From Macrostomum lignano (taxonomy: Eukaryota): a stretch of 64,000 nt of DNA. The position numbers and the translations under genes are program-made. The stretch covers positions 94,254 through 158,253 of the forward strand of contig NIVC01001965.1 in NCBI GenBank assembly GCA_002269645.1, read 5' to 3'. Under the pieces are notes generated by a model that was not told the DNA's origin, did not search any database, and was given only the letters and a program-made list of their open reading frames with translations. This document shows, one piece after another, positions 1 through 64,000 of the stretch (its first letter is position 1; each line of letters opens with the position of its first letter).

Positions 1-410
1 TGGGACGGCGTGCAGCGCCGGCTGCGGCTGTGAGGCGGCGGCGGCGGTGGCGGCGGCGCAGGCGGTGGAGGCGCCTGCCGTCGGCACAGAGGAATGCAGC
101 GCTGCCAGCGGCGAAGTAGTCGGAGGCGGCGCTGCGGATGCCGATTCGGACGCCGCCGATGTTGATACGCCGACGAGATTGAAGCCGTTGCCATGTGAGC
201 CGCGGCAGCTGCGGCTGGTGATGAGGATGGTGATGATGGTAGTCCCAGCTCATAGTAGTGGTTGCTGCTACTAGAAGACTCGGTCCGCAGTCCGTCAACG
301 GCCGCGGCCTCGGCTGTTGGGACCAAATGGCGGGCATTGTTGGCGGCCAGTTGCCAACTGGAAAGTATTCGGATTGATAATAAGATTCTGGAGCCTTCTA
401 GTCTAGGTTG
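1..410 (-). CDS. Possible exon of a low-complexity (Ala/Pro/Ser/His-rich) protein continuing off the left edge
   Basis: GC-rich open frames on the minus strand. Candidate 66-bp intron 411-476 (donor GTATGC, acceptor CTACAG). CCAAT-like and TATA-like motifs at ~515-570. Frame and product are not resolved. Confidence 0.3.
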
Positions 411-3400
411 CTGTAGATGGAAGTTCAGAAAAAATATATCAAATCAAATTTAAAAGCAAATCGAACAGCCGCATACCTTGGGAGAATTGCTGTTTAAATA
501 AAAAAGAGTTTTTATTTATAAGATTTTCTCAGTGGGGTCGGGGACGGCGCGCCTGATTGGCGCCGCCAATGGGGGCTGGGGAAGCTGAACTCGGGGCCAA
601 TTATAACAGCTGCTTTGCGGTGTTGGCCATATATGGGAGTTTTTATGCGCAAAATGCTTAACTCACTACTAAAAATCCATTTACTGTATTCAGTAATAAG
701 CAAGACAAAGGAAATATCCTATATCTTGTAAATTATATCATAGAATGCCTCCCTAAAATGCACATTTTCAATAAGGTAAGATTAGCCCATGCCCACTGAC
801 TATAATATTTTTGTTATACTTTGGTACTTCTAGCAAATTTTATGCCAATTTAGCAAAGCAGACAAGCTTTTCTATGGAATTTGATCTTTAGTTTAAATAG
901 GGAACAGTTGACCCCCTGACTTCCTCAGATGGCTCATCCAATATACAATAGTTACAGAATGATCTCAGATGACCCCCTCCCCAATTTCTTTTATTCTTAA
1001 ATCTTGATTCCTTTAGAAGTAATAGATATTTTATAGTATAGACTCCTAGTCTCTGTCAAAAGCACTCTTCTCTTCTTAATTAACCTCTAGCCAAAATAGC
1101 AATAGTCATTTTTATATCTACTATCCTATATTTAGGATTCAGACACTCAGTTTAAAAAAAAAAATTGTTTAAACATTCAAAGCCTAAAAAAATGTGTTTT
1201 CAGTAAATTATATATTTGGCTTTTTATTAGGTCCAAACCAAAAGAGTCATAAAGAGATATAACAATAAATTTTTAGTTTTAAATATTGTCAAGTTGTTGT
1301 TTTCAAAAGAAAAATTATTGTTCATTATTTTTTGGAAACTATTTTGCATACAATAGTATTTCTTAGTATTCAACAGTGTGCAAGTCAAAATGGGATATAA
1401 TATTGATATATATATAGTTATGGTCTAGGGTCAAGGACTATTCAATTCTTGAGAATTGACTAGTCCCTGTCTAGGGTATGCACTTATGCAATTGCAAGAT
1501 ATGTAATAAATGTTTAACTTTAATCTTGACTTATGGCTACTTATCTTAATAATTTTAATTTGGTTGCTTACTTAACTTTTATTATTTCTTTTTTAGTTAT
1601 TAACTAATATAATATGACTAAACTTGACTTGAAAAAAATAATTTTAGCTTAAAAAACAGTTCAAATAAAGAAAATGCAGTTTTTGCACCTAGCTAAATAT
1701 TTATACTAAATATTTATAACAGAAATATATGTTCTAAATGCATTTAATTAAAAATAATTAATGATTTAAATTTTATTACTCATAATTTATAAATTAGTGA
1801 GGCTTTTCATATTGCTTGTTCTGGTTCTAGAACCAAAACCAATTTGTAAAGTATAACTTTCTGTCTCTTTAACTAGAGGGATATGCTTGCTATAAACTTT
1901 TAATTATTGAATGAAAATCGCCAAGAAGAAAGTGAAAAATTGTGCAAAGTGACGCTGTTAAGGCAGTCAAATATTACAGGTTAAATAGTTATACTGCTGT
2001 TTTTCTTGAAAGATCCGAACCGATTTGGGTTCTGGAATTAGTAATGTGAAGAGGCTTAGTGAATTTTAATAATGTGAATGTTTGATAAATGTTTTTAAGA
2101 ATTAATGCTAAATGTTTTCAAACATTAATTTAAAAGTATCAAATTTATGCGTTTTCATTAAGAGTGCAATAAATGTTTAAAAATTAAAATATTTTTCTAT
2201 TAAATAATTTGATAAACATTTCATGATTTAATATGATTCTGTACAAATGTACATGTAATGCAAATGTAAATGTACATAAATGTACAAAAATCGTTTTCAT
2301 GATGTTGCAAGTTTTTTTTAAGAGCAGCATTTATTAATTTGGAAGGTTACTGAAAACAAAGCATCAAAACCCAAATTTTTTTTTCGTAAAGAACTACAAA
2401 GTACAAAGTTCAAAGTAAGTATCATGACTTCATAAAAATATCCGATCTTTTATTTACTTTGCAACGTTTTCTTAGTTTTTTCCTCTTTTAAAAAGTTACC
2501 GATTTTATATACTAAAACAAAACAACAGTGCGCACTGCAAGTTACAAAAGCTTTTATAGTTCAGTAAAGCAAAAAATACAGTTTTGTACAAAGATAAAAA
2601 GGAAATACAAGTAACAATAGCACCTTTAACACTAGAAAAATAGTGATCAAATTCAATCAGAGATCTTATTTAAAATTATTGTTTAATGTGATCATTATTA
2701 TTCCGCACGGGCCACATTTTATATATAGATGGGTTCAGTTTTTAAAGCATATTTTAGTACATTGAAATAAAGCCTAACAGTTTTTCTCAGTCTTTTTAGA
2801 TGTTCATCATCCAGCATGTCAGCAATCCTCGGCTCTATGCTAAAATAAATAATTTTATTAATTTTATAATAATTTTTATAATAAATAATTTTTTTTAAAA
2901 ATAAATATAGCTCTATGCTATATTATACCATTAAGCCTAATTGCACTATTGGAATATCACTGCCAAAAAGTGAAGTATGCAGCGCAGTGGTGACTATGTG
3001 GAGAAGCCTCACAACAATGTTGATGATTAACTTTTGACTGTTATTTCCTCAGCTTTCATGTTGTGGATGTTTTGTTGAATCGTTAAATGTTTCATTGTTT
3101 CATGCATTAGGTACGAAGCTTTGGTCTATGGCAATTTGTAAAAGTAACATAGGGGGTAGGGCAGAAAAGTGCTCATATTTCAAGAATGCCAGCAGATACA
3201 GAAATAAGCAGAAAGTCATTTTAATGGGCAGATAATTCTCTTTTCAACTGTAAACGACTTAATATTTCTGATCAGTCAGAAAAGGCTATAGTGAAGAAAG
3301 TGTACCGACTTTTGGGACCCCTCGTCCCAAATTTAATTGTAAATGTTCCTTTAAATTATTTTGCATTTTTATAATGTTTTGAACTTTTCAATTTGGGCTG

Positions 3401-4596
3401 TTTGCCAATCGACAAGTAGTAGACAAATAATATAGTATCCTATGATATAATCCCTAGTGTTTCAAAAAAAATCTAGCCTTAGAGGTAAGGCTAGGTTATT
3501 ATTATAAAATAAAAGAGTGCTTCAATTTTGGCTAAGTTAATAAATAAATATGGCAAAGTAAAAATCTCCCAAAAATCATATTTATTTTTTAGATACCAAT
3601 AGCAAATGCATTGCCTTACCTAGGGTTGTTAATAACAATTTAGTGGCTTTTACTTTACCCTATTGTAGCAAATGGCCATTTTTAGAAAGGTATGTAGTAT
3701 AGATTCACTTGGTAATAGTTTTGTATGTAGCAATAAGCATCAGGATATATGCATGCAAAGGATATAAGAGCACATGAGAAGAGGTGGATACAAGAATATA
3801 CTCATTTGCAAAGATGGAAGTGCAAAGGTATATATAGAAAAGATCAATATTTAGCATAAGAAGAAGTATCTAGGTCTACTAGTAATGCAATTTAAAGTGG
3901 TATATACATAGCTAAAATAATATTATAATAGGCCCAAAAGATAATAATTAAGAAAAGAAGATAGCATGTTGTAAAAATAATTGGCTATGCACTATATCAT
4001 AATATTAATAGAACTTACTAGCAATCTACGCCCCCCCCCGTTGGGGAGCTAGCAGGGACTAGGAACAACAGGCCCAGGCGCCTGGCCGCGCCATGGAGTC
4101 ACCCTTGCCAGTTGCGCTCATGCCGTCACTCAGTGGGACGCTGCGCGCTGCGCTGACCTCTGCAAGTCCCTGCTATGATGAACTTTGCTGCCACAGCCGA
4201 AGCGCAGCCATCCAAGCCAACCAAGGTCATCCGTGGCCTGGTAATCTGGCCGCGATGCCAGGTGTTAGCACTATTTGCACAGGTGTGCAAATAAAGTGGC
4301 TCCATACTGTAAATAATAAAAGCAAATCTTAAGTAATTTTTAATGCCAGTATATATCTATACTATAAAGCTTAGATGGAAGCTATTGAATGACATTGTAT
4401 GGTTGAATCCAAAAAATGATACAGAAGTAGTATACCGTAATTTTTTAGTGCAATATATTGTTCTTCTTAGTTGTTTTAGGAAGCAAACATACTAGGAAAG
4501 CAACATACAAAGTCTTATGCACAAGATAAGTATATCCCCAGAAATAAATGCACTTTTTTATTTTGAGAGTGTCCATAAGTAGACACAAGGTGTTGG

Positions 4597-6180
4597 TAAG
4601 TGGACAGAAGGCGTCGGTAAGTAGACAGAAGGCGTCGGTAAGTGGACAAAAGGCATCAGTAAGTGGACAAGAAGCGCTGGTGAGTGGACAAGAAGCGCCA
4701 GTGAGTGGACATTGATTACTTATTACCATAGACACACTGCATTTGACAATGCTAAGAGTTAATTATGATTTAGATGTGACATGTATTTGTTTTTTCATTA
4801 AGAAAAAACAAAATGGCAAACTGAAAAGTGTAAAAAGTAATGAATGCTGTACAGTATCTAGTTTATTTTCAATGCAAAAAATTTGTACATATAAAGGCAA
4901 ACATAATAAACTTTTTTGAAAAAAGGCTTTTAATTCACCAGCGTTGGTACAAGTGTAGGCAATACACAATTGCATGCACTTCAATTTGTGGACTTTGCAT
5001 CTCCAGTACTGGCAGCTGAAGTTGAAGCACTTTCACTATTAGTAGCTGGACTAGAGATAGTGCTTACAGGATCAGAATGAACTGATCTAGGACTAGAATT
5101 AGCATTCACAATGCTAGTTGAATTGAGATTATCAGCATCATCCAAATTGTCAGTTGACAAACTTGCTATAATCAATGGTGCTGGATTAGTAGCAGCTTTT
5201 TTGGCTGCTCTTTCGGTTCGTTTTCGTAGCCAATCTTTCTTTTGATGATGACGTTTTTCTCTGGCAGACATGTTTGTCTTCTTTCTTTCACTATATTGCT
5301 TAGTTGCAGCTGCCTTTCTAGCATTAAAGGCAATAGGGTTCTCTGCCTTTTGCTTTTCAACATAGCATTTATCTTGAGCTTTTTTGAGTTCGCGATTAAC
5401 CATAGTAGCACAGGTTTAAGACTTGAAGTCTGCAATAAAAAAAGAAACAATATGTTTAAAATAAAATATCGTTAATTAGCTAACATATTTAATTGACATT
5501 TCAAAACTCTTGAAGCATACTAAAGCTCTTAATATAATTTTACTTTGAATATACATTAGTTTGTGGCTATTAATATTAAAATTTATAAGCATGTTAATAC
5601 AAATATTCTAAAAATAATATACTATAAAATATTAATAATAAATTTAAATCTTAAAATGATTTTGAGCCTAACAATAGACAAAACAAATAATTAAAAGCAA
5701 TAAAGTGCCTATTTTATATTTTAGAGAGTCACTAAAGATTCATTTGGTTTTCTGATCTTTAGAGCTGAAAAGCTTCATGTATTTTCAAAAAGAATAGATA
5801 CTTGATGATTTAAAATTATTTAAAGATACATTAAAATAGTTAAAATACCTTATAAGTCAATTTATTAGCTTGCAAAGCTAATTAATTCACTCATTTATGC
5901 TCTTTGTCCACTCACCAACGTTACTTGTCCACTTACCGACGTCACTTGTCCACTATCGATGCCATTGGTAAGTGGACATTTTGTGCTATTAGAGTATAAC
6001 TCAAAAAATGTTTTTGCAATGTACAGACACGAACAACTTTATCAATGTCTAAGAGATTACATGACAATATGAGTACAAAAGAAATGTTAAAATATATAAT
6101 AATGCAAATACAACCAACTTACCAAAATTAAATTCAAGGCATCAATCAGTGGACAATATAGGCATCGATAAATGGACAAT
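4597..6180. mobile_element. Probable degenerate DNA transposon segment: ORF flanked by inverted arrays of AGTGGACA subterminal-like repeats
   Basis: About 6 spaced AGT(G/A)GACA copies at 4597-4714 and TGTCCACT copies at 5904-5955, with more copies at ~5970 and 6149-6180. No TIR or TSD identified. Confidence 0.4.
4981..5403 (-). CDS. 140-aa basic then Ser-rich ORF, possibly transposon-associated
   Basis: True ATG at 5403. Helical Lys/Arg-rich N-half (MSAREKRHHQKKDWLRKR) followed by a Ser/Thr/Asn-rich tail. It resembles accessory ORFs of invertebrate DNA transposons by recollection only. Confidence 0.35.
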   Translation of the reverse strand: MVNRELKKAQDKCYVEKQKAENPIAFNARKAAATKQYSERKKTNMSAREKRHHQKKDWLRKRTERAAKKAATNPAPLIIASLSTDNLDDADNLNSTSIVNANSSPRSVHSDPVSTISSPATNSESASTSAASTGDAKSTN

Positions 6181-6984
6181 GAAATTGGGAGACACACATT
6201 TTTCTTGAAAATCAATATGGCTGACACGTTTTAAATATTATTAAGTAGTAAAACAACTTTACTTGAATAAAAGGAAAAAAATGACACCAAAATAGAGTAT
6301 CCCCATTAAGTACTAGTAAAATTATAGTTATTTAAAAGGAAGGTGCTTCAAAAAAGACATTCGTTTTGTTGAATTTTTCCGAACTTTTTTACAAAATAAA
6401 CCTTTGCGTTTCATCTTACCAATCTATTTTATGATGTTTTACATAGAAATTAGTTATCTAATCATCTTTTTATTGTAATGATGCTGCAACAATTCTCTGT
6501 TTGCTGAAAATTTTAGCAAGACACAAAAAATTTTCTGTATTCATTTTTGGATTCACCCTTATATGCTTTTGAAAAATGATATGAACAAAATGGATAGATC
6601 AATGACAAAGTTTATTAAGCTTCTTATAATGCTTACTAATAGACTAAAATTGTCATTATTATTGTATTATATTTGGGTTTTTCCTATAAAAGCATATCTT
6701 TATCCAAATATAAATATATACGAGTAAACATAGACTATTGACAAAAAAGTTATAATATGAGTGTATCATCCACTAAAGATACTTTAGGGGAAGGGTATTT
6801 ATTTTTCAATCAAAATGTTATGATTTTATATCTCTACTAGAATTTTGTGTCCCCTATTGAAGCAAATCTAAAGAGCACTAATTGCCTTATTTGACAGGTG
6901 TATAAGCATGCAGGCAAACTTTTATCTTAGGCATGTAGCTATATAGGATCATAGGAATACAGTTTCATTACAAACCTAAGCTTT

Positions 6985-8031
6985 CCCGTTGGATTTTGAG
7001 TTTTTAAAGTAGGCATGAAAGGTGAAGAGTTTTGCACCTTCTGCCTGACTTTCGCCTCTCTTATGCCTATTTTGTGCCACTTGTGCACCTTTTGTTCACC
7101 TGAGTGCCTCTGCAGGGTCAGAAGGTGAATTTAAGGCACGAACTAGGCGGTAGGGGCACAGGTGTCGTAGGGGATTTAGGTGCATAAAAAGTGTACAGTG
7201 TGCACTGGAGGCACGAAAGGTGAATAAAAGGTGCACAGTGGGCACTTTAAGCGTAGAGGCAATGCAAGGGGCGTTAAAGTTTCAACTGGCGAAGTTCTTT
7301 GCTACCTTTTCTCACTATTCGAAATTTTTCCTCACTAATGCAAGCCTTTTCATCACTTTTCGGAACTTTTCCTGAGTATTTGAAAGTCATTAAAACTTAT
7401 CAGTATAGGACATGTTTAGTTTCGTGGTTTGTCAGGATCAGGAAGGGGATAGCAGCGATTAGTAAAGGTGTAAATAAATCTATGTTCAATCGGTGCGTGC
7501 AATATACGAGTATGTAACTCTCAGTTAATTTTTTGTTACGAATTCTTAATGCGTTAATTCGTGCATAGGCATAAAAGGTGAGCGAGGTGCACAGAAGAGG
7601 CACTTTAGGGGTATATTTCGAGCATGTTTTGGAAATGCACCTGTATACATATTTACGCCGCACATGTACACCTTATACACCTCTTATTCACCTTTCGTGC
7701 ACTTTCTGCGCCCCTTCAGCACCTTTCCTACACCTGCTGTGCCTCACTTGTGAGCCTGCTGTTCACCTTTTGTGCACCTCCAGTGCCCCTTACGCACCTT
7801 TACTGCCCCTACCGCCGCAACCAATCAAAATTGAGAATTCACCTACTGCCTGACCACTTCACCGATTTTACACCTTTCATGCCTCTTTTCAAAAATATTG
7901 GTGACATTTAGGCATAAAAGGTGCACTCAGGTGCATTTCCAAAACATGCACGAAATGGGCCACTAAGGTGCCTCTTTTGTGCACCTCGCTCACCTTTTAT
8001 GCCTCTGCAGGTGCATAACTTTTCCAACGGG
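6985..8031. mobile_element. Foldback/MITE-like element with nested inverted repeats
   Basis: Terminal CCCGTTGGA (6985-6993) and TCCAACGGG (8023-8031), both flanked by TTT. ~80-bp inverted repeat 7562-7643 vs 7930-8011, plus several shorter inverted matches between 7010-7250 and 7675-7885. Confidence 0.6.
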
Positions 8032-8341
8032 TTTATTCAGTTTTTGTTACTCCTTGAGTGGTCAAGAACAGGTTTTTATACAATTTGAATTTTAATGAAT
8101 TTTCAAGTTGAGAAGTTTTAGGCATGTTTAAGCAGAAAGGCACATCAATTGATTTCCTTTTCTAAGAAATGCTATCTGCATAGACCAACATTTGCTTCAA
8201 TAGTGTTTTGTATTTAGCATTGGTTATTAATTGTTTTTTGTTTTCTGTATTCATGATTGTATTATAGCATTCAGCAATCGAACATTTGAAAGCACTAATA
8301 AGAATTCAAGCAGCATTGGCGGTTAATCTGTCAGCTGCACA

Positions 8342-11300
8342 ATGGAACTGCGACAAAAGGCTGCCCTAATGGCACTGAAGGGTGCGCTGGTTCGAGATGT
8401 CAATTTTCACGACATCGAAGATTCTCTGTTAAGCTTTGGTCTCATTTCCCCTGAGGAGAAGCAGATAATTAACAGAGCTGGAAGTACAGATAGACAGACT
8501 AGCACATTGGTGGATATTCTTGTGGACAAAAATGATGTGAGAACATTCGACTGTCTCATTTCAAGTCTAGAACCTACTTATGATTTTCTGTCCAAGGAGT
8601 TGGCTAATTTCCGTGAAAATCCGCAAATTTATCTGACTAAGTCAACTAAAGATTACGAAGGCGTCTTCATCGAAGGTGGTATTCCTATCACTCCAGTGGG
8701 TAACATTGAGCTTAAGTACGTGGCAGAACTCAAGGAAAGCTTGGTAAAGCTATCGGTCCGCTCTGATGGGGGCTGGATTCTCGTGAAAGGCCACGGTGGT
8801 GCTGGAAAGTCGGTAGTTGTTTCTCAAGCAATAAGAGGCAAGGCCTCTGACGGAAGTCCAATTGCCTCCTATTTTTTCAATCGAGTATTTTGGTTCACAA
8901 TAGGCAACCTGCGCACCGACGAATTGGAGTCGATGCTCCTGGCTAAGATGCAGAACATTTGCATCCGATTGGATCCTAAGCTGCGTGCGTCGCCTCCAAC
9001 AAGCCTTGATGATGCAAAAAATTTGTTTCGCAAAACCATGCTAGAAAAGTACCCGTGCGGGCTTATCGTTCTAGATGACGTTTGGGAGCCAAAAATTTTG
9101 CGCTATTTCAATGTTCAAGCAAGGATCGTTGTTACATCAAGAAAGGCCGATATTTTCAGCAAAATTCAGCCTGGAGATGCGCAGCGATGCATGAAAATCT
9201 CCGTTGATGAAGGTTTACCCGAAGAATTGACTTCTAAGCTTCTTACTGAGATTATCAACAGCGAAGTTTCACCTGGTCAAGTCTCTGATTCGTTCAACGA
9301 TGAAGACATGGAGCGTGTTCGAAGGCTTCATTCCAAGTGCAAAGGAAATCCTTTTATTGTTTCCATCTTCGGTGGCCTTCTTCGTGGCCGACTCTCTCAA
9401 TTCGAGAGATATTTGAAAAAGTTTAAAACTGATCTTTTTAAGAAAGTCGACTTAGAGCTGGGTGATTATGAGTATGGAAGCATCATAGATGCCATTCTAG
9501 TTAGTATTGACGATCTAGATGAAGAGCAAAAGGAACGGTATCTTCACTTGTCTATTTTTCCTGAGGACACTTTTTTATCTGCGCAATTTCTGTCAAAATA
9601 TTGTTGGCGAAACGAAGATGGCAACCCACTACCTGTGGATGACTCTTTAGATGTGATGGAAGGATTTGTTCGTCGTTCTATTGCCACGATAGAGAAGTAC
9701 CGGCCGGATGAAGAGCTCCTTACTCTTCATGACTTAATTGTGAGTGCCATGAAAAGTGAGTACAAAGAAAAACGAACGAGCTTCAACAATCAGTTTGTTG
9801 AAAGAGTGCTCAGCCATCGGGCAACGGTGGGTAGTTGGATGGATGTTGACAGCAACGATCAAATGCACTATTTGGCCTACAATTTTGTCTACCACTTAGT
9901 CTTTTCTGACGCAGTTCCGCTAGACAGAAAGTTAAGTATCCTGCGTGACTTCGACTTTATTTCGTGGCTTTGCTGTCGGATTGGTGCCGAGAACCTGACG
10001 TTTGTTTACCAGTATTCCATTAAGATCCTTACGATTGACGAGTCAGCAAGGAAAAGCTTGACAGACTTCGTCGAATTTTTCCGATCGCCGATTCTTCGCA
10101 TTCAGGCAACCAATTTGGCTACTAGGCGATCTGACTCGGCCGTGATTCAACTGGCTCTCACTCTACCAGAAGAGAACTCTGTTCGCGAGTGTGCCGTGGA
10201 GGCTGCTAAAAAGCATAGACAGTTTTTCTGCTTTTACTATTGGCTTAATGTCGACCAGACGGAAGAACAGATCCACAATACATTCAAAGTTGACAGCGAT
10301 GTTTCTACATTCGCTCTAGATCGTGATTGTAAGCACGCTGTTGTTGCAAGCGAATCATCTGCAGTTATTTTAGACCTAAAAACGGGCTTACGCAACTTCC
10401 GTGTCCGCAAAGAGGACATGGCCTGCAGCAGTGCTCGAGGCGATGCACAGGACAGCATTCAAATTGTTTCTGCTCTCTTCAGTCCTGACAATCAATCACT
10501 GTTAGTCCTGACTGAATTCGCGCTGTTTCGCTTCAAACTACCTCCTAGTGCTTTTGAAGTAGGTGTTCGACCTTCCCCAGCTGCGCCTTTACCTTCTGAA
10601 AAGGGGAGCTTGCATTTTCCTCAAGGCAGGCCCAGATCTGGCACAACTGGAAAATCTCCGCTAGAACTCACTCCAAACGAACCGGTCTACAATGAGGAGG
10701 AGAAAGAGAATTCTTTTTTTACTGCCATGTGCTTTGAGTCGGACGCCAAGCTTCTGGTTGGAAGCAGTGATGGAAATATCAAGGTGTTTACCTTGGCTGA
10801 TCAAGTGACCAACCTAAGCTCCGAATTCGACATAGATCAGAATATTCCAGCAGGCGCACAGTCCCAGATCAACCACATTGCAGCTTCACAATCAATGTAT
10901 TCAACTTCAATTGCCGTCTCTGGTCCAAATGACTGTGTTTACGTCTACAAAAGTCGTTTTGACATTAAGAAGTACTCGGGACACGCTAAGAATTCGAATC
11001 CCATTCGCTGCGCTTTTGAGCCACGTCCTGAGCCGCGATTTGCCGCATCGATTGCAAATAACGAAATTCATCTTTGGCACCCGAAGACTCAACAAAGGTT
11101 AGTCCGTGAATTTGGACCAAAGAGCACATCCTTTACGAGCATTGCAATCAGCAGTGAAGGTGTTTACATAGCTGTTGGCACTAGCACACGAGCGCACATT
11201 TATCTCTACAGGGTAGAGAATCTGACTGAGTCATCCTGCAGGCTGCAGCTAGTGGACGAGTTGAATGGCTCAGGTAGCTATACTAAGTGTCTGGCTTTTC

Positions 11301-12667
11301 AAACTTCGGAAAAGTCATTCTTATATTCAATGTCCGAGATGTCAACCGAAGGTGTTCTTACTTGCTGGCGCACCAGTCTCAGTACCACACCTTTTAACGC
11401 CGATTATCAGCGTAGTAGCTCTATTTTTTTCGGACCGGAAAATGCTACTCTTCGACTGCGAACTGTGATTGATGCTGTCAATGTCAATGGCGAGATTGTT
11501 GTCGCTTGCCAATCAGTCCGAAGATCTCTGCTTATTCTTAAGTCAAGCGGCAATCACTTGCAAAATGACGAAAGCGGCAAGCTAAGTGGAAAAGAACACC
11601 CATTTTCAAAGGCCGCTGCTATTCGTATTGCTCCTACTGGAAACTACGCCGTCTTTACTTTCTCCAATGAAGTTGTTATCGCAAAAAGATTCAACGATGT
11701 CTGGACATTCGATTTCAAACCCATCAATGTTGAAATTGTTGACATTGTCTTTCTGCCCAACTGTCAAGGTTTCATCGGATCGAACAGAAGCAACAAGCTT
11801 GTTGAGTTTCACGATTCTTTGTGCGTCAAACAAGTAGATTTGTCTCATAAGCAACTCTATTCTATTGATTCAGTTCAGCCGCTTGCCAATCCCGCCGCTC
11901 TATTGTTGTTTGATCGTGGCTGGAACTACTTATTGCCCGATTCTCTGTGCGTCAATGAGAATTTCGGAGGCTCTATTGGCGATCAACTTCAAGAAAGCCT
12001 ACTGTGCTGCAACTTTTGTCCCGCTCTTAGTGGTTTCGTTGCCGGCGGAACAGACCTTGGAAGTTTGATTCTGTGGGAGGTGGCAGCTGATAATACGGCT
12101 AGCATTGTGGCAACGCGCAGCCGAATAGAGGATGAATCCCGCAATTGTCCATTGCGCTGCTTACAGTTTTCGCATCAAATTATCCAGGACTGTTACCTGT
12201 TGGCTGCCGCCTTTGACGACAATCGGTTTTCATTGTGGGCCCTACGAGATGGCCATCTGATCGATTTGGTAAATTGTCAGCCTGTGCAAATCGGCCTCCC
12301 ACAGCAGCCAAGCAATATCGGCTGCATTGCTTGGACTATGCACACAGATGAGGATGGGACGCGTCACCACAAGCTAATCATAGCGTCAGACTGTGTGCAC
12401 GTGTGCTGCCTGCCCGAGCAGGAAATCCTCGGCGCGGCGAGATCAGCGCAGCAGACACCAGACTTGAAGCTTGGTACGGTGTCCTTGTACTCGCGTCAGA
12501 GTGTCAGCAAAGTTCACGTGCTCAACAATGGCCAAGATCTGCTGTTTGTTGATAATTCTCACACCGTATTTTGGATGCGCACTTTGCACTCGGAAGATGG
12601 AGCTGGACCGGCTAGACAGGAGTGTTCTGTGCCATTGATTCCCTTCGGCGAATCCCAAGAATTGTGA
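8342..12667 (+). CDS. APAF1: Apaf-1-like apoptosome protein (CARD, NB-ARC, WD40-like repeats), 1441 aa, single exon
   Basis: N-terminal CARD-like helical domain (~aa 1-92). Walker A GHGGAGKS (8789-8812), Walker B LIVLDDVW (~9062-9085), RIVVTSR sensor, KGNP motif, LHDL motif (9725-9736). Long C-terminal beta-propeller-like region. AATAAA at 12846. Confidence 0.9.
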   Translation: MELRQKAALMALKGALVRDVNFHDIEDSLLSFGLISPEEKQIINRAGSTDRQTSTLVDILVDKNDVRTFDCLISSLEPTYDFLSKELANFRENPQIYLTKSTKDYEGVFIEGGIPITPVGNIELKYVAELKESLVKLSVRSDGGWILVKGHGGAGKSVVVSQAIRGKASDGSPIASYFFNRVFWFTIGNLRTDELESMLLAKMQNICIRLDPKLRASPPTSLDDAKNLFRKTMLEKYPCGLIVLDDVWEPKILRYFNVQARIVVTSRKADIFSKIQPGDAQRCMKISVDEGLPEELTSKLLTEIINSEVSPGQVSDSFNDEDMERVRRLHSKCKGNPFIVSIFGGLLRGRLSQFERYLKKFKTDLFKKVDLELGDYEYGSIIDAILVSIDDLDEEQKERYLHLSIFPEDTFLSAQFLSKYCWRNEDGNPLPVDDSLDVMEGFVRRSIATIEKYRPDEELLTLHDLIVSAMKSEYKEKRTSFNNQFVERVLSHRATVGSWMDVDSNDQMHYLAYNFVYHLVFSDAVPLDRKLSILRDFDFISWLCCRIGAENLTFVYQYSIKILTIDESARKSLTDFVEFFRSPILRIQATNLATRRSDSAVIQLALTLPEENSVRECAVEAAKKHRQFFCFYYWLNVDQTEEQIHNTFKVDSDVSTFALDRDCKHAVVASESSAVILDLKTGLRNFRVRKEDMACSSARGDAQDSIQIVSALFSPDNQSLLVLTEFALFRFKLPPSAFEVGVRPSPAAPLPSEKGSLHFPQGRPRSGTTGKSPLELTPNEPVYNEEEKENSFFTAMCFESDAKLLVGSSDGNIKVFTLADQVTNLSSEFDIDQNIPAGAQSQINHIAASQSMYSTSIAVSGPNDCVYVYKSRFDIKKYSGHAKNSNPIRCAFEPRPEPRFAASIANNEIHLWHPKTQQRLVREFGPKSTSFTSIAISSEGVYIAVGTSTRAHIYLYRVENLTESSCRLQLVDELNGSGSYTKCLAFQTSEKSFLYSMSEMSTEGVLTCWRTSLSTTPFNADYQRSSSIFFGPENATLRLRTVIDAVNVNGEIVVACQSVRRSLLILKSSGNHLQNDESGKLSGKEHPFSKAAAIRIAPTGNYAVFTFSNEVVIAKRFNDVWTFDFKPINVEIVDIVFLPNCQGFIGSNRSNKLVEFHDSLCVKQVDLSHKQLYSIDSVQPLANPAALLLFDRGWNYLLPDSLCVNENFGGSIGDQLQESLLCCNFCPALSGFVAGGTDLGSLILWEVAADNTASIVATRSRIEDESRNCPLRCLQFSHQIIQDCYLLAAAFDDNRFSLWALRDGHLIDLVNCQPVQIGLPQQPSNIGCIAWTMHTDEDGTRHHKLIIASDCVHVCCLPEQEILGAARSAQQTPDLKLGTVSLYSRQSVSKVHVLNNGQDLLFVDNSHTVFWMRTLHSEDGAGPARQECSVPLIPFGESQEL

Positions 12668-14544
12668 CAGGTTTCGGTTGCATGAGTTATTAACCTTTTC
12701 GGTGGTATGCGATGCCGGGCCTTTGTATTACCCATGGCTGCATGTTAATTTTTGTTGTATACTCTCCCGCCATATGCCTAACTAAATGTTGCCATTAAAT
12801 TGCTTAAAATTGATTGCGCGATCTGCTAATATGAAAATGAAATCTAATAAAACGTTAGCGCATAAGAACAATGCTTGTAAATGAGATCTGGACGTTTGGA
12901 AATGTTGCCACTAATTAAGAGTTGTTAAACGGGGGTGGAGAGCTAGGCTCACCTCAGATCAGCTCAGGGAAGGGCTCTGTCGCGGGATCTATAACGGCAA
13001 TTCTACCAGGGGCATAAAGCCCGGGTAGCCAGTATTGGGGCTTAGCGGACTTGCCCTAGCAGAGCTCAGAGCTCAACTAATGTTGGGGACACCGAGGACC
13101 CTCCAGTAGAATCAGGTGGACGGATGCAAAGACGGCCCCCAGGCCACCCAACAACAACATAACAGCACCAAAAAGTAAAAGGACGCCGGGCTCAGCCGGT
13201 TTTCCCCGATTCGGGACGGACCCTTCCCAGGACTATACTCAATCTACAGTCAGTGATGAGAGCAGAGACACAAAAGCAGGGAGACAACCAGAGGAGACAG
13301 CAGGGGGGACCAAGGGATCGGATGGAATACCAAATAGCAGAGATCTACTCCAAATTTTGGGTTGGCTCATGACCAAAGATAAAACCAATAAAAGAAGGGG
13401 AGTTCGAGCATTCATTTTAAGACACTGCCAATCATATTCAATGCTTCTACTTTCGTCTATGGTCAAAACAGTCTATGGTGCTTGGCCATACACGCAGTTC
13501 AATTTAGACAAGTCATGCCAGCCGTGTAAATGGAACTGGAGAGGCCACCAGACTAAATCAATCTAGAATTGGCGCTCCATGGTACTGCAAAGAATCGTGG
13601 AGTCAGGCGTGGGGATGTCATATCTGATTGAGCACATGTGGTCTGACAGTTTAGTCACAGTCTGTGTCACAAAATAAACAACTTTTGTCTAATGGCTCTG
13701 AGTTTCAAGTCTGAATTGAAGTACAACACGGTTTTGCCCATAGCCAATCGTCGAAGCATTGTGTCGACTATGATTGGCCGCGTCTTAAATATGCTTGAAA
13801 AAATATAAATGCTACATCATCCACTTTTAATTTAAAAAGTGTATTAATTTTACATGTATATTTTTATAAATCTTATTTAATGAAATAATTTTAAATGGCG
13901 TGCAAATATTAACAGTTATTATAATCTACAGCGGTATTGTTGCGACCTAGTCTAATACGAGCTAAATCGATTTTCATTAACCCAGTGCAAAATCTGTTGA
14001 TTGTTGATTCAGAATTGTTACGTACGCTGTTGCATTGCTCATTTTTATACTAAAATTTTGCCAAAAATTTTACTCTTCCCCCCCCCCCTAATGCTGTTAT
14101 TAAAATCTTTACTCACAAATAATCAATATTGGTTTGTTTTGCCTTTTTCACGTTTAATTAAACCTGTAGTGCCTGCTTCAGCACTGTTTTTTAATGCTTT
14201 AATTGTTATTGGCAAATGAACTTTATAATTTTTCCCAGCTTTTACTGTTGTCCCCCCGTATTGATTATTGTAGCGCTTCGATCATTAACTATACTCATTC
14301 TGCGCGAATGACTGACTGGTGCCTAATAAAACAGTGCTAAAACATTTGAAATTAAATTGAGTAAATTTTACCGCTGGCTTATTTAGTTATTCAAGAACTT
14401 CTTAACAAAAAATGCTAATTGTTGCAGTAATGTTTTTGAGTCCTTCATTTTTTGTTGGTAGACTTTATGTAGATTTGTGTTAATAGATTCTTTTAGATTT
14501 GTCGGTAGATTCTTTATAGATTAGATATATGTATATTCTTCTAA

Positions 14545-15110
14545 ACTGTAGAATCATGTGAGTAGATCCTCCTGTAGATTGGATGTGGGTAGATTCTCAT
14601 GTAGAATGAATATGGGTAGATTCTCATGTAGAATGGATATGGGTAGATTCTCATGTAGATTGGATGTGGGTAGATTCTCATGTAGATTGGATGTGGGTAG
14701 ATTCTCATGTAGATTGGATGTGGGTAGATTCTCATGTAGAATGGATGTGGGTAGATTCTCATGTAGATTGGATGTGGGTAGATTCTCATGTAGATTGGAT
14801 GTGGGTAGATTCTCATGTAGATTGGATGGGGGTAGATTCTCATGTAGATTGGATGTGGATAGATTCTCATGTAGAATGGATATGGGTAGATTCTCATGTA
14901 GATTGGATCTGGGTAGATTGTCTTGTAGATTGGATGTGGGTAGACTCTCCTGTAGATTCAATGTGGGTAGATTCCCTTGTATATTCAATGTGGGTAGATT
15001 CCCTTGTATATTCAATGTTGGTAGATTCCCTTGTATATTCAATGTGGGTAGATTCTTCTGTGTATTCAATGTGGGAAGATTCTCTTGTAGATTCGATGTG
15101 GGTAGATTTC
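14545..15110. repeat. 27-bp minisatellite (TAGATTGGATGTGGGTAGATTCTCATG)n
   Basis: Direct tandem units seen. The ORF track shows a 9-aa period. Confidence 0.95.
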
Positions 15111-15222
15111 GCTGAGTAGAGATCGATATTAGCAGTTCCCGTAGATCAATGGCCTATTTGAATCTATTGACATGGATGCCAATGAACCCTAGCCATCGCA
15201 ATATTACTGATGCCTCGATCAG

Positions 15223-15474
15223 TTTCACTGCAGCGGAAGTGGCGGCGCTATTGCTCGCTGCCTGCGCCAGGCGCTGGCGCCAAATCATCCGCGCCGATGC
15301 AAATCAATAGTCAGGCGGCGTATCGAGCGCGCCACTACGGAATTCGATTTGACCGCCGGTCGCCGGTCGACGTCGGCCAGGCAGCGGCTATACGCCTGCG
15401 GCTGGCCGGTTACCGGCGCCCTGGGCATCGCCCGGTTCGCCCAGCCCACGCCAGGCAGGCCGCTGCGTGAACAG
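15223..15474 (+). CDS. RCC1L: RCC1L/WBSCR16 exon 1 (no in-frame ATG; starts after a CAG acceptor)
   Basis: Frame reads FHCSGSGGAIARCLRQALAPNHPRRCKS...QRLYACGWPVTGALGIARFAQP, matching the RCC1L pattern RVFVWGFSFSGALGVPSFV. Phase-0 donor GTCGGT at 15475. Confidence 0.75.
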
Positions 15475-15514
15475 GTCGGTTAAATCTCTGACTGCTGAAC
15501 CCTGTCAGGTAGTA

Positions 15515-16045
15515 ATCCCTCCTGACACATACTGATCCCTTCTGACACATACTGATCCCTTCTGACACATACTGATCCCTTCTGACACATACTGATTCCT
15601 TTCTGACACATGCTGATCCCTCCTGACACATGCTGATCCCTCCTGACACATGCTGATCCCTCCTGACACATGCTGATCACTCCTGACGCATGCTGATCTC
15701 TTCTGACGCATGCTGATCTCTTCTGACGCATGCTGATCTCTTCTGACGCATGCTGATCTCTTCTGACGCATGCTGATCTCTTCTGACGCATGCTGATCTC
15801 TTCTGACGCATGCTGATCTCTTCTGACACATGCTGATCTCTTCTGACACATGCTGGTCCCTTCTGATACATGCTGGTCCTTCCTGACACACACTGCTCTT
15901 TCCTGACACACGCTGGTCCCTCCTGACACATGCTGATCCCTTTCTGACATGCTGATCCCTTTCTGACATGCTGATCCCTTTCTGACACATGCTAATTCCT
16001 GAAACATGCTTATCCCTCCTGACACATGCTGATCCCTCCTGACAA
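15515..16045. repeat. ~20-bp minisatellite (TGCTGATCCCTCCTGACACA)n in RCC1L intron 1
   Basis: Tandem units with variants seen directly. Confidence 0.95.
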
Positions 16046-16155
16046 TTAGTGATTTCTTTTGACATGGCCAGCCGGTTTTTGTGTTAAATTTGAGCCTTCG
16101 AAAAACCCTGGTCGTTCTACTGACATTAGCTCCGCCCTCGCCACCCACCGCGCAG

Positions 16156-16896
16156 GTGCTGGCCCCCGCCCGTCTAGCCGAATTGTCGTCTCGCGGCCTC
16201 AGCGTCGTAGATGGCGCCGCCGGCTACGGCTTCACTCTGCTGGCCTGCCGCCGCGGCGCCAACCGCGGCATCCTGATGGCCTGCGGCGCCAATAACGACG
16301 GCCAGTTGGGGCCGCTGCAAACCAGAGTCTCCGACGGCGCCGACCCCGCCCAGGACATATTATTGTCGTCGTCATTAAACTCGTCGTCTTCAGGCGTCGC
16401 CAGGCACCGTCTGGTGCTCCGGCCGACTCAGGTCCGCCTTCCGGTGCACCCGGCCGAGCTGGCGTCCGGCCGGTGCCGCCTGCTGCGCTTGTCGGCCGGC
16501 CGGGCGCACTCCCTGCTGGTGACCAGTCACGGCGCCTACGCATTCGGCAACAATGCCTTCGGACAGTGCGGCCGGCCGGCCGGCGGTGAATCCGCTGCCG
16601 TGGCCAGGCTGGCGCTGCCCTGCCCGCCCGAGTCTGTGCAGCGGCTGGTCTGCGGCCAGGACAGCACCTACCTGCTGACTGCCGACGGCCGAGTCTACAG
16701 CTGCGGCCTCGGCGCCGACGGCCAGCTCGGCTTGGGCGGCTTCGACAACTCCGACCGATTTCAGCTGGTTGACGTCGGCGCCCCGGTGGCCGATCTGGCC
16801 TGCCGAGCCGACACCGTGCTGGCGCTGGGCGAGGACGGCTGCGTCTACGGCTGGGGCAACTCCGAGTACGGACAGCTGGGCACCGATGCGCTGCAG
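16156..16896 (+). CDS. RCC1L: RCC1L/WBSCR16 exon 2 (RCC1 repeats)
   Basis: [66 protein letters not shown]. Acceptor GCGCAG, donor GTCAGC, both phase 0. Confidence 0.92.
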
Positions 16897-16921
16897 GTCA
16901 GCTTGGAGTCTGACTGACACT

Positions 16922-16937
16922 GTGAGACAGACAGACC

Positions 16938-16994
<57 letters not shown>

Positions 16995-16999
16995 CACAT

Positions 17000-17036
<37 letters not shown>

Positions 17037-17038
17037 TG

Positions 17039-17078
<40 letters not shown>

Positions 17079-17198
17079 GTCAGAAAGACAGACAGACAGA
17101 CAGACAGATGGACAGACAGACAGACAGACAGACACACATACAGACAGACAGACAGACACACAGACAGACAGGCAGACAGACAGACAGGCAGACAGATG

Positions 17199-17244
<46 letters not shown>

Positions 17245-17246
17245 TG

Positions 17247-17314
<68 letters not shown>

Positions 17315-17601
17315 GTCAGAAAGACAGACAGACAGACAGACAGATGGACAGACAGACAGATAGACAGACAGACAGACAGACAGACAGTCAGACAAACAGA
17401 CAGACAGTCAGACAGACAGACAGACAGAGACAGAGACAGACAGACACCAAGACAGACACTAAGACAGACATCAAGACAGACACCAAGACAGACACCAAGA
17501 CAGACACTAAGACAGACACCAAGACAGACACTAAGACAGACACCAAGACAGACACCAAGACAGACACCAAGACAGACACCAAGACAGACACCAAGACAGA
17601 C

Positions 17602-17658
<57 letters not shown>

Positions 17659-18010
17659 TAGACAGACAGACAGACAGACAGACATTCAGACAAACAGACA
17701 GACACCAAGACAGACAGACAGACACCAAGACAGACACTAAGACAGACACCAAGACAGACACCAAGACAGACACCAAGACAGACACTAAGACAGACACCAA
17801 GACAGACACCAAGACAGACACCAAGACAGACACCAAGACAGACACAGACAGACAGACAGACAGACAGATAGACAGACAGACAGACAGTCAGACAAACAGA
17901 CAGACAGTCAGACAGACAGACACCAAGAGAGACACTAAGACAGACATCAAGACAGACACCAAGACAGACACCAAGACAGACACCAAGACAGACACAGACA
18001 GACACTAAGA
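16922..18010. repeat. (GACA)n microsatellite with 12-bp AGACAGACACCA units, RCC1L intron 2
   Basis: Seen directly. Confidence 0.97.
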
Positions 18011-18051
18011 CAATAAGTAATGGCAACAACAATGTAATCGCAATGCGGCAG

Positions 18052-18495
18052 GTGGACCGGCCTATCCGATTAGATCACGTGATGCACTCAATTCTATCAG
18101 CCAATCAGCAAATCGACCGGGTGGCCGCGGCCGGCTCAATGTGCGCCCTGCTGTCCCGCTGCGGCCGAGTCTGGGTCTGGGGCTACGGCCGGCTTGGCCT
18201 CGGGCCGGACGTCACCCAGCTGGCCGAGCCAAGGCCAATTCCGGACGGTCTGTTCGGCCGGACGCAGTTGGCTAAAGATGTGCGCATTGTCCAGCTGGAC
18301 GCGGGGATGTACCATTTTGCCGCAGTCACCAATAGCGGCTCACTGTACACCTGGGGAGATCAACGGTCGGGCAGTCTGGGCCTCGGTCACGACGACAACC
18401 AGTGCTTCCCGCTGCAGGTGTCCCTGGCCTGCCGGGTGCAGTGGACTCGATGCGGCGTTGATCACACTATCATTTGCGGCACCGCATTTGCCTGA
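18052..18495 (+). CDS. RCC1L: RCC1L/WBSCR16 exon 3 (last)
   Basis: VWVWGYGRLGLGP, GMYHFAAVT, GSLGLGHDDNQCFP, CGVDHTIICGTAFA-stop. Parallels the RCC1L C-terminus (VFVWGYGILGKGP ... CGVDHMV). Confidence 0.92.
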   Translation: MDRPIRLDHVMHSILSANQQIDRVAAAGSMCALLSRCGRVWVWGYGRLGLGPDVTQLAEPRPIPDGLFGRTQLAKDVRIVQLDAGMYHFAAVTNSGSLYTWGDQRSGSLGLGHDDNQCFPLQVSLACRVQWTRCGVDHTIICGTAFA

Positions 18496-18559
18496 CCTGC
18501 TTGGTTAATGCCTGGCCTTTTGGCTCAGCTTTTGTGTGAATTTGGCAGTTGTGTGAACT

Positions 18560-19395
18560 CGATTGCAGTCACACAATTGTCGCTTGTATTGCAACTGGGT
18601 TCACACAACTGTCGTATGGATTGCAACTGGGTTCACACACTGTTGTATGGATTGCAACTGGGTTCACACAACTGTTGTATGCATTGCAACTGGGTTCACA
18701 CAACTGTCGTATGGATTGCAACTGGGTTCACACACTGTTGTATGGATTGCAACTGGGTTCACACAACTGTTGTATGGGTTGCAACTGGGTTCACACACTG
18801 TTGTATGGGTTGCAACTGGGTTCACACAACTGTCGTATGGATTGCAACTGGGTTCACACAACTGTGTATGCATTGCAACTGGGTTCACACACTGTTGTAT
18901 GGGTTGCAACTGGGTTCACACAACTGTCGTATGAATTGCAACTGCGTTCACACAACTGTCGTATGCATTGCAACTGGGTTCACACAACTGTCGTATGGAT
19001 TGCAACTGGGTTCACACACTGTTGTATGGATTGCAACTGGGTTCACACAACTGTTGTATGGGTTGCAACTGGGTTCACACACTGTTGTATGGGTTGCAAC
19101 TGGGTTCACACAACTGTCGTATGGATTGCAACTGGGTTCACACAACTGTGTATGCATTGCAACTGGGTTCACACACTGTTGTATGGGTTGCAACTGGGTT
19201 CACACAACTGTCGTATGAATTGCAACTGCGTTCACATAACTGTGTATGCATTGCAATTGTGTTCACACACTGTTGTATGGGTTGCAACTGGGTTCACACA
19301 ACTGTCGTATGAATTGCAACTGCGTTCACATAACTGTGTATGCATTGCAACTGGGTTCACACAACTGTCGTATGGATTGCAACTGAGTTCACACA
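18560..19395. repeat. ~30-32-bp minisatellite (GCAACTGGGTTCACACAACTGTTGTATGGATT)n
   Basis: Tandem units. Identical 81-aa spurious ORFs 284 bp apart show a block duplication. Confidence 0.95.
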
Positions 19396-20147
19396 CTGTT
19401 GTATGTTGGTATTCTTACAAAAATTTAGATTTGCTCTGTCAGAAACTACTCGTACTTGCAGAGCGACTAGACTTGTACAGTCTATACAATTATCAGACCT
19501 ATAATAATAAAACTGTGAAGTTTGCCCAGAGCCCTGTTATCATGCTGCGCCCAAATCGTCAGTGTTATCTCGTGCTAGCAAATTCTATTAAAAGCAGCAG
19601 TTACCTAATTGCTATTTATGCATTTTGGCGAATTCTGATAAGTTTAGTCCTGTTTGAACTCATTTTTTTGAAAATAAAATTTCTTACTGGCTAGTTTAAG
19701 TAGCAAAGTGAGAATTATATTTTAAAATAAGTTTCAATTTATTTATATATTTAAATGAGTTCCGAGTTAAGTTAATTTGCTGTCCCAATTTTTGATGAGG
19801 CTAAAATAGCGCAAGCCAAATTTTAATGCAATTATTCAGTTGGTCATGCAAATTTAATTATCTTAATTGATCAGTGGCGCTAGAATAAAAACTTCCTTGA
19901 CTTTTAGCAAAGTAAAAAGATTGTGTTTTTTACCTGGGTGGCAACGTATGGCTCTTATCAATATTGAATTATTGATTTGACATTTCTCGTCAATTTAGTT
20001 ACGATGGGCATATTTTGAGAACGGAAGAAGCCATTTCGTTCTCGTTCAAGTATCTAACACAAGTAATTCTGCCTTTTTTAGATATTGAAACTTTTTAAGA
20101 AAAAGTAAGATAGTAGAATTTCTTCCTTTTATCAGCACTTTCGATAG

Positions 20148-20580
20148 GGACAGCTGAAGCAGAGGGCCGCTGCACTCGAAAACCGTGCAGATTTCGCTGC
20201 GAAATGCACTGGCGGGATGGGAAGTTTTCAGTTTTTCAGCACTGAATCCCCAATGCCTCACCTGCTGGACTTCCGAATTGCAAATGCAGCCAGCAGGTGT
20301 TTTGTCCGAGCTGCGCTCACAAGTTTATCAAGCTGCTTTTTCATCAACTGCTGCCGGAGACCGGCAAGCAAGCAAAGTTGCGGCGAAATTGCAGCCGCTC
20401 CTGTCTCTGCAGTGTTTTGTCTGGACGGATTTGTCTATGGCCAAACCCCACTCAGCGCTGTGCAGAAAAACAAATCATTGGAAGTTCAGTTGAGATATTG
20501 GGAATTCAGTGCTGGAAAACTGAAAACTTTCCATCTGGCCAGTGCATTTCACAGCGGAATTCAGCGGCGTTCTACTCGAG
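20148..20580. mobile_element. Palindromic MITE, copy 1
   Basis: Long internal inverted arms (GCGAAATGCACTGGC...CAGCACTGAAT vs ATTCAGTGCTG...GCCAGTGCATTTC). Second copy at 26815-27740. Confidence 0.7.
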
Positions 20581-21126
20581 TTTTCTGTAAAAAGCAAATT
20601 ATAAGCAATTTGTTCACCTTTTCTGCATATCCTGACTTTCATTCGGTTATGTGTCATCACTGTCCCGCTTCTACTCGTAATTACAGGTTCTGGAATTTTT
20701 AAAACGGGAAAAAATCATAGCCTATGTCTAACTCCTACCTCAAATTTTCTTCTGGCTGGGTTTCCTCCAGTTAAGATAACAACCATTTAGCATGGCGATG
20801 ATCGCAATGTGTATAATTATTAATGTGCGACATGTAAAACAACATCTTTTATGTGCTTTTGCCATGCTAAGTTAGAAAACGGAGATATCCAAAGCTGAGA
20901 TCCTATAGAGCAAGGACGGGTTGGGCCATAGACAACACAGATTTCTGACTGAGAAACTCGACTGAGAGACCAGCAAGCCTAGAATTGAGCATCCATACTT
21001 GTAAAATATATTTAAAACGAGTCGGCCAACATTAGTGCTAAATGCCGACAAGTGATAATGAATACCGACTTCTGTTGCTAATTCTAATTAATTACTCTCT
21101 CACTTGAGTTTCCGAGTCAGGAATCT

Positions 21127-21420
21127 GCGTGTTGTCTATGGCCAAAGTATCAACCTATCTGGTGTTGTCTATGGCCCAAGTATCATTCTATATGCGTGTT
21201 GTCTATGGCTCAACCTATCTGCGTGTTGTCTATGGCCCAACCTGTCAACCTATCTGCGCGTTGTCTAATGACCCAACCTATCAACCTATCTGCGCGTTGT
21301 CTAATGACCCAACCTATCTGCGCGTTGTCTAATGGCCCAACCTATCTGCGTGTTGTCTATGGCCAACCTATCTGTGTGTTGTCTATGACCCAGTCTATCA
21401 ATCTATCTTTTGTCGTCTAT
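21127..21420. repeat. Degenerate ~27-35-bp minisatellite (TGCGTGTTGTCTATGGCCCAACCTATC)
   Basis: Seen directly. Confidence 0.85.
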
Positions 21421-22629
21421 GATCCAAACTCTAATTTTATTATACCTATTGAGATTTTACGAACGTATATTTTGGAGAAATCTAGCTAAATGTATAAGTC
21501 ATTGTATTTTGGCTGTATAGCTATCTCGTAAAACTGTGTTCACTAGAAAGTTCACAGGCCTATCTGTTAACCAGTGTTCACTTGAAGGTTGAACGATGAA
21601 CGTTTGTTAGCCCATACGTGTAAGTGTTTGAGGTTGTAATCGGATACTTGGAAGGCCTGTTGAATTTGTAACACAAAAAACAGGCCGTGCTGCCCTGCAT
21701 AGTAGAATTAAATATGCATACGAGTATATTGGTACCAAACAGGCTTAAATTTACCGTTTTTGTTTACGCATCCTCACGTGACCCATCGATACTGCGGCTT
21801 TATAGTACGTATGCATCAATTCTTGTCTCTAGTCAGTCTGTGTTTTCAATCGAGGTACTATAGAGATGGCAGCTGTCTGCATTGATTATTCATTTTCACC
21901 AACTTATTTCCCGTGTTAGTTCTTTATTATCAGGTGCTTGAAGTGAAGCCTAACTGTCATGAAACAATTCGCAGCGATTGAATGATTTATTAAAAATGAT
22001 TGAAATTTTTTTCTAAGTCAAAGTCGACTGCAAATTTTCAATGTCGGCGGTCAATCAAGCTGTCAAAATTGTCACTTATTCCAGAGTTGACTGGTGAAGA
22101 AAGAATTAAGTATATGCCATAAAAGCTCATACGAGGATGCTTAAAAAGTTCAGGCATATCACGTTTGAGATTTGGTGAAATCAGTTCAATATGGTGGTCC
22201 AGGCTTCGGTTTTATGACTCTGAGCAATGCATAGTTGATTATAAATTCGAATTGGCTGAACTCTGTCAGAATGAGATTAGAAATCAAATCGGTCAATTGC
22301 GCCATGCGCTAATGCACTTAGGCCCCGAAAACCCCTGGGTTAGGGCCACAGACACCAGCTACTGCTGCTGCTAATGCTTGAGAGCTTATTGCTAATTGTT
22401 TTCAGGCTATTAACGGTTGTTGCTTTTGGCTTTAAGCTAAAAAATTGATGCTGGGGAATTTGTTAAGGCTTGTGGTGGAATTGCTGAGATGTCAAGGCTT
22501 ACATGTACAAGGGATTGCTGAGGTTATTGCAAAGAGACGCTACATGTAGTTTATTACGAAACTTGTATTGCATTTTTTGGCTCCCCAACGGGGGGCGCTG
22601 ATGGCTACTAGTGAACTCTGATCAGATAG

Positions 22630-23450
22630 AGTTAGTAATAATAATAATAATAATAATTGATTACACCTGCCCTAATAGGCAGACGTGCAACCGACAGCTC
22701 AGCCGCAGCTATTGCGCGGCGCATCTGAAGGCTGCGTACGGCTGTTCAGTCCAAGGACTGCAGGGGGTCGCCACACACGCCCTCAATTATCCCAGCTAAT
22801 GCTGGCACCCATTTTACAGCTGGGGGAACTGAAGCAATGCAGAGTTCAGCAGTGGTGTGATTCAGGCGCAAATTCGCGCCAGGCGCGAAAATGGCGCGAA
22901 TGCGCGAATCCTGGGGGTCTGGCGCGAAATTTTGTGGAACCATGGGCGCGAAAATTGCATTCTTATTTTCTGCTTTTTACACTTATTCTCTTGTCAGACA
23001 GTATGAAATACAAGAATGTCATAGCTTAGGATATTAATCTAACAAACTGAGTTCAATCTCAGGCGTCAGCAGCAGAATGTGCAGAAGAAGAAACAGAAGG
23101 AGGCAGAGAAGCTAGCTGAGCTCGTCTTAAAGCGCAAGGCTGCTGAGCTGCTGTCAACGTCGTCAATCACCAGCACGAGCAGTCGTCTGCCTGCAGACAT
23201 CGCCAACAAGAAGTTCAGGGGGGACACGGCTGTGACTTAAGAGACATGCTAATTGGTAGCCAGACGCATCTTCAAAAGTGTCATCAATTGACTTATTTGG
23301 CTGTCAGTAGAATATTATTGGCATGGCGCGAAAATTTTCAGTCGGCGCGAAATTTGGCAAACTTTCCAATCACACCACTGGAGTTCAGTGTCTTGCTCAA
23401 GGACATAAATTGTTCCGAATAGGTCGAGAATCGAACCCCGACCTTTTCCT
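22630..23450 (-). mobile_element. tRNA-derived SINE family 1, interrupted by a hAT MITE
   Basis: Reverse B-box-like GGTTCGATT at ~23425-23435, TGTCCTTGAGCAAGACA core and (ATT)n tail. Matches the 35520-35800 copy in the opposite orientation. Confidence 0.7.
22850..23380. mobile_element. Non-autonomous hAT-type element (531 bp)
   Basis: Perfect 13-bp TIR CAGTGGTGTGATT / AATCACACCACTG, perfect 8-bp TSD GAGTTCAG (22842-22849, 23381-23388) and subterminal GCGCGAAA repeats. Confidence 0.9.
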
Positions 23451-23869
23451 GTAGCGTATACATTGTTGAGTCTGAGGGGTGGACCCATGAATATGGAGCA
23501 CTTATTGAGACTCCATATCTACCTCCATGTACAAGTTCAAACTTTATGAAGAAAATGTCAGAGTTGAGCTAGAGAAAATCCCATTGGAGGAGCGACTCGG
23601 AGACCAGTCCTCTCCCAAATGCTTCCCCTCTCTCCTCGGCAGTCCTGCTAAATTTGCATTGCCCACCTCTGCGCATAGTCTCTCTCGCGCGAACCCTCGG
23701 CCAACCGACTGACTGCCTCTTCTCTCTGTCTATCCCTATTTATCATTTCAATCTTTCGTGAAAGCAACTTGCTGTAAGTTTAAAAATCAGACTGTCGCAG
23801 ACAGGGACTTGAGTCAGATTACTCCGTTGCTACTATTTTCTTAACGCTTTCAGGTAGGCGCCCAAGAAG

Positions 23870-23939
23870 ATGCGTCTGCTACAGTTGGCTGCGCTAGTCG
23901 GGTCGCTAATCTCCGCGTCTGTCATCGTTGCTAGCGAAG
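23870..23939 (+). CDS. Neuropeptide precursor exon 1 (signal peptide)
   Basis: MRLLQLAALVGSLISASVIVASE, then a phase-1 donor at 23940. An upstream TTTCAG acceptor lies at 23853. Confidence 0.8.
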
Positions 23940-24098
23940 GTCTGTTGTTGACTAGGGCGCACGGGTTAAGGGGGCGACTACTGTCTACCAATTATCTATA
24001 CTTTTTCGTATCTAAAGTAATCATTTAATAATTAAACTTGATCGGTTCGAAATTTATGCAAACACAGCATAGTAAAGTACTTTTTATCCTTTCTGTAG

Positions 24099-24418
24099 CT
24101 TCATCAACAGCTCGACGGGATATCTACAACAATGATGACTTGGCCCGTTCGTTAGCAGCCTATCCATCATATTCGAAGCGCCAGCAGCGCTGGTCGAGCT
24201 CGTTCGGAAAGCGCCAGCCCCAGGTGTGGTCGAGCTCGTTCGGAAAGCGCCAGCAGCGCTGGTCGAGCTCGTTCGGAAAGCGCCAGCCCCAGGTGTGGTC
24301 GAGCTCCTTCGGTAAGCGACAGCGCCAGATGTGGTCGAGCTCCTTCGGCAAGCGACGTCAGCGATGGTCGAGCTCATTTGGAAAGCGCGACTCTGGATTT
24401 GAAGATGGCGACGAGTAA
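24099..24418 (+). CDS. Neuropeptide precursor exon 2: six amidated xWSSSFamide peptides
   Basis: TTCTGTAG acceptor in phase with exon 1. Six WSSSF-GKR units, dibasic sites and an acidic tail. AATAAA at 24549 and 24619. Confidence 0.92.
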
Positions 24419-25162
24419 AGTTGTTTTAAAAATAGCGTCTGAACTCCCGTCGATGAGAATCAGTTACAGACCATTTTGGCATCAAAGATCGAATTGATAT
24501 GCGCTCCTCTCTTCCTAGCTCTGTCGGATTCGGTCCAACTGAACTTTGAATAAAAATAGACGCCTATAAGTTGAAGAACTCTCTAGCGATGCTGATCACG
24601 AGATTTGATTTTGAGTTCAATAAACTGTTGCGCCTTGCGTTTGAGTCTGGTTATTTTTCATTTTGAAGAAACACTTCTTAGAAAATATAGTATAATGGCA
24701 TGGCACTGAGCTGCTGGGAAAGATTTTTAAAATTTAACAAAATTACTGACGTTTTAAATTTATTGCACTAGTTAAGGTTCGGCTGGTTCGTTTCCTTCAT
24801 TACAATCATTGCCAACTAGTTCAACACAGCTTTACTGTTTGATTCTAGGTATGCCTTTCGAAGAAATATATAATCTGGTTGAAGTTTCCAACTCGCAAAT
24901 TCAATTCCGACACTTTTCAATCGATTAAGACAATTAGCTTGGCTGAGTTGAGGGAGGGGCAGACGCAGACCGCTTTAGGGTTTGAGAGGTTGAGATACAG
25001 ATTGCAGTGATACAATAAACTGGGGCATCAGTTGGAGAGAAGGTTAGGCAAGAAAACTAATCGATAACATGTACACAAGCTAATGTGTACACCTTTCAAT
25101 GGGTTTGCAATGTGGATACGTACATTTGAATTAAATTGATAAGATCGACTTTAGAGTACTGT

Positions 25163-25390
25163 GTGCACCCTGGCGCACATTAAGCGACATTGTGAGGCGC
25201 AATACTGCCCATTCCGCCGACTCCCCTGAGCAGGCACACAAGCTCGCGGATACGCACACAGCCAGTGTACAGCGGCCCTAACTTTATTTATCGTTAGGCA
25301 TGTACACTTCACTGCGCCTTTGGGGTTGGGGGTTGGGCCTCAAAAGTGTTAATTGCACGAGCAGAGCCAAACCGAGATTCCAATCAGACC
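25163..25390. mobile_element. Dispersed SINE-like family 2 (other copies ~31185-31310, 39875-40700, 41140-41330, 43445-43630, 45340-45480)
   Basis: Shared CACCCTGGCGCA, GCCCATTCCGCCGACTC, GTGTACAGCGGCCCT and TTGCACGAGCAGAGCC segments in both orientations. A reverse B-box-like GGAATCGAGCC lies at ~43611. Confidence 0.55.
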
Positions 25391-26814
25391 ACTTAGGCTG
25401 TCCTAGCGAAGGAAGTTCTGGAAATGAAATAAAAATTATTAAACAGACGCGTTGCAACTATTAATAGAACGTTGCAAACTACCGTTTGAAAGAAAAACTA
25501 CCGAAATCAGGACGAATATTCCTTTCGTGAACTCTAAATATTACGATTTTGACATTTTGACAAAAGATTTATTCAGAAATTTTTTTATCAAATCGTAATT
25601 AGATTCACGAACGACTGAACGCAAAATTCGCATTAGCGTGTCAATTAAATGAAGATTTAAAAAATAGGACTGAATCTAATTATTCTACGACCTAATTCAA
25701 ATTAATCAAATACGCTTGTAACTAGAGAAAAATCTTGTAGAATAGAAAAAAAATTGATGCAGCGCAGGCCGCTGGAATGTCGTGACAGAGTTAAACGGAA
25801 ATGAATAAGCTTATCCGAGAATGCCGAACCAAATCAAGCAGTTTTTTCTACCTTTTCACCCACCGTCCGAGTTACGAATCTTTTTTGCCAACAATTTTTT
25901 TGCTTTGCAGTCGTATCGAATTAAATATTAATTGCCAATTATATTGTTTCCTACTACTCGTCACCAGTAGGAAAGAATAGACAAAATCTAAAATTCAGCA
26001 GCCAGCGTCTTGTCAGCCAAAGACGATTGTAGTATACCAGCTTTTCTTGCGAGCTAATCGAAATTTCTGCTGTTTGGGCTCGTTCAGCTAATTATAAATG
26101 ACTTATGTCAGAGAACTTGCGACCTGACTCATTCAGATAGGTCTCACGAAGAGCAAACCCTTCGGTTTCTGCCTTGAGTCCTTAAATAAGAGAAACTTGT
26201 CAGGCAAGCATTGCTATGATGTGGGCAGGGTTTATCCTTGATCCTCGGGTCTCTCTCCAAGCACAGGTGGCTCTCACGTGCATGCTCGGCTAAGCATTTG
26301 AATTCCCAATGATTTGAATTACAGTTCCATTAGTAATTTCTAATTCAAGGTTTTAATTCAGCTCTAAGACGCGGAACTGTTCAGGTGGTTACAGCGTACT
26401 GGTTTCGAATCTGGTGCACTGAATCGCTGTCAGAATGTCTGCCCCAACGCTTGCGGACATGCCCGAGTCTGACATCGACATATGCTGCCTCACACCGCCA
26501 ACTGACATGCAAAACAATCGAGTGTCAAATTTCCTGGTGTTGCATTTCGCCCATATCTGGTTTCTGCATTTTGTCTTTGCTTTTTTTCTTTGGAATAATT
26601 CATTTCATAATTTCGCCTCAAGGCATGAAAATCAAAAAATCAGTAAAGGACTTGCAGAAGCATTTTTTGGTTAGTCCATTCTGCCTATCGGTTCCACACC
26701 AAATCATGGGCTGCTTTCTTGAGATCAAGATTTCATGAGCTCCAAGTATCGTCGAAAAGTCACTTTCAGGATTACAAGAAGTTTAGAGCGTGCACAACAC
26801 AAGTAGAAGGCCGG

Positions 26815-27740
26815 ACACTGCACTCGCTAACCGTGCAGATTTGGCTTTAGGGATTGCAATCCAGGGATCTCGAAATCCCGTTATTATTTTTACAAAAAGT
26901 TTTATAATATGAACATAATTAGGCCCACAGCTAGTTCATTATACTGCGCTAATTTTCGTTAATTGCCTCACGTAGCGTGGCGCCTTTTTTAAACCCCGCA
27001 TCACAGATTTAAATGTGAAATTTATTCCAATGTAAATTTTGATATTTCATTTGCATCTTTACTACTAATTAGTACTTTTTATACTACTTATTAACTTACT
27101 TAAATACGTCACAAGATAATGCTGTTTTTCATCTGCAAAAAGATAACTATCTCTATAATAATCGAAAATGAAGCAAAAACACGTTTAGCGCATATTTTGC
27201 CATTTTGTCTTGAAATTTCAACCCAGAAGCTTAAAAATCTGTATTTTTCTGATCACGGGATCGCATAAAACCGGGATTTTGCAATCCCTAATTTCGCTGC
27301 GAAATGCACTGGCGAGATGGGAAGTTTTCAGTTTTTCAGCACTGAATTCCCAATTTCTCACCTGCTGGACTTCCGAATTGCAAATGCAGCCAGTAGGTGT
27401 TTTTTGTCAAAGATTTGCATTTTGCACAGCGCTGACTGGGGTTTGGCCATAGACAGATCTGTCCAGACAAAACACTGCAGAGACAGGAGCGGCTGCAATT
27501 TCGCCGCAACTTTGCTTGCTTGCCGGTCTCCGGCAGCAGTTCATGAAAAAGCAGCTTGATAAACTTGTGAGCGCAGCTTGGACAAAACACCTGCTGGCTG
27601 CATTTGCAATTCGGAAGTACAGCAGGTGAGATATTGGGAATTCAGTGCTGAATAACTGGAAACTTCCCATCTCGCCAGTGCATTTCGCAGCGAAATCTGC
27701 ACGATCTGCAAGTGCAGCGGCCCTCTGCTTTAGCTGTCCA
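26815..27740. mobile_element. Palindromic MITE, copy 2, with a nested insertion
   Basis: Homologous to 20148-20580, with the core inverted. The left end is split by the insertion at 26848-27290. Confidence 0.7.
26848..27290. mobile_element. MITE with TAGGGATTGCAA termini (hAT-like)
   Basis: 12-bp TIR TAGGGATTGCAA / TTGCAATCCCTA. Imperfect duplication ATTTGGCT(T) / ATTTCGCT at the flanks. Confidence 0.7.
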
Positions 27741-28484
27741 TGACTTCAACCTTGTAAAACTTCGAGCATACTCATGACCTAATTTTGGTTTAGTAGTCCA
27801 CGAATAAATTAAGAATATTTGAATAACAAAAATCAGCTGATTGTTAAGCATTATGATTCTATTTATAATATAAGTGGGCAGACGAAGGCAGACATGTACA
27901 ATGGCATCAAAATAATTTTTGTTTTTAATGAAAGAAAAGTTCAGAAGAGCCTATTTACACCACCACTATACTCGGCAACAGTCAAAGTGAGCACCCCTAG
28001 CGATAGGGGCGACTTTTGCGGCTCGAAAGAGAGGGAAATTCATGCCCTCGATAGGGTGCTTGCCTGATTTGAACTGAGAGTTGAGAAGTAGCCTCACGCT
28101 AAAGATTATGCTATTTACTGTTGTCCTAGCAATACGATAAATATACGTTCCTTACCGGCCTTTCTAAGAAAACGTGTTGCGCCTTTCTTCTCCAGTTTCG
28201 GATTGCAACAAGCATAAAATTCCAAAAAAGCATTTTTTGCTTCTGACTTCTTTGGCTGAGCAAAAATAACTCAGATGAATACGAGGTGTTGCTCGCAGCA
28301 TACTACTCAGCGTTACGACCTTAGCAGTAGAAGGATGCGAATATTTCTTCATAATTGAACAATGCCCAACCAGACGGTATCTACAGGATCGCAAAGCAAT
28401 TATTTGGATCCAGATCAAATTTGGGGAGGAAGTTTGAAAACCGACGGGATCGCAAAATACAGCTGCCGTGGCGTGCCGTTTTGG

Positions 28485-29028
28485 AGAGAGGAGAGGAGAG
28501 CAGAGGAGGAGAGGAGAGGAGAGGAGAGGAGAAGAGAGCAGAGGAGAGGAGAGTAGAGGAGAGCAGAGGAGGAGAGGAGAGGAGAGGAGAGGAGAGGAGA
28601 GCAGGGGAGAGGAGAGTAGAGGAGAGCAGAGGAGGAGAGGAGAGGAGAGGAGAGGAGAGGAGAGGAGAGGAGAGGAGAGGAGAGGAGAGCAGAGGAGAAG
28701 AGGAGAGGAGAGGAGAGGAGAGGAGAGGAGAGGAGGAGAGGAGAGCAGAGCAGAGCAGAGGAGAGGAGAGGAGAGGAGAGGAGAGGAGAGGAGAGGAGAG
28801 GAGAGGAGGCGAGAGGAGAGGAGAGGAGAGCAGAGCAGAGGAGGAGAGGAGAGGAGAGCAGAGCAGAGGAGAGGAGAGGAGAGGAGAGGAGAGGAGAGGA
28901 GAGGAGAGGAGAGGAGGCGAGAGGAGAGGAGAGGAGAGCAGAGCAGAGGAGGAGAGGAGAGCAGAGCAGAGCAGAGGAGAGGAGAGGAGAGAAGAAGAGG
29001 AGAGAGGAGAGGCGGAGAGGAGAGGAGA
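28485..29028. repeat. (GAGAG)n-type purine microsatellite
   Basis: Seen directly. It lies just downstream of the APBA-like stop codon. Confidence 0.95.
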
Positions 29029-29156
29029 CGTGTGCGCGCCTTTTTTAGCCGTCCCTCTCACGGGGTCCTCTTGTGACACCGCTGTGCCACAGCCCAACCC
29101 CAATAACTGGTGGCCATCGCAGTTTTCCATGCATTTGAGCAGCGCTCTATCTGAGC

Positions 29157-29912
29157 TCAAACATATCGCGGCGAATCCAGCCCGGTCAGCAGTCTGTACA
29201 CCGCCTCCGGCATGGTTCTCAGTCGGACTTCGCCCACAGCCGAGGCCAGGGCGGCCACGATCCGGTCGTGCGGGGCGGCCGCCACCGACCGGCCGTCGAT
29301 CTCCACTATCCGGTGGCCGATTCGGACGCCGCCGCGCTCGGCCACGCCGCCGCGGAGCAGGGCGCAGACGACGCCGTCGCGGACGCTGAAGCCGAGCGGC
29401 CGGCGAGGATCCAAACGCTGGATGACGGCCTCGGACACGGGCGGCCGGGGCAGTACGCTTAGTCGGACAGTAGCGGCCGAGCGGCAGGCCCGAAGCCGAC
29501 GTCTGCAGGCGGCCAGCGGCAGGCCGACCAGACTGGTGCCGTCCACCGCCAGCAAAAAGTCGCCGACGCTGAGCTGTCCGGAGCGAACAGCCGGGCCGCC
29601 TGGCCGGAGGTTGGCCAGTAGGACGGACGGCAGCAGGGCGCCCCAGCCGCTATCGACAAGGGCGATGCCGAGTGCTTCGCCGCGCTCCTTATAGATTGTC
29701 ACCTCTAACGGCGCGGTGTCCTCCAAGCCGTTGTCGCTGTCGTCAACCTGGTCGTTGTCGTTGTCGAAGTCGACTCTGACAGCGGAGGTGCCGCTGACGC
29801 TGTCGCCGTCGTTGCCCGGCGTCGTCTTTGGCGGCACGGCGCCGCCGCGGCGCACGAATTGCGCGTAGGCGGCGTTGAACGCGCAGCCAATGGTGTGCGC
29901 CACCTGCGAGGC
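29157..29912 (-). CDS. APBA: Mint/X11/LIN-10 last exon (end of PTB, PDZ1, PDZ2)
   Basis: ASQVAHTIGCAFNAAY, DSGWGALLPSVLLAN, GTSLVGLPL, LGFSVRDGVVCALLRGGVAERGGVRIGHRI, MPEAVYRLLTG..RYV-stop. Acceptor CCGCCAG. Confidence 0.93.
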   Translation of the reverse strand, partial: ASQVAHTIGCAFNAAYAQFVRRGGAVPPKTTPGNDGDSVSGTSAVRVDFDNDNDQVDDSDNGLEDTAPLEVTIYKERGEALGIALVDSGWGALLPSVLLANLRPGGPAVRSGQLSVGDFLLAVDGTSLVGLPLAACRRRLRACRSAATVRLSVLPRPPVSEAVIQRLDPRRPLGFSVRDGVVCALLRGGVAERGGVRIGHRIVEIDGRSVAAAPHDRIVAALASAVGEVRLRTMPEAVYRLLTGLDSPRYV

Positions 29913-30070
29913 CTGGCGGGTGTGGTGCGTGGAATTGGCGCCAATTCAAATTATTAATTTACCGCATGCACGCGGACAAGTACGTACGTGCCCAGGAAGC
30001 GAACCCAATGTACTTTAGCACTAGAATCGGACGCGGCGCCAGTGTGCTGCCCTGTCCCCTTATTGCTCAC

Positions 30071-30304
30071 CTGTTCTGTGTGGAACAGGTGGCAAACCAC
30101 TTTGCACGGGCCGGCAGTCCCTGTGGGGCAGCCGGCTCGCCTGACCATGAGCACCAGCAGGTTGTCCATGTCGGCCGTGTGAGTCACCGTCCGCAGGGCG
30201 TGGTCCATCATGGCCAGCCTGGATGTCGGGTTCAGCACCATCAGGCGTTCGATGGACACGAATAGATCTACAGGCACGCTGGGCTGCTTCTCGCCGTCTG
30301 GTGC
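30071..30304 (-). CDS. APBA: Mint/X11 PTB exon
   Basis: APDGEKQPSVPVDLFVS...MMDHALRTV...KVVCHLFHTEQ. Acceptor CCGCAG, donor GTGAGC, both phase 0. Confidence 0.92.
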
Positions 30305-30465
30305 CTGCGGTGGCAGAGAAATTAGCGTGAAAATATTGTTGACCTTTGTAGGACTAAAAGTACTAGTAATATGCTGATTAGAAACAGCAGCGCTTCAGGC
30401 AAACTGAAGTCTTTAATCAACTGTAGCTGATGGTTGAACTAACCAATGAATCAACAACAGCAGCA

Positions 30466-31074
30466 AGGTGCTAAAACAGTCCCAAAGGTGCTAAAACAGT
30501 CCCAAAGGTGCTAAAACAGTCCCAAAGGTGCTAAAACAGTCCCAAAGGTGCTAAAACAGTCTCAAAGGTGCTAAAACAGTCTCAAAGGTGCTAAAACAGT
30601 CCCAAAGGTGCTAAAACAGTCCCAAAGGTGCTAAAACAGTCCCAAAGGTGCTGAAACAGTCCCAAAGGTGCTAAAACAGTCCCAAAGGTGCTACAACAGT
30701 CCCAAAGGTGCTACAACAGTCCCAAAGGTGCTAAAACAGTCCCAATGGTGCTACAACAGTCCCAAAGGTGCTAAAACAGTCCCAAAGGTGCTACAACAGT
30801 CCCAAAGGTGCTACAACAGTCCCAAAGGTGCTAAAACAGTCCCAAAGGTGCTAAAACAGTCCCAAAGGTGCTACAACAGTCCCAAAGGTGCTACAACAGT
30901 CCCAAAGGTGCTAAAACAGTCCCAAAGGTGCTAAAACAGTCCCAAAGGTGCTACAACAGTCCCAAAAGAGCTAAGACAGTCCCAAAGGTGCTACAACAGT
31001 CCCAAAGGTGCTACAACAGTCCCAAAGGTGCTACAACAGTCCCAAAAGAGCTAAGACAGTCCCAAAGGTGCTAA
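30466..31074. repeat. 20-bp minisatellite (CTAAAACAGTCCCAAAGGTG)n
   Basis: Seen directly, inside an APBA intron. Confidence 0.97.
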
Positions 31075-31453
31075 AAAAGACAGTGCCAACAGCAGCGTCA
31101 CAAGGGTGCTTGGGCGTCAGCCAGTAGACAGTAGACGAAACACCCAAAGCACAGAGAGTGCACACGCCTGGCGATTAGAAAGTCAAAGGGCCGGTGTACA
31201 CCCTGTGTGAGCGTCTGCGTACAGAATTCAGCGGAATGAGCAGAATTGCCCCAACGCTGGTGTTGTGGGACGATGCCGCCGAAGGCTTTGCTCCGGGCGC
31301 CCTCAACTAGCAGAATAGCAGAAGCCTTAAAATACAGAGCTCCGTCGCGCAAAGCTACAGAGCATTGCAGACATTGGGAAGCTGGTGAACTTTCTGTCAC
31401 TTTCCAGTCACAACCGGCGGTTGATCTTCAATGCTGAACGCTTCCCGGCTCAC

Positions 31454-31608
31454 CTTGATGCGCACGACCGCCTCCTGAGCCAGGGCCATTCGCGTTGCCC
31501 GACTCGGCCGCGCCTCCAGCGCCAGCTGCGTGGAGCCCAGGTAGGCCGCCCGGTGCAGCAGGCCGCGCAGGCGGGCCGACGGTGGCTTCTCCGGGTGCCG
31601 CATCGAGA
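31454..31608 (-). CDS. APBA: Mint/X11 exon, start of PTB domain
   Basis: AAYLGSTQL...RMALAQEAVVRIK parallels the X11 pattern ANYLGSTQL...RMMQAQEAVSRIK. Acceptor TTCCAG, donor GTGAGC. Confidence 0.9.
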
Positions 31609-32984
31609 CTGGAATGCGTTTCCATGACAAGGCGCTTCACAAGCTCGAAACTTTATGCATGTATTGTCCATTATGAATTTCGAATTTCTAATTTGAAATT
31701 TCGAAATTTAATTTCCAATGATGAATTATGATTGTATTATTGATGAATTTAGAATTTAAAATTTAAAATTTGGACTTCTGATATTACACTACAAAACTAT
31801 GCATCTATTGCTACTCACAGTAGACGAAAATAGTTTTCAGTTTCTAGGTTGATGATTCAGAAGTAGAATAGCACCAAATAAGTTTGCAAAGATATAGCCT
31901 TTTGCAGCTCATTTGGGTTTATACGCATTGAATTTAATCCAAGATGCGTTTGCCAAAGTACTGGAGCTTTTGTCTGTGGTGGCAAGGTTGGCACAGCGGC
32001 ATTTAATGGAGGCTTGCAGGAGCCAGATGAGACCCATGAGAATCGTGGACCTGATTCTAGACTGTCGAACGAACGACAAGGGCTTGTGATCGAATTTGTT
32101 TTAGTTAAAATTGACCAGATTGTATTTTTGACGTCACCTTGTATTGGTGCAGTGAAAAGAACTGAAAATTCACACGAGTTTCCAGTGCAGGCGTTTATGT
32201 ACTTAATGTTTTCGTGCTTACAATGCCATCATTAGACGTGGCGCATGATCAGCAATACTGCGCTCCCAGGTCTATACAGAGCCAGATGTATCAATAGACG
32301 AAGCTAAGACTTCCCGAAAACATTTATATCCCATTTTTCTCCGGCAAGATAATCCCAGTCGTGGGCCGAGATCCCACTAGAAGATTAAGGGAACTGTCGC
32401 ACGCAACTGGGGGGGGAGATCGGGTGTTGAGTCCTCTTTACTCATCTCCTTCTCCTCCCCCGACTCCGCTCCCAGCTGCTCAGCTGCTCCATATTATGCA
32501 GCGGCGGCAACCTCTCTCTCTCCTCTCCTCTCTCCAGAATCTCTCCAAGGGGGGATTTTAAATTTCGGGCCGACACAGAGACAGGAATACGGCTCTATCC
32601 CGGATGCGGAGGCCGGGGTTCGCGTGTTTTAAAGCAACGAATGGCGCACAAGTATTAAAATTGAAAACCTGGGATGGCTGCACCTGGGGACAGCAAAAGC
32701 CTCCCTTAAGCCTCCATCTCGTGCAGCTTAGCGTCTTTTTTCCTTCTTTATAGGATTTTTCTGCCCGCCCAAAGAACCAGAGACTTTTGGGGTTGTTCCC
32801 GAAAGCTAGGCATGAAATGGGAGAGCTGAATAATAGTAGTTTTTCGCCGCGGTTTTAACCACGTGGGGTGTGGGTCAAGTCAAGGGCAATAAATTTTAAG
32901 TCCATTGTCAGACTTACCATCACTTTCCATTCTCATGCTTGCACCCTCCCCAACTTTTCACCTCGAACACCAACACTGCTTCTG

Positions 32985-33860
32985 GCACTGTCAGTGTGTG
33001 TGCCAATCAAACTGTCAGTGTGTGTGCCAATCAAACTGCCAGTGTGTGTGTGCCAATCAAACTGCCAGTGTGTGTGTGCCAATCAAACTGTCAGTGTGTG
33101 TGCCAATCAAACTGCCAGTGTGTGTGTGCCAATCAAACTGCCAGTGTGTGTGCCAATCAAACTGCCAGTGTGTGTGCCAATCAAACTGCCAGTGTGTGTG
33201 CCAATCAAACTGTCAGTGTGTGTGCCAATAAAACTGCCAGTGTGTGTGTGCCAATCAAACTGTCAGTGTGTGTGCCAATCAAACTGCCAGTGTGTGTGTG
33301 CCAATCAAACTGCCAGTGTGTGTGTGCCAATCAAACTGCCAGTGTGTGTGCCAATCAAACTGCCAGTGTGTGTGTGTGCCAATCAAACTGCCAGTGTGTG
33401 TGCCAATCAAACTGCCAGTGTGTGTGCCAATCAAACTGCCAGTGTGTATGCCAATAAAACTGCCAGTGTGTGTGCCAATCAAACTGTCAGTGTGTGTGCC
33501 AATCAAACTGCCAGTGTGTGTGTGCCAATCAAACTGTCAGTGTGTGTGCCAATCAAACTGCCAGTGTGTGTGCCAATCAAACTGCCAGTGTGTGTGCCAA
33601 TCAAACTGCCAGTGTGTGTGCCAATCAAACTGTCAGTGTGTGTGTGTGTGCCAATCAAACTGCCAGTGTGTGTGTGTGCCAATCAAACTGCCAGTGTATG
33701 TGCCAATCAAACTGCCAGTGTGTGTGCCAATCAAACTGCCAGTGTGTGTGCCAATCAAACTGCCAGTGTGTGTGCCAATCAAACTGCCAGTGTGTGTGCC
33801 AATCAAACTGTCAGTGTGTGTGTGCCAATCAAACTGCCAGTGTGTGTGTGTGCCAATCAA
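32985..33860. repeat. Compound minisatellite CCAATCAAACTGCCA(GT)n, ~22-28-bp units
   Basis: Seen directly. The (GT) run length varies between units. Confidence 0.95.
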
Positions 33861-34744
33861 AAGCCTCATAGTAACAGACTAGCAATCTAGCGCCCCCTTC
33901 GGGGTGGCCAATAAGCAAGGGACGAATCCTTTAAAATGAAGTGAATTCTTAGGGAGGGGGCTAGGAATCGAATTCTCATTTTAATTCTGGGCTTATGTAC
34001 CAATAAAACATGCGAATCACAGCACTATAACGATTCCCTCCAAGCTTTGACATCGTAGCAATTCCCAAATGAATCTTTTAACTTTGACATGACTTTTCTT
34101 TTATGTATACATAGTGCTTCTTTTCTTTTTTACATGACTCTTCTTCTATCAGCGCCCCCCCGTGGCGAGCCAACAAAGAATGCAATAAAAAAATTAAGTA
34201 AAGTACATGTACTTTGAAGTAGCTTCTGACTTTTACTTTGACATCTCAGAAAACCCCCCTGTAATCTCAGTTATTCTCTGTGAGCCTTGACGTCTCAGTA
34301 ATTCTCCCCAGCACAGCACTATAGCTTCTTTTGATTTTTACATGACGCCTCATAGTAACAGATGAAGTTTATTCTTAACTGCAGTCAGCCTACAGCTGTC
34401 TGAACAAAGGAAGCATGCGGAAGAGCCTTGAATTTGCTGCGTTACGGCTAGGAGAAGAAGATAGAAATTGAAGAGACACGAAAAGCATTGGAAAAGAGGC
34501 TTTCTTGCGCTCAGCATCTGGTCCTTACTCGGCCATCTGCGCGAGAGCGAAATGGCCTTTGAGGGAGCCTTTTGCTGTCCGGGTCCAATTATTTCTTCGG
34601 CTATTAAAGCTGCTGAGGAAACTGGCTGTCTGCTAGGAGAATGATGGAAATCTACATTCGCTTTAAAGGAAAAGGTAAAATATTTTATTTGTCCTGCACT
34701 GTCCAGTACCATCTTTCATGTAGACACGCTTTCATCTAGCGGAG

Positions 34745-35517
34745 ACTCTGTAGAGTCTGACAGTGTCTTGTAGAATCTGACAGTATCTTGTAGAATCTGA
34801 CAGTGTCTTGTAGAATCTGGCAGTGTCTTGTAGAGTCTGACAGTGTCTTGTAGAGTCTGACAGTGTCTTGTAGAGTCTGACAGTGTCTTGTAAAACCTGA
34901 CAGTGTCTTGTAGAATCTGACGGATTCTGTCTGAATCTGGCAGGGTCTTGAAGAGTCCGACAGTGTCTTGTATAGTCTGACAGTGTCTTGTAGAGTCTGA
35001 CAGTGTCTTGTAGAATCTGACAGTGTCTTGTAGAATCTGGCAGTGTCTTGTAGAGTCTGACAGTGTCTTGTAGAGTCTGACAGTGTCTTGTAGAGTCTGA
35101 CAGTGTCTTGTAAAACCTGACAGTGTCTTGTAGAATCTGACGGATTCTGTCTGAATCTGGCAGGGTCTTGAAGAGTCCGACAGTGTCTTGTATAGTCTGA
35201 CAGTGTCTTGTAGAGTCTGACAGTGTCTTGTAGAGTCTGACAGTGTCTTGTAGAGTCTGACAGTGTCTTGTAGAGTCTGACAGTGTCTTGTAGAGTCTAA
35301 CAGTGTCTTGTAGAATCTGACAGTGTCTTAAAGAGTCTGACAGTGTCTTGTAGAGTCTGGCAGTGTCTTGTAGAACCTGACAGTGTCTTGTAGAGTCTGA
35401 CAGTGTCTTGTAGAATCTGACAGTGTCCTGTAGAATCTGACAGTGTCCTGTAGAATCTGACAGTGTCCTGTAGAATCTGACAGTGTCCTGTAGAATCTGA
35501 CAGTGTCCTGTAGAATC
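34745..35517. repeat. 20-bp minisatellite (TAGAGTCTGACAGTGTCTTG)n
   Basis: Seen directly. A variant block repeats at 34891 and 35111 (220 bp apart). Confidence 0.97.
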
Positions 35518-35519
35518 TT

Positions 35520-35800
35520 GACGACTTGAAGGTCGGGGGTTCGATTCCTGATCCTATTTGAACAATTTGTGTCCTTGAGCAAGACATTTAACTCTGCATT
35601 GCTTCAGTTCACCCAGCTGTAAAATGGGTGCCAACATTAGCTGGGGTAACTGAGGCTGTGTGTGGCGACCCCCCAGTCCTTGGACTGAACAGCCGTACGC
35701 AGCCTTCAGATGCGCTGCGCAAATAGCTGCGGCTGAGCTGTCGGTTGCACATCTGGCCCAATTGGGGCAGGTGTAATCAATTGTTATTATTGTTATAATT
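35520..35800 (+). mobile_element. tRNA-derived SINE family 1, second copy (5' truncated)
   Basis: GGTTCGATTCC B box, TGTGTCCTTGAGCAAGACA, CACCCAGCTGTAAAATGGGTG central segment and a TTA-rich tail. Confidence 0.7.
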
Positions 35801-36031
35801 ATAATAATTATTAATATTAGTATTAATTATATTGACACCTAATTGTAGACTATAATAATAATATTATTTCATCAGAAATTCATACAGATTATTTCATACA
35901 GATTATTATTATAGTCTGACAATGTCTTGTAGAATCTGACAGCATCTTAAAGAGTCTGACAGTACTCTAACCTGTAGAACCTGTAGATTCTACAAGAAGC
36001 AAGAGGTTCGAACCAATGAAAATCAGCTCAC

Positions 36032-36172
36032 ATTTTTTGCCGCAGCTTCTTGGCGTCTGCATCATCCAATCGTCATCGCTGTCAGCTTCATCCATTTTCG
36101 GCGGCTTTCCAGCAGCCTCCGCTGTTGCTAAGCCTTCATCACCCGCATCCGATGAGTCCGTGCCCACTGAGC
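36032..36172 (-). CDS. Candidate upstream exon of the APBA-like gene (acidic, low complexity)
   Basis: ACCGCAG acceptor, GTGAGC donor, phase 1-1. Reads SVGTDSSDAGDEGLATAEAAGKPPKMDEADSDDDWMMQTPRSCGKK and is phase-compatible with the 31608 acceptor. Confidence 0.5.
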
Positions 36173-36675
36173 CTGCGGTTTTAAGTGAAAAAAAATCCGA
36201 TCAATTATAAAGTCGTAGACATTTGCTAGCTATAGCAGAAAACGGCGATAAACGCTAATTATGCTACTTAAAATAGGCGTTAAAAGTCTGCAGGAAAAAT
36301 CAAGCATTATTTTAGTAAATCTCTAGAAAGAGTAGCTAGAAAATCTTATATGGAATATGAGAGCAGTGCATAACTACAAAATTCAAATATGCAATGAGGA
36401 AAATACGGCAGGTGCATTTAGTCGGGTAACTACATGTACGGGCTTTAGAAATCAACAAATAGTCAACCCCGGAAGGAGCCCTTGTTTACACTGCGTGCGT
36501 TTGCCAATGGTGTCCCATACCGCCGCTTCTTCCCTAACCCGTAGCCTCTAACAGGCTTGTCAAAATTTGCTGGTGACAAAATTGAGCTGCAGAAATCTTT
36601 TAATTTTTCATTGAAAAGTTTTCGCGATAATCGACAAATGATGTTGTCATTTTTATGTGGTGGGAGCGCTTTTAC

Positions 36676-37310
36676 GAGACCTAAACTACATGAGACCTAA
36701 ACTACATGAGACCTAAACTTCATGAGACCTAAACTTCATGAGACCTAAACTTCATGAGATCTAAACTACACTAGACCTAAACTACACTAGACCTAAACTA
36801 CACTAGACCTAAACTTCATAAGACCTAAACTTCATGAGACCTAAACTACACTAGACCTAAACTTCATGAGACCTAAACTTCATGAGACCTAAACTACACT
36901 AGACCTAAACTTCATAAGACCTAAACTTCATGAGACCTAAACTACACTAGACCTAAACTTCATGAGACCTAAACTTCATGAGATCTAAACTTCATGAGAT
37001 CTAAACTATATGAGACCTAAACTTCATGAGACCTAAACTTCATGAGACTTAAACTTCATGAGACCTAAACTACATGAGACCTAAACTACACTAGACCTAA
37101 ACTTCATGAGACCTAAACTTCATAAGACCTAAACTTCATAAGACCTAAGCTTCATGGGACCTAAACTTCATGAGACCTAAACTACATAAGACCTAAACTT
37201 CATGAGACCTAAACTACATGAGACCTAAACTACATGAGACCTAAACTTCATGAGACCTAAACTACATGAGTTTTAAACTACATGAGACCTAAGCTTCATG
37301 AGACCTAAAT
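36676..37310. repeat. 16-bp minisatellite (GAGACCTAAACTTCAT)n
   Basis: Seen directly. Confidence 0.97.
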
Positions 37311-37514
37311 TTCCCAAAGCTTTTTCACGGTTAGGTGAAATTTAAGCGTCATGATAGTAGAGGCTTTAAACTTTTAGGCAATATGAAATTCAGTGTCATA
37401 TGAAACACTTCCCCCTTTGTGGAAGAGCTGGCAATTCTGGTTGGCCTCCGCTGCCGCTTGCTAAAGCGGGTTTTAAAACCACCGATTGCAAAGAGCATGT
37501 ACACCGCATAAAAA

Positions 37515-37518
<4 letters not shown>

Positions 37519-37566
<48 letters not shown>
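37519..37566. repeat. (CA)n microsatellite
   Basis: Seen directly. Confidence 0.97.
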
Positions 37567-37569
<3 letters not shown>

Positions 37570-38116
37570 CTGAGGGAGACTCGGCTCAACTGGGCAACTC
37601 CCTGTGAGACTACTTTTAAAATTCGACTCCCAACACCCGCACCGCACTGCACCAGTGCTGGTTCAGGCACCGGGCCTGCCCACCTCACCTCCTTCGAAAC
37701 TTTCCTCTATAAATCACCCTCTATACAGTTGGCGAATAGCAGTTGCACTTTAGCCCAACACACAGAGTGTGTGGGAGTTGGAGCTGATCCTTCTTTGCCA
37801 GTCGCAGCTGTCTACTCTCCCCCTCTCTCTCTCAGCGCTTAGTCACTCACTCGCTCCCACTCCATATAGTCTTATTCTTTACTTAATTCGTACTGCATGG
37901 CTTTATGTTTTTTGTGCATATCTGTATTGTAGCTGTACTCTGCGGGACTCTTGCACGAGCAATTAAATGCCTTAATGCCGTAATTTTCCTTGGGCATATT
38001 GCTTAATCTTGTGTACTCTTAGTTTGACCCTTTGCCAGTTCACGTAGTTGTCTTTAAATCATTGTGTGTCATTTTACTCGTAGCGCATACAGAGGTAAAC
38101 TGTGATCGTTGTGCTA

Positions 38117-38937
38117 GCAGGGAGAGTGGCAGGGAGAGTGGCAGGGAGAGTGGCAGGGAGAGTGGCAGGGAGAGTGGCAGGGAGAGTGGCAGGGAGAGTG
38201 GCAGGGAGAGAGGAGGCAGAGGTCCAGGCAGTTTAAGAGACAGGGAGAGAGGAGGCAGAGTGGCAGGGAGAGTGGCAGGGAGAGAGGAGGCAGAGGTCCA
38301 GGCAGTTTAAGAGACAGGGAGAGAGGAGGCAGAGGTCCAGGCAGTTTAAGAGACAGGGAGAGAGGAGGGAGAGGTCCAGCCAGTTTAAGAGACAGGGAGA
38401 GAGGAGGCAGAGGTCCAGGCAGTTTAAGAGACAGGGAGAGAGGAGGCAGAGGTCCAGACAGTTTAAGAGACAGGGAGAGAGGAGGCAGAGGTCCAGGCAG
38501 TTTAAGAGACAGGGAGAGAGGAGGCAGAGGTCCAGGCAGTTTAAGAGACAGGGAGAGAGGAGGCAGAGGTCCAGGCAGTTTAAGAGACAGGGAGAGAGGA
38601 GGGAGAGGTCCAGCCAGTTTAAGAGACAGGGAGAGAGGAGGCAGAGGTCCAGGCAGTTTAAGAGACAGGGAGAGAGGAGGCAGAGGTCCAGACAGTTTAA
38701 GAGACAGGGAGAGAGGAGGCAGAGGTCCAGGCAGTTTAAGAGACAGGGAGAGAGGAGGCAGAGGTCCAGGCAGTTTAAGAGACAGGGAGAGAGGAGGCAG
38801 AGGTCCAGGCAGTTTAAGAGACAGGGAGAGAGGAGGCAGAGGTCCAGACAGTTTAAGAGACAGGGAGAGAGGAGGCAGAGGTCCAGGCAGTTTAAGAGAC
38901 AGGGAGAGAGGAGGCAGAGGTCCAGACAGTTTAAGAA
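38117..38937. repeat. 12-bp (AGGGAGAGTGGC)n followed by a 39-bp minisatellite
   Basis: Seen directly. The ORF track shows 4-aa and 13-aa periods. Confidence 0.96.
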
Positions 38938-40101
38938 TATCCTTCACGACGAAGCTGATAGATTTTCACCTATCCGCTATCTTTCTCTCCTCTCATCCTC
39001 GTCGATTCCACTGCCCCCTTCCCCTCCTAATCTTGGCCAAACTCCACATCTTTGTCTGCATAAATTTATGATGCCATGCGGTGGGTAGGCAGCAGATCAA
39101 TGCCAGTCGTTTCGCCCAGTATTTTTATCGCTGCTCTCCCGTTTTTGGCAATAAAAGCCTCACACCGAGCAGATACCAGCTGAACTAACGATCCTGTTGC
39201 TAACAGTGTCTTACGTTCGACTGAGTACAGGAGCAGTCGGATCCGGCAGTATAGCTTGCAGGAACTAATTGGATCAACTGAGCAATGAGCATGCTTCCAT
39301 TTCTATGCGAGGAGATAGAGAGGTGGTTAGGGAAGTGAGAGGCGGATCTGCTCACTGTAGCGAGCAGGTGGGGCGCTATCGGGGACAAATTGTGATTCCT
39401 CAGGGATAAATCCTTGCCAACTCAATTAGGACTGCGGAACCGCTCGGCGACAATCGCGGAAATGAACAGGTTTGCGTTCCCGAAATCCGCATGAATATTT
39501 GGCTTTGTGAATATCTGCAGAATACAGATTACTAAGCGCTAGTAACAATGATGCATGCATGGTCAGGTGCATTCACATGTGAAATATAGAAATTCTAATA
39601 GCAATAAGACAGGGTAAACTGAAGCTCCGGTTATTTTTCCACTCTTCATCTTACCTCAGTTTCCATTCAACAGCGTACTAACCCAGGTCAATTCCGCTTA
39701 ACTTAAAAGAGCTGGCGGCGAATTCGTGAAACCACTTGGCTAGCGACTTAGCGTGTGTCAAAACCCATTCGTTAGACTTTATTCATACAACTTAACCCCT
39801 GGACCTACCGCTTAAGGAAAAATACAGAGAGATCTGCTTGGATTACAGGAATGACTCGTAGGAAGGAGGGCTTCGGGCACCCTGGCGCAACGCTCTCGGA
39901 AACATCGGCCCATAACCAGCGCTGACGGCAATTCTGCCAATGAGCTCATGCAAGCGCGCCAATACTGTACTCAGGCACTGCACTCATACGCACGCTCACA
40001 CAGGGTGTACAGCGGCCCTGACTTTCTAATCGTCAGGCATGTACACTCTCTGTGCCTTCTCTGGCCGCCATGGCTGTGAATCGCACGACAACCCCCTGGG
40101 C

Positions 40102-40618
40102 CAGGGGTCGGCTAATTTTTTTGACCTCAAGGCCGGATGAAGGATCAAGAAGGATCACTGTGCCTGAGTACAGTCCTTGTGAAGAATCCAGCTCATGGCT
40201 ACGGCCCAGGTTAGAGAGGAAAGGAGAGGGAGTAGATGAGATAAGAAACAAGACAATATGAGAAAAGAGAGGAGAGACGGGAGAAGGGAGAGAAGAGAGA
40301 GGGGAGATAGAGGGGAGAGAGGAGAGAGGAGAGAGGAGAGAGGAGAGAGGAGAGAGGAGAGAGGAGAGAGGAGAGAGGAGAGAGGAGAGAGGAGAGAGGA
40401 GAGAGGAGAGAGGAGAGAGGAGAGAGGAGAGAGGAGAGAGGAGAGAGGAGAGAGGAGAGAGGAGAGAGGAGAGAGGAGAGAGGAGAGAGGAGAGAGGAGA
40501 GAGCAGAGAGGAGAGAAGAGACAAAAACATTTTAGCGCGCCGGATTGCTATTGTGAAGTTTCAAAAAACCCGAGGGCCGGATAGAGAGGCTTCGCGGGCT
40601 GGAGTTTGCCGACCCCTG
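40102..40618. mobile_element. hAT-type MITE whose interior is a (GAGAGGA)n array
   Basis: TIR CAGGGGTCGGC / GCCGACCCCTG. 8-bp TSD CCCTGGGC (40094-40101) vs CCCTAGGC (40619-40626), 7 of 8 identical. Confidence 0.8.
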
Positions 40619-40754
40619 CCCTAGGCCAATTTTCGTGCACAAACGAGCCCGAACTGAATGTGGCCTAGCACGGAATCAAACCAGGGGTCATGGCGCGAGA
40701 GTTGGCGTTGGCGGTAGAATCCTGCCGAAATGTACATGTAGATCTAGATGTCAC

Positions 40755-41000
40755 CTGAGTTTTGGCTACTGCAACTGCTGCAGCTGCAGCTGCTGCTGAT
40801 GCTGCAGTTGTCGCCGCCGCTACGATGGCGGCTGCACTGAAGTCGACGCTTTCGATGGTTGCGGCGGCAGGCGTCCGGGGTCAGGCGCTGGTAGCCTCCG
40901 CAGCCGACTGTCGGAAATAATGCGGCCAGCTTTGCCGCCGCCGCCTCCGCAGACGAAGTGGTTGGCGCGGGGCTGCAGCTGCGGCCTGTGCGCAAGTTGC
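40755..41000 (-). CDS. Candidate further upstream exon(s) of the APBA-like gene (another candidate ends at 41464)
   Basis: GC-rich open frames ending at GT donors (40754 GTGACA, 41463 GTGAGC) that can be chained in phase with 36172. No recognisable domain. Confidence 0.3.
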
Positions 41001-44000
41001 AATTTCCATGAAAGCACGAAATTCTAATAAAAACCTCAACCTCACACAGCCCGGACGAGAGTAAATGAAATTTTCCAAAAAAAATCAGTTGAAAAATTTC
41101 ACCGCAATTTAAAAACTATTCATCGAGAAGGCAAGCAGTCAGGCCCGTTCCGCTGACGCCTCAAACACACGGATACGTTCGCAGGCACACGCTCACACGG
41201 GGTGTACATCGGCCCTGACTGTCTAATCTTTCTAATCATTTACACACTCTGTGCCTTGAGTGTTAGCCTTCATAAATGCAAATTGCACGAAAGAACTGAA
41301 CCTTTGAAGGTCAGACACGTCAACCGCTGAACTGCTCTGCTCCTTTATTTTATTGCTTTTTTAAGTTTTGGTGCTGGCTAATAGAATCAAAGCAAAGAAA
41401 CGTCCAATCAACCAGCAAAGAAAATCCATCCCATGACAACTCATTGCTGGTTCTTGTGCTCACCCTCGGCAATGGTTGAGCTTGGCTTCGAGTTTTGCTG
41501 CCTCCTCGCTGGCGACGCGGTGGACGAGCCGACGAGCAAATTGCCGGGCGTCAGGCGGGCCCGGCCGTTCACGGAGGGCAGGTTGCCATAGAACGGGTGC
41601 GAGTGCGCAAACAGTCCAACTGGGTGCTGCGGCGGCTCTGAGATTGACAGCTCGGATCGCGGCGTCCTTTGAAATGCGATCGCGATTATAAAGGGCATTT
41701 TGCGAATTCTACCACTTCGGGTGTAGGGCAGATAACAGAAAATAATGGAACTCTTTAACGAAACAGCATCTACCATATTAATTGTTTTAAATTTGTTTAC
41801 AAAAGGGCAAATTGGACTTGCATTAAATTTTCAAAATCATTAAGTGTTATGTCATTTTATCAATCTAGTGGTCTTATAATTTCAAATTTTAGGTAGATAA
41901 CACTAGACACGAGTCCTTCAGGTGTACTCACATATTCACCCATACACCCAGCGGGCTGGTGGGACTCGCATCAAGCTGACAAGTTTTTTCTGACAAACCA
42001 ACGGCGTCGACTTTTTGCGCTGTCCCAGGCGCCGTCGCAGCTCCGCAGTCCAAATTCTGGATTTTTGACGCAGCCGTTTTCATTGCTAATAGCTGCAAAG
42101 GAGCTCTTTGAATTGAGCTCTAACGATTACAGATGCTCCGTTTGCTGTCAAAGCTACAGTGAAGTGAATCTCACATTCTGCAATTTTAATGCAAATAACA
42201 TGTCTGCATTGATTCTGAATTGTATATTTTTTTCAGAATATTCTTGCTCTGTATTCTTTTGCCTTTGCTTTTATTTTTAGGTATTTAGAATTTTCCCTGA
42301 GAGTTTGGAAGAGAAAGACCTTAATTTTTAAGCTCAAATTCCATTAAAAATATTATATGTCTATTCCCAAATATATATGTAATGTCAACTACCTCGAAGT
42401 ACTTACACGATAAAAATATTGTGGTTTCTTTACTTTGATTCGTTCGTTATGCAATATTATACACTTTGCAGACAATAACTTTCACGCCGAGAAAGCTGTT
42501 CTTTGAAATTCGTAAAGTCAAAAATACACGGTTCAAAATACTAAAACAAAACTTTTGAATATAAATGCTTGTTTTCTCAATGAAATGTTAAATATACCAG
42601 CTGAAAATAAAAAAACATTTTTATATATCATTTTGAGGTTTAAAGTTACAAAACTTGTCGCGATAAAAAATAACGTTAATGAAATAGTTTTCGCCGATCA
42701 TAATTCACGACATGTACAAGAGCTCATATTACATTTACGAAACCACAATTTTATTTATTAAACTGGATACATCGAATACAATTAAGTGTAGAATTACAGT
42801 GCAGCCAAATTTTCTTGTATTCTCGTTTTCTAAATACAAACAGTAGGAAAAATAAGGTTTACAATCTTGTCAGAAAAATTAGCATATAAAGAAATTCCAC
42901 GAGTACAATATCATTTGAAAAGAAAATAAACCTTTTCGAAATAATGTGATATTAAAAGTGAAATTTATCAACATCCAGTATAAAATGTAATCGAATATGG
43001 TTTATTTTTATATCTTCTTATGAAAAAACTAAATTTGTATATTTGTATATTTCATTATTATTCAGGGTATTTTATTGTGTAACAAAATAATTATAGCAAT
43101 AAAATATATGAATAACACCACATCAATTTGTGAGATGCAAGAAATTTTGTTAAGCAGGGGTCGCATAGTTATATACGGCCCTGATAAATCGTAAAATTTT
43201 GAAAGACGATCGAGAATCAAATATTTTGTTGTTTACTTGTGTTTAAATTATATTTTAAGCTAGATTTTATTTAGGTCGCAAATGATGTGTCCGATTATCC
43301 GATTTCAATTTAAACTGACCCGTAAATATACAGATTTATTTTTCACTTTCTACACGAATGGATACATTGTAGCAAAAACATTACGCATAAACAGCGTAGG
43401 TTCTTGCTTGTTTTTCAAGCTACTATCAACTTCGAAACGTCCTTTTGTACCCTGGCGCACTTTAAGCGATATTGTTGCACAACCGGTGAGAGACATTGCT
43501 GCCCATTCCGCCGACTCTCTTGAGCAGGCACACAAATTCACGTTAATTTCACGAGCAGAGCCTTAATAGCTGAGACTCCAATTCAGCCCCAAATTAATGT
43601 GACTGCACTTGGAATCGAGCCTGGGCCGCTGACACATAAAGTACTTTTTTTGAGTTCTATAAAAATTTGACAATTAAACTTTTATCGGCTTGTGCAGTTG
43701 ACTAGATTTTACGGTAATTAGCTTGATTTAGCCTTTAAAGTCAAAAAGATAACAAAACTGCGGATTTATGACTCCAGGACCAAATAGCTGAAGTAACCGT
43801 GCTATATACCATGACCCCATTTAAACTATTATACTTTGTAGTTACTCAGATGTGGCGTAGACCTGCACCGTGCAACAAGGTTTTACATGGTTTCATATAA
43901 AATTTATATTATCAGATGCGAGACTGTACGAAGATTGTGTCATTTTCAGAATCATGTGGAGTACATGGCGTAGACGCAGAAGCAGGGGTTGAACAGGTGG

Positions 44001-46227
44001 CGCAAGGCTCCTCCCGGATAAGTGCCTGGGAAAATTTTCCTGATTGTTGCTTCCTCTGTCGCGCGAAACCTGCTTCCTTTTAATTACAAGCCCTCGACGA
44101 GAGAAGACAGCTTTCAATCAGAGTAATTTGAGAGGCCAGCTGGGAGGGAAATCTTAAACAGGAACTAATCTCAATAATTTTTTTCGTTTTTTTTTTTTTT
44201 TCCTTTATCCGCCTGCAGCTAGCTTTTAGTTTAGTTAGACCCGACCAGCGGATTGGCTGCTGCTGCAGGGGCCCCATGGATGCAGTCAGAGAGAGAGATG
44301 GATAGGCTGGAGACTGGACTATAGATGATGCTGCCCGGGTTGGTGGGGTAAGGCCTGAATGCGCGGTGTTTAAGACAGCCCTCCCCACTCCTTCTTCATC
44401 CCTCTCAATAGGATAAGAAATGATGCTGCAGCGCTGAGGGGGAACGGCGATAGGAGAGCGGCGCACACAGTCCCTTATAAGCGAATCGGTCTCCTGTGTA
44501 AATACATACCGTCTCTCGCTCGCTCTACCAATAAAGTCAAGCCTTCCCCCCAGATTCAATTGGGGATCCAGTACCTCTCTCTAATCTTTCCATTTTTATC
44601 CACTGCGGCTGGGGCCGGGCACAGCAGCCTGAAAAAAGCAGGAGAATAGAATCTCAGCACAGAAAGTCCAGCTGCTTTAATCTAAGGTAAGGTAAGAAAC
44701 GATTGAGTCTGCTGTGAGAGTATTGAATTTTACCTAGACTAGTTAAGCGTCACCCAAAAACCCCCCATCATCTCATACTCCCATTCCCTCTCTCTCCCCA
44801 CGCCACTTTAGTTGCCAAGCGCTGCCAAAAACTACCACCACTTGTCCCTTCAACCCCCCTTCTAATCTCACGAGGTGGACACGTGCATTCAATGATGCTA
44901 GTTAGATAGAGAGTGAGTGGGTGAGCACTAGGCTGAAAATATTCATGCACTTTTACAACAGAGCAGCCAGCATGAGCGCGCGGGATCATGGAAGGGGTCG
45001 CTCCAGTGCTGCTCCCAGCGCTCATGCGACAGGAAGCAGTCCCTCTTTTAAGGGGAGAGGGCAGAGGGAGGCAGTGGAAGCCACGGGGCTCCCAAGTTGC
45101 TGTTGAATCTCATCTTATGTTAGAATTGAGAGGTAGCTCACCTATGCAGCTCACCAGTTATCAATAGTGTTCCAGTCTGTTTTAGTTCACAGTGTACTGT
45201 CAGACACTTGGAACTGAGCATTTCTCGGAGGCACTGTACATTTATGGAGCATCATTCGGGGCTGGTCGTTCACGAAAATTGGTCTAGGGGGGGGGGTTGT
45301 TGTGCGATTCACAGACATGAGAGGTCAACAGGTCATGAGAGCGTGTGTATCATTGCGAGCTTGTGTACAGCATTGGCGCGCTTGCATATGCTCAGGAGTC
45401 AACAGAATGGGGAGAATTGCCGTCAGCGCAGGTTGTGGGACCGATGTCTCCGAAGGCCTGCAGCCCTCTTGAAAACATTATTATGCATTCCTTGGTCCCT
45501 AGATGTGTGTAGAAACTTGTCGTGTCATATATTCAGCAACAGTGAAAAGTTCCACCCCACTAAGCGAGATGATTTTTTCACTTATTGCCGCTTGGGGTTG
45601 GCTTGGGTCTGCTTAATGGTCCAGGCCTGGACATTAAGCAGACCCAAGCCCAGGAACAACGCCCCGCAACACCAAGCCGATGCTGTTAGTCAACTGAAGG
45701 AACAGCTACGCAGCTGCGCACTCTGCGCTGGCCTTCCCGGTCCCCAGACATGGATCCCATCGAGCATGCTTGGGACTTCCTAAAACGTAGCATTCGAAAA
45801 GAGAATCCACCATAGAATGTTGCGGAGAGCTCTGCATCATTCTGCGCTGCCTCATCCTTGGGATGCCCGGCAGAGTCGTCGCACTTCTGCGTGCGAGGGA
45901 GGGGATCCCACACGCATCGCGATTCTAACTGAATATTGCAAAAAATTTATGATTTTGTGCGACCGACGTTTACTACGAGTGTTGATTTTCGAAGGTTGAA
46001 TTGTGAGTGTGAAGTTTCCGCAATTTGGAGGGTGGAACTTTTGACTGTTGCTGAGTTACACGCCCATGATGGTTGCTTGCCAGCTCGATTTTTAAACTAA
46101 TCATTTACCCGAACAACCTGACAATTTCAGAGTTCAGCCCCATCAAACAGTCGGGGGTTTCAACCATAGACAGACACCCCTGTGACAACAAATTGAAGAG
46201 TTCAAACTGTCAGAAGTTGAAACGCAA

Positions 46228-46858
46228 ATGGCTGAGAAAGGTGGCGGCCAAAACGGGGTGGATCAAGTCGCCTCAGCCGTGTCCAAGATGCAGCTGCAGC
46301 AGCAGCAGCAGCCGCTCATCAGCGGAACCCAATCCGCCGTTGACTGGCAGAAATTCTCCCTTCGCCAAGCGGAGCTGCTGCGCACCGTGGGCACCGGGAC
46401 CTTCGGCCGCGTCATGGTCATCAGGGATAAAACTTCTGGCGAGTATTTCGCATTGAAAATCCTCATCATAGAGGACGTGATGCGGCTCAAACAGGTTGAG
46501 CACGTCAAGAATGAGAAATCGATTCTGAAGATGGTTAATCACCCATTCCTGGTTAGCCTGTTCTGGACCAATCACGACGTCAAGTTCCTGTACATGATCT
46601 TCGACTTCGTGTGCGGCGGCGAGATCTTCTCTTACTTGAGAACGGCCGGAACGTTCTCGAACTCCAGCGCACAGTTCTACTCGGCCGAGATTCTCACCGC
46701 CGTCATCTACCTGCACGACCTGTCGGTTGTCTACCGCGATTTGAAGCCGGAAAACTTGCTGCTAGACACGCAGGGCCACCTCAAGATAACGGACTTTGGA
46801 TTCGCCAAGGTACTGAAGGACCGGACTTACACGATGTGCGGCACGCCAGAGTATCTCG
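46228..46858 (+). CDS. PRKX: PRKX / Pka-C3-type cAMP-dependent kinase catalytic subunit, exon 1
   Basis: TVGTGTFGRV, FALK, RLKQVEHVKNEK, HPFLVSLFWT, YRDLKPEN, DFGFAK, TMCGTPEYL. The TVGTGTFGRV and LFWT motifs favour PRKX over PKA-C1. Phase-1 donor GTGAGC. Confidence 0.92.
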
Positions 46859-47194
46859 GTGAGCGCTGATGGACCAGGGCGGGAAGAGGAGGGGGAGAGG
46901 CGGAGACGCAGCGATTGCAGGCACTCGAGCCTGCGGGTTCAGACAGAGGCAGCTGCAGCAGAAAGCGCTCGATGCCAAGCTGAGGTTTGAGAGAAAAATA
47001 TTGCAATCCGATAGATGGGTTCCAGCAGGTGCTGGCGACGCGGCCCTCTGTTCGATGAGATTGGATTGGGGAGGCTTCAGATCTGCTCACACATCCTACG
47101 GGCGGCCTAGTATGCGGGATAGCTGGTATAATTTATATGGTATAAATACATTCTAATACTAAATTCAGTATACAGAAATCCGAAAAAATCGTTA

Positions 47195-47370
<176 letters not shown>

Positions 47371-48562
47371 CGCGAAAATCGAAGGCGAGGAGAGGCCAGC
47401 TGAGGAGCAACTCCGGGGACTCGCTCAGCTCGCAACTCACCCCTCCGGCTCCATCAAAATAGTGGCTGAATTTTTAATGGGCAAATTTCAAATTCCTTTT
47501 TTCCCTGGAAGTAGTGCACGGGGAGCTGAATGTGCAGTGCCGTGGGCCCCTCCCACTCCGGGAAAGAATTCTCTAGGGCTGCTCCTGCTCGACCAAGGAG
47601 ACTTGTGCTGCACTTTTTTTCTTTCTTCTCCATCATCGCTTGAGCAGTCTTGTTGTCATGCTTTCTGCGAACTTTCTGCGAACTTTAGTCTCCGGTCTGT
47701 AACTAGGCCAGGAAGTCAGTCCCGCATTACTCGTATTTGGCCGATTTTGGTTAATTATTAATGCTACAGATTCTGGTAAAAATCTTGGACTTTTTTGCCT
47801 CGCAACCCTGCACGCCAGCTCTGCTTGTGTCGGAGTGCTTATCATCTCACTGTCTTGCGTCTCCCGCCTCTTCGCTTCTATCAATCTGGCGCATTCGATT
47901 CAGCCTCTTCTTCATCAGCTCGTCCTTTCCCAACCCCAAAATAATATATGTTCCCCAATGGTTGACGTCCCGGCCTCGCCCTCTCCTTTACTGCCACCCT
48001 CCAAAGCGACTGACCCCCGCTGGGAGCGGAGGCTCCGGCAGCCCTGTGGCCGTTTCTGAAATAAACTGCCCATCCGACTTCTTGAAAACGAAGGCTGATG
48101 ATTCTGTTCCCATTCTTGGGAACTTTTTCCTCCCTTCTTCTCTTCCCCTCCTCTTGGTTTACGAGCGAACACCCCCTAGCCGTACTAGAAAATAGTTGCT
48201 GTGTGCTAAAAAGTTCGATGTTGGCAAACGGCAGACGGCTTCATCTGTAGTGCAGTGTGTGCTCAGCCGCCAGGCACTCCCCAATTCTAGTCCCTCTTTG
48301 GAAATCGATTTGGCCGCTGTGGAGGAAGCGGTTATTAGGAAGTGGGATTTTTCCCCGCTGTTACAAAGTTCGGCCACTAGTTTCTTCCCCTGGGGCCGCT
48401 GGCTGGGTAATCGAGGACTTGGGCTGCCCCAGTGCCTGTCTGCAGACATGGCCTTATCTACTGCAGTATTTTTCCGCTTTTCAGATATGCTCCAGTTGGT
48501 TAAAACAAATTTATTCAGAAAAATTTTCTTATAAAATACAGACAATATTCACTATTTATCGT

Positions 48563-48860
48563 GCACTCAGTCTCACTAGCAATCTCACTCTCTCTCATCT
48601 CCCATCACTCAGTCTCACTAACAAGCTCACTCTCTCTCTTCTCCCATCACTCAGTCTCACTAGCAATCTCACTCTCTCTCATCTCCCATCACTCAGTCTC
48701 ACTAGCAATCTCACTCTCTATCTTCTCCCATCACTCAGTCTCACTAGCAATCTCACTCTCTCTCTTCTCCCATCACTCAGTCTCACTAGCAATCTCACTC
48801 TCTCTCTTCTCCCATCACTCAGTCTCACTAGCAGTCTCACTCTCATCCCTCATCACTCAG
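48563..48860. repeat. 42-bp minisatellite (CACTCAGTCTCACTAGCAATCTC...)
   Basis: Seen directly. 14-aa period in the ORF track. Confidence 0.93.
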
Positions 48861-49438
48861 TGTCACTCTAATCTCACTCTCATTCACTATCTCTCACAAT
48901 CTCACTCTGACTTTCATCCACTATCTCTCCTAATCTCAATTTCTACTACTATCTTTCAATCTTATTCTTAGCTCGTAATTTCTCTAATTAATCTCACCTA
49001 CTATGTGCAGCACACTCTCAATCTATCTCAGTCAAGTCTCCAGTTCTTGCTTTTGCAGCCTATACTGTACTTTATATTTTTCACTAATTGCAACAGAGGA
49101 CACTAGGCAGAGAATAGCTACCCTCACCCGCCACAAAAGTCACTTAAATTCACGCTTCACACACGGAGCAATTAGTAAGTCTATCAAGGAGGCTTCTTCA
49201 CTCTATAACAATCATTCATGTCCAATCACCATCAAAGCCAGCGTGAACTCTCATCATCCTTGTCGAGCTTTTCGTGTTTGCACTTGCGCGTTGTGTGGAG
49301 TGCTTCCATCATTTTAGGATGGAGCTCTATAATTAGGGAAAGCTCCCATTTTCACTTTTAGCTTCTATTCTCTTGTCCTTACAATACGCTGGTCTCGTAA
49401 ACAAATATCTTTCTCCTTCCAAGCAAAATTCCCTACAA

Positions 49439-49548
49439 GCGTGCAGGATTGATTATGTCTATGGTAAATCTCTCCCCAGAGCGTGCAGGATTGATTATGT
49501 CTATGGTAAATCTCTCCCCAGAGCGTGCAGGATTGATTATGTCTATGG
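49439..49548. repeat. 42-bp unit, ~2.6 copies
   Basis: GCGTGCAGGATTGATTATGTCTATGG occurs three times. Confidence 0.9.
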
Positions 49549-50567
49549 CCTAGCTTCATATGAGCTCAAAACCTCGCAATGCTCTCACTATCAGTTATAT
49601 AAACACTCATCTAGCCAGATTAAAAAGTTACTTTTCTATATTTATGCGCTTTCCTAAACTGCTTCCTAATTTTGTCTGTGAGGCCACTGCCGTGATGCCG
49701 TACTTACATGTATGAGGCCTATATACAATGATCCTGTGGAGTCAAACGGACATCAACTGATCATGCCTGATTATTTGGCAATCTCATACAGCCTGGGGAA
49801 GCAGCTGTACGGTTTCTGTGGGGAATATCTAGATAGGCGAAGATATCCTACGGATGTTATAATTGCTTTCAGCGGACAGAGGCAAAAGAAGAGCTGAGTG
49901 AAAGAGACCTCGCAAACTCGCTTGCCCGAACAGGGACTGGGAGGTGGCTTTGTCGTATTACAGAAAATTATCTCAATTAGGACAAGCGTTCGACCTAGTT
50001 CCCAGCCAGCCATGCCAAAAACATTGGACCTTTTTCGGGCGGTCAGCCAAGTCTGCTTTCCCGAAGCAATTCACAGCAGCGCTTAGGCCCCCTGCCCCCC
50101 CCCCCCCTATTTTTTTGCTTTCACTTTGTAGTCCGTAGGTAAACACGCAGCGGCTCCTGGGTTATGGGCATCGAATGGCTGGCAGAGCGCTTCTGTGTAT
50201 TCGGTGCTTGCAGCTTGGCAGCAAGCCGTTCGCCAAAGACGCCTGACGGAGAAAAAGATGGAGAGAGGGAGAGAGAGAGGCAGGGAGAGAAGGTCGCTAT
50301 ACAGTTATGCTCCAATATGCTGGCTCTAAATCTGGAGCCCAATAAGCCAACACAAACAGCCTGTTTGCGCTGTACCGCACAGAGTTCTTCTGTTCAGCGA
50401 TTGACTCTTTAAGAAGACATTGATGTAGATAGAGAGACTGGCGCAGTCAACAAACACAAACTTTGAGAGATGCATTGTCTGGCTAATGTGGAGCACCGTA
50501 TTTGCAATACAAGCTGTGCTGACCTGCTGTTCACAAAACAAGCATTATCAATAACTCACGAATGCTC

Positions 50568-50687
<120 letters not shown>

Positions 50688-51384
50688 GGTTTGCTTGTTA
50701 GTTACATTTAATGTCTCTCTCTGCAAAAGCAAGCCATGAAGACAAAATAAGAAATGGGAAGCGGAAAATCTTCTAGAAGAAGAAATAACCATCCGATTCA
50801 GATCGCCCTCGGCAAGCGGCCCGGTCGCCGGGGGATTTGGGAGTCGCCATGAAGGAGTAATGCGCATCTTTTTGCGGGTCGCTGCCAGTCTTGCCCCAGC
50901 CAGAGCATTGCGTGGGAAATCTATGCGCTCAGGCAGACTCTTTCCTCATCTCAGCCGTTAGTAGCCGTCTGGGACGGTTTGAGCAGCGGGTGTGTGAGAA
51001 CCCACTCAGACCACCCCCCCCCCCTGCTTCACGTTCCGCCATCGCAGAACTCTCTGCTCTGACAGTGAATTATGGATTTGCCCACAGTCCCATCTCTCCT
51101 GATCTGTATAATCAAAGAGGTCCAATCGAATAAAAATATTGTACATCAGATTGAATGGCTTTGAGCAGTCGGACTCAGATGATGAATATCAAGTACCCTG
51201 GCCAGCACGATTCGAGCCAATCATTTTCGTTCACCCGTCGGTCACGCCAGTGAGCCAGAAAGCTCTGCTGAACAGATAATCCAAAGACAGTTTAATTTTA
51301 GTCGGCAAGAACTTGTACTTTCCCGAGCCGCAAAAGTGCAGAGCATCACTGAGAGCAGATACCGACGGGAGCCGCTTATCTGTC

Positions 51385-53060
51385 TGACTGTCTCAGTGGC
51401 TGTTAGTGACTGTCTCAGTGGCTGTTAGTGACTGTCTCAGTGGCTGTTAGTGACTGTTTTAGTGACCGTTAGTGACTGTCTCAGTGGCTGTTAGTGACTG
51501 TCTCAGTGGCTGTTAGTGACTGTCTCAGTGGCTGTTAGTGACTGTCTCAGTGGCTGTTAGTGACTGTCTCAGTGGCTGTTAGTGACTGTTTTAGTGACTG
51601 TCTCAGTGGCTGTTAGTGACTGTCTCAGTGGCTGTTAGTGACTGTCTCAGTGGCTGTTAGTGACTGTCTCAGTGGCTGTTAGTGACTGTCTCAGTGGCTG
51701 TTAGTGACTGTCTCAGTGGCTGTTAGTGACTGTCTCAGTGGCTGTTAGTGACTGTCTCAGTGGCTGTTAGTGACTGTCTCAGTGGCTGTTAGTGACTGTC
51801 TCAGTGGCTGTTAATGACTGTCTCAGTGGCTGTTAGTGACTGTCTCAGTGGCTGTTAGTGACTGTCTCAGTGGCTGTTAGTGACTGTCTCAGTGGCTGTT
51901 AGTGACTGTCTCAGTGGCTGTTAGTGACTGTCTCAGTGGCTGTTAGTGACTGTCTCAGTGGCTGTTAGTGACTGTCTCAGTGGCTGTTAGTGACTGTCTC
52001 AGTGGCTGTTAGTGACTGTCTCAGTGGCTGTTAGTGACTGTCTCAGTGGCTGTTAGTGACTGTCTCAGTGGCTGTTAGTGACTGTCTCAGTGGCTGTTAG
52101 TGACTGTCTCAGTGGCTGTTAGTGACTGTCTCAGTGGCTGTTAGTGACTGTCTCAGTGGCTGTTAGTGACTGTCTCAGTGGCTGTTAGTGACTGTCTCAG
52201 TGGCTGTTAGTGACTGTCTCAGTGGCTGTTAGTGACTGTCTCAGTGGCTGTTAGTGACTGTCTCAGTGGCTGTTAGTGACTGTCTCAGTGGCTGTTAGTG
52301 ACTGTCTCAGTGGCTGTTAGTGACTGTCTCAGTGGCTGTTAGTGACTGTCTCAGTGGCTGTTAGTGACTGTCTCAGTGGCTGTTAATGACTGTCTCAGTG
52401 GCTGTTAGTGACTGTCTCAGTGGCTGTTAGTGACTGTCTCAGTGGCTGTTAGTGACTGTCTCAGTGGCTGTTAGTGACTGTCTCAGTGGCTGTTAGTGAC
52501 TGTCTCAGTGGCTGTTAGTGACTGTCTCAGTGGCTGTTAGTGACTGTCTCAGTGGCTGTTAGTGACTGTCTCAGTGGCTGTTAGTGACTGTCTCAGTGGC
52601 TGTTAGTGACTGTCTCAGTGGCTGTTAGTGACTGTCTCAGTGGCTGTTAGTGACTGTCTCAGTGGCTGTTAGTGACTGTCTCAGTGGCTGTTAGTGACTG
52701 TCTCAGTGGCTGTTAGTGACTGTCTCAGTGGCTGTTAGTGACTGTCTCAGTGGCTGTTAGTGACTGTCTCAGTGGCTGTTAGTGACTGTCTCAGTGGCTG
52801 TTAGTGACTGTCTCAGTGGCTGTTAGTGACTGTCTCAGTGGCTGTTAGTGACTGTCTCAGTGGCTGTTAGTGACTGTCTCAGTGGCTGTTAGTGACTGTC
52901 TCAGTGGCTGTTAGTGACTGTCTCAGTGGCTGTTAGTGACTGTCTCAGTGGCTGTTAGTGACTGTCTCAGTGGCTGTTAGTGACTGTCTCAGTGGCTGTT
53001 AGTGACTGTCTCAGTGGCTGTTAGTGACTGTCTCAGTGGCTGTTAGTGACTGTCTCAGTG
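51385..53060. repeat. Highly homogeneous 22-bp minisatellite (TGACTGTCTCAGTGGCTGTTAG)n, ~75 copies
   Basis: Seen directly. The same G>A variant occurs at 51814 and 52386 (572 bp = 26 units apart). Confidence 0.98.
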
Positions 53061-53229
53061 TATCAGTGCCCCGCCTGCCTGTCTAAACAAACACAGAGGG
53101 AAGGACTGTCGATCAGCCCGAATTCATAGCCGCGATCGCAGTGAATCAGCTCTCATAGCTTGTATATTTCTCAGCAGAGGTCGGCACATATCGGTCAGCA
53201 TAGCTAAAATCTCAAAGCTCTGAAGCTAC

Positions 53230-53855
53230 TCAGATCTTTTTGCTCAGAATACGCAGAGCAGTGGCCTCGAAGAACTTCAGCACCACCTGGACGTCCTGCT
53301 CGTCGACTTCGCCAGGCAGTCGCTCGGTCTCCAGCTCCTCTCTCTCCAGGCTGATCTCTCCAGTGCGCTTGTTTTGGATCACCAGCACGTCCCTGGCCAG
53401 CTTGAACGAGGCCCGGACCTCCAGCACCACCAAGTCGAAGTTTCCATCATTCCTGACGAAGCCGTAGACGCAGATGTACTTGGTGTTCTCCGGGTCGCTG
53501 GCCGGGTTGAACAGCATCTTGTGCTCGAACCACTTGCCCGGCTCGGCCTCCTTGATCTGGTCGAACACCTTCTCCTTGATCTCCGCCTGGTCGGCCGGCG
53601 GAATGTCGAACCTCGGCACCATGATGTCGACGTACCTGTCGTAGAAGCTGGCCCGGAGACCATTCACCTTAGACAGGCTGGATGACTGGGAGAAGTACTC
53701 GTAGCCCTGGCCAACAATGCGCCCGATCACCTCGCTGGAGTTGCGCCGTTCCTCAACCAGACGGTCGACGGCGTCCAGACCCGAGATGGCCTTCCTGATG
53801 AGGCCACGCAGCGCCTCGTGCGACTCCTGAGCGCTGGCGCCCGACCAGGCCAGGG
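53230..53855 (-). CDS. Uncharacterised, probably secreted ~210-aa protein nested antisense in the PRKX intron (last exon)
   Basis: Strong G/C third-position codon bias, TTTTCCCGCAG acceptor (phase 1) and a globular-looking sequence. It begins like the end of a signal peptide (ALAWSGASA-QES). The ORF-track start at 53889 is GTG, so the first exon is unlocated. Confidence 0.75.
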
Positions 53856-53954
53856 CTGCGGGAAAACCGGAGTTGATGTCGGATTGCACAGTGCGAGTTC
53901 AGGCTTACAGATTCTGAATTCTTTGGGTTTACACAATTTTAGGATTAGAGATTA

Positions 53955-54560
53955 TCCAGGATTGGGGAATATTCTGGATTAGGGAATATATAAAAGATTA
54001 GGGAATATTCTGGATTAGGGAATATATAAGGAATTAGGGAATATTCTGGATTAGGGAATATATAAGGAATTAGGGAATATTCTGGATTAGGGAATATATA
54101 AGGGATTAGGGAATATATAAGGGATTAGGGAATATATAAGGGATTAGGGAATATATAAGGGATTAGGGAATATATAAGGGATTAGGGAATATATAAGGGA
54201 TTAGGGAATATATAAGGGATTAGGGAATATATAAGGGATTAGGGAATATATAAGGGATTAGGGAATATATAAGGGATTAGGGAATATATAAGGGATTAGG
54301 GAATATTCTGGATGGGGAATATTCTGGATTAGGGAATATTCTGGATAGGGAATATTCTTGATTAGGGAATATTCGGGGTTAGGGAATATTCGGGTTAGGG
54401 AAAAATTCGGGATTAGGGAATATTCGGGATTGGGAAAAATTCGAGATTAGGGAATATTCGGGATTGGGGAATATTCGGGATTAGGGAATATTCGGGATTG
54501 GGAATATTCGGATTAGGGAATATTCGGGATTGGGGAATATTCGGGATAGGGAATATTGGG
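53955..54560. repeat. 19-bp array (AGGGATTAGGGAATATATA)n and degenerate variants, containing TTAGGG
   Basis: Seen directly. Confidence 0.93.
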
Positions 54561-55299
54561 AACTAGTAAACAGCGGACCCAGTTATTTTATGATGAAATG
54601 AAACCATTTTTACGAGCTATATCACCCAATTTTGCTACACGCAGTTCAAAATGATACCCGCTAAGTGAAGCGAAATGCCTACACATTCGAGCTGTTCGCA
54701 CACTGCTATCTTTTTTCGCCCTCCCTCGCTTTCCCTCTCGATTTTGTTTTCGGCTCCGCTTGGCAACACGGCTAACCGAAGCTTCGTCCGGATAAATTCG
54801 TCCTGCCAACTTCGCTTAAAACTGCGGGCCCAGTGCTTGGCCGCGGGAGCATTGCGTAGGGAAGACAGGGTGCAACTTCTTATATAGTTACAAGCTTTAG
54901 TCCTCGGAGAGGCAGAACCGCTTTAGAAAAAGCAGAGGCGACACTTTTTCTGCCCCAAAGACCCCGGTCCTATCCTCCCAATGTTGGAACATTTTTCACT
55001 CGATATTCTCTCTCCCCATCCACTAATTCTCTTAGGCTTCTGCATCTTTCTGGGTTTTTCAGTCTTCTTCTTTCGCCTCAATTATTTTCTTCTATTTTGT
55101 GCCCGTCTTTCTCAGCTCTCGTTCGGTAGCGAAATCAATTTTTGGGCATCTGACAGGGTCTGAATCGAGTTTTAATTAAATAAACTTGTTAATTTGTTGC
55201 TAATATAGATAGTAATACTAGGAATTTAAAAAGAAATATAGAAAAATAACTAATATACCTAAACAACAGATTGTACATTATATACAATAAACAAAAAAC

Positions 55300-55970
55300 C
55301 AATCGACAAAAAATCGCAAACCACAGACAGCAAATTACAAACCACAGATGAGTAACAAACCACAAGACAACAAATCACAAAACAATTGACAACAAATCAC
55401 AAACCACAGACAACAAATCACATACCAATTGACAACAAATCACAAACCAATTGACAACAAATTTCAAACCAATTGACAATAAATCACAAACCACAGACAA
55501 CAAATCACAAACCACGGACAACAAATCACAAACCACAGACAACAAATCACAAATCACAGACAAAAAATCACAAACCACAGACAACAAATCACATACCAAT
55601 TGACAACAAATCACAAACCAATTGACAACAAATTGCAAACCAATTGACAATAAATCACAAACCACAGACAACAAATGACAAACCACAGACAACAAATGAC
55701 AAACCACAGACAACAAATCACAAACCACAGACAACAAATCACAAACCACAGACAACAAATCACAAACCACAGACAACAAATCACAAACCACAGACAACAA
55801 ATCACAAACCAATTGACAACAAATTGCAAACCAATTGACAATAAATGACAAACCACAGACAACAAATCACAAACCACAGACAACAAATCACAAACCACAG
55901 ACAACAAATCACAAACCACGGACAACAAATGACAAACCACAACAAAAATGACAAACCACGGACAAATCAC
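55300..55970. repeat. 21-bp minisatellite (ACAACAAATCACAAACCACAG)n
   Basis: Seen directly. 7-aa period. Confidence 0.93.
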
Positions 55971-56604
55971 AATAACTTACCAAAGGCAAGGGCAAAAATC
56001 AGAGCGCAATACTTCATTTTGCTAGTAGAAGTTTTTCAATTTCAACAGACAATCGTAGAGTCCAGGGACAACAAACAGCAAGACACGACTTCAGTAAAGT
56101 TGATTGCAGCGCAAATTTATGCTTGACTCCCGCCCAACTGCTCCCGAGCTTGCTTATCTCGCACCACTGCCTGCTCGATTCCCACATTTCGACAATTCCA
56201 GTTTTTTTGTCGTCAAGCATTTCTAAGACGTTTCTTCCGCTAACTTGAGCAGTTCAAATTGCTTTTTCTTGTCAGCGGGGAAGATCGCGCGAGAAGTTTT
56301 TTTACATAATTCTGCCTCCACACCTGTCAGAGTCTGGGAGTCGTCTCAGCTGGTGCCTCCGGCTGTCATTCACAGCCAGGCGGCCCCTACCTGTCAACTA
56401 CATGTTCTTCTTGCTGAGCTCCCCATTTCACCGGCGCTCTGGCATTCGGCGACAGGTGGCAACAAATGTCACTGCTGGCAATTGTGTTATTGATGGCTGG
56501 CGTTTGGCGCGTTCTGTAATGTCTGTTCTGTCTAATATTTGTCCATTCTGTAACCCTGCATGCATACATTTCTTTGCATTTTTGAGTCGGTCTGTCCGTC
56601 TGTC

Positions 56605-57060
<456 letters not shown>

Positions 57061-57774
57061 TCTGTCTTTCTTACTTCCTCACTCGTATGATTGCTTCTTT
57101 CCACAGTCTAGTAAAGCCAAGCCTAGACTCTTTTCTCAGGTCGTTTTTTGCCATAGTGTTCCGAGAAACATGGAGAAAGCAGGGGTTTTTACGCCAAAAT
57201 CAACTTGATATCAGAAATGTTAGTCTGATTTTGTCATTCGAAGCCTTAGTCACAAATTTTTACTTCAAGTTTTCTTTGAATGTCCACTAATTTTGCTCCA
57301 CCGCGATTCAATTGCTTTCTTTTTTTCCTCTAGCATTGCTTGCCTCTATCCCGCCTACTTAATTACTGCTTATTTAGTTTGCAAGGAACTTTTGAACTTT
57401 TTTGCCAGTTCTCTGCCGTCTGCGCGGTTTGCCAGAAACGGTGATTACTTCTGGCTCGTGTTCTCCCGTTCCACACGCACCCTTCGCCAGCTTCAAGGCT
57501 GTCTGCTGCATCAGCGAATAAAAGTGCTTCCTCCGGGGGGGATTTTCCAGGTGCAGCGATCCCCAAAGCCGGAATATTTTTAGCACCTCTCCTCTTCCAG
57601 TCTGAATAAATCTATTCCGACGGACAGACTGGCCGAAAGAAGCTTGATTGACGGCTTTGGATGCAGAGTTAAATTGATTGGATTACCGAAATGCGCGGCT
57701 GCTGGCGTCAGTCTGATAGCGCACTGGCACTGGGCTGCTAGCGCGAATGGCCTGCTTGACTTCAAAGGCTAAAA

Positions 57775-58542
57775 ACACTTTGAGCACAGTCAGTATTTGA
57801 GCACAGTCAGTATTTGAGCACAGTCAGTATTTGAGCACAGTTAGTATTTGAGCACAGTCAGTATTTGAGCACAGTCAGTATTTGAGCACAGTCAGTATTG
57901 AGCACAGTCAGTATTTGAGCACAGTCAGTATTTGAGCACAGTCAGTACTTGAGCACAGTCAGTATTTAAGCCCAGTCAGTACTTAAGCACAGTCAGTACT
58001 TTAGCTTAGTAAGGATTTGAGCACAGTCAAGTACTTGAGCACAGTCAGTATTTGATCACAGTCAGTAACTTGAGCACAGTCAGTATTTGAGCACAGTCAG
58101 TATTTGAGCACAGTCATATTGAGCACAGTCAGGATTTGAGCACAGTCAGTATTTAAGCACAGTCAGTATCTGAGCACAGTCAGTATTTGAGCACAGTCAG
58201 TACTTGAGCACAGTCAGTACTTGAGCACATCAGTACTTGAGCTTAGTCAGTAATTTGAGCACAGTCATACTTGAGCACAGTCAGTATTTGAGCACAGTCA
58301 GTATTTGAGCACAGTCATACTTGAGCACAGTCAGTATTTGAGCACAGTCAGTGCTTTTGCTGTTCTCTGAATGTCGCGTTTGTTATTCCGAACGTATTTA
58401 CGAACGTTATTACGCTCGTAGTATTGTCTCTAGTTTGCTATAGCCATTTACGACAATAATCTGATCCAACTTGAGCACACTCAGTACTTGAGCACAGTCA
58501 GTATTTGAGCACAGTCAGTACTTGAGCACAGTCAGTATTTGA
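57775..58542. repeat. 17-bp minisatellite (AGTATTTGAGCACAGTC)n, interrupted at 58351-58469
   Basis: Seen directly. Confidence 0.95.
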
Positions 58543-58904
58543 GTCATTTTTCCAGGGAAACTCCTACAGGAACATTCGATTGGGACTCGAACGAAAAACG
58601 AACCATGGAAATTCGAGAAATTTGACAAAGCCGAAATGCATGTTCGTGACTGAGGCTCAAGCGCAAAAATTTTGTGAATGAATTTGGATAGATAAAGGGC
58701 GAGGCAGTTCCGAGCGGCCAGAACACGCGATGCCTCATAGCCTCAAATCTCATCCTGGAGCTCCCAGTCATATGAGCAACCCACCAGTGGGGCGGGGATT
58801 AATTGCTATTCCTAAAGATCCCTCTTCCCCAAAAAATAGAGTTCGTGCTGGAAAAGAACGCGTCAGGGATTCGAAAAGCTCAAAGAAGCTCAAAGAGCAT
58901 GGCT

Positions 58905-59445
58905 GATATGGAGTGCGGAGTGAGGTGCGAAGTGAGGTAGATGTGGAGTGGGGTGGTTGCGGAGTGTGGTTGAGTGCAGAGTGAGGTAGTTGCGGAATGA
59001 GGTTGGTGCGGAGTGAGGTGGTTGAGTTGCGGATGAGTGGTTGCGGAGTGAGGTTGGTGCGGAAGTGAGGTTGGTGCGGAGTGAGGTTGGTGCGGAGTGA
59101 GGTTGGTTGCGGATGAGGTTGGTGCGGAGTGAGGTTGGTGCGGAGTGAGGTTGGTGCGGAATGAGGTGGTGCGGAGTGAGGTTGGTGCTGAAGAGGTTGG
59201 TGCGAGATGGGAGGTTGGTGGCGGAGTGAGGTTGGTGCGGAAGTGAGGTTGGTGCGGAGTGAGGTTGGTGCGAAGAGAGGTTGGTGCGGAGTGAGGTTGG
59301 TGCGGAGTGAGGTTGGTGCGGAGTGAGGTTGGTGCGGAGTGAGGTTGGTGCGGAGTGAGGTTGGTGCGTAGTGAGGTTGGTGCGGAGTGAGGTGGGTGCA
59401 GAATGAGGTGGGTGCAGATTGGGGTGGCGTGGATGAGATGTGCGT
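58905..59445. repeat. 16-bp G-rich minisatellite (GGTTGGTGCGGAGTGA)n; a sister array lies at 60150-60640
   Basis: Seen directly on both sides of PRKX exon 2. Confidence 0.93.
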
Positions 59446-59561
59446 AGCAAACACAATTGTACTTTTTAGGAATATTAGAAACAGTTACTGCTTTTAAGGA
59501 GCAAGCAAACGCATACCATATTGAAATCTGCTAATCCGCACCAAATCTGCTTTCTCTTCAG

Positions 59562-60008
59562 CACCGGAGATCATCCAAGGCAAGGGCTACAACCGCGCTG
59601 TAGATTACTGGGCCCTCGGGTTCTAATCTACGAAATGCTGGTCGGCACTCCCCCGTTCTACGACGACAATCCGATGCAGATCTACCAGAAGATTCTGTCC
59701 GGCAAGTTCGACTTTCCTCGTGACAGTCCGGTGGATCCGGTCGCTCGCGACATTGTCCGCAAACTGCTGGTGCAGGACCGCACCAAGCGGCTGGGCAATA
59801 TGAAGAGCGGGCCAGACGATGTCCGCAACCATCGCTGGTTCAAGGGAGTCAACTGGCTGGACGTGGAGCTGCGCAAGATGGCGCCCCCATTGTGCCCCAG
59901 GTGCAGCATCCCGGGGATACGCGCTGCTACGATGTCTACGACGAGCAGGATTGGAAGAAGGTGCCGTCAGCTAGCGCCGCGGGCCAGGAGCACTTCAGAG
60001 ATTTTTAA
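59562..60008 (+). CDS. PRKX: PRKX-type kinase exon 2, with two apparent 1-bp deletions
   Basis: CTCTTCAG acceptor (phase 1). Reads APEIIQGKGYNRAVDYWALG / VLIYEMLVGTPPFYDDNP...RLGNMKSGPDDVRNHRWF...RKMAP / IVPQVQHPGDTRCYDVYDEQDW...EHFRDF-stop. Frameshifts at GGG 59618-59620 and CCCCC 59884-59888. Confidence 0.88.
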
Positions 60009-61489
60009 AAATATCCCATTGGTTCTGTCACCCTGTCTGTGCTGTTTCCGAGCCCGTGTGCTTTTGCTGTTTCTCTGAATGTCCGGGTTTGTTACTAGTA
60101 TTGTCTCCAGTTTGCTATAGCCATTTACGACAATAATCTGATCCAAAATGAGGTAGGTGCGAAGTTTTGTTGGTGCGGAGTGAGGTAGGTACGGAGTGAG
60201 GTGGTTTCTGAGTAGGGTGGTTGCGGAGTGAGGTGGGTGCGGAGTGAGGTGGGTACGGAGTGAGGTGGTTTCTGAGTGGTGTGGTTGCGGAGTGAGGTGG
60301 GTGCGGAGTGTTGTGGTTGCGGAGTGAGGTGGGTGGGGAGTGAGGTAGGTGCGGAGTGAGGTAGGTGCGGAGTGAGGTGGGTGCGGAGTGAGGTGGGTGC
60401 GGAGTGAGGTGGGTGCGGAGTGAGGTGGGTGCGAAGTGAGGTAGGTACGGAGTGAGGTGGTTTCTGAGTAGGGTGGTTGCGGAGTGAGGTGGGTGCGGAG
60501 TGAAGTGGGTACGGAGTGAGGTGGTTTCTGAGTGAGGTGGGTGCGGAGTGTGGTGGTTGCAGAGTGAGGTGGGTGGGGAGTGAGGTAGGTGCGGAGTGAG
60601 GTGGGTGGGGAGTGAGGTGGTTTCGGAGTTGGGTTGGTGCTGGGAGAAGTAGTTCTACCGAATCTTCTACCGACTAGCTTAGTCACTAGAAAAGTAGAAA
60701 ATAATTTCCAAATTAGGAAAAAACGGCAAAACTTCACTCCTACAGTGTGTGCTAAGTCTGAGATTCAGACTAATACAAATTCTACACGTTTGTATGTGTG
60801 CTGCTTTGTGAATGCCTCACTAGCTCTGTAAAATATCCCCAGAATTCCCTCGAATGCGCCACTGTGCACGGCTGCGTATTTAACTGTAAATTTTCCCTAT
60901 TTTTGTTCTTAGAAATGTCACAAAACTTTTGTTTGCATTGGAATCAACCCCTGTCCTCCCCCGAAACCACCAGCTGCACCAACGTTATTCTGTTCCATTG
61001 TAGAATCACAGGACAGTCTCTGTCCCATCACTAGATAGCATGTGACTACTGTTGCTTGATTATCGTGTGTGAATCAGATTTAACTGCAAAGCTGAGAGCT
61101 CGATGGCCAAACAAGATTGGTAAGAGGATTGCAGCCGTTGAGCCTCCACTAAAAAGCAGCGCTAATAGCTCTTATTGTTTCCGTTTAGGATGCTTTCCGT
61201 TTTCACCGAGTGCATGTTGTAACTGAGATGTCTTTATAAACAGTTTATTTTGTGTTTGAAATTGCGACGAATCAAATAAACTTTGTAAGTCCGCTGTACA
61301 CCTGCTGAAGGATTTTGTGTCTAACTGATACTTATACTAGAATTGCGCTATTTAATGCTTCAAATGCTTGTCCTTGTTTTACCCATTTACGAATCACTCT
61401 CGTATTTGCTGCGCTTCTCGCCTGTATTATCTCTAACCATTTTCTTACTTTTCTCTTATCGTTCCTCCTCTCCGATTTCTATTCTGTCC

Positions 61490-62120
61490 TCTCTGTCCTC
61501 TCTCCTCTCTCCACTCTGTCCTCTCTCTCCTCTCTCCTCTCTCCTCTCTTTCCCCTCTCTCCTCTCTTTCCTCTCTCTCCTCTCTCTCCTCTCTCCTCTC
61601 TCCACTCTGTCCTCTCTCTCCTCTCTCCTCTCTCCACTCTGTCCTCTCTCTCCTCTCTCTCCCCTCTCCTCTCTCCTCTCTGTCCTCTCTCTCCTCTCTC
61701 CTCTCTCCACTCTGTCCTCTCTCTCCTCTCTCTCCTCTCTATTCTCTCTCCTTTCTCTTCTCTCTCCATCCTCTCTCTGCTCTCTTCTCTCTTCCCTCTT
61801 CTCTCTTCCCTCTTCTCTCTTCCCTCTTCTCTCTTCCCTCTTCTCTCTTCCCTCTTCTCTCTTCCCTCTTCTCTCTCCTCCCTCTTCTCTCTTCTCTCCC
61901 CTCTCTCTTCTCTCTCCTTTCTCTTCTCTCTCCATCCTCTCTCCTCTCTCTTCTCTCTTCCCTCTTCTATCTTCCCTCTCCTCTCTCTTCTCTCTTCCCT
62001 CTTCTCTCTTCTCTCCTCTCTCTTCTCTCTCTTCTCTCTCTTCTCTCTCTCCTCTCTCCTCTCTCCTCTCTCCTTTTTCCTCTCTACTCTTTCCTCTCTG
62101 CTCTCTCATCTCCCCTCTCT
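61490..62120. repeat. CT-rich low-complexity microsatellite
   Basis: Seen directly. Confidence 0.95.
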
Positions 62121-62510
62121 CTCGTGAAACGCAAGTCAATTAAAATTGTATTAATCTGCGTTTGTGACGACAAAGATGCCAGTCTCGGCTCTACTGGTTG
62201 GCCCCAAATAAGGAAGAAACATGCCTTGCATACTTCTGTGTTAAGCTCAGTCGCTATCATCCTTGTTAAAGTTTTGCTCAATTTTCTTACTAGCAACGAG
62301 GCAAGGGCACAGCTGAGCCCACTGCAGACAGCAATGGTACTAAAGAACTTACAATCTACTTCAATGCATTGTTGTTCATAAAGAGGCGTTGGTCCGTGCG
62401 AAAATTCTCACAAACCGCCTGATTAGTGCAACACTACTAAATAGTGAAGAAGCCTTTGAGTAATTTCTCAGTTTTTCTTCTCTCTCCGAACTCGACCCGA
62501 GATCGGCTCC

Positions 62511-62697
62511 ATGGGCGCAGGCGTTCGCTCGGCCAAGTCTCGGCTGCTCCGCTGGCTGCTGGTTGCCGGCTGCATCGGCTGCTTCACCTCAACCGTGGCC
62601 GCGGCCGCGCTCGACTTCTGGCGCATGGGCGAGTGCAGCACCAATGCCAGCTGCAAGTGGCATCGCGGCCTGCCTTGGGTCTACGATAATGGCACTG
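62511..62697 (+). CDS. Claudin/PMP22/EMP-superfamily-like membrane protein, exon 1
   Basis: ATG, TM1 (LLRWLLVAGCIGCFTSTVAAAAL), then DFW...C...C..HRGLPW, resembling the W...GLW signature. Donor GTGAGT, phase 1. Confidence 0.65.
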
Positions 62698-62739
62698 GTG
62701 AGTGCGGCATGTCAGCTGGATGGTGCTGCATTGGTGGGT

Positions 62740-63170
62740 TCCTGATTGGTCATGTGGGTTCCTGATTGCTCATAGTGGTTTCCTCATTGCTCATAGTGGT
62801 TCCCTGATTGCTCATAGTGGTTTCCTGATTGCTCATAGTGGTTTCCTGGTTGGTCATAGTGGTTTCCTGATTGGTCATAGTCGTTTCCTGATTGCTCATA
62901 GTGGTTTCCTGATTGCTCATAGTGGTTTCCTGATTGGTCATAGTGGTTTCAAGATTGCTCATAGTGGTTTCCTGATTGGTCATAGTGGTTTCAAGATTGG
63001 TCATACTGGTTTCCTGATTGGTCATAGTGGTTTCAAGATTGGTCATAGTGGTTCCCTGATTGGTCATAGTGGTTTCCTGATTGGTCATAGTGGTTTCCTG
63101 ATTAGTCATGGTTTCCTGATTGGTCATAGTGGTTTCCTGATTAGTCATGGTTTCCTGATTGGTCTTAGTG
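62740..63170. repeat. 21-bp minisatellite (CTGATTGGTCATAGTGGTTTC)n
   Basis: Seen directly, inside the intron. Confidence 0.96.
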
Positions 63171-63352
63171 GTCTCCTACTTCATGAAACCTTCAACAATT
63201 CTTAATGAACATATACTCATAGTTTATTATCTTTATTTTTTAAAGTTTGCATTGTATCTGCATTTTAAAAACGATAAAAACGTGCATCCACTGCTACTCA
63301 TACTTGACCAGCAGTAGTAATTCCAAGCCTCGCTCTCTTGCAACGCCATCAG

Positions 63353-63502
63353 CTTTCGCAGTGATTGTGCTGCTACTAATTGTCCTCTCGCTGCTGCTGC
63401 TGCTGGCGGTCCTGCTGGCGGTCCTGCTGGAGCTGCTGGTGCCCCGGCTGAAGCTCAACAAGCAGCTCATGATGACCATTTTTGCTCTGTTTATCGCTGC
63501 AG
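63353..63502 (+). CDS. Same membrane protein, exon 2 (TM2 and start of TM3); the gene continues beyond the window
   Basis: Phase-1 acceptor at 63352 (alternative 63361). Reads FAVIVLLLIVLSLLLLLAVLLAVLLELLVPRLKLNKQLMMTIFALFIAA. Donor GTATGT. Confidence 0.6.
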
Positions 63503-64000
63503 GTATGTAAAATTGTTAAACAAATTAGCCCGACACTCAGTACAGCAATAAAACAGGCAGGTTTTACCACAGATACTAAAATAACTAGATGAGCCACTAT
63601 TCAGGCATATATACTTATTAAAACAGCTTTCTACTTTCAGTATAAAAATAAAGCCGGCTGAAATGACTTTGATAAGTTTAGAAGCCCAAGCTTGCAGGCG
63701 TAAACAGCTTGCTAATTGGTTCAGCAATAATGTACATTAGCCAGTCCACTGAAATGTACATGGCAGCTTTAGGCTGGAATTCCGAGAAAGGCAATAAAAT
63801 TGGGGCGGGGCGAGGGGGGTAGTGTGAAAAGGCGCGGTTGGAGGGTTTAGCTAGAGGGTAAGAGCCAATAAATGAGCCTTGGCTATAAAAATACATTAAA
63901 ATGCTTACTGTCTAACCTACTACTGAACTGAAAGTAGCTTGCACGCAAATGTGCTGAGTGGCCCATCTAGTTCTTCTAGTACCTGTGAGTTTACTAATAT

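What the first reader, a model, noticed from the sequence alone, without database searches (positions are those of the whole stretch)
23870..24418. Neuropeptide precursor encoding an unassigned pGlu-xxWSSSFamide family
Seen: a 129-aa precursor with a signal peptide and six Gly-Lys-Arg-terminated copies: QQRWSSSF x2, QPQVWSSSF x2, QRQMWSSSF and (R)QRWSSSF. There is also a possible non-amidated peptide DIYNNDDLARSLAAYPSYS. A 69-bp block is duplicated. Known: GKR signals cleavage and amidation, and N-terminal Gln cyclises to pGlu. I cannot match the WSSSFamide ending to RFamide, luqin, kinin (FxxWGa), MIP, allatostatin A or GnRH/corazonin motifs. It may be a lineage-specific family or an extreme variant of a known one.
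Basis: partly seen in the sequence, partly recalled or inferred. Interest (0 to 1): 0.75.

Follow-up and report, generated by a model that had tools for sequence, protein, structure and literature searches.

The report
Flatworm WSSSFamide neuropeptide precursor gene
This is a genuine-looking two-exon gene of the flatworm Macrostomum lignano that encodes six copies of a small amidated peptide ending in WSSSF-amide, and its nearest named relative is the little-studied molluscan "Wx3Yamide" neuropeptide family, so it is a new member of a known kind, not a wholly new one.

Summary
ATG 23870 to stop 24418, with a 159-nt GT..AG intron removed, gives a 129-aa preproprotein. It has a hydrophobic signal peptide, an RR/KR-flanked spacer peptide and six tandem units ending WSSSF-GKR.

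The window is Macrostomum lignano (Mlig_3_7, NIVC01001965.1). All six substitution events inside the six WSSSFGKR cores are synonymous (P about 8e-5 under neutrality). The exon/intron GC contrast fits the splice model.

"Unassigned family" is only partly right. A HMMER scan of 1.84 billion proteins found an uncharacterised protein with seven xGQRWSSGF-GKR units. It also found many mollusc precursors of the family published as "Wx3Yamide" (oysters 2014, scallop 2018; function and receptor unknown). Gastropod units (QQGWHSDY, QQRWQTMY, QQGWYGHF) share length, the QQ start, Trp at -5 and an amidated aromatic end with QQRWSSSF. The Haliotis gene also has the same two-exon, phase-1-intron layout.

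When the GKR/KR sites are masked, only marginal similarity remains (about 32 bits). That is no worse than some mollusc-to-mollusc comparisons.

Verdict: a real amidated-peptide precursor (about 0.85). Homology with Wx3Yamide is plausible (about 0.45) but unproven. Expression, processing and receptor are untested.

The parts
23834..23853 (+). Polypyrimidine tract ending in AG, 16 nt upstream of the ATG. It may be the 3' splice site of a 5'-UTR intron or a spliced-leader acceptor.
   Evidence: Sequence read directly...CTATTTTCTTAACGCTTTCAG|GTAGGCGCCCAAGAAGATG. The function is inferred only.
23870..23939 (+). Coding exon 1. It encodes Met1 to Glu23 plus the first base of codon 24, that is, the signal peptide MRLLQLAALVGSLISASVIVASE.
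   Evidence: The best 12-aa Kyte-Doolittle mean is 2.35, and small residues (A/S) at -1/-3 allow cleavage after Ser22 or Ala24. GC is 0.57.
23940..24098 (+). Phase-1 intron of 159 nt (GT...polypyrimidine...AG).
   Evidence: GC is 0.36 against 0.57-0.58 in the exons. Without splicing, the ATG-23870 frame stops at 24028 after 52 aa.
24099..24418 (+). Coding exon 2. It holds the propeptide, all six peptide copies, the acidic tail and the TAA stop.
   Evidence: GC is 0.58.
24119..24175 (+). Spacer peptide DIYNNDDLARSLAAYPSYS, flanked by RR (24113-24118) and KR (24176-24181). It has no Gly amide donor.
   Evidence: It shows no significant similarity to the non-repeat parts of mollusc precursors.
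24182..24214 (+). Unit 1: QQRWSSSF-GKR, predicted to give pQQRWSSSF-amide.
24215..24250 (+). Unit 2: QPQVWSSSF-GKR, predicted to give pQPQVWSSSF-amide.
24251..24283 (+). Unit 3: QQRWSSSF-GKR. It is identical in DNA to unit 1.
24284..24319 (+). Unit 4: QPQVWSSSF-GKR. It differs from unit 2 by three synonymous changes.
24320..24355 (+). Unit 5: QRQMWSSSF-GKR, predicted to give pQRQMWSSSF-amide.
24356..24388 (+). Unit 6: RQRWSSSF-GKR, preceded by KR. It would give RQRWSSSF-amide, or pQRWSSSF-amide if cleavage follows KRR.
24389..24418 (+). Acidic C-terminal tail DSGFEDGDE plus the stop codon.
24549..24624 (+). Two AATAAA polyadenylation-like hexamers (24549-24554 and 24619-24624), 131 and 201 nt after the stop codon.
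   Evidence: This is a motif match only.

Best explanation
The locus is a functional two-exon preprohormone gene of Macrostomum lignano.

Proposed mechanism: exon 1 supplies a signal peptide that takes the protein into the secretory pathway. A PC2-type prohormone convertase cuts at the RR/KR sites, and a carboxypeptidase trims the basic residues. Peptidylglycine alpha-amidating monooxygenase uses each C-terminal Gly to make a C-terminal amide, and N-terminal Gln cyclises to pyroglutamate.

Predicted products: pQQRWSSSFa (x2), pQPQVWSSSFa (x2), pQRQMWSSSFa and (R)QRWSSSFa, plus a non-amidated spacer peptide. Shorter forms are possible through R-x-x-R sites (RQQR|W, RRQR|W, KRQR|QM): WSSSFa and pQMWSSSFa. 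The invariant WSSSF-amide end is the receptor-binding core, and the variable N-terminal residues modulate it. The target is most likely a still unknown GPCR.

By sequence pattern and gene layout it is the flatworm counterpart of the molluscan Wx3Yamide family ([QQ/AP]-[G/R]-W-x-x-x-Y/F-amide). There is at least one close relative, a QRWSSGFamide precursor.

Shown here: the gene structure, the motifs, the purifying selection on the core, and the best database matches. Inferred: expression, processing, amidation, neuronal site of action, the receptor, and common descent with Wx3Yamide. My confidence in the generic claim 'real amidated-peptide precursor' is about 0.85. The figure below is for the whole statement, including the Wx3Yamide relationship.
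For: - Structure and motifs.
- Selection: the six WSSSFGKR cores differ by at least 6 substitution events, all synonymous (5 synonymous of 24 sites; P = 8e-5 if neutral). The N-terminal extensions carry amino-acid changes.
- Composition: GC is 0.57/0.58 in the exons, 0.36 in the intron and 0.40 in the 3' flank.
- Processing enzyme: a neuronal PC2 homologue essential for development exists in M. lignano (PMC4490696).
- Database scan: HMMER against 1.84 billion representatives gave 55 hits. P0005 has 7 x xGQRWSS(G/N)FGKR and is 71% identical over the repeats. About 19 hits are Wx3Yamide-type precursors, and every one that carries a source name is a mollusc (Dreissena, Batillaria, Haliotis x2, Potamilus, Littorina).
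- Named family: oysters (PMC4200219) and scallop, including QQGWHIAYamide (PMC5996578).
- Per-unit similarity: C-terminus-anchored BLOSUM62 scores of QQRWSSSF are 25 against QQGWHSDY, 29 against QQRWQTMY and 22 against QQGWYGHF (P for a random 8-mer 1e-5 to 1e-6). Scores are 3 or less against enterin, allatostatin-A, SALMFamide, kinin, SIFamide and the GnRH N-terminus.
- Gene layout: the Haliotis rubra gene also has exon 1 = signal peptide, a phase-1 intron, and all copies in exon 2.
- Masked control: M. lignano against Haliotis keeps 31.6-32.8 bits. That equals or exceeds several mollusc-to-mollusc scores.
Against: - There is no transcript, peptide or expression evidence; none could be obtained with these tools.
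- Most of the HMMER significance (E 1e-33 to 1e-18) comes from the periodic GKR/KR sites. After masking them, only P0005 (E 1.5e-4) and one Haliotis precursor (E 7e-3) stay near significance, and bivalve-type Wx3Yamide precursors drop to noise.
- There is no similarity outside the repeats.
- The C-terminal residue is Phe in all six units, whereas the family is defined by Tyr.
- No hit carrying a source name comes from a spiralian phylum other than Mollusca, so as far as the named hits show the distribution is molluscs plus Macrostomum only, which favours convergence.
- The Schmidtea and Taenia catalogues lack WSS/SSFG strings and multi-copy W-x3-Y units.
- Short multi-copy peptides are known to converge (PMC6188537).
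Confidence: 0.5

Rival explanations
1. It is a real amidated neuropeptide precursor, but of a lineage-restricted (Macrostomum or flatworm) family. The resemblance to molluscan Wx3Yamide would then be convergent: short aromatic-amide peptides with an N-terminal Gln arise repeatedly.
For: - After masking the processing sites, the similarity to mollusc precursors is marginal or absent.
- There is no similarity in the non-repeat regions.
- All six units end in F-amide with a Ser-rich core, which is not typical of the mollusc units.
- No clear members turned up from phyla lying between the two.
- Planarian and cestode catalogues lack the motif.
- Thiel et al. 2018 warn that such motifs converge.
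- The masked score is not family-specific: Dreissena Wx3Yamide against enterin keeps 59 bits.
Against: - An unbiased scan of 1.84 billion proteins put one family at the top.
- The match covers length, the QQ start, Trp at -5 and the amidated aromatic end. Natural mollusc variants carry QQRW and F-amide.
- Intron position and phase are the same as in Haliotis.
- The masked score is within the mollusc-to-mollusc range.
Confidence: 0.35
2. It is a secreted multi-copy peptide precursor that is not neuronal. It could be an exocrine, pheromone-like, antimicrobial or gland product that uses the same convertase and amidation machinery.
For: Nothing in the sequence specifies the cell type. No expression data could be obtained. 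M. lignano has many secretory gland types (general knowledge).
Against: Tandem short peptides, each ending in Gly plus a dibasic site and with an invariant C-terminal core, are the classic neuropeptide layout. The nearest relatives were found in ganglion transcriptomes and peptidomes of bivalves (PMC4200219, PMC5996578, PMC8398477).
Confidence: 0.08
3. It is not a functional gene. One of the many minisatellites of this repeat-rich window happens to be open in one frame, or it is a decaying pseudogene copy in a neopolyploid genome.
For: The window holds 69 tandem-repeat rows, and many arrays give long spurious ORFs in several frames. The antisense strand of the array is also open for 97 aa. No transcript evidence was obtained.
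Against: - Unit lengths are 33 and 36 nt, so the frame is kept.
- All 6 core substitutions are synonymous (P = 8e-5).
- A signal-peptide exon joins in frame through a canonical intron.
- The GC contrast fits exons.
- There are polyadenylation-like signals downstream.
- Related peptides are encoded by an independent protein record and by mollusc genes.
Confidence: 0.04

Closest known systems
Molluscan Wx3Yamide neuropeptide precursors (Stewart et al. 2014, oysters, PMC4200219; Zhang et al. 2018, scallop, PMC5996578; unnamed orthologues in Haliotis, Littorina, Batillaria, Dreissena, Potamilus)
   Same: - Both have a signal peptide followed by many tandem 7-9-residue units, each ending in Gly plus KR.
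- Trp lies five residues from an amidated aromatic C-terminus.
- Gastropod units start QQG/QQR, as does QQRWSSSF, and have the same 8-residue length.
- Rare F-amide variants exist (QQGWYGHF, LQAWLTTF).
- The Haliotis gene has the same layout: signal-peptide exon, phase-1 intron, and one exon with all copies.
- Receptor and function are unknown in both.
   Different: - All six flatworm units end in Phe, not Tyr.
- The x3 core is Ser-Ser-Ser.
- There is no acidic inter-unit spacer, and no counterpart of the conserved first bivalve peptide LPGW-x-VYYamide.
- Similarity is not detectable outside the units and is marginal once GKR/KR are masked.
- The phylum differs; the literature calls the family molluscan (PMC8398477).
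P0005 (UniParc UPI0007A1322A): C-terminal part of a 1305-aa chimeric gene model with 7 x [AP][GD]QRWSS(G/N)F-GKR
   Same: It shares the QRWSS-x-F-GKR units (71% identity over 70 aa), the tandem arrangement without spacers, and an acidic propeptide with a faint LAR-x-L match. It remains the best hit after masking (38-41 bits). It is very probably a paralogue, or an orthologue from a close relative.
   Different: The fourth core residue is Gly (Asn-Gly in one unit). The N-terminal extension AGQR/PDQR has no N-terminal Gln. The source organism is not given, and the gene model is fused to unrelated sequence. Its locus could not be fetched.
Nematode FSS[SA]F-amide precursors (Mesorhabditis spiculigera CAJ0571716.1 = P0047; P0030)
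   Same: These are multi-copy GKR-terminated units with an aromatic residue at -5 and the same SSSF/SSAF-amide ending, for example DPRFFSSSF-GKR.
   Different: They have Phe instead of Trp at -5, a conserved DPR[FLM] N-terminus and no Gln start. The per-unit score is 15-16, and the signal is lost after masking. They come from an ecdysozoan. The resemblance is probably convergent.
Xenacoelomorph FxxxFamide / SSxxxFamide and echinoderm SALMFamide multi-copy peptides (PMC6188537; crinoid SALMFamide precursors P0033 and P0035)
   Same: They share the same general class: short multi-copy peptides with an aromatic C-terminal amide and Ser-rich cores.
   Different: They have no Trp and different spacing. 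The crinoid hits (E about 1e-6) vanish after masking, and the per-unit score is -9.
GnRH / AKH / corazonin superfamily (pGlu-x-W/F-S... peptides)
   Same: An N-terminal pGlu and a Trp-Ser dipeptide near the N-terminus.
   Different: Those precursors carry a single peptide directly after the signal peptide, followed by an associated peptide. Here there are six tandem copies after a spacer. The C-terminus-anchored score is -8.

Membership tests
Amidated multi-copy neuropeptide/prohormone precursor (generic) | N-terminal signal peptide | tested here: met
   MRLLQLAALVGSLISASVIVAS has an n-region Arg and a roughly 19-residue hydrophobic core (12-aa Kyte-Doolittle maximum 2.35). Small residues at -1/-3 allow cleavage. 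No dedicated predictor such as SignalP was available.
Amidated multi-copy neuropeptide/prohormone precursor (generic) | Peptide copies bounded by dibasic convertase sites, with a C-terminal Gly as amide donor | tested here: met
   All 6 units are preceded by KR and followed by GKR.
Amidated multi-copy neuropeptide/prohormone precursor (generic) | Selective constraint on the peptide core relative to the rest | tested here: met
   There are 6 synonymous and 0 non-synonymous events in the WSSSFGKR cores (P = 8e-5). The amino-acid changes are confined to the N-terminal extensions.
Amidated multi-copy neuropeptide/prohormone precursor (generic) | Transcribed and spliced, expressed in neurons or endocrine cells, with processed peptides detectable | not testable with these tools
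   No M. lignano transcriptome or peptidome was reachable.
Wx3Yamide (Mollusca) | Paracopies with the pattern W-x-x-x-Y followed by Gly and a dibasic site | tested here: inconclusive
   W-x3-aromatic-GKR is present in 6 of 6 units, but the aromatic residue is always Phe. Mollusc precursors are overwhelmingly Tyr, with rare Phe units: QQGWYGHF in P0008 and LQAWLTTF in P0039.
Wx3Yamide (Mollusca) | Short (7-9 aa) units with a 3-residue N-terminal extension (QQG in gastropods, AP[GAQ] in bivalves) | tested here: met
   The QQR, RQR, QPQV and QRQM extensions give 8-9-residue units. QQRW occurs naturally in gastropod-type precursors (QQRWQTMY, P0066-P0068).
Wx3Yamide (Mollusca) | Statistically significant sequence similarity to accepted members beyond the shared processing sites | tested here: inconclusive
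   Unmasked E-values run from 1e-33 to 1e-10. With G[KR][KR] and [KR][KR] masked, only Haliotis P0007 remains (32.8 bits, E 7e-3 for the full library) and the bivalve members fall to 8-19 bits. Some accepted members score no better against each other. Per-unit P values are 1e-5 to 1e-6.
Wx3Yamide (Mollusca) | Similarity of the non-repeat precursor regions (for example the conserved first peptide LPGW-x-VYYamide of bivalves) | tested here: not met
   Shuffle-controlled local alignments of the propeptide against 19 mollusc precursors gave mostly z < 1.3. There is no LPGW-type first peptide.
Wx3Yamide (Mollusca) | Shared gene architecture | tested here: met
   In Haliotis rubra (L007), exon 1 is 91 coding nt (signal peptide), followed by a phase-1 intron, with all copies in exon 2. 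In M. lignano, exon 1 is 70 coding nt with a phase-1 intron. This is weak evidence, because the layout is common among secreted-peptide genes.
Wx3Yamide (Mollusca) | Orthologous cognate receptor | not testable with these tools
   The papers found report no biological function for Wx3Yamide and name no receptor (PMC8398477).
GnRH/AKH/corazonin | A single peptide copy immediately after the signal peptide, pGlu N-terminus, GKR, then an associated peptide | tested here: not met
   There are six tandem copies, and the first starts 27 residues or more after the predicted signal-peptide cleavage.
Kinin (FxxWG-amide) and MIP/Wamide | C-terminal Trp-Gly-amide or Trp-amide | tested here: not met
   The C-terminus is Phe-amide and Trp is at -5. 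The per-unit score against lymnokinin is -3.

The most novel reading that the evidence does not exclude
WSSSFamide/WSSGFamide peptides are the platyhelminth orthologues of molluscan Wx3Yamide. That orphan 'molluscan' family would then be an ancient spiralian neuropeptide system with a conserved [Q-Q-G/R]-W-x3-[Y/F]-amide ligand. Its receptor and function could first be worked out in the transgenic, RNAi-amenable flatworm M. lignano.
Probability: 0.45. Interest if true: 0.5.

Novelty: new member of a known kind. Interest (0 to 1): 0.4.

Why it matters
Neuropeptide repertoires of flatworms are only partly catalogued, and most flatworm families have no known relatives outside the phylum. If the link to Wx3Yamide holds, three things follow.

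- A family described as a molluscan novelty would be pushed back to the common ancestor of molluscs and flatworms.
- A ligand would be added for matching to the many orphan flatworm rhodopsin-type GPCRs.
- A tractable model with RNAi and transgenesis would become available to find the first function and receptor of this family.

If the link does not hold, it is one more lineage-specific multi-copy peptide. That is useful for annotation but unsurprising. Either way the gene is a clean, testable prediction with exact target masses.

Tried and rejected
- The search for homologous proteins returned nothing in three searches. It missed even P0005 and the window's own RCC1 protein. For these repetitive queries, and apparently for this species, it is uninformative, so I draw no conclusion from it about annotation status.
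It has no record of the exon-2 ORFs starting at ATG 24056 or TTG 24038, of the RCC1 terminal-exon ORF or of P0005. I therefore could not fetch the second genomic copy of the gene on NIVC01002913.1 (region about 99.1-99.4% identical), nor see whether the gene is annotated in GenBank.
- I tried to rebuild the 472-aa RCC1 product so as to hop along the contig. Fifteen splice combinations fit, and the recorded gene range does not begin at an ATG, so I dropped it.
- A scan of JGI metagenomes for two tandem WSS-x-FGKR units gave 0 hits.
- Literature strings WSSSF, WSSGF, SSSFamide and WSSFamide gave no relevant paper.
- The supplements of Collins 2010 lack WSS, SSFG, SSSF and QQGW, and their few YGKR sites are RYamide-type. 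The Taenia crassiceps npp catalogue lacks them too.
- McVeigh 2009 and Koziol 2016 are not held, so those catalogues were not checked.
- Pfam has no family for the flatworm or mollusc precursors; it gave only spurious repeat matches.
- tblastn of P0005 against the window found only the peptide array, so the origin of P0005 remains unknown.
- Considered and rejected as families: GnRH/AKH/corazonin, kinin, MIP/Wamide, SIFamide, NdWFamide, enterin, allatostatin A and SALMFamide.
- An unspliced model starting at ATG 24056 (MQTQHSKVLFILSVASS...) is possible. It has a shorter and weaker hydrophobic segment (Kyte-Doolittle 1.98 against 2.35) and ignores the canonical intron.
Full report
**What is there**

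Reading 23500-24800 and listing ORFs shows an ATG at 23870 whose frame stops after 52 codons unless an intron is removed. Joining 23939 to 24099 removes a 159-nt intron (GTCTGT ... CTTTTTATCCTTTCTGTAG). The result is a 390-nt CDS of 129 codons ending in TAA at 24416-24418:

MRLLQLAALVGSLISASVIVASEASSTARRDIYNNDDLARSLAAYPSYSKR-QQRWSSSFGKR-QPQVWSSSFGKR-QQRWSSSFGKR-QPQVWSSSFGKR-QRQMWSSSFGKR-RQRWSSSFGKR-DSGFEDGDE

That covers the six GKR-terminated copies, the RR/KR-flanked spacer peptide and the 69-bp duplication (TRF period 69, 2.6 copies, 90% matches).

In the six-frame translation of the whole 64-kb window, WSSSF occurs six times in this frame and nowhere else. This is the only real open-frame cluster of G[KR][KR] sites; the few others flagged lie in low-complexity repeat tracts.

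**Where it comes from**

The neighbouring intronless 1441-aa ORF (8342-12667) is recorded with an identical product on three contigs of assembly GCA_002269645.1. One of these, NIVC01001965.1, matches the window at 100% identity, so the window is NIVC01001965.1:94254-158253. NIVC00000000 / Mlig_3_7 is the Macrostomum lignano genome of Wudarski et al. 2017 (PMC5730564). The organism is a neopolyploid, which explains the near-identical extra contigs.

**Is it a gene or a lucky minisatellite?**

The window is full of minisatellites (69 TRF rows), and many give long meaningless ORFs, so this rival had to be tested. Several observations argue against it.

- The units are 33 and 36 nt long, so the frame is kept.
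- Across the six 24-nt WSSSFGKR cores there are at least six substitution events (TCG/TCC/TCA, TTC/TTT, GGA/GGT/GGC, CGC/CGA). All six are synonymous. Only 5 of the 24 sites are synonymous, so the neutral probability is 8e-5.
- Amino-acid changes are confined to the N-terminal extensions (QQR, QPQV, QRQM, RQR).
- GC content is 0.57 and 0.58 in the two exons, against 0.36 in the intron and 0.40 in the 3' flank.
- Two AATAAA hexamers follow the stop at +131 and +201 nt.
- A polypyrimidine-AG sits 16 nt before the ATG, which suggests a 5'-UTR intron or a spliced-leader acceptor. This last point is a motif match only.

I conclude that the array is under purifying selection at the peptide level and is part of a proper gene model. 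I could not test expression.

**Predicted processing (inferred from established prohormone biochemistry)**

- The signal peptide is removed after about Ser22 or Ala24.
- A PC2-type convertase cleaves at RR/KR. A neuronal, essential PC2 homologue is documented in M. lignano (PMC4490696).
- A carboxypeptidase trims the basic residues.
- The C-terminal Gly is converted to an amide.
- N-terminal Gln cyclises to pyroglutamate.

The products would be pQQRWSSSFa x2, pQPQVWSSSFa x2, pQRQMWSSSFa and RQRWSSSFa or pQRWSSSFa, plus the spacer peptide DIYNNDDLARSLAAYPSYS.

Three units have Arg directly before Trp, with a basic residue at P4 (RQQR|W, RRQR|W). Unit 5 has KRQR|QM. Shorter products, WSSSFa and pQMWSSSFa, are therefore possible.

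**Relatives**

The word-indexed protein search found nothing. It later failed to return even known positives, so that result carries no weight.

The exhaustive HMMER scan of 1.84 billion representatives, using exon 2 as query, gave 55 hits at E <= 1e-3. I read all of them. They fall into three groups.

1. P0005 (UniParc UPI0007A1322A) is a chimeric 1305-aa model whose C-terminus holds seven xGQRWSS(G/N)F-GKR units. It is 71% identical to the window's array and is clearly the closest relative. Its organism is not stated and its locus could not be fetched.
2. About 19 precursors carry many copies of APGWGATY-GKR, APAWQAVY-GKR, QQGWHSDY-GKR, QQGWNTMY-GKR and similar units. Every one with a source name is a mollusc: Dreissena, Batillaria, two Haliotis species, Potamilus and Littorina. 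All are labelled uncharacterised.
3. The weaker hits are enterin, allatostatin-A-type and crinoid SALMFamide precursors, two nematode-type FSS[SA]F-amide precursors, and unrelated repeat proteins.

A literature search for one of the mollusc units led to its name. [quoted passage not shown] It was found again in scallop (SNKWSIAYamide, LRQGWNIAYamide, QQGWHIAYamide; PMC5996578). In 2021 it was still described as a molluscan peptide without known function (PMC8398477).

**How good is the match to Wx3Yamide?**

Points in favour:

- QQRWSSSF and gastropod QQGWHSDY have the same length, the same QQ start, Trp at the same position and an amidated aromatic end.
- Natural mollusc variants include QQRWQTMY (QQRW) and QQGWYGHF and LQAWLTTF (F-amide).
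- C-terminus-anchored ungapped BLOSUM62 scores are 22-29 (random 8-mer P 5e-5 to 1e-6). They are 3 or less for enterin, allatostatin A, SALMFamide, kinin, SIFamide and the GnRH N-terminus.
- The Haliotis rubra gene has the same architecture: a signal-peptide exon of 91 coding nt, a phase-1 intron, and one exon with all copies. In M. lignano exon 1 is 70 coding nt with a phase-1 intron.

Points against:

- Masking G[KR][KR] and [KR][KR] in query and targets collapses the HMMER signal. Only P0005 (38 bits, E 1.5e-4 at full library size) and one Haliotis precursor (32.8 bits, E 7e-3) remain.
- The bivalve-type precursors fall to noise under masking, as do enterin, allatostatin A and SALMFamide. 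The impressive raw E-values were therefore mostly due to the periodicity of the processing sites.
- The non-repeat regions show no similarity.
- All six flatworm units end in Phe.
- No hit carrying a source name comes from another spiralian phylum.

As a calibration, masked mollusc-to-mollusc comparisons are often no better. Littorina against Haliotis gives 10.8 bits, Potamilus against other bivalves gives 21.6 bits or less, and Haliotis against several bivalves gives 27-31 bits. Haliotis against M. lignano gives 31.6 bits. The flatworm sequence therefore lies inside the similarity range of the accepted family. The measure is not fully family-specific, however: Dreissena against enterin keeps 59 bits.

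Thiel et al. 2018 explicitly warn that short multi-copy peptides converge (PMC6188537). I therefore rate common descent with Wx3Yamide at about 0.45.

**Prior cataloguing**

- No paper in the searchable library contains WSSSF or WSSGF in a peptide context.
- The Schmidtea prohormone supplements (Collins 2010) lack WSS, SSFG, SSSF and QQGW, and their few YGKR sites belong to RYamide-type peptides.
- A 30-gene cestode npp catalogue lacks these motifs too.
- Pfam has no model for either the flatworm or the mollusc precursors.
- The two most relevant flatworm catalogues, McVeigh 2009 and Koziol 2016, are not held, so prior description there cannot be excluded.

**Verdict**

The interpretation as an amidated multi-copy neuropeptide precursor is well supported by sequence logic and by a selection test. 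It still lacks any expression or peptide evidence.

The 'unassigned family' claim needs correcting. The peptides fit a named orphan family, Wx3Yamide, as a W-x3-F-amide variant in a new phylum, and they have an uncharacterised WSSGFamide relative in the databases. This is a new member of a known kind and of moderate interest. It becomes more interesting if receptor work shows that the mollusc and flatworm peptides are truly orthologous.

Noticed in passing
window 8342-12667 (+): An intronless 1441-aa ORF with CARD, NB-ARC, APAF1_C and WD40 domains (Apaf-1-like). The identical protein is recorded on three contigs of the M. lignano assembly (NIVC01001965.1, NIVC01002913.1, NIVC01002993.1), which fits the neopolyploid genome.
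   Followed up: partly
window 15241-18495 (+): An RCC1-like gene (472-aa product on record). Its introns are largely filled by minisatellites: a 20-mer array at 15515-16044 and a 12-mer array at 16925-18004. The array lengths differ between the duplicated contigs.
   Followed up: partly
whole window, e.g. 51385-53060, 30465-31076, 34749-35518, 36676-37313: The density of minisatellites is very high: 69 TRF rows in 64 kb. Examples include a 22-mer repeated about 67 times at 99% identity. Many arrays create long spurious ORFs on both strands, so ORF length alone is not evidence of a gene here.
   Followed up: no
window 29157-29903 (-); 46228-46869 and 59521-60078 (+): There is a terminal exon with two PDZ domains. 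There is also a Ser/Thr protein-kinase domain split between exons about 13 kb apart, with repeat arrays in between.
   Followed up: no
P0034 (JGI/IMG metagenome, 1036-bp contig): A precursor from an unidentified animal encodes NPWLGGF-GKR, PPWAYSF-GKR and NLPYYLHN-GKR units. This is another W-x3-F-amide-type multi-copy peptide outside molluscs.
   Followed up: no
P0004 (Dreissena) versus P0011/P0018 (enterin-type precursors): After masking the processing sites, the bivalve Wx3Yamide precursor (APGWGATY) still scores 44-59 bits against enterin-type precursors (APGFGHSFV). This hints at a possible relationship between these two mollusc families, or at a shared AP-G bias.
   Followed up: no
window 23834-23853 (+): A polypyrimidine tract plus AG lies 16 nt upstream of the start codon. 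It could be a spliced-leader trans-splice acceptor or the end of a 5'-UTR intron.
   Followed up: no
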